This document shows, one piece after another, positions 1-64,000 of a DNA stretch of 64,000 nucleotides. The notes under the pieces were generated by a model. It was given only the letters and a program-made list of their open reading frames with translations. It did no database searches and was not told where the DNA came from. Origin of the DNA: Macrostomum lignano (Eukaryota); assembly GCA_002269645.1 (NCBI GenBank), contig NIVC01001192.1:62001-126000 (forward strand). Direction: 5' to 3'. The position numbers and the translations under genes were made by a program. Each line of letters starts with the position of its first letter. The first letter of the stretch is position 1.

Positions 1-691
<691 letters not shown>

Positions 692-699
692 CCCCACAG

Positions 700-3600
700 G
701 CTGGTCCCCCTGGTCAGAATGGTCTGTGTGCAACACCACCTCCACCTGCGGCCCTGGAGTCAGACAGCGCACTCGAACCTGTGCCAACGGCGGTGTCATC
801 GGCACCGACTGTCGCGGCAACGCCGTGGAAAGCACTCCCTGCAACTCCGTGTCCTGCTCTCGTGAGTTCTAAGAAATCGGTGTGTCTGAGAGATGAAAAT
901 ATTAAAGATGAAAGATGGAACAGTCAGTTTCCAATAACCATCAATCATTCCGCAGTCCAAGGCGCTCCGGTGTCTCTGAATCCCGTCACGTTCGAGGTGA
1001 TGACGCTGGGCAAAGGCTACGTGCAGATCTACAGCGACTTGCTGGATAAAACTGGCTACGTCTGCTCTGACGGATTCGACAACGACAAGGAGGGCGCCGT
1101 GGTCTGCCGCTCGCTTGGATTCGACGGCGTTCAGGAGCTGCCCGGTCTGCGCTTTCACGCTGGGTGTCTTTTGGGTGCCCGCTCCTATGGGTGTCTTTTG
1201 GGTGTCCTCTCTCTAGGGTGTCTGTCTGCTCCTTTGGGTGTCTTTTGGGTGTCCTCTCTCTGGGGTGTCTGTCTGCTCCTTTGGGTGTCTTTTGGGTGTC
1301 CGCTCTCTGGGGTGTCTGTCTGCTCCTTTGGGTGTCTTTTGGGTGCCCGCTCTCTGGGGTGTCTGTCTGCTCCTTTGGGTGTCTTTTGGGTGTCCTCTCT
1401 CTGGGGTGTCTGTCTGCTCCTTTGGGTGTCTTTTGGGTGTCCTCTCTCTGGGGTGTCTGTCTGCTCCTTTGGGTGTCTTTTGGGTGTCCGCTCTTTCAAA
1501 TGTTTCCGTTACGTTGGGTCCCCCCTTCACTGGGTCCACACCATTGAGTGTCTACTCCGTTGGGTGTCCACTCCATTAGGTGTCCCTTGTGTGATGATGT
1601 ATAGAATATCAAAACCGCCTTGCAGCTACGAGCTCCCTGCCAGCCATGCCGGACTCGCCGCTCTACCTGCTGAGCAAGCTGGAGTGCACGGGAGCTGAGG
1701 GCACTCTGCAGTCTTGTCCGCACTCACCCTGGTCCAACTCTACGACCTGCGACAGCGGCCGGGCGGCCTACGTGCTCTGCAAAGGTGAGGCTGGGTTGAA
1801 CTAGGAGTAGGCTTAAGGAAGTCAGTGTGCTGCCTGAAATGGTCTGTGCAAGTCTTTGTACGGTGTCTGTGAAGGTCTCTGTGCGGTGTCTGTGAAGGTC
1901 TCTGTGCAGTGTCGGTGGCGTTCTCTGTGCAGTGTCGGTCGGTGGAGCTCTCTGTGCGGTGTCGATGGTTCGGCGGCGCTCTCTATGCGGTGTCGGTGGA
2001 GCTCTCTGTGCAGTGTCGGTGGAGCTCTCTGTGCAGTGTCGGTGGCGTTCTCTGTGCAGTGTCGGTGGAGCTCTCTATGCGGTGTCGGTGGCGTTCTCTG
2101 TGCAGTGTCGGTCGGTGGAGCTCTCTGTGCAGTGTCGGTGGAGCTCTCTGTGCAGTGTCGGTGGAGCTCTCTGTGCAGTGTCGGTGGCGTTCTCTGTGCA
2201 GTGTCGGTGGAGCTCTCTGTGCAGTGCAGTGTCGGTGGTGCTCTCTGTGCAGTGTCGGTCGGTGGAGCTCTCTGTGCAGTGTCGGTGGAGCTCTCTGTGC
2301 AGTGTCGGTGGAGCTCTCTGTGCAGTGTCGGTGGCGTTCTCTGTGCAGTGTCGGTGGAGCTCTCTGTGCAGTGCAGTGTCGGTGGTGCTCTCTGTGCAGT
2401 GTCGGTGGAGCTCTCTGTGCAGTGTCGGTGGAGCTCTCTGTGCAGTGTCGGTGGAGCTCTCTGTGCAGTGTCGGTGGAGCTCTCTATGCGATGTCGGTGG
2501 AGCTCTCTGTGCAGTGTCGGTGGAGCTCTCTGTGCAGTGTCGGTGGAGCTCTCTGTGCAGTGTCGGTCGGTGGTGCTCTCTGTGCGGTGTCGATGGTTCG
2601 GCGGCGCTCTCTATGCGGTGGGTCGGTTGTGCACTAGGGTTCACCCAAGGACAGAGACAAAAGACAGAATGGAAAATTTCGACTTTATGTCGCTCACCAG
2701 CTCAAACTAAATTTCGGGCATTGGCAGTGAACGGCCGCTGGAGCGCCTGGGAAAACTGGGAGAGCTGCGAAGGCAAATGCGGCACCGCTACCAGAAACCG
2801 CAACCGCACGTGCACGAACCCGCGACCTCTGGGCGGCCTCAACTGCGACGGAGACGGCTTCCAGGAGGCCCCGTGTCCCGGCCTGTCACCCTGCCCAGGT
2901 AAATAGGAGCCGAGTCGCTGCGAGCGGATCGCGGTGACCTCAGATGACCTCATATATTGCCTTATAATCTGAAATAAAGAAATATTTTTCCGTACCAGTA
3001 ACCGTATTCACGACAGCGTTTTGTTTAAGGTTACAAAGCTTTAACTAGAGTGGGGTCACATTTTCAACATGGTATACTGGACTAAAATCACCAGAGTGTT
3101 CTTTGCCGTGAATCACTGACTAGACTTCTTCCCCAGTTTATTTTATAATCAAACCAATAGACGTTTATCGCTTTTGTTTATTGAAACCTACTTTACCAGA
3201 ATACCTGAAAGCACGAAAATATAACCGCGTGTGTGCCGCACAGACTTTGTTTCGTATCTGGATAACCTAAGTTCAATTTGTCTCACCTCTGCAAAATCAC
3301 GTTTGCGATTCTGGGACCGCAATTATTTCTTAACTGCGTCCACTGGCATCGAAAGCCAACTAAACCAAATTTTCACCAGAGTGCCTTTTTGAAGTGTGTT
3401 TTTATTTGATTTATTTTCGTTTGAGTGCAGTGGGGCACACAGTTAAACAAAAATAAGTTAGTATTGATAGCTATTGTGGATACGTTGGAAACTAGCGAAG
3501 GGAACGTTTTATTATAAAACAATAACATGCGGTGGGTGCATCGGAGTGAGGTGGGTGCATCGTAGTGAGGTGGATGCAGCGTAGTGAGGTGGATGCAGCG

Positions 3601-6600
3601 TAGTGAGGTGGCTGCAGCGTAGTGAGGTGGATGCAGCGGAGTGAGGTGGATGCAGCGGAGTGAGGTGGGTGCATCGTAATGAGGTGGATGCAGCGTAGTG
3701 AGGTGGATGCAGCGTAGTGAGGTGGCTGCAGCGTAGTGAGGTGGATGCAGCGGAGTGAGGTGGATGCAGCGGAGTGAGGTGGATGCAGCGGAGTGAGGTA
3801 GATGCAGCGTAGTGAGGTGGGTGCAGCAGAGTGAGGTGGATGCAGCGGAGTGAGGTGGATGCAGCGTAGTGAGGTGGGTGCAGCAGAGTGAGGTGGATGC
3901 AGCGTAGTGAGGTGGATGCATTGGAGTGAGGTGGATGCAGCGTAGTGAGGTGGATGCAGCAGAGTGAGGTGGATGCAGCGTAGTGAGGTGGGTGCATTGG
4001 AGTGAGGTAGGTGCATTGGAGTGAGGTGGGTGCATTGGAGTGAGGTGGGTGCATTGGAGTGAGGTGGGTGCATTGGAGTGAGGTGGGTGCATTGGAGTGA
4101 GGTGGGTGCATTGGAGTGAGGTAGGTGCATTGGAGTGAGTTTGAAGGAAAGAAATGAATGGCAGAGTAGAGTTAAACGCGGAGCGTGATTATTGGTTAGT
4201 ATTAAAGATCAATGGGTGAAATATAGCTCGTATTTACCTGATTCTGAAGCGTCAATAAGATTTAGCCAGGAATAAAGTACCACGAGAGACACGAGTGATT
4301 CTGGCTCTATCACAGTTGCAGTAAGAGTATTTTAACATATACAAGCGTATTGAACATACTGGGTTGTTGAAATTTAGCTCGTGGACTGTGTTGACTCAAT
4401 TAAAAACTCAGTATTTATTAATCAAAATACGGGTCAGACATGAGCAAAGTAATTAAAAGTAATATCAGTTTGTACTCGCGGTCCATTGGTCTGCATCTGA
4501 ATACAAAAACTCTATCCAGTGGACGGATCGTGGACCCAGTGGTCGGCCTGGCAGACCTGCAGCGCCCTGTGCGGTGGCGGCACCAAAACCAGGCAGCGCA
4601 ACTGCACGGCGCCACAGTTCGGCGGGGCGGACTGTGTTGGCAGGAATTCGGAGACCGCCACCTGCAACACCGATCCGTGTCCCAGTGAGTGCTTGAATAG
4701 CGTCTTTAGCGGCGGTTCTGTACGTCTTAAATTATGGCGTGGCGTTCTCGCGCGATATTGGGTCTGACTATCGCGCGATATTGGGTCTGACTCTCGTGTG
4801 ATATTGGGTCTGACTCTCGTGTGATATTGGGTCTGACTCTCGTGTGATATTGGGTCTGACTCTCGTGTGATATTGGGTCTGACTCTCGTGTGATATCGGG
4901 TCTGACTCTCGCGCGATATTGGGTCTGACTTTCGTGTGATATTGGATCTGACTCTCGTGTGATATTGGGTCTGACTCTCGTGTGATATTGGGTCTGACTC
5001 TCGTGTGATATTGGGTCTGACTCTCGTGTGATATTGGGTCTGACTCTCGTGTGATATCGGGTCTGACTCTCGCGCGATATTGGGTCTGACTTTCGTGTGA
5101 TATTGGATCTGACTCTCGTGTGATATTGGGTCTGACTCTCGTGTGATATTGGGTCTGACTCTCGTGTGATATTGGGTCTGACTCTCGTGTGATATTGGGT
5201 CTGACTCTCGTGTGATATTGGGTCTGACTCTCGTGTGATATTGGGTCTGACTCTCGCGCGATATTGGGTCTGACTCTCGCGCGATATTGGGTCTGACTCT
5301 CGTGTGATATTGGGTCTGACTCTCGTGTGATATTGGGTCTGACTCTCGCGCGATATTGGGTCTGACTCTCATGTGATATTGGGTCTGACTCTCGTGTGAT
5401 ATCGGGTCTGACTCTCGCGCGATATTGGGTCTGACTCTCGTGTGATATTGGGTCTGACTCTCGTGTGATATTGGGTCTGACTCTCGTGTGATATCGGGTC
5501 TGACTCTCGCGCGATATTGGATCTGACTCTCGCGCGATATTAGGTCTGACTCTCGTGTGATATTGGGTCTGACTCTCGTGTGATATTGGGTCTGACTCTC
5601 GTGTGATATTGGGTCTGACTCTCGTGTGATATTGGGTCTGACTCTCGTGTGATATTGGGTCTGACTCTCGTGTGATATCGGGTCTGACTCTCGCGCGATA
5701 TTGGGTCTGACTCTCGTGTGATATTGGATCTGACTCTCGTGTGATATTGGGTCTGACTCTCGTGTGATATTGGGTCTGACTCTCGTGTGATATTGGGTCT
5801 GACTCTCGCGCGATATTGGGTCTGACTCTCGCGCGATATTGGGTCTGACTCTCGTGTGATATTGGGTCTGACTCTCGTGTGATATTTGGTCTGACTCTCG
5901 CGCGATATTGGGTCTGACTCTCATGTGATATTGGGTCTGACTCTCGTGTGATATTGGGTCTGATTCTCCTGTAATATCGGGGTCATTATTGTATGCTGCA
6001 GGGGTCATTGTCATGCATTACTGCGGTCATTCTTGTCTCAGTCTTCTCTTATTATCGAGAATTTTTGCTGCTACCACAATTTTGAACTGTCGTATTCTGA
6101 TAATATTTTCTTTTTAAAATACGATTTAAAATTTCTTGTTCACTAGCCTAACTCCAGCCTATTTTTGATTGGCTGGCTTGCTCTAACATTGTCCTTCCCC
6201 GAGCCTTCCTCTGATTGGTCACCCGCCTCTAGTCCTTCCCCAAAGCCCACAACCTCAGAAACCTTCAACCTGTTTGAACTTTGCTCGGCCCACTCAGACA
6301 AAAAAGAACTTTAGAGTTAAAGTGCACGGAGCACTGCTGACCTTCAAATGTCATCAAGTGAATCAAGCATGACTGGAGGCAATCACAAAAAAGATCAAGG
6401 AACTGCACCATGCGGCTTGGCAAGGCTGGGCGCTTCGCGACAAGATTCTGCGATTAAAAAATGTGCGTTTTCTTCAAAACCCAAAACTTAACCGATTTTT
6501 CCTACGAGTCACGTGACTGGCAGCTGCAATTTTCCTCGGATACTACTACATGCAACTGTTTTTCCTTATCACCATGGTAACAATGCAAGTATTGGTTTTT

Positions 6601-9600
6601 TCCTTTAAAAATTTCCTCCATGATTTATCAAAATATTTGATCAAGCAGAATGGCTTTTCATTTGGTACACGTTTTCTTGCAACAGCAATGCAAAAATTAT
6701 GAAATGTTGAACATGATCTTTCATTTGTCTTGCAGTTGACGGCTATTATTTGGCCTGGTCAGACTGGGAGGCCTGCAGCGTCACCTGCAGCGGCGGCCAG
6801 CAGAGGCGAACCCGGACCTGCGTGCCACCGGCCAATTCGGGCAAGCCGTGCGATGGCCCGGCAACCGAGTCTCGCACCTGCGGGATGCAGAAATGCCCAG
6901 GTGAGGGGAAGCAAGGTGGAAGTTGGTCTTTTTCCCGAGTCTCGCACCTGCGGGATGCAGAAATGCCCAGGTGAGGGGAAGCAAGGTGGAAGTTGGTCTT
7001 TTTCAGTCGATATATTGCCTTCAACCCAGGACAAAAGGTACTGGTCAAGGAATGCAAAACCTTCTGTTTGGTCTGGCAAGTAAATTCCAGTAATTATGAA
7101 ACTGATTCGCTTCTGTTGATATACGGCTAGGCTTTTTCTATTTTTCTACAGATATGTAGCGCTTTTCTGATTATATCGTTCTTTTATGCATCTGCACCCT
7201 GTTCCTGTATTTATCCAGCTATATCATGTATATATCCAACTATATCTTATCTTCATCAAAGAATCTCTCCATCCTCCCTCAGTGGACGGCGCCTGGGGCG
7301 GCTGGTCGGCCTGGAGCGGCTGCAACGCCACCTGTGGCGGGGGCCGATCGGCTCGGACGCGCCAATGCGACAGTCCGGTTCCGCTGTACGGCGGCGCCCA
7401 GTGTCCGGGCCCGGCCACCGAACTGCTGCCCTGCAATACAGCCAACTGTCCCGGTGTGTGTCCCGGACAGGACAAGATAGTGCGAATCGAATTAGGGAGA
7501 TGCTTCTGATCGGTTCAATAATCGATTGATTGACAGATAATTCGCGCCCGTTTTAAGCAGGTGGTGCAGCAGGTTTAGAAGCCACTGGCGCAATGGTCGG
7601 ATAGATGAACTGTTGAAAGACGAGCTTCAGAAGAAAAAGAGCACGACATACTATCCTAACCGAGCAATGCTTTGCCATTCACCCAGTCCCATTTACCCCA
7701 GCACTCCATTAGCTCGTACCCCCACTCTCTCAGCTCCTCCGGCCCCATTAATTAGCCTCATTACCCCCACTCTCTCAGCTCCTCCGGCCCCATTGACCCA
7801 GCACTCATTGCCCCCACTCTCTCAGCTCCCAGCCCCATTAACCCAGCACCCCAATTACCCCCCACTCTCTCAGCTCCTCCAGACCCATTGACCCAGCACC
7901 CATTACCCCCACTCTCTCAGCTTCTCCGGCCCCATTAACCCAGCACCCCATTACCCCACTCTCTCAGCTTCGGCCCCATTAACCCAGCACCCCATTACCC
8001 CACTCTCTCAGCTTCGGCCCCATTAACCCAGCACCCCATTACCCCACTCTCTCAGCTTCGGCCCCATTAACCCAGCACCCCATTACCCCACTCTCTCAGC
8101 TTCTCTGGCCCCATTAACCCAGCACCCCATTACCCTCACTCTCTCAGCTTCTCCGGCCCCATTGACCCAGCACTCATTGCCCCCACTCTCTCAGCTCCCA
8201 GCCCCATTAACCCAGCACCCCAATTACCCCCCACTCTCTCAGCTCCTCCAGGCCCATTGACCCAGCACCCATTACCCCCACTCTCTCAGCTTCTCCGGCC
8301 CCATTAACCCAGCACCCCATTACCCCACTCTCTCAGCTTCGGCCCCATTAACCCAGCACCCCATTACCCCACTCTCTCAGCTTCTCCGGCCCCATTAACC
8401 CAGCACCCCATTACCCCACTCTCTCAGCTTCGGCCCCATTAACCCAGCACCCATTTACTCTATTATCTCAGCTCCAGTACCGCAACCCGCTGTCCCCAGA
8501 ATTCCATTTTACTTTCTTTTCAATTTCACTTTGCTTTTTTTCTTGAAGTAGATTTTGTGCTCATGGAGCAGTCGTACAAAATCAGTTAAATCTTATATCC
8601 CCCAGTCGACGGGGTGCTCACTGACTGGACTGCCTATTCGAACTGTTCTAAAACCTGCGGCGGCGGCAGCAAGACCCGCAAGCGCTCCTGCATCGGTCCG
8701 TTCTACGGCGGAGCAGCTTGCGACGGCCCGTTAGACGAGACAATTGCCTGTAATTCGCAGCCCTGCCCCGGTGAGCTGCTGCTGGCTTTGACTGCTGCTT
8801 ACTTTCCAGTATAGAGTCGTCGAGGAAGCTCATCTTAGAGCCCAGGATATTGATCTATGGACACCTATAATTCGACGGGCAATGAATTTAGTAAAGACGA
8901 GTGGAACTCCTCCTTCGGAGGAGAAAGGGGAAGAACTCCCATAACCGGAATTCCATTCCCTGAAATCAATCAGCTGAAATTCCATGATTTGAATCCCATT
9001 GTCCAAATCATCTCCAAATCCTCTGTAAAGCCTTTCAAATACCTGCGCCCTGCGCTCTTATTTTTTACCCTCTTCTTTCTTCTCACTAATTACTCCTCTC
9101 TACTCTTTCATCTCTCATCTCTGATCTTTCATCTCTAATCTCTCTCCTCTCTCCCTTCTCTCGCTTCTCTCTCCTCTCTACTCCCTTGTTTATCTCTTTT
9201 CCTTCGTCTTGCGTGTCTACTCTCTCCTGTCTCCTCTCTCCCAGCTCTTCTCTCTTATCTCTACCCTCTTCTCTCTTCTCTCCTCTCTCATCTCTCATCT
9301 CATTTCTCATCTAAACAAGAGAAAAGAGAGATACCTTCAGGATACAATGGCAGATTCCTTCAGGATAGAATGAGAGCTCCGTTCAGGATACAATGACAGA
9401 TTTCTTCAGGATAGAATGAGAGATTCCTTCAGGATAGAATGAGAGCTCCCTTCAGGATAAAATGACAAATTCATTCAGGATAGAATGAGAGATTCCTTCA
9501 GGATAGAATGAGAGATTCCTTCATGATAAAATGGAAGATTCCTTTAGGATAGAATGAGAGATCCTTTCAGGACAGAATGAGAGATCCCTTTAGGACAGAA

Positions 9601-12600
9601 TGAGAGATCCCTTCAGAATAGAATGAGAGATCCCTTAAGAACAGAATGAAAGATCCTTTCAGGATAGAATAAGAGATCCTTTCAGGATAGAATGACAGAT
9701 CATTTCAGGATAGAATGAGAGATCCCTTCAGGATAGAATGAGAGATCCCTTAAGAACAGAATGAGAGATCCTTTCAGGATAGAATGAAAGATCCCTTCAG
9801 GATAGAATAAGAGATCCTTTCAGGATAATGACAGATCCTTTCAGGATAGAATGAGAGATCCCTTCAGGATTGAATGGAGAGCGCCCTATGTTACACCAAC
9901 ACCCACTCCATCAATTAGTTGACGGCCAGTGGAGCACCTGGACCAAGTGGAGCAACTGCAGCGTCACCTGCGGCGGCGGCAGCCGGCAGCGGAGCAGGCA
10001 GTGCAACAGCCCCGGCCCGGCTCACGGTGGCAGAGACTGTGTCGGCGAGCCTAAAGAGACCGAATCCTGCGCCACGGATAACTGTCCAGGTGCGGGTGTA
10101 GGAAATATTGAAGGGATGGCATTTAGAAACGATCAACCAACGCCATTCTCCCAAACTCCATATCCCATTTTGTCCAGTACACGGCTACTACAAAGACTGG
10201 TCAGCCTGGTCCGCCTGCACCAAGACCTGTGGCGGCGGCAACAGGAATCGAACTCGCGAATGCGTGCCACCGAAGTTCGGCGGACTCGACTGCAGCGGCG
10301 GAGGCTCGCAGACTGAGGCTTGCATGACTCAGGCCTGTCCCAGTGAGAACGGAAACGATGAAGCTGTCTTTTGGGGGATGCTGGGAAGTTTTGTGATTTC
10401 TATGCTGCCAAAATGCTCCCAAAGGTTACAAAGCGCTGTGCTTACAGTTTTTGTGTACGATTTTTTTTTTACATTTTTTATAACAAACATTCAAAAGTCA
10501 GCAGTTTTTCAGTTGTAGCTTCCAGTAGGGAATCTCAAGGGAATTCGTGGATTAAACAAATGCAATAACTTTGGTAAGGCTCTCAATTTTTTGTCCTTCT
10601 TATTCTTTGTTTTCCTTTTCACATTTTTTTAGTTTCGCTTTACAAACTCACAAGGACTTTGAATATCCGACGATTGCGCCACAGTGTTAGATAGTTTCCC
10701 GACGCCATTTCCATAAGCTTTTTTTACAATCGAAGAACTTTCGAATTTGCTTGCATCACCTGCGATAAATGGTTTGATCCTTCTTTTTAGATGATAAAGT
10801 AAGAAAACTAATTTTAGTATATGGACTAGCAATCTGCGCCCCCTTTGGGGGAGGCAACAAATGAGGGATGATTTTTTTTAATAAACTACATGTACAGTCA
10901 CTATTGTTAATATCTTAAAGCAAAGGATCGAGCAAAGGCTAGATATCAGATCCTCTATGGGTTTTGACTCAAAGCATCTGAGCAACCTCCATGAGCCAAC
11001 CAGCATTTTAGCGATTCCTCCATGAGCCTTGACACCTTAGCAATCCCCCATGAATCTTTTATAGTCCCCACGTGAGCCAAAACTTGATAAGTCGTACTTA
11101 TTTTTTATTATTCGGTGATAGTCAGGGTGAAATAAATGAACTTAAAAATCTTAAGCGGGACTTATCTTAAATCTTAAATCTTATGCAATTTAATTTTAAA
11201 GTAAAAGTTTCAATTTGAAAAAACACATCAGCTTCCGACAGTAGCAGAATAATGTTTTCTTTGCAAGCATGTTTCTTTATTGATTTCACCACCTCCGCCT
11301 CTAGTGGATGGGTATTACAGCGCCTGGTCTGCCTGGTCCACCTGCACCCGCTCCTGCGGGGGCGGCGGCATCCACTCGCGCACCCGACACTGCGTGCCGC
11401 CGCAGTTTGACGGACGGGACTGCGACAGGGCTGACACCGTTGAGACGCAGACTTGCATGCCGCAGCCCTGCCCGAGTGAGCTGGGGCTGGGAGGGAGGAG
11501 CGAAGAGAGGGAAGAGAGGAGTGAAGAGAGGGAAGAGAGGAGTGAAGGGAGGGAAGAGAGGAGTGAAGAGAGGGAAGAGAGGAGTGAAGGGAGGGAAGAG
11601 AGGAGTGAAGAGAGGGAAGAGAGGAGTGAAGGGAGGGAAGAGAGGAGTGAAGAGAGGGAAGAGAGGAGTGAAGGGAGGGAAGAGGGGAGTGAAGGGAGGG
11701 AAGAGAGGAGTGAAGGGAGGGAAGAGAGGAGTGAAGGGAGGAAGAGAAGAGTGAAGGGAGGGAAGAGAGGAGTGAAGGGAGGGAAGAGAGGAGTGAAGAG
11801 AGGGAAGAGAGGAGTGAAGGGAGGGAAGAGAGGAGTGAAGGGAGGGAACGAAGGAGTGAAGGGAGGGAAGAGAGGAGTGAAGGGAGGGAAGAGAGGAGTG
11901 AAGGGAGGGAACGAAGGAGTGAAGGGAGGGAAGAGAGGAGTGAAGGGAGGGAAGAGAGGAGTGAAGGGAGGGAAGAGAGGAGTGAAGGGAGGGAAGAGAG
12001 GAGTGAAGGGAGGGAAGAGAGGAGTGAAGGGAGGGAAGAGAGGAGTGAAGAGAGGGAAGAGAGGAGTGAAGGGAGGGAAGAGAGGATTGAAGGATGGGAA
12101 GGGCCGAGAGGGTAGGTAATAAGTGAAGTGAGGGGAGAAACTTGAAGGTAGAGTGGAGAAAAGTGAAATGTCTACTGAAAAAATGAAACCAGTTCAGTGA
12201 AGATTCGACAGATAAACAATAAATTTATTGAGCCTTGACAACGATTGCAAACCCGCAGTTGACGGAGTGTGGTACAGTTGGTCGGTCTGGAGCGGCTGCA
12301 GCGCCACTTGCGGTGCCTCCGTCCGCACTCGCGAAAGAAACTGTAAACAGCCGGAGTTTGGCGGCAGTCCGTGCCAGGGAGACTCGGTGGAGACGCAGCC
12401 CTGCACCACGGCAGCTGATTGCCCAGGTGAGGCGGCTGCAGCGAGGCAATGTCGGGCATCTCAGGCACCGTACATATTGTTCACAAGGTACAATGAACCT
12501 TTGCTCATTGAAGAACCTTGAAGAAATGTCACAAATTTCTTCAAGGTTGTGAAGCTTCGAGCTTGTGAAATCCAGATCTTATAAAAATGCTCCATCACCA

Positions 12601-15600
12601 AGAGCGATAGTTCACTCCCTAATCCGGAAGAAGTAAGTATGAGTGGAGTGGTGAGTGTAGGGTTGATTCCTAATCAAGCCTGTGTACGGTCACTTAAATC
12701 AGGAACAGACCAAGGGGTTCAAGCGAGAGAGGGAGAGAGAGATAGAGCCAACCCTTGATGGCTAGCCAATCACAAACGCCCACCGGATGGGGACTGGGGG
12801 CAGAGCGCCACTCTAAAATCTAAAAATGTCAGTCCCTTTCACAAGATCGACACTTCACAAGGTTGAAGTATGACATTGTCAAAAACTCTTGCTTAATAGA
12901 CACTTTCGCACTTGTGAAGTTTTGAGCTTTTGAAAGCGACCTTTGGACAAGTAGATTGAGGCAGAATGGGGCATCACGCCAACACTAGTATTGGTTGAAG
13001 GCTTCAGAGTGCATTCTAATTGAGCTGTACTTTAACAATTTGAAATACTTTTAACCGTTTTGAAATAGCTGTATTTTAAATTCCCCAACCAGTTAACTGT
13101 CAGCTGTCGGCCTGGTCGGATTGGTCCACCTGTCCGGTCACCTGCGGCGGCTCCACCCGCAGTCGGACACGCGAAGTGGCCGTTAAAGCCACCGTCGGTG
13201 GCGTCGACTGCGTCGAGAGCGACAAAGTTGAAATGGAAGCGTGCGGCACTGGAGACTGTGGCGGTGAGAGGTTCTGACTATACGGGTGGTTCAATTCATG
13301 CTTTTGGGCTTTTGGGCTTTCACGCTAATGGGGTACTGCATTCAAGACTGCAGAGATCCAGGCTCCTACCAATTTCTCTCTCAGCCCCCATATGCTAAGC
13401 AGAGCTTCATCGCAGTTTGTGAGGCGGATTTTTGCTGCAAAATGCAGTAACGAGGTAGGAAGTCTTAATTCACGGTATCTCACCATTGGACAATCGGAAT
13501 TCCAAGTGAAGCAAGCATGTGCTTTGACCGAAATGTACTCAAATTTTATCAAGCTAGTTCTTCATGAAAGCTAGTTCTCTGTAGTGCATTTTTCTGGATC
13601 AAATTTGTCTATGGCGATATCCCATCCGGTGCTAATCTCTTATTTGTGCAGAAAACATAACCAGGTATTTTGAGCGCTGCCGCTGCTAGTGCACTTGTGA
13701 ATGCACCCCAGACAAAAGCACATGTTTGTGGTCCGTAGCCCAGTGGCCTGGCGGGGCGCTCTGATGTGCCAGCGGCCCGGGCTCGATTCCAAGTGCAGTC
13801 ACATTAATTTGGAGCTAAAGAGCTAAATTGGAATCTCGATTTCGGTCTGCTCTTTCAGTTAACGCCCTTGAAGGCTAACCCCTTTAGGGATGTACAGTGA
13901 AGTGTACATGCCGAACGATAAATAAAGTTAGGGCCGCTGTACACTCCTGTGTGAGTGTTTGCCTGTGCGCATAGGGGCGTCGCCAAGGATTTTATAATCG
14001 GGGGGGACAAAGCCAAGAATTCTGGATATTGTACATGTACGTGACTAAATTCCTACATGTACATTATTTTCAGAATGGTGCTGTCATCGATTTATTTTGG
14101 CGTCGCAGGAACTCATTTTAGCGTCGCAGGCACTCATTTTAGCGCCGCAGGAACTCATTTTAGCGCCGCAGGAACTCATTTCAGCGCCGCAGGCACTCAT
14201 TTTAGCGCCGCAGGAACTCATTTTAGCGCCGCAGGCACTCATTTTAGCGCCGCAGGAACTCATTTTAGCGCCGCAGGAACTCATTTTAGCGCCGCAGGAA
14301 CTCATTTTAGCGCCGCAGGAACTCATTTTAGCGCCGCAGGAACTCATTTTAGCGCCGCAGGCACTCATTTTAGCACCGCAGGAACTCATTTTAGCGCCGC
14401 AGGAACTCATTTTAGCGCCGCAGGAACTCATTTTAGCGCCGCAGGAACTCATTTTAGCGCCACAGGAACTCATTGTTTTGTCGCCCTAAGCAAAATTAAT
14501 GATTTCCATTACAGGTCAACAAAGGTGGGGTGGGCGGGGCAAAGCATTGGCATACCCCCCATAGCTCTTACTGGACTGGGGCGGACATGTCCCCCCTGCT
14601 CGGGGGAGTCGGCGGAATGGCAGTAATGCCTCTCGCCGGTTGTGCGACCATTTCCACAACCCTCTGCCCCTTCAAAAAGCAAATGCTTCCTTCATTTGCT
14701 ATTCGGAACTCCAGTCTCATCATCTTATAAGCTGTACGCAGCCCTTGGCAGTGCCGCTAGCAAGGACTTCTAGTTGTCCTTGGCCGTTAGCTGCCGCACC
14801 TGTCCGCCGTACAGAGGGTCAGGCGTGTTTCTATTTGCCAGCAATATCCGTGTGGACACCAGATCATTTCCTCGTGAAATTCATTCAGTGCAGGGCCGAT
14901 GGGCCCAGTGGACGGACTGGACCAGCTGCAGCGTCACCTGCGGCGGCGGATTTAAAAAACGCGAGCGCTCCTGCGTCAGCCAGAATGCCAGCAGGCCGAT
15001 GCTGCCCTGTCCCGCTGGTGGGAGCGAGATGGCAGTTGCCTGCCACCACTTCCCCTGCTCTCCAAGGCGTGAGTTCGGCGATTGACACAATGAATGAATT
15101 CAAGTAGTTTAGAAACTCTATTAAAGATTTTAAGCCAATAGGCTATTGACAGGATACTTCTCTAAAAGGACGTTCAGAAATTACCCCTCTCTAAGATGAG
15201 TTAGGATACTTAATATGAGCCGCTACACGCGTGTGTAGGCTACTGAGTTCCTACTCTTCGTCAGCTGGTCTTAACCGCTGTTCCAAGACCTCTTCTGTAG
15301 ACGCACACGTTTGAAGCTTTATTTAACTGTCATTGCGCAGATTCGCTTCAAATTCTTTTGATGCTACTATTCAGTAGGCTATTCAGTAGCAATCTCTTAT
15401 TTAATTCTGAATAGAATTCCGCTTTTGAAAATTTAGTCGGTAAAAATTGACTGTTTTCAGAGGCCAACTGCGCAGATTGGGTCGCACTGGGCCTTCAGGA
15501 CTCGGCTGCGGTGGACATTCAGCCTGCTGAAGGAGTGGAGGCTCGGGCCTACTGCAACGTTACTGATAACTCCACCATGTTGGGTAAGATCGTGGCGGGG

Positions 15601-16752
15601 CTGTGGTGCTTAAATCGCATCAGAGAAGAACAAAATTAAACAGTGCAGCTTTAACGTAGTACAAAATTTTTAAACGTCGGCCTTGGACACGAGGTGGAGC
15701 CACAGTCGCAGGACACCATCACTTGTAGCGTAATTTCATTGTTTGGTTTTGTTCATGTATGATGCAACCAGCTTAAATTTAACCGTTTCGCGATGGTTTG
15801 AATTCTAGAAGCTTTAATGCGCCAGTATATAAACCCCCCCCCCCCACAATTGAAGGGCACAGCCTGCAGAGCAATGAGACAGTTGTACACGGCTTCGAGT
15901 CGCCCGGCTCTTACCAGATAACGCTGCACTATGCCGGAGGCTCAACCGCAGCCGCTAGCGCTCTGGCCGCTTCGGCCAAGCGCTGCGAACAGTTTCTAAG
16001 ACTGCGCTGCCGCAACAGCTTGCGGACTCTGGCGGCCGCCACAGGCGAGGTGAATGACTGTATATTAAGATTTCTAGCAAGTATTTCTATTAAATATAAA
16101 TAAAAAACGTTTGTTTGTATACACCAACGCGTCAGGTAATGACCTGGTGGAACAATCGCCAAGGCAGGAAGATGACCTCATGGGGCAGTGTGCCCAACAA
16201 TTTGACAATGTGCAGCTGCGGCTATCTGAGAACGTGCAGCCAGCCAAACTACCTGTGCAACTGCGACGGCTCGACCAATGACTGGGCAGAGGATAGCGGC
16301 TACATCGGCGATGCCAGCATGCTGCCCGTGCTCAGTGTGCAGGTCGGAGACACAGGTGAGTAGCTGAAGCGGATTTTTATATAAGGTGGCTTCCCGTACA
16401 GGAATCCGACCTATCGACGTCGCTGGGTTATCCGTCGGCCTATTTAAAAAATTACCCACTTGCCAGCGTTGCTCTTTGACGTCGGGTATGTCGGCAGAAG
16501 TTGAAATGTTGCACGGGCTTCGAATGTATGTGCAAACTGGTGAGGTCGTAACCCCTGGACGCTAAGTCTTAGAGTCTACTCCTAGAGAACCAAAGTGTTA
16601 GAAAACAGAGACGAGTTCTAGCCTATTCCACAAATTTCGCAGCTCTCGAGGCAACCTATCACATTACAAACAACCCTGTCAACTCTCTCCCACCAGGCAA
16701 TCTGAATGAGTTCGCAGCTGTGCTGGTGGGACCTCTAGTCTGTTGGCACTGA
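700..16752 (+). CDS. 5'-partial multi-exon gene: TSP1 - SRCR - 11x TSP1 - CASPR/neurexin-IV-type fibrinogen-like domain; probably secreted
   Basis: Exons (GT-AG): 700-861, 956-~1144, 1626-1784, 2728-2898, 4520-4684, 6736-6900, 7283-7453, 8606-8770, 9919-10089, 10178-10342, 11305-11475, 12259-12426, 13093-13263, 14889-15068, 15461-15583, 15856-16049, 16136-16355, 16697-16752 (stop TGA). All TSP1 exons are phase 1-1 and translate to VDGxW(Y)xxWxxWxxCSxTCGGGxxxRxRxC-like repeats. The donor of the first SRCR exon (~1144, GTCTGC) is uncertain. No transmembrane segment before the stop. Confidence 0.88.
956..1784 (+). other. SRCR domain (6-Cys, group A-like) split over two exons of the TSP1 gene
   Basis: GYVQIY...[23 protein letters not shown] in the first exon and [38 protein letters not shown] in exon 1626-1784, matching the SRCR G-x-VC-DD-x-W / VVCRQLG / L-x-C-x-G-x-E-x-x-L-x-x-C pattern. 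Confidence 0.85.
1162..1495. repeat. 47-bp intronic minisatellite (GGGTGTCTTTTGGGTGTCCTCTCTCTGGGGTGTCTGTCTGCTCCTTT)
   Basis: About 7 copies; the 47-aa periodicity of the spurious ORFs confirms a 47-nt unit. Confidence 0.95.
1895..2625. repeat. 23-bp intronic minisatellite (TGTCGGTGGAGCTCTCTGTGCAG)
   Basis: About 30 variant copies; explains ORFs 1856-2906. Confidence 0.95.
3533..4139. repeat. 19-bp intronic minisatellite (TAGTGAGGTGGATGCAGCG)
   Basis: About 30 copies; variant GTGAGGTGGGTGCATTGGA at the right end. Confidence 0.95.
4745..5965. repeat. 23-bp intronic minisatellite (CTCTCGTGTGATATTGGGTCTGA)
   Basis: About 50 copies; generates the spurious 500-aa ORF 4512-6014. Confidence 0.97.
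6865..7004. repeat. 70-bp perfect tandem duplication spanning a TSP1 exon end and its donor site
   Basis: 6865-6934 is identical to 6935-7004; donors at 6901 and 6971. Confidence 0.95.
7685..8460. repeat. 44-48-bp C-rich intronic minisatellite (CCCATTAACCCAGCACCCCATTACCCCACTCTCTCAGCTTCGGC)
   Basis: Tandem variant copies seen directly. Confidence 0.93.
9065..9312. repeat. CT-rich low-complexity tract
   Basis: Degenerate (CT)/(CTCAT) repeats. Confidence 0.85.
9335..9870. repeat. 23-bp intronic minisatellite (TTCAGGATAGAATGAGAGATCCC)
   Basis: About 23 degenerate copies. Confidence 0.93.
11495..12100. repeat. 21-bp purine-rich intronic minisatellite (GAAGGGAGGGAAGAGAGGAGT)
   Basis: About 28 copies; gives the spurious EEREERS / VKGGKRG readings. 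Confidence 0.96.
12548..12861. mobile_element. possible MITE-like element (imperfect ~24-bp inverted repeats)
   Basis: TTGTGAAGCTTCGAGCTTGTGAAA near 12548 versus TTTCACAAGATCGACACTTCACAA near 12838-12861 (reverse-complement similar); no TSD identified. Confidence 0.35.
13971..14594. mobile_element. insertion inside the SINE, carrying a 21-bp array; possible non-autonomous DNA element
   Basis: Starts AGGGGCGTCGCCAAGGATTTT, ends near GGCGGACATGTCCCCC; absent from the other SINE copies. Confidence 0.55.
14098..14470. repeat. 21-bp minisatellite (GGAACTCATTTTAGCGCCGCA)
   Basis: About 17-18 copies; gives the spurious AGTHFSA ORF. Confidence 0.96.
15461..16752 (+). other. CASPR/neurexin-IV-type fibrinogen-like C-terminal domain of the TSP1 gene
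   Basis: ANCADW...AYCNVT...[15 protein letters not shown]...[12 protein letters not shown]...[15 protein letters not shown]...CSCG...CNCDG...WAEDSGYI...[12 protein letters not shown]...VGPLVCWH mirrors, from recall, the CASPR segment SCEE..VYCN..CEQ...CRRS..TWW.GR...YWGG..C.CG...CNCD...W..D.G.L...LPV.....DT.....GPLRC. Confidence 0.8.
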
Positions 16753-16909
16753 AGGCGGTTGTGCAGATTACCACCGGAAGAGTTTGAAATTGGTGGCTTT
16801 TTTTGAAGCCAATTCATCTAACGCTCTGGGATTTTCATTGTTTTTGTAGACTCTACAGAGCAATAACTCGCAATCAGAGTAGTAAATTCCTATCGTTAAT
16901 TAAATCCAA

Positions 16910-16915
16910 AATAAA
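16910..16915 (+). promoter_or_regulatory. candidate polyadenylation signal of the TSP1 gene
   Basis: AATAAA about 160 nt after the stop codon. Confidence 0.4.
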
Positions 16916-17436
16916 TATATGCCACTATAAATTGTTACGAACTAAAGCACCACTTGATACTCGTATAATGGCTAACTGCAATAAAGATTTAGTTCTGAAC
17001 TTTCTTTGTACTACACTTGTACTACATGATGGCGAAAAGCCGTCTTTTATTGTTGTTTCTTTTAATTTTCAATTGTCGTACGTACAACGGTGTATGCCGT
17101 ACGCTACACTCTCTGCCCAAAATTATTCATGACTCATTCTCTCGCCTAAACTTGTTTACCAATTTTGACCAATCATGCATCGCTTCACCCTCGCATCCAA
17201 TATCGACTAATAAATGTATTGAGCAAACAAAGCCACCTTACCCTAAAGACCGCGTCTTAAAATAAGCAGGAACCAAGTTGTTTATTACAACCAAGTTTAC
17301 ACACACCTGGTATAACTGAAAATGCCTCATCAGGTTTGAGATTTTTAAAATGGCACAAAATCACAAATTTTGCTACACGTACCCAAGGCGACGTCACCGT
17401 TGCTATGGGGGTAGTTATAATGAAAAATAGTCAAAC

Positions 17437-20020
17437 TCAGGTAGCAGTGCCGTTGACATTTTCGTCGTTATCAGCTGTCGAATCGTTGCGACCATCAATG
17501 TCAGACCGCCTGACTGGCGGTGCCGCTTCGGTGTCGAACTTTTCTTCAAAAGACAGCACTTGACGATTAAGCAGTCGGGGCGCTAACAAAGAAATAAGAA
17601 TGGCGCCAAGGGGCGCAGTTATAACAATGGCTAGCACGGACACTGTCAATATCTGGGCACCCATGGCCTGAGCTTTGGGTCCGGCGCCGGTTCTGCAAGT
17701 TGAATAAATTGGTTTTGGGCATTGTGGTTAATTTAATGTTAGCAGATTCCGGACTAATTCGGCCTTTGTCGGTGCCACTAACCTTACGACGTATGTATCG
17801 CACCTTTTAGTGCAGAACTAACTCCTAGTATTTCTTTGTGTGGGCACCGTGGCGCAACGCCTTCGGCGGCATCGGTTAGACAATTTTATCCATTTCGAAG
17901 ACTCCTGAGCACACACAAACACACGGATACTGTATGCCGACATCCAATCATACCTACGCTCACACAGAGTGTACAGCGGCTCTTGACTTTTTTCGTTAGG
18001 CATGTACACTCTCTGTGCCTTGGGGTTGGCTCTCGTGGGTGTGAATTGAAACCCTCAACCAATTTTTTTAGTACATTCCACAAATAAATGTGGCCACGCC
18101 GCACAGAATCGAAACAGATCGAGAGCACATACAGCACGGCGCGAGATTCAGGCGCATTTACCGCTGAATTGCTTTCCCCCTAGAAGTACTCTGACCGAAC
18201 GCACCTGTAGGCAGTGTCCAACACGGCTGGCCCAATAACAGCCTGCACGGTGGCCTTGGGCAGCCAGGCAAACGGAATGAAGAATCGCTCCCTTACGGTG
18301 AAACCCGCCCCAGTCACGGCGACAAACGCGGCAATCATGCGGAACAGCAATCCGATGAAGAGCGTGGCCAAGATAAAACCGATGGCGTCGGCTTGAAGGC
18401 TCCCAACGTCGATTTCAAAGCCGATAAGGCCGAAAAGCATCGGCTGCGCGATCCTCCAGCAGACTTCCAGCTGGAAAGCGCGTTGTGATTGAAATTGCCA
18501 TCAATTTAAATATCCCTACCCTTAATAATCTATGTTGGCAATCAAGGAACAATCCCTACAAAGGAACAACCCTACAAGGAACAATCCCTACAAGGAACAA
18601 TCCCTGCAAGGAACAATCCCTACAAAGAACAATCCCTACAAGGAACAATCCCTACAAGGAACAATCCCTACAAGGAACAACCCTACAAGGAACAATCCCT
18701 ACAAGGAACAATCCCTACAATGAACAATCCCTACAATGAACAATCCCTACAAGGAACAATCTCTACAAGGAACAACCCTACAAAACAATTGATGGAGATC
18801 TAAAAAAAGATTGGATCTTATCAGTATTGACTATAACCTCCAGGACGCACCGGTCCTAACAGTGGATTTTCCTCATCTGACCAGCCATCGCGAGAGCGCC
18901 AGCCGATGGCCGCCATAAAAGCGACAGTAAGGCAGGCCAGAGCCCCGGCGCCATGCAGTTTGAGTGCAACAGAGCCAAGCAGTGAGATGATGCCGCTGGC
19001 CAATAGAAAGCAAAATCTGAAAAATAGGAAGCGGCGGTGACCAGCTGGTGGCAGGAACCACAGCAACACGCCCAGGATGAGTCCAACGACGATGCCTAGT
19101 AGAGCTTCTAGCGGGCCGCGGGCGATGGTCAGAGCAAGGCTCTCATTGCCGCCGAACACGACGCTAAGCAGTACGCCGAACCCTGTAATTGCTAGCACAT
19201 CGTCGACGCTAGCAGCCGCAATCAGTAGCGTTGGAATCCCCTTGGCAACTCCGTAGCCTTCCGAGCCGATAGCCAGCATGGATGGCACAACAACAGCCGG
19301 AGAAACGGCTGCCAGGACGAAGCCCAATAGGAAACCGTAAGTCCAGGGCAGTTTAAGCAGCAGGTGGGACGCGAAGCCAATAGTTACAGCCTCGGTTATG
19401 CAGGGTGAGAAAGCCAGCAGGACGACGTGCAGGGACAGAGCGCGCAGCCGCTTCGGGTCGAGGCCCAGACCGGCTCGCAGTAGAATGATGCACAGAGCCA
19501 CGCTTCGCAGAGTTGACGACAGAGTCTTGTCGATGCCGAGAGCGAATTTCGCCAGAAACGGGACGCTGCGCATAAAGCAGCCGGCAATGAGCATGCCGAG
19601 CAGTTTTGGACAACGGGGAATCAGACCGAACAGCTCGCCTGTGAGCATGGAAATCGTGAATACCAGGTAGAGACCGAACAAGCCGCCAGTGCATTTCAGC
19701 TTCTTTGATGGGGTGCCAGCGTTGGATTGATTTGATTTTGTCGAGTTGCTACTGTTAGTAGACTCTGGCAGTTGCGCCGTCACGCAAGAGCCAGGCACAG
19801 ACCGGTCAGGGACCAGAGACCAGAGTGTGGCATACATCAGCAGCAAAATAGTTATGCCAGTTAACAGTCTGCCAGTTCGACCGTGGGGCGGGCACAGCAA
19901 GTCGTGATGCAGTTTCTGGGCTATGCTAGGGTCGTCTGGCAGCTGGTGCCTCTCTGCAAGGCACCAATTGTAGCAAGTTCTGTCGCAGCACCGCGTGCAG
20001 GCTGAGGGTGGCTCGGCCAT
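17437..20020 (-). CDS. SLC9B: SLC9B/NHA-family Na+/H+ (cation/proton) antiporter, 3 coding exons, 563 aa
   Basis: complement(join(17437-17692, 18205-18470, 18851-20020)) = 1692 nt, in frame with GT-AG borders. Motifs ILLRAGLGLDP, LAAVSPAVVVPSM, AAASVDDVLAI (DD motif), QPMLFGLIG, AWLPKATVQA, LAIVITAPLGA. SLC9B1 versus SLC9B2 cannot be resolved. Confidence 0.93.
17900..18045 (-). mobile_element. diverged partial copy of SINE family 2 in NHA intron 2
   Basis: CACACAGAGTGTACAGCGGC...CGTTAGGCATGTACAC matches the 35095-35437 copy. Confidence 0.65.
18545..18785. repeat. 15/16-bp minisatellite (AACAATCCCTACAAGG) in NHA intron 1
   Basis: About 15 copies seen directly. Confidence 0.95.
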
Positions 20021-21027
20021 CTCCCTCACTGAACCATCAGGCGGTTCTTTTACTGCCTGGAATAGCAGGGTTTGAATTGTATTGTATGAGAGCCAGTAAA
20101 ATGTTGCATCGGTTTAACCTTTCTATACGAGTTCGTAGCTATACATTCAACGTCCTACTTAAGTGTGCTGACTATTTTAGCTAAGGCATTGAGTTGAGAT
20201 CAGTTACAATTAAGTAATGCGATGCAACATTTTTTGATTATTTTGTTGTTGATAAACAAATTTTCCTAATATTTAGTGGCTAAGCTATACGATCAAATAT
20301 TAAATAAACATATAAGTTGCAGAGCATAAACATTGATTCCATATTCACGCAAAACATTTCCTACAAACGACATCATCTGCTTACTGCCTAAAGAAAAAAA
20401 GCTAAGCATCAAAATATTTTTAAGTTGATAGAAGTTTGAATGTCTGAGAGATATTCCTAAAAACCTTTGTGAACATAAAATGCGAGCTATTTGAGTAGCA
20501 CATGGACTCTGCAAAGTAAAACATATAAATACGAGCGTACATGCAAGTCTACTATCGAGTTACATGATCGAGTTACAGAGTCGATCACTTTCTTAAACTT
20601 GATTATGGAATCAACAATGAATCTACGAGCTATATCTAGATATTGTGTGCAGAGCTACTTTTTCTGTCTCGCTTTTCACAAGAGTGGCTCCAACACGGTC
20701 AATTTTTGAGCCTCAAGAATTAAGAGTTAAGACTTCCTGTCATCCCAACGGATTCTACATTGCCCTTCTCCAATTATCCATCAAACGAAGCTTTTTCAAC
20801 AAGCTTATTGATTTGACTGATTTAAATTGGTGCCAATTTATTTCCGGTGATTACTTTGCATTTGCTATGTTGTTTGCTTGTTGCGATTTAGGGTATTCAC
20901 TTCTCATTCTCATTGAATCTCAGTTGCATTAAAATGCAGCAAGCGTTAGACACCAATAATAATAGTGTTAATAATAATAATGATGATAGTTATAATATTA
21001 ATAGTAATAACATAATAAATAAATAAC

Positions 21028-21300
21028 TGGGCAGATGTGCAACCGACAGCTCAGCCGCAGCTATTGCGCGGCGCATCTGAAGGCTGCGTACGGCTGTTCA
21101 GTGCAAGGAGTGGGGGGTCGCCACACACACCGTCAATTACCCCAGCTAATGCTGGCACCCATTTTACAGCTGGGTGAACTGAAGCAATGCACAGTTATGT
21201 GTCTTGCTCAAGGAAGAAAATTGTTTCAGTGGAATCGAAAATCGAATTCTCGACCTTTCAAACGTGAATCCGACGCTCAAATCAGCAGGCTACATCCCCT
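21028..21300 (-). mobile_element. tRNA-headed SINE family 1 (CORE/Meta-like central domain)
   Basis: Reverse-complement match to the copies at 53892 and 58704. Confidence 0.85.
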
Positions 21301-21467
21301 TGCAGGCTAAATCCTCTTGCAGGCTACATCCCCTTGCAGGCTAAATCCCCTTGCAGGCTACATCCCCTTGCAGGCCACATCCCCTTGCAGGCTACATCCC
21401 CTTGCAGGCTACATCCCCTTGCAGGCTACATCCCCTTGCAGGCTACATCCCCTTGCAGGCTACATCC
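21286..21467. repeat. 17-bp minisatellite (GCAGGCTACATCCCCTT) formed from the SINE 5' terminus
   Basis: About 10 copies; the reverse complement AAGGGGATGTAGCCTGC equals the SINE head start. Confidence 0.93.
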
Positions 21468-23305
21468 ATGCACTACGGTACCAATACCATGCACAAAAAT
21501 CGTGTGCGTGGGCCTATTTTCTCTTAATGACGGTTGACAACTCGTAAAAAGAGTACGTCTACCAAAAACTCATCTACTCGACCGTGCATGGGTGACAGCT
21601 ACAGTACATTTTATTCTTGGAGCACATATTTTAATGTATTACCTACTTTTTACCCGATTCGCTCGTAAGCTGACGCTTTACAGAGAAAGTGAGTACCTCC
21701 TGAATTCAGCACTAAATCAATTTAATTACCTCACCTTCTGGACTTCCAATAGCAAATTAAGCAAGTATACGTTTGGTCCATGGCGCATTCACAAGGTTGC
21801 CAATTAGTTGAAAGGTTAAAAATGCCAGAAATGAAACCGGCCGGACTAAAAGTATAATTTGGGCAAATTATGTCTCTTACGAAGTATATTGTGAGTAATT
21901 ATTCTAATAAGACTTTTTTAGACTGACAAGTATAGCTATTCGCGGTCAAGACTGTCTGGGGTAGAGCCTTTTTTATGAAGCACAATTTTTGCTATGTACT
22001 GATGCACATTAACCATGGCCTTGGACCACAGACAGCGGAAGTTAAACGTACTCTACGAGCTACATGCAGCTCGATTCACTACATTTACGAGCTTACTATC
22101 GGGTAAAACTTCGAGAATCCGTCCAAAAAGGATGCTCAGAAATACAGGCAATTTTTTTGTTTTAATTTTGCCTTAAATTTTCTACAAGCATTCTGTCCCC
22201 AGCATATTCAAAAACCGTCGATAAAAAAGCAATGCCTGAGAATTGCCGCGAGACAGGCCGAAGCATGCATATGTCTGCGTCTAGTACTGACTTCGATGGA
22301 TATCTAGCTGCAAGATAGTTGACATTAATAAATTGTTAACTAATCTTGGTTTACATGGCGAATAAGAAAGAAATCTTAAAAACTTTGATCGGATTAATAC
22401 TTGGCTTCCTCGTAAATTCACACTTCCTCAAACTGAGTTGGAGAAAATAAGTATAACTGTTCACAATTAATTTGAACTTCTGGACTTCTTTGAGCAAATG
22501 AGGAGAAAAGGTGAAAAGCTTATCCATCTATACTGAACAAAGAAAGGGCCGTCAGACCAAAAGTTTCCCGATAGAGCAGCAGGTCAAGAATAATAATGCA
22601 TCCTCGCCCAACCAATCAAAACTTCAAGCTGCCGCGGTGTGACCATGCAGAAAGCTCACTGCAGTGACCGAGAAAACCAGGCAGGGTGCTGCCGCTATTC
22701 TTAGACGATGAATGCTGTTTGCTTCTGTTAGTGGATGATTATATCTGATATCTGGGGAGTCTTAGTCGCTGACTCGATATACATGTATGACGAGGGGCCG
22801 GCAGCCCTTTTTTCGTATGAAGGGGAGGAAATGAGAGTTGCAAGCGGGTCGGCAATGTTAGTGGCCGTGAGCAGGACAGGTCAGAATCCTTAGTAGGTCA
22901 AACATACAGGTCAAGGCTGGTGGGAGGTCTGCACCCTCTATTTGCCTCTGGCAGCCGCAGACCCCCCCCCCACGCTGTCTCGCAAGTCGACCCAGGGTAC
23001 TCGTCCCCGCGTGTGTTCAAGGCAGACCCTAGGGCTGCTGGACAGACTGGGCTCCGGCGCTGGCGACCCTATCCAGTGGCTTCGGCCGAATTTGGGTATG
23101 CGGGTCTGGCTGCTCAACGTACTCTCTAATGCCTAAGGTGTTGACCGTGCCGATGGGCTGGAAGGCCGGGGAGTAGTCCGGTCGCAAGCGGTCCCCCTCC
23201 TGGTGTCGGGCCAGCCTTGAGGGTTCTATTGGCCTACTGCCCGGTCAGGTGGAGCGGCCGGGTGGGTACCGCGCCCCTTTGAGGGTAGCCCACCAACCTT
23301 TTATC

Positions 23306-24829
23306 ATGGCCTTCGAGCCGACTATGGATAACCAAGCTTTTTCTAGGGACGGGGACCCTTCTAAACCCCAACCTCAGTCCGAAGGACCGGCCGGCCCTGC
23401 TGGCAGATCCCAACCGACTGATTCAACTGTGGCAAAGGAAGGACCGGCTGGCTCTGCTGGCAGATCCGACCAGAGCTACCAAACTCAAAATGCCCAAAGA
23501 CCTGCCAGCTCCGCTGGTGGATCTAAGGGAACCGCGAGCTCTGAGCCTAAAGGACCGGCCAAATCTGGCAGATCCGATGAAGCTCAGCGGGCTCGGCTTG
23601 AGCGCAAACGCGCTAAAAAACGCGCCAAAAGGCAGGCCAAGCAGGGAGCTGCGGGGGCCAAAGCGGCGGCGTCCACCATGGATGCTGAAGCGACTGGAGT
23701 CCCAAGGCAACCAGGCGGGCCGGCCGGTGGAAGCTCCAGTAGTTCAGCGGCGGCGCTCCCTAGAGATGCTGCCGCGGCTGCTGAGGCCGAAACCACGACG
23801 CAACAAATGGCCACTGCCAACAAGGAGGTTCCTTCGGGAGCTACCTTTGCGGCGAAGGCCAAGGCCAAAATCCCGGGAGTGATCATCCAAGGTCGTGACC
23901 AGGACTGGACCACTGATCAGCTTCAAAAAGTGTGGAGTGCTGTTGACTCCTATCTGATTGGGCTGACTGTCGAGGTGGGAATCTCAATCGGCATTGGGCG
24001 GATGGTGCTGCGAAGCACATTCGATCTTATTGCTCCTAGCAGCGAAGAGGACGCTCGGCAGCTGCTCCAGCGGCTACCGACGGTCTCCTTGGATGCTGAC
24101 CTTGGCGGAGCTCTTTTTCTTCGCGAGGGCCAGCGTCCAAAGACGATACCCTATGTGGTTTTCGTCCCTGCTAAGAGCACCGCAGCTGGACCAGACGTTA
24201 TTCGCCGGGTCCTACTGCGTCTGAACCCCGACCTCCCTGCTAGTGGACTGGTGTATCACCGCCAAGTCCGCAGGGGGGAGACGGGCAACTCAATTGTCCT
24301 CGGCCTTTCCAGCACTTGGGCGAGTCGGTACCCTAATGGATCCCCTTTCCAGCTGGGTGCCCTCAAGCTCAAGATGCGCCGAGGAAAGTCTGCCAAAGGG
24401 AAGGCTACTGCCAACCCCGGCATCTCCGGCAAGAGCGGGGCGCAGTCTAAGGCCCAAGGAAAGGCGCAAGCCGATCCCAAAGCCAAAGCTACGTCTCGCC
24501 CCTCTGCTAGCAGAAGTTCGGCGACCGCGGTAACGGCTCCGGCCAAGCTCCGGGAACCAAACCTGCTAGTCGGAGAAGGAGTTGAGGACGAGGCCGGGTC
24601 TTCGGAATCCGAGCTCTCCTCGGCCACCCTGGTGGGGTCTGAAGGTAAAGATGCAGATGAGGAAGCTTCCTCCATCCTGTCATCGGAGCCTGAGGACTCT
24701 ACTGGGGGGGGGGCGGTGGGGGTGAGGAGGCCATGGACATCGACCAACTCCCATCTCCCAGTCAAGCCCCAGCGGCCTGGGACGAGGACGATCTGTTGTC
24801 CAAGTCTCCTTGATGGCCCTGGGCTCTAG
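23306..24829 (+). CDS. LINE ORF1 (gag-like; DUF4780-like region), probable frameshift in a poly-G run near 24705
   Basis: Basic coiled segment RLERKRAKKRAKRQAKQ; IRRVLLRLNPDLP resembles LOA/R1 ORF1 from recall; the alternative frame after the G run reads EEAMDIDQLPSPSQAPAAWDEDDLLSKSP*. Confidence 0.7.
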   Translation: MAFEPTMDNQAFSRDGDPSKPQPQSEGPAGPAGRSQPTDSTVAKEGPAGSAGRSDQSYQTQNAQRPASSAGGSKGTASSEPKGPAKSGRSDEAQRARLERKRAKKRAKRQAKQGAAGAKAAASTMDAEATGVPRQPGGPAGGSSSSSAAALPRDAAAAAEAETTTQQMATANKEVPSGATFAAKAKAKIPGVIIQGRDQDWTTDQLQKVWSAVDSYLIGLTVEVGISIGIGRMVLRSTFDLIAPSSEEDARQLLQRLPTVSLDADLGGALFLREGQRPKTIPYVVFVPAKSTAAGPDVIRRVLLRLNPDLPASGLVYHRQVRRGETGNSIVLGLSSTWASRYPNGSPFQLGALKLKMRRGKSAKGKATANPGISGKSGAQSKAQGKAQADPKAKATSRPSASRSSATAVTAPAKLREPNLLVGEGVEDEAGSSESELSSATLVGSEGKDADEEASSILSSEPEDSTGGGAVGVRRPWTSTNSHLPVKPQRPGTRTICCPSLLDGPGL

Positions 24830-24852
24830 CCAGACATTGCATTTAATACAGT

Positions 24853-27800
24853 ATGACTAAGCTCCACGCTGCCAAAGGAGCGACATTCTGTCTGCAAATT
24901 AATTTACAGCATTGCGTATCTGCGTCAGTAAATCTGATGAAGATTGCTGAGCTGTACAGGCCAGGCCTCATCCTGATCCAGGAACCCTGGATGCGCAACG
25001 GTAAGTTGCCCAACATTCCCTCTGGCTACTCTGATTTTTATGTGTGTGGCCCGGGGAACAGCCGCCCTAGAGCGGCTATCCTCGCTGCTAGCCATCTCCA
25101 GGCTTGGCTGAGGACTGATCTCTCTGATGGAGACCTTTGCGTCATCCAATCTAATCATCTCTCTCCGCGTACGTGTCTTGTTGCCTCGGTTTATATCCCA
25201 GGCGACAGAGACCCTGCTCCCGAGAGTTTACTGCACCTTGCGCAGTACTGCGAGTCCCAGAACGCTGAGCTGTGCTTAGGGGGCGACCTCAACGCGCACC
25301 ACAAGCACTGGGGCAGCAAAGATACCAACACTAGAGGAGAGGAGCTTCTGGCCCTCATCTCTAACAAAACCTCATGCTCTGCAACCGCGGCAGCACTCCT
25401 ACCTTTAATAATGGCAGATGGACCGAGGTCCTCGACGCCACACTCGTTACCCCAAGACTCTTTGACAGAGTTGAGGAGTGGAGAGTCTGGTCTGAGGAGC
25501 CCTCCCTGTCTGACCACTGCTTTATCGCCTTTAACATCGCGGACACTAAAACCCAGTCTCCGATCACTTGGAGGCGCAATATCCGCAACACTGATTAGGC
25601 GGCCTACAAGGCTGCCCTTGATCTGCACCTGCAGGAACTCACGGACTTACGTCCGATTGAGACCTGCGAGGATGTGGATCATATGGCTGAGACGCTGACA
25701 GGTTGCATTATTGCAGCCTACGAAGCGGCTTGTCCTGCTCGCGCCTACAAAGGCAAGACCTCGGCGCCGTGGTGGAACCCGGAGCTGGGGAAACTCAGGC
25801 GGAAGGCCAAAAGCCTTCATCGCCGTGCCATGAAGACCGGAAACCCGGAGGACATGGAGCTTTTCCGGCAAGCCTCCCGCAATTTCAAATCTGAAGTGCG
25901 CAAGGCCAAGGAATGTAAGTGGCGCCAATTCTGCTATGAATTGGATCAAGACAGACCTACTTCTAGGCTTGTCAAGGCCCTTACAATGGACAAAATGTCC
26001 AAATTAGCCATGATCAAAAAAGATGATGGCTCTCTTACTAAAGACCCTGAAGAAGTGCTTCAGCATATGCTTAGCACATTCTTCCCGAGGGTACCTACTG
26101 CTAGACCGGAGCCCAACCATTCGATGGATGGAGCCACCCTAGCGGCGGGCATTGTCACTGAAGACCAATCGCTCGTGCGGTCAGAACCTTCAAACCCTTC
26201 AAATCTCCTGGACCTGATGGTATCTACCCTGTTCTCCTTCGTGAAGCAGCCAAGATACCCTCGTTCCTGAGACTCACCCGCAATCTTATGCGGGCCTCTA
26301 TCCAGCTGGGATACGTTCCCAAATGCTGGACTGAAGCTCGGGTAGTCTTTATTCCCAAACCTGGGAAGGGTGACTACCAAAGCGTCAAGGCCTTCCGGCC
26401 TATTAGCTTAACGTCAGCAATGCTTAAGCTCACTGAGAGGCTTATTCTCTGGCGGCTGCTGTCCTGCGAGCTGACAGCGATGCCCCTCAACAATAATCAG
26501 CACGCCTTCCGTACCGGGAGGTCGACTGACAGCGCCCTGCATGCGATTGTCGAGAAGATTGAACGGGCGGTACTGGGTGACGGTTACGCCCTGGCTCTCT
26601 TTCTTGACATTGTTGGCGCCTTCGACAACGTTATCTTTGAAGCGTTTCAGAGGGCCCTTCAAAATCGCAAAGCTCATGCTACCCTCATACGGTGGATCAT
26701 GTACATGATCTCCAACCGTACGGTCACTGCCCAACTTCTTGGGCAAACTGCCTCCACCAGAGTCTGTAAGGGTGGACCCCAAGGCGGAGTCCTCACCCCG
26801 ACGCTCTGGAACCTGGTCATGGACGCTCTTCTGAGTGACTCCCGACCCGACCCCGTCTTCAAAGTCGGGTATGCTGATGACGTCACGGCCATTGTGGCAG
26901 GACCGTCTCCCAGCACGCTCAGGGATCTGATGCAGAGCTTTATCTGCAAAGCAGAATCCTGGGCCAATGACAATGGTCTGAAACTCTCTGAGCCCAAAAC
27001 CGTTGCCATTATGTTTACCAGCAGACTACGCTGGAACATACGTCCTCTGCAGCTCTACGGCAGAGATATTGCCTTCGTGCACCAGACCAGATGTATCGGG
27101 GTCACACTTGACCACCGGCTCAACTGGTCCTTCCACGTGAAAGCAAAAGCCAAGCGTGCCTCAGCCATCCTGGCCCAGCTCCGACGAGCACTTGGCACTT
27201 CTTGGGGTCTATCCCCAAAGCGGCTTTGGTGGATCTACACTTCCGTAGTTAGACCTGCCATTACGTACGCCTCGGTTGTCTGGGTTAGCGCTACCCAGGT
27301 CAAAAGCCATGTAGACCTGCTCAACACGATCCAAGGCAGAGCGTGTAGGCTCATCTGCAACGCCACCAGGTCCACGCCCTTTGCTGGCATGGGGGCCTTC
27401 CTTAATCTACCGCCTCTTGACCTCTTCGTCAGGGGTGAGGCGGCTAGAACGACGCGGCGTCTAATTGATGCCGGCGTCAAATTCATTTACATGAGAGCAC
27501 CTGCTAAGCGGAACCTTGTCCCGCATAGCGACCTGTGCCTCAACTTTCTCAACGAGTGTCAGGCCAATCGCGTCTTCACCGATGGCATTGCCTCAACGCT
27601 CAACCTGAGACAGCGCTACTCCGTAGCTATCGACTCGCGCGATAACATCAATGACCAATGGAACCTTGGTAAGCTTCATTGCTACACCGACGGTTCTAAC
27701 CAGTCAGCCAACACCGGCTTTGGTGTTGGAATCTTTCTGAACGGGAGGGTCATCGCTACCCACGCTCAATACACTGGGGTCAACTCCAGTGTTTTCCAAA

Positions 27801-28620
27801 ATGAAGTTCTGGCCATCAGCTCCTGCACTGCAGAGCTTCTCGCCACTGGCGTTATTGGCAAGAACATCATTTTCCATTCGGACAGCCAAGCTGCCTTGTA
27901 CGCCATCAGTGGCTGCAGCACCAACTCTGCTACAGTCCTCGACTGTATCAAACTCCTCAACGTGTTGGGTTCCGCCAACAAAATTACCCTTAAGTGGGTT
28001 CCGGGGCATGTGGGGATCCGAGGAAATGAGTTGGCTGACACCCTTGCAAAAGTTGGTGCCTCCGGCTCCTCTCTCGGCCCCGAACCTCTTGTCCCGATTC
28101 CTGGCTGTGCCATCGACTCGCGCATCAAAGCGTGGATCAGGACTCAGCACCGCTCGACTTGGGCGAACCGCACTACCTGCAGGCAATCCAGAGGCGCTGT
28201 CCCTCAGCCCTCTCACCAGCTCCGGAAGCTCCTCTTGCGCCTCTCGCGCAGAGACATCCGGGCAGCCACCATGACCCTCTCTGGTCACGGCTGCTTCTCC
28301 AGGCACCAGTACCTGCAGGGCAACGCCACCAACGCCACCTGTAGCTTCTGCAACTCAGGTGACGAAACCGCTGAGCATTTCGTCAGCATCTGTCCCGCCT
28401 TCACGCGGGGCTGACTCACTTACCTCGGGCCACACACATATATTACTGAAGCGTGCAAACCCGAAAACTTTAATCAGCTCATGCGCTACCTTCGGGCCAC
28501 CCGCAGGGCTGAACTCTCCTTTCCAGAGAGCACTATAGCTGCTGGCGACACTGGGGGGACCTCCCTGGGCGGCGCCAACCCTCCGTCCATAGCGACGCGT
28601 CGGCCGTTCAGGGATTAGCG
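24853..28620 (+). pseudogene. LINE ORF2 (APE-RT-RNase H) with 2 frameshifts and 2 nonsense codons
   Basis: 1-nt deletions near 25366 and 26167; TAG at 25596-25598 (NTD* where W is expected) and TGA at 28412-28414 (RG*LTYLG versus QDRLTYLG in the 40342 relative). Confidence 0.88.
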
Positions 28621-28989
28621 GAATGGGCGCCCGCGCCTTTCCGCTGTGTCCCCTCCGGGACAGCCCTGCAGCTAAGTCAAAGTAAGTCAAGTCCGTTTTC
28701 TTGTTGCCAACTTTAATCTCGCGCATAAGTTAGTTTTTTGTCACATTAGTTTTTGTCTTTATATACTACATTATTTTAATTTGCGAAAAAATGATGTTAT
28801 TAATCATCAGAATTATGTTTTCCTTTAAAATATAAATGAGGAAGTAAACAGTAGTTTTTGCATAGGCCAAACAATGAGCAATTTATTACTATTAATGCTA
28901 CTTCAACTACTACTACTGTAAATTTTGTGTATGTTCTCTAAGTTTAATATATCGCATCGGTTGCCATAAAGCCACCAAAATTTTTTTTA

Positions 28990-30760
28990 ATTTAATTCCG
29001 CGTTTGGGCCTTTTCATATTGCTTGTTCTGGTTCCAGAACCAGAACCAATTTGTGAAGTATAACTTTTTGTCTCCATAACTAGAGGAAGATACGTGCGAT
29101 AAAGTTTTTTTTATTGAATGACAATCGCCAAGAAGAAAGTAAAAAATTGTGCTAAGTGAGGTTGTTAAGGCAGTCAAACATTCAATAGAATTAAATAGTT
29201 ATACTGCTGTTTTTCTTGGAAGATCCGAACCGATTCTGATTCTGGAATTGGTAATATGAAAAGCCTCTTTGAGTAAGTGCGGTATTTAGAGTAAAAAATA
29301 AGTGTACAGGGTACTACGTCCACTCCAACGCAGAATAAAGTTTGCACATCGTCTATGTTATTTAAACTATGATATATACATTTCATTTTGCAGAAGTGCT
29401 TGCTAAAAGTGAAATAAAAAGGATTTACTACAATCAAAATCAATAGCACTGACATTGACATTGACAGAGAGTGAGACTGTTGTATCGAATTCTCATTGAC
29501 AGCTTAGGGCATCAACAAATTGAGGTCGCATTCACCACCAAAGATAGTTTTTTTGCAATCTTTTTGCTTTTTGTCATTTTGGGCGCCTTTATATCTACCC
29601 CTTAAGTCCTAAGGCTTTTTCATATTGATTGTTCTGGTTCTAGAACCAGATTAAAGTTGTAAAGTAGGCCTATAACTTTATGTCTCCTAAACTAGAAGAA
29701 TACATGCTATACATTTTTAATTACTCATTATTGAATAGGAATAGGGGCCTACTACAAATACTATAGAATAGGCCTACAATAAAAAAGTTAAAAGTGTGCT
29801 AAGTAAGGCTAGGCCTATTTAGATAGTCAAAAATTCAACAAAGTTAACAAGGCCCACTATAGTTATACTGCTTTTTTTCTTTGAAGATCCAAACCAATTT
29901 TGGTTCTAGAATTAGTAATGTGAAAAGCTTAAAAGTTAATTATATATAATATTAATATAGCAAAAGTTAAAGAAAAATTAGAAAATTAAACTTAACTTTA
30001 AAGTTATAAAATATATACATAAGACAAAACATTTAAAATTTGCTTTTAACTTTAAAAAAATTAAATGTGTTTTTATATTACATAACTGTATATTCTTTTT
30101 TATGGCTTATGTAACTAATAAAATTCTAGGGTATAAATTGTATAAATATAATAGTTTATGTCTTAATGCAAATCCTATCTTTGCTAAATATATATTAGTT
30201 TATACCAAAAAGGGTAATAATTCACTTAAATATATATCAAAATTTTTCTTAAAAGGTTAATTTAACTTTATGAAATGATTTTGTAAGGTTTTGACAAAAA
30301 TAAAAACTAGGCAATGGTTTTTAGGTTTGGAATATCAGATCTAGTAAGAAAACTTAAAGATGAGTGTGTATTTGGTCTACGTTTATTTATAGTACTATAA
30401 GTTTTCATTTTTAGTATATTTAGTACTATATAATATATTGCCAAAAATTTATAGAAGCTTTGATTCTTAAAACAAATTTTATTATATTTAATGTTTATAT
30501 ATAACATTACTATACAAATGCAATATTAACTTTTATTAATCTCTTACTTTATTAAAGCTAAATAACTAAAATAAACATTTAGTAAAATTAAAAAAAATCT
30601 ATAATAAAATTTCAATATTATACTAAAAAGAATTTTCTGGAAGTTTCTAAAATATCTAATTTATATGTATTTTCAAAATATAGATATGCAATAGCTATGT
30701 GCCACAATTGTTTTCCTTATAGGTAATAGAGTCCCTAAGTCCTAATCAATAAATAATGAA
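28990..30760. other. very AT-rich decayed repeat region containing a diverged internal duplication
   Basis: About 29010-29270 aligns with about 29615-29935 (TTTTCATATTG.TTGTTCTGGTTC.AGAACCAGA ... GAAGATCC.AACC.ATT). Confidence 0.6.
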
Positions 30761-31042
30761 AATAATAATGTGAGGGTTCCCCGACAGATATTCGCGACAT
30801 ATTTTCTCCTTCAAACGGATAATTCAAACAAAAAATGAATTTATGTTTCGGGATGCATTACTTACTCTGACGCCGTATTCAGCTTTAAAATTTTGTAGAC
30901 AAAAATTTTATGTCTTAAAGAAAAAAATATTAGTACGAATACAAAGTGTGTCAAAACGAATTTTATCACACATTCCTTACAAAAAAATTCTCACGCCAAA
31001 GAACTTATGAAGTAACGGTAGCAATGAATTTTTTGTCAGTTT

Positions 31043-31700
31043 CTGACGTATGTCTCAACTTTGCAATGACACCTTAGACACATGTCCTACTTTTGTATTT
31101 CCTGGGATATCTGCTTCCAAAGTGTGCTTTCCGTGAGTCATTCATCATCCGTACCAAGACCAACCAAAACTTTGACTTATCGCTCCGTCTCTATGCTTCA
31201 ATCATTTGCTCTGAAACTTCTACCACTTCTTGACGCATGTCTCAGCTTTGCAGTGACACCTTAGACACATGTCCTACTTTTGTATTTCCCGGGATATCTG
31301 CTTCCAAAGTGTGCTTTCCGTGAGTCATTCATCATTCGTACCAAGACCAACCAAAACTTTGGCTTGTTGCTCCGTCTCTATGCTTCAATCGTTTGCTCTG
31401 AAACTTCTACCACTTCTTGACGCATGTCTCAGCTTTGCAGTGACACCTTAGACACATGTCTGACTTTTGTATTTCCCGGGATATCTGCTTCCAAAGTGTG
31501 CTTTCTGTGAGTCATTCATCATTCGTACCAAGACCAACCAAAACTTTGACTTATCGCTCCGTCTCTATGCTTCAATCATTTGCTCTGAAACTTCTACCAC
31601 TTCTTGACGCATGTCTCAGCTTTGCAGTGACACCTTAGACACATGTCTGACTTTTGTATTTCCCGGGATATCTGCTTCCAAATTGTGCGTTCCGTGGGTT
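31043..31700 (+). repeat. 187-bp tandem repeat, left arm of the foldback element (~3.5 copies)
   Basis: Near-identical ORF starts at 31082, 31269 and 31456, 187 nt apart. Confidence 0.95.
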
Positions 31701-32839
31701 ATGTCTATATATCTCTCGCTGCGTCTTTTGCTCAAGCATACTACGAGACACGCGATCAAACACATGATTGGTTTGCGTATTTCTCGAGATATTTTTTGAG
31801 CTCTTTGGTTTCAAAATGACACCTTTAGATAGAGTCAGCTAGCTTTTGTGTTATTCCTGAACAATGTCTGTTTCTTGGCGAATCCGGTGGCGAAAAGTAT
31901 ATTGTCGACATAATTTTTTGTGTAAAGTATTACAAGCAGTTTCTCGAAACAAAAAACAATAACTCATTAAGAACAACTGTATTTGTGTAAATGTCTTGTA
32001 CTATGTATAGATTATTGCAGTTACTATCGTAGTTGAGGGGAAAGAACAAATGGTCGTATGAATAAAGTGAGTAGTTGCTCAAACTCGGCGAGATTCTCAA
32101 ATCAGTATGAATAAAATGAGTGCGTCCTCCTGAGCAAGTGCTCAAAATCAATTTCCCAAGAGTTACATGTAGTGCTCTCCCCGTGAGCAAATGCTCGGTG
32201 ACTGAGTAGAGACTCGCTTCAGTATGAATAAACTCTGGTCATAAACAATTGCAATTTGTCTTGAGATCTTGCTCAGCAAAAGTTGAGTCTCCTCTGTAGT
32301 AGACTCACTGGTTGAGCAGCATCCAGCCATGTCCCTAAGTGGCAAATAGCGTCTATGTCCCTACGCTATTGAACTCAAATTTATAGGCAACCCATAGGCT
32401 TTTTCGCACAAGTAACGAAAACCAGCGGTCGCACTTTACCTGTTACCGCCATACAAAAGTGGCCTATCTAGGGAATATAAGATCTATGATTCATATGAAC
32501 ATTGAGCAACTGCTCCAGATCAGAGCAGTTGCTCGAGTTCGAGCTTTTGCTCAATCTCAGAGTTTGAGGTGAAACTCGCCAGTTATTGCTCACTGTAGTC
32601 ATACGGCCAAAATAAAGCTAGGAAATTTTAGGAAATGTAACTTTCGTATAAACAAACATAACCGTCAGCTGTCTAAATTAATGCATGTGACACACACCTT
32701 GTTGTTCTGGTCTTGTTGTCGAGTCCAGCAAGATTTGTGAAACCAGAAGAGGCACGATGGGCACTCGATCTGCAGATTTTATGCGGTATAGCTATGCCTC
32801 ATACGCTCGTATATACTTACATGAATTACCTTAGTAATA

Positions 32840-33395
32840 AGAAGTTTCAGAGCAAATGATTGAAGCATAGAGACAGAGCAATAAGTCAAAGTTTTGGTTG
32901 GTCTTGGTACGAATGATGAATGACTCACGGAAAGCACACTTTGGAAGCAGATATCCCGGGAAATACAAAAGTAGGACATGTGTCTAAGGTGTCACTGCAA
33001 AGCTGAGACATGCGTCAAGAAGTGGTAGAAGTTTCAGAGCAAATGATTGAAGCATAGAGACGGAGCGATAAGTCAAAGTTTTGGTTGGTCTTGGTACGGA
33101 TGATGAATGACTCACGGAAAGCACACTTTGGAAGCAGATATCCCGGGAAATACAAAAGTAGGACATGTGTCTAAGGTGTCACTGCAAAGCTGAGACATGC
33201 GTCAAGAAGTGGTAGAAGTTTCAGAGCAAATGATTGAAGCATAGAGACAGAGCAATAAGTCAAAGTTTTGGTTGGTCTTGGTACGAATGATGAATGACTC
33301 ACGGAAAGCACACTTTGGAAGCAGATATCCCGGGAAATACAAAAGTCAGACATGTGTCTAAGGTGTCATTGCAAAGTTGAGACATGCGTCAGAAA
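32840..33395 (-). repeat. 187-bp tandem repeat, right arm of the foldback element (~3 copies, inverted)
   Basis: Reverse-strand starts at 33353, 33166 and 32979. Confidence 0.95.
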
Positions 33396-34256
33396 CTGAC
33401 AAAAAATTCATTGCTACCGTTACTTCATAAGTTCTTTGGCGTGAGAATTTTTTTGTAAGGAATGTGTGATAAAATTTGTTTTGACACACTTTGTATTCGT
33501 ACTAATATTTTTTTCTTTAAGACATAAAATTTTTGTCTACAAAATTTTAAAGCTGAATACGGCGTCAGAGTAAGTAATGCATCCCGAAACATAAATTCAT
33601 TTTTTGTTTGAATTATCCGTTTGAAGGAGAAAATATCTGTCGCGAATATCTGTCGGGGAACCCTCACATAAATAATACAATATAATTGAAATGCATAATG
33701 AAAGAAAATTGAAAAATCCAATATCAATAATAATGGAAGCTATTGTCTTTGGTGAATCTTATATGGCATCCGCTCTTAGTCACCTGTCTTGGCTCTGTTG
33801 TGGTAAATGCAATGAGTAGATCCAGTGTTGGTGACACTAATGGCAAGTTGGATCCCATAGCTATTGGCAGTGTTAAGCTAGACTCAATTGCTAATATCTG
33901 TATTTTAGATGGCTATTAAAATGATGACAGGTTCTTAGATTGATGCTGCTTAGTTGACCATATACTGTTGGCTTGTTGGGGTCCTTAGAATGCTTTTAAA
34001 CAGTCAATAAAAACAGCTTCTTGGTGACCTAGATGCATCTTTATAGTGAAAAATGTTGTCATCCTTTGGATGACTTGGTTGGAAGGAGCTTAGATAGGTG
34101 CTTTGAAAGGCTTGTGCACATAGTCCATTCTTAGTCAGACTTTCTTGGCACTCAAAATGTCAGTTAGGATGTTACTGTTTTACTGTTAACAGTCTTACTG
34201 TTGTTGTGCTTGGGCATTGTTCATTCAATGATGCTATCTATCTAGAGCTACAGAGT

Positions 34257-36660
34257 CTAAGGTTCAATTTCTTTTGTTGCCAATACTTGCGAATTCAGGG
34301 GGTGCTCACCCATGAGGCATGTAAATGGACTGACACCATTCTTGTCTAGATTAATGTGTATAGCAAGCAAAGTGAGCAGCAAACTGTCTAGCCAAGAAGA
34401 TCCATGAGCTTTTAGAATGTTCTTTAGCATTCTGTGCACCTATTCAATATTCCTATTTGTCTACGGGCAATATGCTGTTATCCTCAGATAAAAGAAACTG
34501 ACCTTGCTATCAAGGTACTTAAAGAGGTTCGCCTCAATTTGGGCTCCTTGATCTGTCACAATGTAGTGTGGCACTCTATATTGGGAAATCCAAGTAGCCA
34601 GGAAGGTGTTAGCAATGTTGGATACTATGATCGACTTAAGCGGAGCAGCCTCAAACCAACTGGTATCCCAGTCAATCATTGTAAGCAGATACTTGGGTGT
34701 CAGGCTGCAGGAGACATTGTACTTGCATTCTGGATTGGCAAAAGGCCAACAATGTCAATATAGACTATCTCCAGTTGGTTAGTAGGCAGGTCAAATGCTA
34801 TGCTACTAGAGATAGTGTGCTGGCTGATCTTGGTACATTAAAAAGTCTTCAGGCTTGGCAGTAACTCTTGATGTTAAAGCATATGTTATGCCAATAATAG
34901 CGCAAAATTATTAAGGTAGGCTGTTTTGCAAATGCCAAAGTGACCCAAGTAGTAGAAGTGTCAGATCAGTGACTATTGCATTGAATTTGGAATCACTGAT
35001 TGTGAGTAGCTTGCCAATGTCTCAGAGCAGCAACCTATTGCCATCCACCAGGAAGATGCGACAGTTGTCAGATGGTTTTTTTTTATTAGAGGCAGGGGGG
35101 TTGTGTGCACCCTGGCGCACTTTAAGCGACATAGGCACACAACCGGCGAGAGGCATTACTGCCCATTCTGCCGACTCCCCTGAGCAGGCATACAAGCGCG
35201 CGGATATGTACGCAGGCACACACTCACACAGGAGTGTACAGCGGCCCTAACTTTATATTATCGTTAGGCATGTACACTTCACTGCGCCTTGGGGGGTTGG
35301 CTCTCAAGGCCGTTAATTGCACGAGCAGAGCCAAGCCAAGATTCCAATTCAGCCCCAAATTAATGTGACTGCACTTGGAATTGAGCCTGGGTTGCTGGCA
35401 CACCAGAGCAGCTGCGCTACCGCTGGGCTATGGCCCCCCTTTGTCAGATGGTTACATTGTCTTCCTATTGCTACTAGTCTACAATGGCTAGGATATCAAA
35501 TGGTGCTGCTGGTGGCTAGTTGGCATCCATATACCCAATGCTTACTCTGTTGGTATTGAGTATTGAGAGAGCAATTGCAACAATGTTGTTGGTGCCTCAG
35601 ATGTAGCTGATATCTATTGACACTCCGTAATGACACTGAGGTAGCGCTGGTTCCTGTCTAATGTGCCATCTCTGCTGCTGTGGAATGCTTGAACCAAAGG
35701 CTTGTGGTCTTTGAAGACTGTCACATTGCATCCCGCAATCAAGCTCCAAAAGTGCAGCACTGTGAGATATTTGGCAAGCTCTTGATCCAATGCTAATTAC
35801 TTCTACTGCGCAGCCATCAACTTCTTGCTAAAAAGGCCAATTGGTACCATATTCTTGTTAGATGCTTGATATAGAGTGGTGCCAATGCTAGTAGATGAAG
35901 TGTCTATTATTAGGCTATAAGATTTGCAATTTGGATCTGGGTGTTAAAGCAGCATTTGCTCAGCCAGGCTCTCCTTGAGTAGCCTGAATGCCTCTTCATG
36001 GATTTTTCCATAGGTATATACTTGCAATGAACATTGTGCCAATGTAATGAGGTCTTGAAGTGGTGCAGCGATATTAGGAAAGTGCAGGATAAAATGCCAA
36101 TAAAAGCCAATGATGCCTAGGAATTACCTTAACGCATTCATGTCCTTGGGTGCTAGCCACTATTGAATGGTATCTATCTTGGAGGCAAGCAGGTGGATAC
36201 TGTCAGCTAATATGTGATGTCCCAGGAAAGTGACTTCTGGTTGCATCAAAATGCATGTAGCCAGCTAAACCTTGAGGCCATAGTGACCCAATTGTGACAA
36301 GATAGCTTCTAGGTATTGCAAGTGCTCCTTTTCACTCGCAGATACCACCAGAAGGTTGTCAATGTAACAGATGGCGAAAGGGAGTCTGTGGAGCACACCG
36401 TCAATAAATTGCTAGAATGTTTATGCTGTGCTTGTACACTTGTACAACCTAAATGATATGACTGGCGGTCTTGTGGATATCTTCCTCAGCAATTGGGTTC
36501 TGATGGTAAACTCTTACCAGGTCTAGCTTCGAAAAGACTTTCGTACCGTGCAGACTCCTCGTGAAGCACTGGATGTGAGAATTGGATACTTGTCTGGCTT
36601 GGTCAACCTGTTGAACTGCCGATAAGTCACCACAGGGACGCAGGGTCTCCACAGGTTACC
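34257..36660 (-). mobile_element. degenerate Gypsy/Ty3 LTR-retrotransposon pol relic (RT - RNase H - integrase)
   Basis: VFSKLDLVRVYHQNPIAEEDIHKTA (RT), LPFAICYIDNLLV (YxDD decayed to YIDN), RNase H-like IGLFSKKL region, integrase WISQYRVPHYIVTDQGAQIE and MHRMLKNIL; many stops. Confidence 0.85.
35095..35437 (-). mobile_element. SINE family 2, full-length copy nested in the Gypsy relic
   Basis: Head (reverse complement) GGGGCCATAGCCCAGCGG...AGGCTCAATTCC; body shared with the 13729 and 50755 copies. Confidence 0.85.
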
Positions 36661-36953
36661 AAAATTTATGCTGGCTGGATCAGCTAGATCAGCTGATAAT
36701 AGTGCATATATAGTCTGTTGCTATACCTACTAATAGTGAATTGGACAATTGACATGTAGTTATTTTTCAATTAAAACAGTACTTATTTATTCAAATTACA
36801 TAAAAATTTAGATAGTCAATATACTAAATAGTAAATTGATAGATTACTTTTTATTGCTTATAATCTGTAATTATACTGTATTTCGTTTATAAAAATTTAA
36901 TTCATGCCAGCTCAACAGTGGGTCTGATTTATCCCTTATTCTACTCCATTGCA

Positions 36954-38346
36954 ATGCTGCCAGTCTGTGACACGCCAAACTGTGGCAAAGAGGCCAAATT
37001 TCGGTGTCCAACCTGCTCCAAACTGGGCATCGAAGGCTCATTCTTCTGCACGCAGAACTGTTTCAAAGGCTACTGGAAAGAGCACAAGAAGGTGCACGCA
37101 CTGTTTGAACAGTTGAAAAATCAGGGTGCCGCACCACTGGGAGGCGACTTGTCGCAACCGCTGATTGTGAGTCATCAGTCAATCATTCTAATGTGCATTG
37201 GACTGACACTTGATCAAATAGCATGGAATATGGATTAATGACATCGACGAATTGATTAATGACATGGACTGTGGATTAATGACATGGACTCTGGATTAAT
37301 GAAATGGACTGCTGATTGATGACATGGACTATTGATAAATCTTGTGGACTGTACGATCAGTTACTGCCATGGACGGTCAACTCGATGTCTACGGTCGTTT
37401 TTACTCTGCTCCCCAGGTGTCCTGGCCCGGCTACAATTTCACTGGCGACCTGCGCCCCTACCGTCAGAGTCCCCGGCGCCAATTGCCAGACACCGTGACC
37501 GGCCGACCGGACTACTGGCGCGACGGCACTCCGTATAGCGAGCGCCAGGACAAGGGCCTGCTCAGGGTGCTCGGTGACGAGGAGCAGGAGGATATGCGCA
37601 TTGTCTGCCGGCTTGCTCGCGAAGTGCTGGAGGAGGCGATGCGGGCGGTCGAGCCCGGTGTCACCACGGACGCGATCGACCGACTGGTGCACGAAGCCAG
37701 CATCGAGCGAGACTGCTATCCGTCTCCATTGAACTACTACGGTTTCCCGAAGTCCTGCTGCACATCCGTGAACGAAGTGATCTGTCACGGCATCCCGGAT
37801 ATGCGGCCACTAGCCGATGGCGATATTGTTAACATCGACGTGACCTGCTACCATCGGGAGCATCACGGCGACCTCAACGAAACAGTGTTTGTTGGCTCAG
37901 TAGACGAGGAGAGCCGCAGGCTGGTCCAAGTCACCTGGGAGTGCCTGCGCAAGGCTATCGAAATGGTTAAACCGGGCGTACGTTATCGCGACGTTGGCGA
38001 CGTAATTCAACAGCACGCCCACTCGGCCGGCCTGTCGGTGGTGCGCACCTACTGCGGTCACGGCGTCCACCGGCTGTTCCACTGCGCGCCGAACGTGCCG
38101 CACTACGCGCGCAACAAAGCCGTCGGCGTGATGAAGCCCGGCCACGTGTTCACAATCGAGCCAATGATTAATCAGGGCGTATGGAAGGACCAGCTGTGGC
38201 CGGACAAGTGGACATCGGTCACTTTAGATGGCAAACGTTCGGCCCAGTTTGAGGATACGCTGCTAGTGACCGAGACCGGTTGCGAAGTCCTCACTAGGCG
38301 CTCGGTTGACGATGGTAAACCGTTTTTTATGTCACAGCCGGCCTGA
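36954..38346 (+). CDS. METAP1: methionine aminopeptidase 1 with N-terminal zinc finger, 2 exons, 380 aa
   Basis: join(36954-37166, 37417-38346) = 1143 nt; CDTPNC...CPTC...[13 protein letters not shown] zinc finger; [62 protein letters not shown]. Confidence 0.96.
37235..37335. repeat. ~20-bp degenerate repeat (GATTAATGACATGGACT..) in the METAP1 intron
   Basis: About 5 copies seen directly. Confidence 0.75.
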
Positions 38347-38484
38347 ACTGGTCCTGCATGGATTGTGTTTGTCATTTTAATAACCAAAATAAGTGTTTTT
38401 TCCCGGTTCTTTGTTTGTGTAACAGTCATCCGTTTGTAGAAATTTGTTTCAAATTTGTCTGTCACGTCGATAGATTCAGATTGA

Positions 38485-39070
38485 ACCTTCAGGCTCAGCA
38501 GTCTCCCGAGTCCTCTGATGGAACCTTCAGCAATCAGCACCCTCCCGAGTCCTCAGATGGAACCTTCAGCACCCTCCGAGCCCTCCGATTGAAGCTTCAG
38601 CATCCTCCCGAGTCCTCAGATGAAACCTTCAGCATCCTCCGAGCCCTCAGATGGAACCTTCAGCACCCTCCCGAGTCCTCAGTGGAACCTTCAGCATCCT
38701 TTCGAGTCCTCAGATGGAACCTTCAGCATCCTTTCGAGTCCTCAAGATGGAACCTTCAGCACTCTCCCGAGTCCTCAAGATGGAACCTTCAGCACTCTCC
38801 CGAGTCCTCAAGATGGAACCTTCAGCACCCTCCCGAGTCCTCGAGATGGAACCTTCAGCACCCTCCGAGCCCTCAAAATGGAACCTTCAGCACCCTCCCG
38901 AGTCCTCAAAATGGAACCTTCAGCACCCTCCCGAGTCCTCAAGATGGAACCTTCAGCACCCTCCCGAGACCTCAAGATGGAACCTTCAGCACCCTCCCGA
39001 GACCTCAAGATGGAACCTTCAGCACCCTCCGAGCCCTCATATTGAAGCTTCAGCACCTTTCAGAGTCCTC
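38485..39070. repeat. 30-33-bp minisatellite (GATGGAACCTTCAGCACTCTCCCGAGTCCTCAA) downstream of METAP1
   Basis: About 17 copies; 11-aa periodicity DGTFSTLPSPQ in the spurious ORFs. Confidence 0.94.
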
Positions 39071-39693
39071 TAATAGTCCTTTTATACATTGTGCAGCAGT
39101 TGCTCTTCCATATCTCTTTACTGGCATTGCGTTATAGTAGATTCGGAAAACTTGTTTTTCTATATTATTTGTACTCAGCGTATTATTAATATCTGTTATA
39201 TTGCTGCATTTCCCAGTTCCCATTAGTAAAAGTTATTAAGCAGACGCAATTTTGTGTCCAATTTTAATGTACGTGTATTATTTGAGTTGTTTATTTAGCT
39301 AATCCACAATGCAATATTTTGCAGTTTTACAGCTGTGTTGACCTCCATTCTTTTTAGTGTTATATAAATGACAGGTTTAGGTAGTGTAATGTTATGTACA
39401 AACACAAAAAATAAGATTGCTTGCAATAATTGCGTGTATAGCTGAAATCGAAATAAACTTGTTTTAAATAACATATTTTAAACGCATTAGAATTTCCATC
39501 ATTTTCTTTTAAAGATGTAGCCACAGTCAGGCCCGATGTATAGATAACACATTTTATATGGCCTAGTAATGATTTTCTATATTAAGTATCGTATACAAAC
39601 CTAAACTGAACTAGTTGTTGCCAAAATTATTTATACAGTACGTATTAATATCGGTTCGCCTTACTTGCCTGCTCGCTTTTCAGTTGCTGCAGC

Positions 39694-39698
<5 letters not shown>

Positions 39699-39741
<43 letters not shown>
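39699..39741. repeat. (TG)n microsatellite
   Basis: Seen directly. Confidence 0.97.
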
Positions 39742-39743
<2 letters not shown>

Positions 39744-40341
39744 GTGCGTGTGTGCATCACCGTCTTGTCTCTGTGCCTCTGCTGCCTACAATTTCGCTTG
39801 CTGTGCATACTGTGCATAGTGCATCTTCTGAACTGGCTAGACTAGACACTGAGGTTTATACTGCGTATCACCGGATTTCGTTTCAGTAGCTACGAACTAA
39901 GCTAGTGATAGTTTTGTCAAAGTTGGTGTAATTGGAAAAACTTTTTTGTACCGTGTCTATTGGCTAATCCACTAATGCTACAGTAACTAAATGGGCCACT
40001 TAGTTATATTTTCTTGGTAATAACACTTCTCTACTTTGAGTTCAGTAGCAAGGAAGCGTGTGTAAGCTATTTTTCGAAAAGAAGTAAAGTTGGTGTGACT
40101 TGCAGACGTAAACAACTCGCTATTGGTGCAGTCGTAATGTACATTAGCCAGCGCCATTGGAAATGTACATGGGTGGAGCTTTAGGTTAGGCGGAACACCG
40201 CGAGGAAGGCAATAAAAATTGAGCGGCGGGGCTGGGGTAGAGATTTTACGCGGAAAGACACGGTTGGGGAGGGGGTTCGCAACGGGGGTAAGAGAGCCAA
40301 TTATCGAATCTAATGTAATGTATGTACATCTTAACAGGTTT

Positions 40342-41084
<743 letters not shown>

Positions 41085-41098
41085 CTAAATGGCGGGCT

Positions 41099-44000
41099 AA
41101 CAACAACAACAACAAAATACGCTGTCATGATGGTAAAAGTCAGCGTCACAGGGCGCGCTTCATGGCTTGGGCGCGAACAAAGGCCGCGCCACCGGCAGTG
41201 TCCGGGGCGCCGGCGTCAGCCAGCAGACAGTCGACATAACGCCGAGTTCGCGCTTGACCTCGCCGGTAGGGTGCCTGCAGCGTGAGCAGCAGCACCTCCT
41301 GCACCGGCTGTGGGCAGTACGACTCGGCGCGGATGAGATGGCCTGCGAGCTGGAGTCGCCGACGGCGCAGTAGATCACTTGGACGTGGCAGGCCAGCGCG
41401 GCGATAGAGTGCCGCGTTGGTGACTCGCTCGACGCCGATGTTGAAGGCGGCGCGCAGCAGACCAGCGTGCGCCGCATCGACTTGCTGTTCGAGTGAGTCC
41501 GTCAGCGTCCAGGTCTCGGCGTTGTACAGCAGGACGGTCTCGATTACCGCCTGGAACAGCGCCGCCCTCTGGCGGTCCGGTAGGGCCTCGGACTGCAGGA
41601 CTGCCCTCACAGAACGAAAGGCAGCCCAGGCAAGCCCGCGGCGGCGTCGCAGGTCCTCGCGAGCGTCTGGAACCAGACCGCCGAGGTAGACGAACTGCTG
41701 ACATCGCGGGAGTTCGGTCGCCTGCCCGTCAGCGCCTCGGCAAAATATTGCAGCCTCGATGTCGTCCGGCACGCAGAGCACAACGGTCTTCTGCGTGTTG
41801 ACCACCAGGCCGACACTCGCCGCAACGGCAACCAGCCTGTCCAGCTGCCGCTGGGCGCCCTCGACGGTCGAGGACAGCAGGGCGAGGTCGTCGGCGTAGC
41901 CAAGCACGCTGAGCCGCTTCTCCGGTTGACGTCGACCCACGCGTCGCTGCAGCAGAAAACCGTCGTCGTCGGTAGGAAGAGCAGTCCGCAGCACCCAGTC
42001 AAGCACCAGGACGAACAGAAACGGCGCCAGCGTATCTCCCTGAAGCACTCCGGAGGATGTCTCAAAGGAGTCCGATAGGCCGTCCGGTGTTGTCACAGCA
42101 GCTGTCGTATCACGGTACATCGCCATGACGGCGGAGATCAGCTGCTCAGGCACGTTGTACGCGCGGAGCACCATTGGAAGCACGGCTCTGACAACCGAGT
42201 CGAATGCCTTCTTGAAATCAATAAAGATTAAAATCAGTATCGACTGACGAATCCGCGCCTCCTCGATGACTCGGCGAAGAGCCAGGATCTGCGCCACTGT
42301 GCCGCGATGGGGCCGGAACCCGTTCTGCTCTGGGCGCAGGTACGGATCCAGCACGGGCTGCAACCGCGAAAGCAGCATCCGGTTGAACAGCTTCGCTGCA
42401 CAGGACTGAAGGCAGATGCCTCGATGGTCTTCAAGCCTAGTGGTGCCCGGCTTCTTTGGAACAGCGACGATGTGCGCCGTGGTCCATTCGTTGGGCGCCG
42501 CCTCACCGAAGAGCACGCGGTTCATCACTCTGGCGACCTCAGCGGCCACACAGGGGATGCGCAGCGCCTCGATGGGCACCTCGTCCGGACCCAGCGCTTT
42601 CCCGCCCGGTGACTGCTGGGCGAGCTTGACAACGTCGGCTGCGTTGACTGGGGCTACGCTGAAACTCTCCTCTGCCGGCAGCGGCGTCTCCGGCGGCAGC
42701 GTCAGACTGTCTGGCAGCGGGGGTGGCGGCGCGTTGACGATGGCGGCGAAGAACTCGCGCAGCTCGTTCCTACGCTCGTCCGGCGTGTCACCAGCCAGGT
42801 TCAGCGGATTGCGCCGCTTTCGTCCCGTCAGAGCGTTGATGGCGGACCAGGCCACGCGCCCTCTGGCATCGGGCCCAGCGCAGAGACAGCCTGAATGGCG
42901 TCATCGACAGCCGCTTGTTGGCGCTGCAGGTAGACAGCTGCCAGAGCTGCCTCTGCCTCGCGGGTTGGTCGCCTGCTCAAGCGGAGCTTCTCCAGATCTT
43001 CCCTCGCTGCCTGAATCGCGGGGTCGTCCTGCCAGACCGGCTGCCCACGTTGAGCCGGCTGCATCATCGGGACTGCTTGCTCCGCGGCGGTTCTGACTGC
43101 AGCGCACACTTCCGCATACTCGGCACTTCCACGCTTGTCGCCCAGCGCGGTGTTAAAGGCGCTAGCAAAGCGACGCTGCGTATCGGTGGCTCTGAGCGCG
43201 CGGTAGTAGCGCCGCGGTGGCCGCTTCGGCGGACGGTAGAGCGGATCGCGAAGGTTGAGGTCGCAGATGAGGAGCCGGTGATCGGACCGCAGAGCCAGCG
43301 GCGTGATGGTGCGGCAGTTGACGGCGCGACGACGCTCACGGAAACGCACGAGCACGTGGTCGAGCTGTGCTTGTCTCCGGGTTGCGTTCCTGCCACGCGC
43401 GTTCCGTCGCCTCCGCTTGCAGCCCACGAAGGTTGCGAGACCGCTCAGTGGCTTGCGGAAGCGGGTGTTGGCCGACACCATGTCCTGCCTCTCCAGGAAG
43501 TCCTCCAGTGCCTCGGTGTTGTTGTTCCCGCGTGGCGTCACGAACAGCGACCTCTCGGACCTACGCAGGACTGCGTTCAGGTCTCCGAGGGCGACCGCTG
43601 TGTCACGCTGCGCCGTCGCCTCTACCTGCACTGAGAGCTGCTCGAAAAACTCTTGAGCCTCGTCAGGGCGTGTGGCAGGGGGCGCGTACGCGCAGAACAG
43701 GCGAGCATTCCGACCGCGTAGCCGGACGTCGATCCGAAGCAACCGGGGGGACAGGGAGACGCAGCGACAGCTCTGCTGCAGCCTCGGCCTCGGCAGCGCT
43801 CCAACTCCTCCACGGCCTCGCTGGTCCGCAGAAGTATAGTAGAGGGTCCACCCGGCGCCCAAGTCCTCACAATGAAGTCCCGGGTCGGCCTTGATAGACA
43901 CCTCCTGCAGCGAGATGATGTCGCAGCTCAGGTCGTACGCCAGCTTCGCCAGCACCCCTCTACGCCAAGCAGCCTTGAGAGTGCGGCAGTTCAGCGTCCC

Positions 44001-44270
44001 GACCCGAAGCATGCCCTGTGGTACGGCTGGGGCTCGATGCAGTTGAGCCTCACGGTCCCCGGCGCCACCCGGAGGATCCGAGTGGACCCGCGCGGCAGCT
44101 CGACGGGCGGCGCCACGCAGCCGGCCTCGTCGGTTCCGCTCACGCCGGCGCTCAACACGCCGACGGGCGCTCCGCTGCCCTCGCTTGGTCCTGCCGCATT
44201 TGGCCGCCGCAGCAGTTAAGCGCGGCTCTCCGCTCTGACCACGAGGAGGTAGCGGCATTTATCTGCACCG
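41099..44270 (-). mobile_element. RTE-type non-LTR retrotransposon (single APE-RT ORF, one frameshift, (GTT)n tail)
   Basis: LRVGTLNCRTL, ISLQEV, GDLNA, LDHVLV, SDH (APE); EQNGFRPHRGT, FIDFKKAFDSV, GVLQGDTLAPFLF, YADDLALL (RT); ORFs 42828-44258 and 41146-42855 are joined by a 1-nt deletion near 42880; (AAC)5 at 41099-41113. Confidence 0.92.
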
Positions 44271-44273
44271 TGG

Positions 44274-44648
44274 TGCAAATAAATTAAGACTGCAAATAAA
44301 TTAAGACTGCAAATAAATTAAGACTGCAAATAAATTAAGACTGCAAATAAATTGAGACTGCAAATAAATTAAGACTGCAAATAAATTAAGACTGCAAATA
44401 AATTAAGACTGCAAATAAATTAAGACTGCAAATAAATTAAGACTGCAAATAAATTAAGACTGCAAATAAATTAAGACTGCAAATAAATTAAGACTGCAAA
44501 TAAATTAAGACTGCAAATAAATTAAGACTGCAAATAAATTAAGACTGCAAATAAATTAAGACTGCAAATAAATTAAGACTGCAAATAAATTAAGACTGCA
44601 AATAAATTAAGACTGCAAATAAATTAAGACTGCAAATAAATTAAGACT
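44274..44648. repeat. 17-bp AT-rich array (TGCAAATAAATTAAGAC) x22 abutting the RTE 5' end
   Basis: 375 nt / 17 = 22 near-perfect copies (one AATTGAGAC variant). Confidence 0.97.
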
Positions 44649-44896
44649 TATTAATTTATTGAGGCTAAGCTAGGGGTAAGAGGTCTACTCATTGATTCTT
44701 GTCCTAAAATGCATTTAAATGCTTTTTGTTTAACTTTCTACTGAACTGAAAGTAGCTTACACGCAAATGTGCCGAGCCGAGTGGGCCCATCTAGCTATAT
44801 AGTAAGTGTGGCCTAGTATAGATTCACCATTAAAATTTATTATTTCAAATTATTTATTAAGAAAAATAAAAATTCCATTTCAGCGGTCCGTGTGTT

Positions 44897-47800
44897 ATGC
44901 CAATATTAGTCTTCGATTTGGTCTTAATTTACTTGTGTCTTTGTCATGGTAAGTAATAAAACGTGCTTTTGACAACTGGGATTGATTAATTAAAATAATA
45001 ACCCAATCTTTATTCCCTTATCAATAGTCGCTCAGTCAGCAAATCAGCACTGCATTGACAAAGCGATTAGAAACATCAGTGTCAACATTTACGAGTACAA
45101 TCCTTATAAGGTGAGTGTGTATGGACCTTTGACAAAATGCAATTGATTTTGCCCCAATCTAGGAATCTATAGGCAAGGTAAAGCTGATAATTAGGCTTCG
45201 AGGTATGACCTGAAGATGAGGCCGCATAACAAAAAATAAGACCACGGTATCCTCGGGATTAGGCCATGTAAATCCTCAGGATTAGGCCATTTAAATCCTC
45301 AGGATTAGGCCATTTAAATCCTCAGGATTAGGCGTGGTGAAACTGCAAAGAGATAAAAGCCGATGCTTGACTTAAGCAATCAGTCAGCTATCTAATTATC
45401 CCATCGCTCAGGTACTAACGTACATCCGCGACGCCAAAGGCTATGCGAGAAACCTTCACTGTCGATGGGTGCTGCGCGCCAGCGATTATACCAACCCGCG
45501 TCAAATGCTACTAACAGTGGCAAATGTCGACTTTGACGAAAGCTCTGGCGGCGGTAACGGCACTCTCGGCCTCTGCAACACCGCTACCGGCTCCGCCGAT
45601 GTGTTCAGCTTTGCCTTCTCTGGCCAGCTGACCAGCGGTTGGTTTTCTGCTATTTATGATTTTTAACCTTTCTAAATTACAATGTAAATGTTAGGAACCC
45701 GAAAGTTTCTATGCATGCAGTTTATTAGCTTTGTGCCGTACAAACTCGGGCCTTGCCACGCTCTAAATCTTATCTCTGCGTGTCTGCTTTTTTTGTTTCC
45801 GTTTTCACTCGAAATTTTGCTTAATTAGAAGTGCAGAAAGTTTTCTGGTTGAAAGTTTAAGTTTCTCGTTATAGCTCGTATAACCAGAGTTACCTGTGTA
45901 AGGAGTTACCTGTCTACAGAGTTACCTGTGTAAGGAGTTACCTGTCTACAGAGTTACCTGTGTAAGGAGTTACCTGTCTACATAGTTAACTGTCTACAGG
46001 GTTATCTGTCTACAGGGTTACCTGTCTACAGGGTTACCTGTCTACAGGGTTATCTGTCTACAGGGTTACCTGTCTACAGAGTTACCTGTCTACAGGGTTA
46101 CCTGTCTAAGGAGTTACCTGTCCACATAGTTACCTGTCTACAGAGTTACCTGTGTAAGGAGTTACCTGTCTACATAGTTAACTGTCTACAGGGTTATCTG
46201 TCTACAGGGTTACCTGTCTACAGGGTTACCTGTCTACAGGGTTATCTGTCTACAGGGTTACCTGTCTACAGGGTTACCTGTCTAAGGAGTTACCTGTCTA
46301 CAGGGTTACCTGTCTAAGGAGTTACCTGTCCACATAGTTACCTGTCTACAGAGTTACCTGTGTAAGAAGTTACCTGTCTACATAGTTAACTGTCTACAGG
46401 GTTATCTGTCTACAGGGTTACCTGTCTACAGGGTTATCTGTCTACAGGGTTACCTGTCTACAGAGTTACCTGTCTACAGGGTTACCTGTCTAAGGAGTTA
46501 CCTGTCCACATAGTTACCTGTCTACAGAGTTACCTGTGTAAGGAGTTACCTGTCTACATAGTTAACTGTCTACAGGGTTATCTGTCTACAGGGTTACCTG
46601 TCTACAGGGTTATCTGTCTACAGGGTTACCTGTCTACAGAGTTACCTGTCTACAGGGTTACCTGTCTAAGGAGTTACCTGTCTAAGGAGTTACCTGTCCA
46701 CATAGTTACCTGTCTACAGAGTTACCTGTGTAAGGAGTTACCTGTCTACATAGTTAACTGTCTACAGGGTTATCTGTCTACAGGGTTATCTGTCTACAGG
46801 GTTATCTGTCTACAGGGTTACCTGTCTACAGGGTTACCTGTCTACAGGGTTACCTGTCTACAGGGTTACCTGTCGACAGGGTTAACTGTCTACAGGGTTA
46901 ACTGTCTACAGGGTTAACTGTCTACAGGGTTAACTGTCTGCAGGGTTACCTGTCTACAGGGTTACCTGTCTTTATGGTTACTGTTACGCAAATATTAAAT
47001 AAAAATATTCATAATTCGTCCGGCAGGTCAAGTATCGTCTCAGCGTTGGTGCTCAAACAGTGACGCTGAACGGGCGCCAAAGCAGATGCTGGCAAATCTG
47101 TGGGACTCGTAAGCTGTGGCTTGTGTATATGTGATATAAATATTATGCGTTTATTACTGTTATATAGTGCTGCTACATATTATTAACCCACCCCCCAACA
47201 GTTCAAACAAACTATCTGTGGAATTTCAATCCGACAACAGACAGAAGCGTCACAACGCTAAAGGTGTTCAATTAAATGTGCAGATTTTGTCCAGGGACTA
47301 CTGCTACGTTGACATGCTGTACCACGAGAATTATTGCTATTTCATCACTAAAGGGTTGCTCACCTTTGACGAGGCGGCCAGAGCGGCCAGCTACATGCTG
47401 GGTAGCGTGACCGCGTTCACGGATGCTGATGCGGCTTTGCGATTTGTTGATGCCAGTGAGTCTCACAATTGGCCAATTCTCTGCTCTGCTAATCTGCTAA
47501 CATTTAGTGAGGGGCTATCAGTTCGGATGTTGGGGTTGTTAATCAGTCAGGGGAATGTCAGTAGGATATGTCAGTCAGTCAGTCAGTCAGTCAGTCAGTC
47601 AGTCAGTCAGTCAGTCAGTCAGTCAGTGAGTCAGTCAGTCAGTCAGTGAGTCAGTCAGTCAGTCAGTCAGTCAGTCAGTCAGTCAGTCAGTCAGTCAGTC
47701 AGTCAGTCAGTCAGTCAGTCAGTCAGTCAGTCAGTCAGTCAGTCAGTCAGTCAGTCAGTCAGTCAGTCAGTCAGTCAGTCAGTCAGTCAGTCAGTCAGTC

Positions 47801-50544
47801 AGTCAGTCAGTCAGTCAGTCAGTCAGTCAGTCAGTCAGTCAGTCAGTCAGTCAGTAGCATGTCTGTCAGTCAAAATTCTTATAGAATAGTTTTTAGCTAA
47901 ATATTTGAATTCAAACGCAAATACCATTATTATTTGTGTGATAAAAATATGCTTTGGTCGTATTCTTGTTTGACATCGAAAACTGTCAGAGCAATAGTTT
48001 TTTAAAACTATAATATAGCTTTGTGTATGCCTGTGTGTTAATTCCCAGCTAGCTCAATAGCGCCTTTGTAAGTTTAGGTTACTGTGCATATACAACAAAT
48101 AGTACATCCGCATTCTGGATAGATAATTGAGAGCAAATTAGGCTTGTTAACTTCACAGTGTACTTATTATAACAAATAATAATACTATGTAGAATGATAT
48201 TTTATTGACATCTAAATCGTTATCAAACTCGGCGTTGCGGAACACAAATGCTCCATTTTATATGCAACTCTTGTTTGACCGGAAATCCGTTGGTCTGTAA
48301 AAAATGATCCGCTGTATTTTGTCTAGCTGTCTACTATTAGTAACATAATAAACAGCTACTAAATATGACTGTAATATATGATGCTCAGCTGAAATTTTCC
48401 TGTTTTTTATCTCAGTTTCTACATTACCAGCACCTGTAAGTTAAGCAGAGTTGGCCGCGTTTAGTGCTTAGCTGAATAGGCCGCTTGCATCACCCATCAA
48501 GGCAACAACTTGTCTTGAGCGAGTGTTAAGTTGAGCTGGGAGTTGCGATTCCAAATCAAGCCATTTTGCATTGGGCCAAGCGTATATTCATTTTGAATCG
48601 CATTGCAGACATCAAGCGAGGCGAGCTACTGCCAATGATTGTACCGCTGGATTTGACGTCTAATAAGCTCTGGACTGGAGCTTATAAGGACGCTGGCGAT
48701 GCTGCCGGAGATAGTATTAGGTACCTGGATCCGCTCAGCGATTGCAATGAAGTGCGATTTAAACTACCACTGTGAGTTGAAATCATTTTTATTTGGAAGC
48801 CAAATTTTTTAAGTGTATTTGTGATCCGCGAGCGGTGTTTGATACTTGGTGTTGATAATCTTGTACTTTTGGATGATCTCTTATGAGCATTATTGTATCT
48901 GGTAGAATGCTGCCACCAGAGTCTGTGCGTCCATAATACAGAAATCATAAATTAATATTGCAAACTCGATATAATTTTACTTTACCTGCTCTCTGCTTAG
49001 GTAGGTTCACTTAGTACAAAGATAGCTCAGTCATTCACATAAGATCACATAAGCACATTTAAGATCTCACAGAGACAGTTTGTTGTTGAACGCGATGCCA
49101 GCTGTTGCCAGCGCGGATCAGCCCTGAGACTGAGTAGAGTGATGGATCCTCCAGGAGCATAAGCTCGGGCCACCTAAATATTGGTTTCCTATGTGGCGCC
49201 TCTCTGCTGGGCGATTGGGACCCTTGTCGGGTTTAGGTATCCTAACTGCGAACGAAGCACAATATTTTTTGCAATGTTTAGCACCGCCAACCCGCTTGTG
49301 GACCTGCGGAGAGTTGATCCATCGAGTGCAAACTACCCAATAGACAGGGTCGACCGTAGGCGGGCACAAAGAGCCCAGCGAGATCAATTAAGCCTGTCAC
49401 CAAGGCACTGAACACCCTCCAATGCCTAGGATCCTCGGTATCTGGTGGATAACATTGGTACGGTGTTACCAACTTCTGGGGCTCACGCCTTGCAGGTGGT
49501 CATTTTGCCAGCTCCCTTTGCAAGTAGGTTCAACTAGCGCAATTGTACTCTTGAAGCAGCACAGAGCGTGTTAGTCTTCCTGAAATACGCACAGCTCAAC
49601 CGGCGACGCGTAAGTTCGTCACCCAACCCGCCGCGGTCACACAAATAACCCTACGGATCGGGTGCTCTAAAATCACGTAGACCGTTTTTAAAGTTTGTGA
49701 ACACTTAATTAATTTAGACAAACCGAATACGAACCTATTCTTAACCTTCATATAACTGTTATTGCCGTCTTCAACTATTTTGCCTGCTGAAAACTACTAT
49801 TAGTAACATGACGCAGAACTTAATAATAATGGTTCCGTCGCAAAACTGCCAGCCTCTTGCTGCCTACGAGTATTCAAAATCTGTCATTACTTGTAGCACA
49901 AAAACATCTTTTACAACTAGATTAAGTGAATAACGTTCCAAAATTTTCCTCCTTTATTTATTAAATAGTTCAACTTCAACTTCACTTATAAGTAGGCAAT
50001 ATAGGAGTTGTCAATCGTGATTTATTTCAGAGTGAACGCCAGTTCCACTGAATCATCAAACTGCGGCGTAGCATTTCAGCTGGTATCCGGCAGGCCCGTG
50101 TTCACCTGCGAGCCCACTAATCAGCGCCTGCCCGCTCTGATTAAATTTGCCCAAATTCCCTTGGTGAAGAAGCCGGCAGCAGCAGCCGCTGAAAACCTGT
50201 TTGTCACGTGTTTCACCGCCTGGGTTGCCAAACACCAGCCGGCCGCGTGCTCAACCGGTTGCATAGTTGGCATCGTAGCTGGTGCACTGGCGTTAGCCGT
50301 AGCGCTTTGCTTCCTAGTGGCCTGCTGTCGCCGGAAATGCTCCTGGAAGCGGTATTCCCTGACTGCTAGGAGGAGGCAGAACGCCGCCACCTGCAGGGAG
50401 GAGTCGGTCGGGTCCGGCGTAGAAGAGAAATCGCCAGCTTTGCCTGTCGATGCCGCTGTCGAGTCCGATCTGTCAGACGCTCAAGTCCAGATGATGCCCG
50501 GCAAAAGCGAAAAACCCAGAGAAACTGAAGCTCCAAAGCTCTGA
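44897..50544 (+). CDS. paralog A: signal peptide - CUB-like - atypical CTLD - TM receptor-like protein, 7 exons, 457 aa
   Basis: join(44897-44948, 45028-45110, 45412-45637, 47027-47108, 47202-47455, 48609-48771, 50031-50544) = 1374 nt, in frame. GYARNLHCRWVL...VDFD, VEFQSDN...AKGVQL (CUB-like); DYCYVDMLYHENYCYFIT...EAA, LWTG, CGVAF..FTCE (CTLD-like); TM IVGIVAGALALAVALCFLVACC. Confidence 0.85.
45255..45332. repeat. 23-24-bp x~3.5 repeat (CCTCAGGATTAGGCCATTTAAAT) in paralog A intron 2
   Basis: Seen directly. Confidence 0.8.
45886..46970. repeat. 16-bp minisatellite (CAGGGTTACCTGTCTA) with higher-order structure, paralog A intron 3
   Basis: About 67 monomers; variant CCACATAG recurs at 46122, 46330, 46506 and 46698. 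Confidence 0.96.
47570..47855. repeat. (TCAG)n microsatellite, paralog A intron 5
   Basis: Seen directly; explains the SQSV ORFs. Confidence 0.98.
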
Positions 50545-50754
50545 ATATTGCAAGAGTACCTCTCTCTTTTTTCATTTTTACCTGCTTATCAGTATAGTTT
50601 TTAATTTTCAGAGAGACCGGACAAGCAACACGCAAGAAACTATCAAAAATTTGGCTATGTATAAAAAATTAAAAATGAACACTTTCTTGCTCTTACGCTC
50701 TGCTTCATATGAAAGAATATAGGCTGATCACTTTTTCATTTGAGCGAAGGGGCT

Positions 50755-51065
50755 CTGAACACACTGGTGCACTTTTAGTGACATTGTCACACAACCAGCG
50801 AGAGGCATTACTGTCCATTGCATCGACTCCCCTGAGCAGGCACACAAGCGCGTGGATACGTACGCAGTCATACGCACAGGCACACACAGGAGTGTACAGC
50901 GGCCCTAACTTCATTTATCTTAGGTATGTACACTTCACTGTGCCTTGGGGCTTGGCCCAAGCTGAGATTCCAATTTAGCCCCAAATGAATGTGACTGCAC
51001 TTGGAATCGAGCCTGGGCCGCTGGTACTTCAGAGCGCCGCGCCAGCCCACTGGGCTACGACCCCC
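50755..51065 (-). mobile_element. SINE family 2 copy between paralogs A and B
   Basis: Reverse complement GGGGTCGTAGCCCAGTGG...AGGCTCGATTCCAAGTGCAG; body shared with the 35095 copy. Confidence 0.85.
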
Positions 51066-52504
51066 ATAGTTTAATGAAAGGTGACTGTTTAGTTGTGGCC
51101 ACATTTCAGGTGGCAACATTAATTACTCTAATAAAGTGTATTAATTCTTTCTGAAACATGTGGCTCAATTTAATGATAGCTTATTCTGTATTAATTGTCC
51201 GATTTCGTTAAATACAAATAACATTTCAAGTTTAAATTAGATTTTTATAATCTGCTCAATATTCCAGCACAATTTAATTGGTATAGTAGTGAAGCCTTAA
51301 GCCCAATAGCTTAATTGAAATTAATTGGTGAATGAATTTCCATATTCCATATTTTCAGCTCTTTTCGGTGGTGTCTGTTTTTCAATTACTTTTTTTTAGT
51401 TAAACTTGCAGGAGCTAAATGAAACAAACTGTAAAGATTTTGTTGCGCGCTAGCTTTGCATTTTACAGTCCCTTCACGAAGCACAAAACAACTTAAAATT
51501 TTAAGCAGCTGATCGTCTATCTAATGGGTTTTATCCTTAGTTTTCCTCTTTTGAACAAAGTGTTTTTTCTTCGCTAATTTTTGGTCTTTAATCCGCGATT
51601 TTATTTCTGAACTCCGTTGGCAATGTAACTGTACTGGAAATTTATATTTCTATATGATTAATTTACGATATTGCACGTCAGAACAGAATAATCAGATGTA
51701 TTCTTTCGATTTAAAATATTTATTATAACATGCACGAGTATAGCCAATATGAATGATGATTGAAAGTGTACCCCCGATTTGCTATTGCTTGTCATATTGA
51801 AATTTCGACATATTTTTATTCTTAACTGCTTACTCATGCCTTGCTTATTTCATCGCCTTGCTATTGTTAAAGTACACATTTTTAAAAAAGCATAGCTGCT
51901 CATTTTTATTCATTTTTTGGATGAATCGGTCCTATCGCATTGTTTCATTGCCAATTGTTTTTGTTGCATGTTTCACAACGGTAAATGTACCCATCCGCCT
52001 TGTCCATCTTGGTGCTAAGTGTTCGTTTATGGTTTGTCAACTAACTTGTTCATTTTCTGTTAGGTAACATCTGGGTAGCAACTTAGGAAACAATGCAAAA
52101 AACTTATTTTGTTTTACTCACGGGTTACAGCTGTGCACCTACCTGATTATGCAATTAAGCAAACCTGTCTCGTACACAATACAAGTAGTTGAGGCCTATT
52201 TATCAATATTTTCTTCTTTGTAATTTCTGCGCTTACTTAGTCTTGTACACACCAATAAAGCGTATTATTTAGAGGCTTGTGTATTATATACACATATATG
52301 TATATAACGATTTTTCTTTATTCATTTTCTAAACATCATTTAGACTAGAGTGACCATTTAGATTGCATGCTGCTTGGAACCCTCCCGACTCACAGAAACT
52401 ATGGGCAAGTTTTTGTCGCGTATTTTATATAAGTTAGAAAACTTATATATCAAATCAATAGTAAATATTCATCCTAATTGCCTCGTTTCAGCACAAAAAA
52501 ATCA

Positions 52505-55240
52505 ATGAAGCAATCGACTTATTTTACAGTGGCTCTGCTACTACTTTTCTGTAAGCTTGTGTGGTTTTTTTCAATTAGAAAACTATAAATGGATCCTACT
52601 TACGGTAGTATATCAATGGCTACGCTTTTAAATTGCATTTACAGTTGTGTTAGTCAATGCGAAAGATCTTTATTGCATCGACAGGGCGACTTATAACCAG
52701 ACAGTTGACTTTAGTAGCGATTCGAGGGTAAGAAATGCTTATTTAATCGTACTTACTCTGCCTCTGAACAAAAACGCAAGTGATTTGTCTTTTTGTTGTT
52801 GCAAATTGTCTCACTTTAAGTAACAATTACGTAATGTTTACGCTCCCAGGTGATGACTTATGTTAAAGACGAGCCGGGCTACCAGGTGAACCTGCAGTGC
52901 AAGTGGATTCTGCAGCCTGCCAACTACGATAAGCCCAGTCAGATGTACATTCGTGTGCCCGTTATCGACTTTGACGTCAACAATGTAACAGAGGCTCAGT
53001 GCAGCCTTTCCAATCCCAATGTTGATGTGTTCAGTATGAAGCTGAAGATGAACGATAGTAAGTGGTGGCCTAGGGAGCTGAAATGCTCATTTGCACTCGT
53101 ATATCACTCATATGTCACCTCGATCCTCACTAATTTACTAGCGTTTGTGTATTTCAATTTCAGCTGCATCATCTCTGAATGAGTTCTGGTGCTCAAACAA
53201 TTCAGTGAAAGTCAAGAGCCAAATCGTGAACTTGTGGGACTCGTGAGTGTCTTGGAGAGTATGTGTCAGTCTTAGTTTTTCTTGGAAATTCATATTTTCA
53301 TGCTTGATCCACCTTTGCTCAGGTCGTACAAACTGGCTTTGGAGTTCCGCTCTGACGATAAGCAAGTCTGGTCCAACGCCAAGGGAGTGCAGGTGGATGT
53401 GCAGGTGCTGGGCAGAGATTATTGCCACAGGACCATGCTGTTCTTTGAGGGCTCCTGCTATCTGATAACACCTGAGCGCCTGACACCTGCTGAGGCGTTC
53501 AACATCGCAAAGAATTACCTTGGCAACGTCTTCACGGTTCCTAAAAACAGAAACGACTCAGACTTTTTCCGTCCGTTCATTCAGCGAAGTGAGCTGCTTT
53601 GTTCAGTGCTTTCTTTAACGTGGTGTGGCCTTTTTCTTTTACTAATTATTGTTTGCATCTCTGCAGACTCTGACAGGCTCGAGGAGTTCCCATTTGAGTC
53701 TCCGCTGTCCCTAACCGGAAGCAAGGTGTGGACCGGCTACTTTATCCGCTTTCTCGACAATCCAACCGCCTCGGACGTCGCCGATAACATCCTGTCTGCC
53801 CAGTTCTTGGATCCGTTGAACTATTGCATCGTTGGCAGCAGGAAGTTGACCGGGTTAGTTCTTTTTCTCTAACCTCTAAACCTCTAAAAAGAGATTGTAG
53901 CCTAGTGGTCAGAGCGTCGGACTCACGACTTGAAGGTCGGGGGTTCTATTCTTGACTCACTCGGAACAATTTGTGTCCTTGAGCAAGACACTTAACTCTG
54001 CATTGCTTCAGTTCACCCAGCTGTAAAATGGGTGCCATTGTAAAATTAGCTGGGATAATTGAGGGTGTGCGTGACGACCCCCCAGTCCTTGGACTGAACA
54101 GCCGTACGCAGCTTTCAGATGCGCCGCGCAATACCTGCGGATGAGCTGTCGGTTGCACATCTGCCCATTAAGGCAGGTGTAATCAATTATTATTTTTTTT
54201 GACAGTACAGATTAATCTTTCTGGCTCGTGTTGGCCTGAAACTTGGGACGATTTTCGCATAATGAGGGACAATCCTCAAGATGCAGGTTGTGTACGTGTC
54301 TGACGATGACACTGTGCCTGCGTACGTATCAGTGTGCGTGCTCTTCACGTCCTCGTTCGTCAGCGTAAATGGTCATGACTGTCTTCCTCGCTGGCGGCGG
54401 GTCGACCGTCGCTTCGATTTCTTAGAGGCGGGGGCTGTGTTCACCCTGGCGCATAGAACGCTGCGCTTTACCACTGCCCCCCCCCCCTGAGCAGCCGAGC
54501 TTTTTAGACCAATATGCCAAATCTCGTTTAAGGGCGTTTTTAGTTGCAACTGCATCGAGATATAAAGCAAAAATCCTAGTGCCGAATGAAACGTCAAGAT
54601 ACGTAACTTAGAAATAGTCAATTTAAAAATCAATATCAGTCGAAAGAATCCTCCTAGTATTGTTGAATGTTTTATATTCATTCAGTGATGCAATTTACAT
54701 TAAATTCTAGTTTCGCGTTTAGTCATTACATCAATTTTCCCGCTATTTTTGAGGCAGCTCTTGTCTTATTTTTGTGAAAATTCTAAATCATACGGTACAG
54801 AAAGTGTAACAAATGGCCCAAAACTGTCTTTTTTTAGCACCCTCGGAGCCGGATTGAATGTCCAGAATAAACAGAGTCAGTGCGCCGTAGCCCTAGAATT
54901 TACCAACAATGGTGACGTGAAATTCACCTGCGAACCAACTGACCTGCGACTGCCAGCCCTGATCGAATTCAAGCAGATTCCAGCCGCGAATAATGCCAGC
55001 CTGCACTTGCAACTGTTTAGAACTTGCAACTATCTTTCAGGAGACGGCCCGTCAGCTGATGTCGGTGGATTTTCATGCAAAATTGGCTGCGTAATCAGCC
55101 TGTCAGGGGCCGGCTTGGCCATTCTGTTTGTAGTTCTACTGTGCGCCTGCTGCGTCTATTGCGCCTGCTGTCGGAAGCGCGACTCGCCCTGGGAAGAATT
55201 TGTTATTCCGCAACACGAAGTGGAGCCTTTTACAGCTTGA
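52505..55240 (+). CDS. paralog B: signal peptide - CUB-like - atypical CTLD - TM protein, 7 exons, 423 aa
   Basis: join(52505-52550, 52646-52728, 52850-53057, 53164-53242, 53323-53588, 53667-53853, 54838-55240) = 1272 nt, in frame; same intron phases as paralog A (1,0,1,2,1,2); TM VISLSGAGLAILFVVLLCACCVYCACC; AATAAA at 55258. Confidence 0.87.
53892..54170 (+). mobile_element. SINE family 1 copy in paralog B intron 6
   Basis: TGTAGCCTAGTGG A-box; GTGTCCTTGAGCAAGACACTTAAC...CAGCTGTAAAATGGG central domain. Confidence 0.87.
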
Positions 55241-56427
55241 TAGTCGATGGTGTAATTAATAAAGTTTGAAGTGCTGAGCTGTCTTAATCCTGCTTGTTAC
55301 ATGCTTCTATCCATGCTTATACATTTGTACACTTATTATGCTTAAAATATTCGCTTAAGGTACACGTTACCTCATCACACTACCGAGCCTGTACGTACAA
55401 TCTATAAATTGTAAATAAACTTTTGGGGTGGGTGGCTCCCGCCACAGTTATAAGATCTGATCCATCGATTATTTGATTTGAGTCGTTCCACCACGTGAGT
55501 TGCTTCAAGGTTTGGCGTTACAGAACACGTCATATTCGTCGAAACGTCTGTCAAATCGTAGCAAGAGTTTTTTAAACAAAAGAAAATTATTTTTGGCTGG
55601 TTGGCTGTGTTAGTTTTAAATGATAATACTATTACGAATAAAATAGATTTTCAATAGATCGATCATTACTCTGCTTATGCTTAGTTTGAGACATTATCTA
55701 TAGAATATTCATTTGTAAATAATGAGCATACTGTTTTTACAGTTCAAGATACAGTATTTAGCTTATTTTTGCCCTGTGCAATATATTTTTCATATTGTGC
55801 AGATGTTTAGGATAGGTTTTTTTCTGTAAATATGATTTACCTGCACTGCAGCTACTGAGCTTACCAGCTGACCAGAATCTAGTCGAGTTTTCAATCACTG
55901 TTTTTAAGACCATTTTTTGTCTGTAAATCAATCATCCACTGTGCATGTAGACTGTTTTACATTTTCTCTCAACCATAGATGCACAGTGCAATTGATTTTT
56001 TGTTGTTTTTCTCATTAGTCCTCTTTTACCATCTTTTACCATGCATATTTACTATTTGACCTTGTCCTTTTAATTGTAATTAAATTCTTGAATTGCACTT
56101 GTTCATCATCTATAAAGCAATTTTTGCACCTGTCTCGCGCAGCTCTTCTTCGAAGCTGTTTTACACCTGTAATTAATTAATAAACTTGATAAACAAAATG
56201 CGTTGATTGCCCGCAGATGGTTGACTTCGATGGCTTTATATTTTGTCAATTATGGCGTTGTTATAAAAAGAGCATATACCAGTACAGTTGAATATTTTTA
56301 AGCTTACTATAAACTAATAATTTATAGGGCTATAGCTAACAAGCATAACCTTAGTTTCATTTTAGTTTTTAATAAACAATATGCTTTAGCATCCTTTGTA
56401 AAATTGTGTATTTCAGCCGTGAGAACA

Positions 56428-59400
56428 ATGCTTTTTCGATCTGTCAGCCTTACAATTTTTATTCTGATGTCCGGTAAGTTATTAAATCAATCAAATCTTA
56501 GTTTTTTTATATTTTTCATTCGTTATTTTTATAAATTGAAAATCAAAAAGGGCTTGTCAACTTGAGCTCATAAAGTGAAGCCCGAGTAACCTACGTACAC
56601 AAATGACACTAGGAAGACTGGTTTGGAAAACATAGGAAGACTTAAGCTCATAAAGTAGAGTCCCTATTATCCCTTTGCTTGTTTTCCCCTATCCCAATCC
56701 AATTTTCGTCACTTTTTTGCCAAACCCAACTTCCTATTGTCATTGTGAGCAGAATGACGTATCGTTTATGTACATAGGCTATACGGGCTCCACTTTATGA
56801 GCTCAAGTTGACAGGCACTTTGTAAACAACTTCATAACGTGATCTTCGAGTATGAGCGGTTTTCTAACACCATGAATAACTGGTTCGGGAAGTTTCTGGG
56901 TTAGAAGCATCCCGAAAATGTTAATAAAGCTAATAATTTGACCATCCGTTCTAATAAAAAATATGAGTATATTCCCTAACGCCTAACTTCAGTAGCGACT
57001 GTCGGAGCTGAGGATCAGCACTGTATGGACAAGGCCGTTAAGGATATCAACGTTGAAATCGGTGGCGACAACCCACAGCGGGTAAATATAAAAAGTGTCG
57101 GTTTTTCTTTTTCCATTATGCCAGCAGCAGGTTTGAGCAGTGAACCAAGTCAGGTAACACTAACGCGTCTGAATCTCGCGCACAGTGGTTCCGACAATAC
57201 AATTATTGTACAATACGCCAACGTGCCTTTGCTTCGGCTTTTCGTGGGACTCACGCTTCTGAGCGCCTAATACTGAGGCATAGATGCGTACATGTATGTA
57301 CTGTATGCTGATAATGATATTGCCAGAGCAGCTGTACATGCTGTCTGCTTGTGTACGTATCCGTGTGCTTACGCGCTTTTGGGGTTAAATGGGTTACTTC
57401 ATACTTCTTAATTATCCGTTGATGTACAGCTTTTGTTAATTAATTTTTTCACTTCAGGTGATGACCTACATTCGAGACGAGCCAGGCTACCAGGTGAACC
57501 TGCAGTGCAAGTGGACTCTGCAGCCTCCCAACTACGATAAACCGAGGCAGATGTACATTCGGGTGCCCGTTATCGACTTTGACACCAACGATGTGTCTGA
57601 GGCTCAGTGCAATATCTCCAATCCAAATATCGATATTCTCACATTTTCACTGAAGCAAAGTTTGAGTACGTGACTTTTAATATCAATGATCTTTCGCGTT
57701 ATAAAAATAAATTCAAGCAGAACTCGGCTGTTTTTCAGGGGAAGAGGAGATTAATCCCTGTAATGGAGGCCAGAGTACGTACATGTCGATGCAGACTTCA
57801 GGTGAGTAATCTGTGTGATTCTTTGTTTCATTTTCATTTATTTGAATTCAACTGCTTATTCTAAGCAGCAACATTGGGTCCTGTGTAATTTGCAGCCGAA
57901 GAGAAGCCACAATACATGTGCTCAAGCAAGTCATTCAAAATCAAGGAGCAAATCGTGAACTTGTGGGACCCGTGAGTGTCTTGAAACATCTGTGATTTTT
58001 CGTGCATCATGTGGAAATGGATTTTAGTATTTGCTCTCTTACCTTTGCTCAGGTCGTACAAGCTGGCTTTGGAGTTCCGCTCTGATGATAAGCAAGTCCG
58101 GTCCAACGCCAAGGGAGTGCAGGTGGATGTGCAGGTGCTGGGCAGAGACTATTGCCACAGGACCATGCTGTTCTTTGAGGGCTCCTGCTATCTGATAACA
58201 CCTGAGCGCCTGACACCTGCTGAGGCGTTCAACATCTCGAAGAATTACCTTGGCAACCTCTTCACTGTTCCTAAAAACAGAAACGACTCAGACTTTTTCC
58301 GTCCGTTCGTTCAGCGAAGTGAGTTTCAGGTTTCTAATTCTGTGAAATGTACAGTACAGTCTGCATTGTTGTGTATTGTACCTAATGTAATCTTGTATAT
58401 ATGGGGATTCCTTCAAGAGGACATTGCGATTTCATTGCGAAATTCGAAACAGCGAACCAGATTACTAAATTTATTCGTTTTGTGAAGCTATAGAAAAAAC
58501 TGGAAAGACAGCACACCCTGTCATTTCTGTCGCGTCGCCCAGTGTAACTTCAGCCTGGTTTACCGATATAGAGGCGGATACATAAGAGGTGGATACATAA
58601 GAGGTGGATACATAAGAAGTGGATGCATAAAAGGTGGATACATAACATTGCTTTGTTATAGCTTTTGCTTTTGCTTTGTTTTGTTTGCTTTACTCGGTAC
58701 CAAGGGGGCTGTAGCCCAGTGGTTAGAGCATCGGACTCACGACTTGAAGGTCAGGGGTTCGATTTCCGATCCCTGTGGAACAATTTGCGTCTTGAGCAAA
58801 GCACTTAACTCTGCATTGCTTCGGTTCACCCATCTGTAAAATGGGTGCCAGCATTAGCTGGGGTAATTGAGGGTGTGTCGCGACCCCCCCCCCCCCCCCC
58901 CAGTACTTGGGCTGAACAGCCGTATGCAGCTTTCAGATGCGCCGCGCAATAGCTGCGTCTGAGCTGTCGGTTGCATATCTGCCCATTAGGTATAAAGAGG
59001 AGATGGTTAGCGCTCAATTCTCTTGTCCAAGCCAGCCGCAAAAAACCGGCATCAAGCTGATGCAGCGATCTGTTGGTCGCTTCGAAGACTCCCTCTTGCT
59101 TCTAAAAGATCGTGAACGTCAACGTCAGGTGTGTAAGTAGGATTGTTGAGAAGACAACGCAGCACACATTCGACAGAACCTTGTGCGTGGAAGGCTAGAT
59201 TATTAAGATGCATCAGTTGATGTGTTCCTTATTACCAAGACCTTTCTTAGTAATCAAGAAACAATCACTTCTAGCTACTGCTAGGCAACCCAGTAATCAA
59301 ACGAAGGTATTTATTACCTTGAGTCCTGTTTTTTAGAGCTCTTCCTTGCGTAGATCTCGGTCTTCTTGACTTGTTAGACGTCTATGGTTTGTAGACCAGG

Positions 59401-61328
59401 TCCGAATTCTTCTTACTTCCACTGATGTCGTTTCCGGCCGGTATCTGTCGTTCGGACCAATCAGAAGCTTCGTATGAACAATAGGGATCCCTGCGCCGTA
59501 ATGCGGGTTTCAGTTAAGCCTTCTCATTCTAGCAGTGCCTTAATGCACTCTAGGTATAGCTCCGGTAATCACTGATAGTCCTCTAAGATCTATCTGGAGT
59601 AAGGCTCCTTCTGGAGACTACAACCAATGGAGTCTCAAATAGACTCTAGAGTCTCAACAGACTCAAACACAACAAAAGTAATAAGTCGAATCAAACACCT
59701 GGCGCAAATGAGTAAGGCTTACCGCAAGAACTCGACCGAGTCTCGATTGACTTAGTCTTCAGGAAGTCCCCTAAGGCTTCCTCTTCGGAGCGTCTCCTTC
59801 TGGAGGTTCGGTTGTTGGCTCCTGGTCCGCTTCGGACCACTTGTATTTATAGGCAAACGGACCCCTTTCGAGGTCGTCCATCATATTTTCGTAAATGTCA
59901 AAGGGTCACGCTTTGGTTGCTGTCAAGCATGACAGGGTAGAAAGTTAAGCCATTAGTCTAGTGTAAGCGCGCGTGATTAGTTACCGTAGCAGGGTTATTT
60001 TTAGTTACCTTTGATTGGTTCATCCGGGTGCAAGCCGAATGATGAATCGCAGGTGGGGTTTACACTTGACAGTTGTAGGTCACACGTGATTGGTCGGTTG
60101 CAAGTAGTGTTGTAAGTAGTACTTACTATACTACTGAGTAAAACTTAAGAGTAATATGTTAAAAGTTTTTATGACTTTGCGGGAGGTAAAGCACTCTACA
60201 CAGTAACTGACACCGTCAGCAAATCGGTGGTGCTCAAAAACTACGTTGACCCAGAACACCAGACGAACCTATTCAAAGATCACTGCGAAATGGAGCTGGC
60301 TCTCCTTGGATAAAAACTCGGCGATATTTTTGTCGACTCCCTCTTGACTTATTAAAACTGTAAAGCGTATTTTAACTTTTACGGAGTTTCAGCCACAAAG
60401 AAAGTATGAAGAGGGAGGGCATGCGCAGTGTGTTTTACTCAGTTTGATTACGCACCTGAACTGACCGCTACTAGTCGTCTCAAAATTTTATTTAAAATAA
60501 TTTATGAAATTCCCACATTTTCACAAGCATTAGTCCAAAAACTCTTGAAGCGCTTGTAGTAGCTTTAATTTTTAATTTTTTAGACATTGACAGAAGCCGT
60601 GAGTTCCCATTTGAGTCTCCGCTGTCCCTGGTCGGCAGAAAGATGTGGACCGGCTACTTTGTGGATCTGCCAGCCCAGAGCCCCGTCAATGGCGCCCTGT
60701 TTATGAACCCGGCTAAGAAATGCTGTCAGGAGAGGCGAAATATGACTGTGTGAGTTACCTTATAAAATATTTATCTCAGTTTTGTTAGAGCCTTGCCTTG
60801 AATTTTGCTAAGGTCATCAGTTATTGTCCTATTTATACGTATTTTAGCTACATCAGTAGCACTATTAAACAGGCTGTGGAGCCAGTTTGTGCCGTTGCCA
60901 TGGTGATTACTAGTGGTTCCCGTGTGAATTTCACCTGCGAATCGTTGAGCTTAAAGCTACCAGCTCTGATCGAGTTCAAGCAGATTCCCACCATCAAAGG
61001 CGACACGCATCCGCAACTGTTCACCACTTGCGACACGATGCCTGAGAAGCAGCTCGACACGAGTTCCGCACCGACAACAACTGTTACTACAGCCGAGCCT
61101 CAGTCTACAAAGACTGTCATTATTATCGTGGTAGTTGTCTTGTTGGTCGCTATTTTAATCGCCGTAATTGTCGTTGCCATTGTAATATTCTTCAAAAGAA
61201 GAGCCAACCCGCAAAGCGGTGGCCAAACTGAAGCTGAGACTCCTGCTGGACCGGAGAAAGTGCCTCTGAATGCACGCGGAGAGGATGGGGAGGCTTCTCA
61301 GCCGAGCAAGATCGACCCGACAGTCTGA
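56428..61328 (+). CDS. paralog C: signal peptide - CUB-like - atypical CTLD - Thr-rich stalk - TM protein, 7 exons, 443 aa
   Basis: join(56428-56473, 56993-57081, 57458-57665, 57896-57971, 58053-58318, 60584-60749, 60848-61328) = 1332 nt, in frame; same phases; TM VIIIVVVVLLVAILIAVIVVAIVIFF followed by KRR; AATAAA at 61438. Confidence 0.87.
56547..56821. mobile_element. MITE in paralog C intron 1
   Basis: Perfect 23-bp inverted repeat TGTCAACTTGAGCTCATAAAGTG (56555-56577) / CACTTTATGAGCTCAAGTTGACA (56791-56813), extending imperfectly to about 60 bp. Confidence 0.8.
58571..58646. repeat. 15-bp x~5 repeat (GGATACATAAGAGGT)
   Basis: Seen directly. Confidence 0.85.
58704..58988 (+). mobile_element. 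SINE family 1 copy in paralog C intron 5
   Basis: GGGGCTGTAGCCCAGTGGTTAGAGC...GGTTCGATTTCC tRNA-like head (A and B boxes) followed by the shared body. Confidence 0.88.
59132..60200 (-). mobile_element. possible solo-LTR-like insertion in paralog C intron 5
   Basis: On the minus strand it begins TGTA and ends TACA, with CTATAAATA (~59850) upstream of AATAAA (~59310); no TSD found. Confidence 0.3.
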
Positions 61329-63563
61329 AAGTCATATTGACGCGAAAGAAGTTGAAAACGAATCGTTTGAATTAGTTTGTTAATTTTAGCTTAACAGTTT
61401 ATTGCTGTGTTGTATGCTTATACATAAAAATTAAGAAAATAAAACCCCGTGGAGTGTTGCTGATTTTTCTGATTATTATAGTTTACCGTTGTATTAGCAT
61501 CATGACGCACCGGTTTTCAAGCTTAGACCTTCGATTGTAATATTAACATTGACTATATTTTATTCATATTAGTTTATTCTATATTTACGTTAAGCGTTTT
61601 CTCTGGTCCTCACGCAAAACAACTGAGGCCCCAAAACGCAAAAGCAATCAAACATTTGATTCCTTGATTTCAACTTTTGGTCGCAGTGTTTTTGCGTTTG
61701 GGGACGAAGGCACGAGTTTGTCTGAATTTAGGCCACTAGTTAGATGCTTTTTCGGCCAGTTGTCCAAACGCGTCTACTAATGACCGAAATTCGGACACTC
61801 GTGCCCTCGGCCTCACCGTCAACCTGCAACCGGCCACTTTTTGTTGACTTGGACAAGTGGCCGAAGAAGCGTCTACACTTTATTAGTTGCCGAAATTGGG
61901 ATATTTTCGGCCTCTTTCCGTACACTTACAACTAGCCATTTATTTCGGCACATGGTCGCCACGGATCACGGCTTGGAATCTAAACAAAACTTTGAGTGAA
62001 GTTCGTGTAATTTATATATTCATTTTCTGTATAATGCCTACTATATTTTACCATTTTACATTTTATCTTACTTTTTACCCCTTTTTATTGTAACTTGGGA
62101 TTTTCTATAGCACTATAGAGTGTTATTTTATAACTTTTGCTAACCTGACCATTTTTAAAACACACTTTATGGGCTCTTACATGCCTTATCTATCTTTATG
62201 AATGTAGATATTGAAGATAATTTAGCCTGATAAATCGCTTGCGCAATTTAGCGTCTGACACCTCGTATCCAAAATTATCTTATTTATGTGTCTTGATGTA
62301 ACCGCCCTTGTCGCCTGTCCGCTCCGTAGAGAGACGAACGCATGACTAGAGGGGGCAATGACCGTAGGCTGCCTATTACCGGGCAATGACCTGACGGACC
62401 TCCAGCACCAGACTGTCCCGCCCACATGATTGATAGCTTTGGTAGCGCTTTGTGACCAGAGGGCCAAGGACCCACATGGACCCCACCTGTAGCCAAGGTG
62501 CAATAGTTGGTCACTCGGTCATGGTATGACCGAGTGGCTGCCACCACTCTATGTGACCTGGCGCACCTGGATCTTACTACCAGACCTCTCGAGGCTAGAG
62601 CCCCGCCTGGGATGGTTACCAGGAGATTTAGGCTAACAGGGGAGACACATGCAGCCGAGTACAGGGACTCTTCTTGGGGCATGATCGGGAACTCTGGGCT
62701 CAATCTGGAGGATTTCTCAGCAGGGGATTCTTTGTGGCTGTGAGCGAGGCTGACTTGCGACTTTGATTACTAAGAGTAGTATGAGGCGAACATGTACTGT
62801 CTACAGTTTAGATTGCTCAGGGCGAAGGGACGCGTCAGCATGGGGTTGCAAACCTTCCTACTGCCATTCTGTGCCAAGACTCGCTAATCCCTCTACTGCA
62901 CGCACACACGGCCCCGCAGCACGCACTCACAGGCGGGCTTTGCACGGGGAGAGGCCATTAGCTTACCCAACTTCCTTATACTTTGCCACCCCGGGAGAAA
63001 GGCTTAGCAAGCCATGAGTGAAATGATGGTGAGGTTAGTTAATAGTTAATAATTTGGCCCTTAGGCAAATAATCAGGCAATTAGGCGGCTTCACTATTGA
63101 GTAAAAGTACAGCAAAAGATACGGTACCACGATTGGCTCAGCTCTCTAATCAAGTAATGGCAAAATAGGCAAACCCCGGATAAGCAGAGGCAATTAGAGC
63201 ACAAATTAGTAATAGGAACTTACCGGCAGCTGCACAGAGAGAGAGAGAGAGCGGCGGAGTGACCGAGGGCGGCTGTAGGCTGCAGTCAGGCAGACAGTGA
63301 AGCGACGAGGCGCTGATGTAGATCAGGCGATGCTGATGATGCTGGGCGGTATCAGACCGCTGGCCGATAGGCGAGCTCACTTGGGAGCTAAGGATAACTG
63401 GGCAGTATCAGACCGCGGGCCGGCAGAGGTTCGTCCTACAGACGAATAGGTCAGAGCTACGTCTGGCAGCGAGTCCACAGTAGGACGAGAAGGAACGCCC
63501 AAGCAAGAAAAGGAAAGGCCAGGACCGAGACCGAGTGAGGATTCACATGCCGAAAACCGCCTC

Positions 63564-63623
63564 CTTATATAGCCATCCCAGCCGCCGCTCCAAGGTCGTT
63601 TCCATGACTCCCTCTCTGATTGG
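63564..63623 (-). promoter_or_regulatory. candidate Pol II promoter (CCAAT box + TATA box) on the minus strand
   Basis: Minus strand CCAATC (63618-63623) about 50 nt upstream of CTATATAAG (63564-63572); downstream donor-like GTGAGC (~63378) and GTAAGT (~63220). Confidence 0.4.
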
Positions 63624-64000
63624 CTGCCGGCAGAATGACGCCAGAATGAGTCAAGATGAGAAGTATGAGAACGGCATAGCAACATGAGAAATGGGAGAAT
63701 TGCGCAATCCGGAGGTGGGCTGGGGGGGGGGGTAATTGGCGCAGCGGGAGGTCGCGAAAGTGTTGCGCAAGCAAACATTGAGAACAATGGGGCGGGGGTC
63801 GAGAACAAAGGAATTGGAAATCGGGGATAATTGTGGAGAACCGAAAACAATAGAAAAGCAAACATTGGGGAAAAGGTGATAATTAGGTGTGAAAATGAGA
63901 ACAATAGAAAGAGAAAATCGAAGAAAATGTGATAAATGGTGGAGGTAAAGAGAACAAAAGAATCAAAAACGAGAACAATAGAAGCGGAGGTGGGGTGGGT

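Follow-up and report, generated by a model that had tools for sequence, protein, structure and literature searches.

Lineage-specific tandem expansions of lectin-like or CUB surface proteins are common in invertebrates. NKG2D, LOX-1 and NKR-P1 are receptors whose CTLD (C-type-lectin-like domain) acts independently of calcium and sugar and whose ligands contact the long-loop face. Layilin, CD302 and chondrolectin are vertebrate type I membrane proteins with a single CTLD and a short tail, and attractin is a type I protein of about 1400 aa with CUB, CTLD, kelch, PSI and EGF modules. In C. elegans, some secreted CLEC proteins with both CTLDs and CUB domains bind bacteria and are antimicrobial in vitro. 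CLEC-4, together with CLEC-41 and CLEC-42, belongs to the CTLD+CUB proteins of this nematode (PMC8051790).

We analysed a window of 64,000 nucleotides from Macrostomum lignano, which by sequence identity corresponds to positions 62001-126000 of contig NIVC01001192.1. Three rebuilt genes, g1, g2 and g3, together cover positions 44897-61328 of the window. All window positions given below refer to the + strand. With a probability of roughly 60%, these genes belong to a Macrostomum-restricted tandem array of type I glycoproteins with a CUB-like domain, a CTLD and a transmembrane (TM) segment, which would form a cell-surface recognition repertoire.

Like the nematode CTLD+CUB proteins, the flatworm proteins are an invertebrate, lineage-expanded and clustered family with a signal peptide, a CTLD, a CUB or CUB-like domain and a presumed role in recognition. 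The nematode CLECs, however, are secreted without a TM segment, often contain two of each domain with the CTLD N-terminal to CUB, and are found by standard models, whereas the flatworm proteins are predicted to be anchored in the membrane, carry the CUB-like domain ahead of the CTLD, have diverged beyond the reach of Pfam and show no detected sequence homology to the CLECs. With NKG2D, LOX-1 and NKR-P1, which Foldseek and hhalign returned among their matches, they share a CTLD lacking the EPN/QPD and WND site. These receptors are type II proteins, usually dimeric, that have every canonical disulfide; the flatworm proteins, in contrast, are of type I, lack the C1-C4 disulfide and possess a CUB-like domain. 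Layilin, CD302 and chondrolectin resemble the flatworm proteins in their type I topology, extracellular CTLD and short tail. Attractin unites CUB and CTLD in one membrane protein, as proposed here. None of these four is known to have the plain arrangement CUB-CTLD-TM, and no sequence relationship was detected. CUZD1-type CUB+ZP+TM proteins are alike in their N-terminal CUB, second extracellular module and C-terminal TM segment; the second module of the flatworm proteins, however, matches CTLDs and not ZP. The array represents a familiar pattern and a moderate lead.

Gene models

An independent rebuild gave the same figures as the preliminary description, namely models of 457, 423 and 443 aa with GT-AG introns throughout and intron phases 1,0,1,2,1,2. 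An exact-sequence look-up identified g1 as GenBank PAA70983.1 (BOX15_Mlig016362g1) and g2 as PAA70984.1 (BOX15_Mlig016362g2); g3 is PAA70985.1 (BOX15_Mlig016362g3). The genes are already on deposit, as hypothetical proteins. Since the M. lignano annotation was made from genome-guided transcript assemblies (PMC5730564), the junctions are transcript-supported: apart from one additional exon in g3, the splice sites put forward earlier agree with transcript-derived GenBank proteins. The three genes are real and, judged by the transcript-derived models, expressed. The deposited g1 and g2 are 5'-partial records with 3-4 additional N-terminal codons compared with the rebuilt models.

Gene g1 (44897..50544; 457 aa from the ATG) consists of exons 44897-44948, 45028-45110, 45412-45637, 47027-47108, 47202-47455, 48609-48771 and 50031-50544. 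Its product comprises a signal peptide (aa 1-~22), a CUB-like (26-177) and a CTLD-like domain (178-326), a TM segment (364-386) and a tail of 71 aa, and shares 33-37% identity with the other members at saturated dS. Gene g2 (52505..55240; 423 aa) has exons 52505-52550, 52645-52727, 52850-53057, 53164-53242, 53323-53588, 53667-53853 and 54838-55240, and encodes a CUB-like (aa 26-168) and a CTLD-like domain (169-334), a Cys-rich TM segment (372-401) and a tail of 22 aa. Gene g3 (56428..61328) comprises exons 56428-56473, 56993-57081, 57458-57665, 57896-57971, 58053-58318, 60584-60749 and 60848-61328, with a TM segment at aa 373-399 (7-exon numbering) and a tail of 44 aa.

The seven-exon structure, previously considered identical in all three genes, holds for g1 and g2 but not for g3, in which the deposited PAA70985.1 contains an eighth exon of 63 nt (57739..57801, phase 1 in and out) that was absent from the earlier model. 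It adds REEEINPCNGGQSTYMSMQTSA, with one further Cys, inside the CUB-like domain and is flanked by ttttcag upstream and gtgagt downstream. The g3 product thereby grows from 443 to 464 aa from the ATG, and the deposited 5'-partial protein of 467 aa is reproduced exactly. Three further copies of the array (L002:637-866, 11012-11241 and 21143-21371) also contain this exon, with splice sites and open frame preserved. Since the entire surrounding intron is ~90% identical in those copies, the preservation is no proof of selection.

Array and taxonomic range

The three genes appear as a tandem triplet, as which they were first described, only because the window ends there. The same contig contains about six further full copies and two fragments, 18-68 kb downstream, and three other contigs carry parallel arrays. 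Both fragments carry an internal deletion in exon 5. The array includes a 10.4-kb higher-order duplicate, as shown by the identical scores of copies A and C. The M. lignano assembly is highly redundant (PMC5730564).

A search of 1.8 billion representative proteins returned only M. lignano matches and no homologue from outside this species. Both the lack of a named orthologue and the portrayal of the family as lineage-restricted, strongly diverged and tandemly expanded are borne out. Seven UniProt paralogue entries carry the name 'CUB domain-containing protein'. At least one annotated paralogue, g5 (PAA70986.1; also P0018), ends in a Q/L-rich sequence without a TM segment. Its model splices across several copies, and the TM-less C-terminus may therefore be an artefact.

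Membrane topology and domain architecture

Kyte-Doolittle windows above 1.6 occur in each protein only at aa 1-~22 and in one C-terminal segment, after which a basic RRK/RKR/KRR stretch follows. Judged by hydropathy, g1-g3 are type I single-pass membrane proteins, in agreement with the signal peptide and single TM helix assigned to each of them before. N-glycosylation sequons are found in the ectodomain of each protein. The chain would run from the signal peptide through a divergent four-cysteine CUB-like domain and the CTLD to a short conserved segment (LPALIEFKQIP...LFxTC), followed by the stalk, the TM segment and the tail. The stalk is variable and in some members Thr/Pro-rich; no signalling motif was recognisable in the short, variable tail.

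The assignment of the second ectodomain half to a non-canonical CTLD, already suggested in the preliminary description, is reasonably supported at the level of remote homology by sequence and model comparisons. Pfam PF00059 (Lectin_C) gave no match at E<=10 in any member tested. Aligned with hhalign to solved, PDB-verified CTLDs (DC-SIGN, LOX-1, NKG2D, tetranectin, E-selectin and lithostathine), the family reached a score of 33.4 (P 7.7e-5), compared with a shuffle null of 12.0+/-2.1; none of 120 column-shuffled profiles attained the observed score, and cross-controls gave P ~0.45. The four weak, sub-threshold matches of an hmmsearch against the PDB are without exception CTLDs, and their alignments fall on the C-x10-CY...EA region. 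AlphaFold2 predicted the CTLD-like order b-b-a-a-b-b-b-b-b-b for the CTLD half with low confidence (pLDDT 50-67). For the whole-ectodomain model (pLDDT 41), the best 50 Foldseek matches in the PDB are all CTLDs, with E of 1e-3 to 2.5e-2 and a TM-score of ~0.3.

The C-x10-C-Y (C0-C0') hairpin has the same spacing as in DC-SIGN, and the WIGL position is occupied by WTGY or WTGA. The CTLD cysteine framework is only partly present: C2 (CAVA) and C3 (FTCE) are retained, while C1 and C4 are both substituted, and the C1-C4 disulfide is consequently lost. The EPN/QPD and WND motifs, which make up calcium site 2 of canonical C-type lectins, are absent in every aligned member, with K/N-F-T at the WND position. 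Since these calcium and sugar motifs are missing, we refer to the domain as a CTLD and not as a lectin.

The N-terminal domain is probably a CUB domain. Four cysteines, C26, C62 (C-R/K-W), C100 and C129 (W-C-S) in g1 numbering, are invariant in all members; this 2+2 pattern fits CUB, and hhalign places them on the CUB cysteines. Compared with solved CUB domains whose sequences were verified against the PDB (TSG-6, NRP1 CUB1/2, C1s CUB1/2 and aSFP), the family scored 23.8 (P 0.0028, 88 columns), with an HH probability of only 11-22%. For g1 alone P was 9.8e-4 and for the g2/g3 type without g1 2.5e-3, in a common register over 79-88 columns in which the motifs C-x-W, DFD, C, xCS and KLxxEFxSD...G are aligned to CUB. 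One of 120 column shuffles attained the score. In control comparisons the CUB-like part gave P 0.55-0.89 for CTLD and 0.33 for F-type lectin. Pfam PF00431 was without a match at E<=10 in the three full proteins and six ectodomains, a profile of the CUB-like part alone found only chance matches in the PDB, and AlphaFold2 on this domain alone yielded mostly strands at an unreliable pLDDT of 33, with Foldseek returning noise. The earlier CUB assignment counts only as probable: hhalign (P ~1e-3), the cysteine pattern and the UniProt paralogue names speak for it, and Pfam, the PDB sequence matches and AlphaFold2 speak against it.

With respect to the hhalign statistics, a P near 1e-3 is not decisive, because the CTLD part reaches P 8e-4 with an F-type lectin repeat. 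The F-type lectin protein of that comparison was the pre-selected best chance match among 1.8 billion.

Variable and constant segments

Exon 5 (g2 53323..53588; counterparts g3 58053-58318 and g1 47202-47455) encodes the final part of the CUB-like domain together with the initial half of the CTLD-like one. Between g2 and g3 it shows 97% nucleotide identity and a dS of 0.09, compared with a dS of 0.43-2.7 in the remaining exons where estimable (exon 1 is saturated) and with 73% identity of the adjoining intron 4. Across all eight intact g2/g3-type copies exon 5 is 94-97% identical at the nucleotide level and, by these sequence comparisons, is homogenised among them.

The CTLD long loop, situated between WTGY and CAVA (g2 aa 253-304), is encoded at 53741..54880, interrupted by intron 6; its counterparts are 60658-60887 in g3 and 48683-50061 in g1. 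Its mean pairwise identity is 0.38 versus 0.69-0.93 for the scaffold segments. Variability clusters in the long loop, in exon 2 and in stalk, TM segment and tail; the N-terminus, too, is highly variable. Even though dS is saturated, g1 has all cysteines and core motifs in common with the other members. The pN/pS ratio is ~0.98 in the long loop versus 0.23-0.43 in scaffold segments; a value near 1 is as compatible with relaxed constraint as with diversifying selection, and the divergence is close to saturation.

Proposed role and alternative explanations

A search for expression, localisation, binding or functional data on the family returned none. In the CTLD fold, ligands are usually bound through the long loop. 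We propose, as the most likely mode of action, a cell-surface binding and recognition repertoire, in which the hypervariable long loop and the CUB-like domain's variable N-terminal portion would give each paralogue a separate ligand, for which a protein or a non-canonical partner is likelier than a sugar bound with calcium. Gene conversion or recombination among the copies could keep the constant scaffold, and exon 5 in particular, uniform. As the tails lack signalling motifs, the proteins might function as receptors for adhesion or capture, or as co-receptors. A farther-reaching version is speculative and, taken as a whole, rather doubtful: a Macrostomum-specific repertoire, numbering at least 11 copies in each array and repeated in parallel arrays on three further contigs, would combine the uniform scaffold exon with hypervariable ligand-binding loops, N-termini and tails, might be transcribed as a single unit, separated by spliced-leader trans-splicing and now and then spliced between neighbouring paralogues, and would serve to discriminate microbes or to recognise self, partner or gametes in an outcrossing hermaphrodite.

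The N-terminal domain might instead adopt another or novel cysteine-stabilised, beta-rich fold whose likeness to CUB is a chance motif match. The negative Pfam result, the chance-level PDB matches, the pLDDT of 33, the low hhalign probability and a length of ~143-152 aa, compared with ~110 in a typical CUB domain, would all fit. Nevertheless, two lineages sharing 37% identity match CUB in one register over nearly the entire domain, the controls lie far lower, the 2+2 cysteine pattern agrees, and UniProt's automatic naming independently labels paralogues as CUB, which makes a different fold somewhat unlikely. The region behind the CUB-like domain has also acquired a competing label, as the truncated paralogue A0A1I8GUA1 is named 'ZP domain-containing protein' in UniProt, and would then be a zona-pellucida-type module of a CUZD1-like protein. 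However, Pfam Zona_pellucida (PF00100) gave no match at E<=10, and the sequence and fold matches of this region are all CTLDs. ZP-N and ZP-C are all-beta, whereas the low-confidence model shows two long helices at the positions of CTLD alpha1 and alpha2; moreover, ~180-205 aa with 6 Cys are short for a ZP module with its 8-10 Cys. A ZP module is very improbable.

Regarding the role, the proteins could mainly be soluble or shed lectin-like effectors of gut, mucus or secretions, comparable to the secreted CTLD+CUB CLECs of C. elegans, with a transient or dispensable anchor. The stalk is variable and, in the members in which it is Thr/Pro-rich, could be cleaved, and paralogue g5 (P0018) lacks the TM segment; its end, however, stems from the possibly artefactual multi-copy model, and a strong TM helix followed by the basic stop-transfer stretch in g1, g2 and g3 renders a predominantly soluble function unlikely. 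Largely neutral turnover, through tandem duplication together with unequal crossing-over in a genome that recently became polyploid, leaving many redundant or decaying copies without diversified recognition, would account for the two deleted fragments, the 10.4-kb duplicate, the redundancy of the assembly (PMC5730564) and the pN/pS of ~1 in several segments. Intact reading frames, conserved splice sites and transcript-derived models of g1-g3 speak against it, as do a scaffold pN/pS of 0.2-0.45 and the invariance of cysteines and core motifs in g1 versus the others under saturated dS, and we regard largely neutral turnover as quite unlikely.

M. lignano is described as the sole flatworm with stable transgenesis at present (PMC8717057). 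If the proposed recognition role is true, the family would be a tractable set of candidate recognition receptors in this species, and its clear split into variable and constant parts suits binding and RNAi tests. Because the CTLD and the probable CUB domain have drifted below the reach of standard domain models, such families are presumably under-counted in flatworm genomes.

Putative gene-boundary signals

A TTTCAG acceptor is found 13 nt upstream of the ATG in g1 (44878..44883) and g2 (52486-52491), and 11 nt upstream in g3 (56411-56416). These sites are probably spliced-leader trans-splice sites. The deposited 5'-partial coding sequences of g1 and g3 begin at the first in-frame codon past the acceptor, that of g2 one codon further downstream. 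Gene boundaries in the annotation were defined by trans-splice and poly(A) reads (PMC5730564). At the 3' ends, a pattern scan revealed putative polyadenylation signals, as consensus matches only: ATTAAA after g1 (50668-50673), AATAAA 18 nt past the stop codon of g2 (55258..55263) and AATAAA after g3 (61438-61443).

Gene models and annotation

The three genes g1 (44897-50544), g2 (52505-55240) and g3 (56428-61328) were rebuilt independently by reading the exons from the sequence and picking splice sites with the guidance of paralogues. Each model comprises seven GT-AG exons on the forward strand with intron phases 1,0,1,2,1,2, and together the models extend from the first ATG at 44897 to the last stop at 61328. 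The proteins of 457, 423 and 443 aa given in the preliminary description were thereby reproduced exactly. The genes are already in GenBank as hypothetical proteins. An exact-sequence look-up identified g1 as PAA70983.1 (BOX15_Mlig016362g1) and g2 as PAA70984.1 (BOX15_Mlig016362g2); these 5'-partial records differ from our models solely by 3-4 in-frame codons 5' of the ATG. The deposited g3 (PAA70985.1) has 467 aa and includes a further exon of 63 nt (57739-57801), and adding this exon to the rebuilt g3 gives PAA70985.1 exactly. Hence, the identical seven-exon structure ascribed to all three genes holds for g1 and g2, which match GenBank, but not for g3 with its eighth exon.

The 63-nt exon is in frame and inserts 21 aa, including one cysteine, into the CUB-like domain of g3. 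It is without counterpart in g1, g2 and all other deposited family proteins. The exon, its splice sites and the open frame are kept in three other array copies on the downstream record NIVC01001192.1:144209-193840 (L002:637-866, 11012-11241 and 21143-21371), although this conservation is no proof of coding, since identity in these copies is about 90% across the entire intron. A g3-type subfamily is defined by this insertion.

The annotation of GCA_002269645.1 was built from genome-guided transcript assemblies, and gene ends were placed by trans-splicing and poly(A) reads (PMC5730564). The junctions of g1-g3 are consequently transcript-supported, via the annotation rather than via reads.

A TTTCAG acceptor is located 11-13 nt 5' of each ATG (44878-44883, 52486-52491 and 56411-56416). 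The deposited partial coding sequences start at the first in-frame codon past this motif in g1 and g3 and one codon later in g2. All genes carry the common prefix Mlig016362, and a prefix in this annotation denotes a transcriptional unit or unit cluster whose division into genes followed trans-splice and poly(A) sites (PMC5730564). Together, acceptors and common prefix suggest a polycistronic precursor that would be resolved by spliced-leader trans-splicing. Two deposited models combine different paralogues. That of g5 (PAA70986.1), an annotated paralogue on the same contig, takes exons 1-2 from one copy and exons 3-7 from a copy 28 kb downstream (NIVC01001192.1:154209-183840; L002:10001-39632), and PAA69040.1 on NIVC01001355.1 (L003:10001-16970) is g2-like in its 5' part and g3-like in its 3' part. 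Exons 4-5 of the g2-like copy on the latter contig had no tblastn match at >=75% identity. Such models may reflect read-through co-transcription with splicing between paralogues, or a mis-assembly of multi-mapping reads.

Extent of the array

The genes had been described as a triplet, but the tblastn check of family size revealed an array instead. A fourth annotated member, g5, and a 438-aa member are found farther along NIVC01001192.1, and on L002 a further six or so full copies were detected, plus two fragments, both with an internal deletion in exon 5. Upstream of g1 within the window tblastn found no family member. A position of g5 inside the window was ruled out, as there were no near-identical tblastn matches there. 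The proposed tandem duplication with strong divergence is borne out by these copies and by g1, which is just 33-37% identical to the rest of a six-sequence alignment, with saturated synonymous sites. Parallel arrays are present on three other contigs, carrying Mlig011208g1/g2, Mlig028750g1 and Mlig026576g3 on one, Mlig004633g2/g3 on another and Mlig029759g1 and Mlig016910g3 on the third. They are consistent with the known redundancy of the M. lignano assembly (PMC5730564). On L002, a unit at 144-8194 (one full copy and one fragment) is repeated about 10.4-10.6 kb downstream at 10519-18693. The second unit, whose tblastn scores equal those of the first, stems either from a higher-order duplication in the array or from duplication in the assembly.

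Protein anatomy and domain assignment

Each of the three proteins has a hydrophobic N-terminus followed by N-glycosylation sequons and one strong C-terminal hydrophobic segment with basic residues, in agreement with the single transmembrane helix described before. The membrane-proximal segment is cysteine-rich in g1 and g2. Cysteines and motifs of the ectodomain are invariant in the six-sequence alignment. The tails, however, differ wholly from paralogue to paralogue, and inspection by eye revealed no ITAM/ITIM, YxxPhi, NPxY or class I PDZ motif in them. The proteins would be putative receptors without an intrinsic signalling motif.

A Pfam scan of the three proteins and six ectodomains returned only transmembrane-type noise, neither a CTLD (C-type-lectin-like domain) nor a CUB domain. 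For the second domain, more sensitive comparisons nevertheless agree. The four weak matches of the family profile to PDB sequences (E 0.2-0.6) are all CTLDs (convulxin, agglucetin, NKG2A) and align on the C-x10-CY...EA...L region. The AlphaFold2 ectodomain model, based on an alignment of 6-7 paralogues, has a pLDDT of 41 overall and of 50-67 in the CTLD-like half, where the order of elements is b-b-a-a-b-b-b-b-b-b. With this model, the best 50 Foldseek matches in the PDB were all CTLDs (E 1e-3 to 2.5e-2, TM about 0.3). In hhalign against six CTLDs, whose sequences had been checked against the PDB entries, this half scored 33.4 (P 7.7e-5); the column-shuffle null was 12.0+/-2.1 and 0 of 120 shuffles attained 33.4, and the cross-control against CUB gave P 0.45. 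In register with CTLDs are hairpin cysteines with DC-SIGN spacing, WTGY in place of WIGL, and cysteines C2 and C3, while both cysteines of the C1-C4 disulfide are replaced. With PDB profile matches, Foldseek, hhalign and motifs as four independent and concordant lines, we put the probability that the second domain is a CTLD, as proposed before, at roughly 0.9. EPN/QPD and WND are absent from the family alignment, so that the domain has no calcium-dependent sugar-binding site.

The CUB assignment of the first domain is weaker than that of the CTLD. Against six PDB-verified CUB domains, hhalign gave P 0.0028 over 88 columns, a score attained by 1 of 120 shuffles. Run separately, g1 reached P 9.8e-4, and the g2/g3 type with g1 left out reached P 2.5e-3. 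Both align in one common register, with matches at C-x-W, DFD, the third cysteine, xCS/xCG and the closing KLxxEFxSD...G motif. When CTLD and F-type lectin served as controls, P stayed at 0.33-0.89. In addition, the 2+2 cysteine pattern of the domain is invariant in the six-sequence alignment, and seven paralogue entries are named 'CUB domain-containing protein' in UniProt. On the other side, in addition to the silent Pfam scan, a CUB-only profile found just chance matches among PDB sequences, and AlphaFold2, again with 6-7 aligned paralogues, failed to model this part (pLDDT 33), so that the Foldseek output was noise. Moreover, hhalign of the CTLD half against an F-type lectin repeat protein gave P 8e-4, comparable to the CUB-half values, which calls for caution on the CUB P value; that lectin protein was itself selected as the strongest chance match among 1.8 billion. 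On balance, the first domain is probably a CUB domain. One truncated paralogue from another assembly, A0A1I8GUA1 (P0002), is named 'ZP domain-containing protein' in UniProt, where its relatives bear CUB names; a ZP module was rejected, as the name found no support in our analysis.

Taxonomic range

With the third model as query, the protein search returned matches exclusively from Macrostomum lignano. Word-indexed and exhaustive HMMER profile searches of 1.84 billion representatives likewise gave M. lignano members only, in line with the earlier failure to recognise a named orthologue. The sole exception, P0024, is an F-type-lectin repeat protein of 1037 aa (E 3e-7, the sum over 7 repeats); its local similarity to the CAVA...FTCE stretch was attributed to chance, and it was set aside. 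The family appears restricted to Macrostomum in the sense that it is without detectable relatives among the other represented flatworms and animals.

Evolutionary pattern and possible function

The divergence between g2 and g3 is a mosaic along the gene. Exon 5, which encodes the end of the CUB-like domain and the first half of the CTLD-like domain, is 97% identical at the nucleotide level (53323-53588 versus 58053-58318; dS 0.09), whereas dS exceeds 2 in exons 2 and 7 and the 81-nt intron adjoining exon 5 is just 73% identical. All eight intact g2/g3-type copies, spread over >130 kb, share 94-97% identity in exon 5 (copies on L002 at 1023, 11398, 21528, 28825, 38499 and 44000). In exon 3 of these copies identity is lower (about 86%), and the exons other than exon 5 are 56-86% identical. 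This looks like concerted evolution restricted to exon 5, and the homogeneity may stem from short-tract gene conversion or recombination limited to one exon.

Scaffold segments are conserved (identity 0.69-0.93, pN/pS 0.2-0.45). Mean pairwise identity is 0.45 in the first CUB exon and about 0.18 in the signal peptide and in stalk, transmembrane segment and tail. In the long-loop region of the CTLD it is 0.38 with pN/pS of about 1, a value that at a divergence near saturation cannot separate diversifying selection from relaxed constraint. The long loop of CTLDs is the usual ligand-binding face. Its variability is thus consistent with a repertoire in which the scaffold is constant and the binding surface varies. 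The best-supported reading is that of putative type I surface binding proteins with their specificity in the variable CTLD loop, to which the CUB N-terminus would perhaps contribute. The interpretation in the preliminary description is partly supported, with a credible CTLD and a probable CUB domain.

Attractin combines CUB and CTLD in one type I protein, as the flatworm proteins probably do, but is otherwise unrelated. CTLDs of the NK-receptor type have likewise lost the sugar site, but belong to type II proteins. Among known families, the expanded CLEC family of C. elegans, with CTLD and CUB, comes closest; unlike the flatworm proteins, its members are secreted, have the reverse domain order and are found by standard models (PMC8051790). 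Searches of the literature on M. lignano, including supplements, for five locus prefixes did not find the loci, a full-text search for Mlig016362 gave no match, and none of the papers found dealt with a CUB/CTLD family in Macrostomum. The genes are not listed in the accessible part of the reproduction-related gene tables of Brand et al. 2020, which use the same ID style; to that extent, this is weak evidence against a reproductive role.

Surrounding sequence

The window has eukaryotic content, namely spliced genes, non-LTR retrotransposons, SINEs and microsatellites, and neither Rfam nor a tRNA scan detected an RNA gene in the region. A 16-nt minisatellite (45885-46971; 68 copies, 86% matches) occupies most of g1 intron 3 and a (GTCA)76 microsatellite (47570-47872) is located in g1 intron 5; both give rise to long spurious ORFs. 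An interspersed repeat resembling SINEs, about 275 bp long, carries a tRNA-like head, which neither ARAGORN nor Rfam called. Its copies lie at 53896-54170 and 58710-58988 on the forward strand, at 21028-21294 on the reverse strand and at L002:8267-8537 and 18869-19138; intron 6 of g2 and of g3 contains one copy each. Two GC-rich non-LTR retrotransposon copies are located at 40428-44258 (reverse strand) and 23249-28414 (forward strand). One copy, with endonuclease and reverse-transcriptase ORFs, adjoins g1, and in the other RNase H is present as well. The neighbours on the upstream side are unrelated, namely a single-exon ORF for an M24 peptidase of the methionine-aminopeptidase type (37342-38346, forward strand), a Na+/H+ exchanger exon (18821-20029, reverse strand) and a thrombospondin type 1 repeat gene (about 2700-12100, forward strand) that is interrupted by long coding-like minisatellites.
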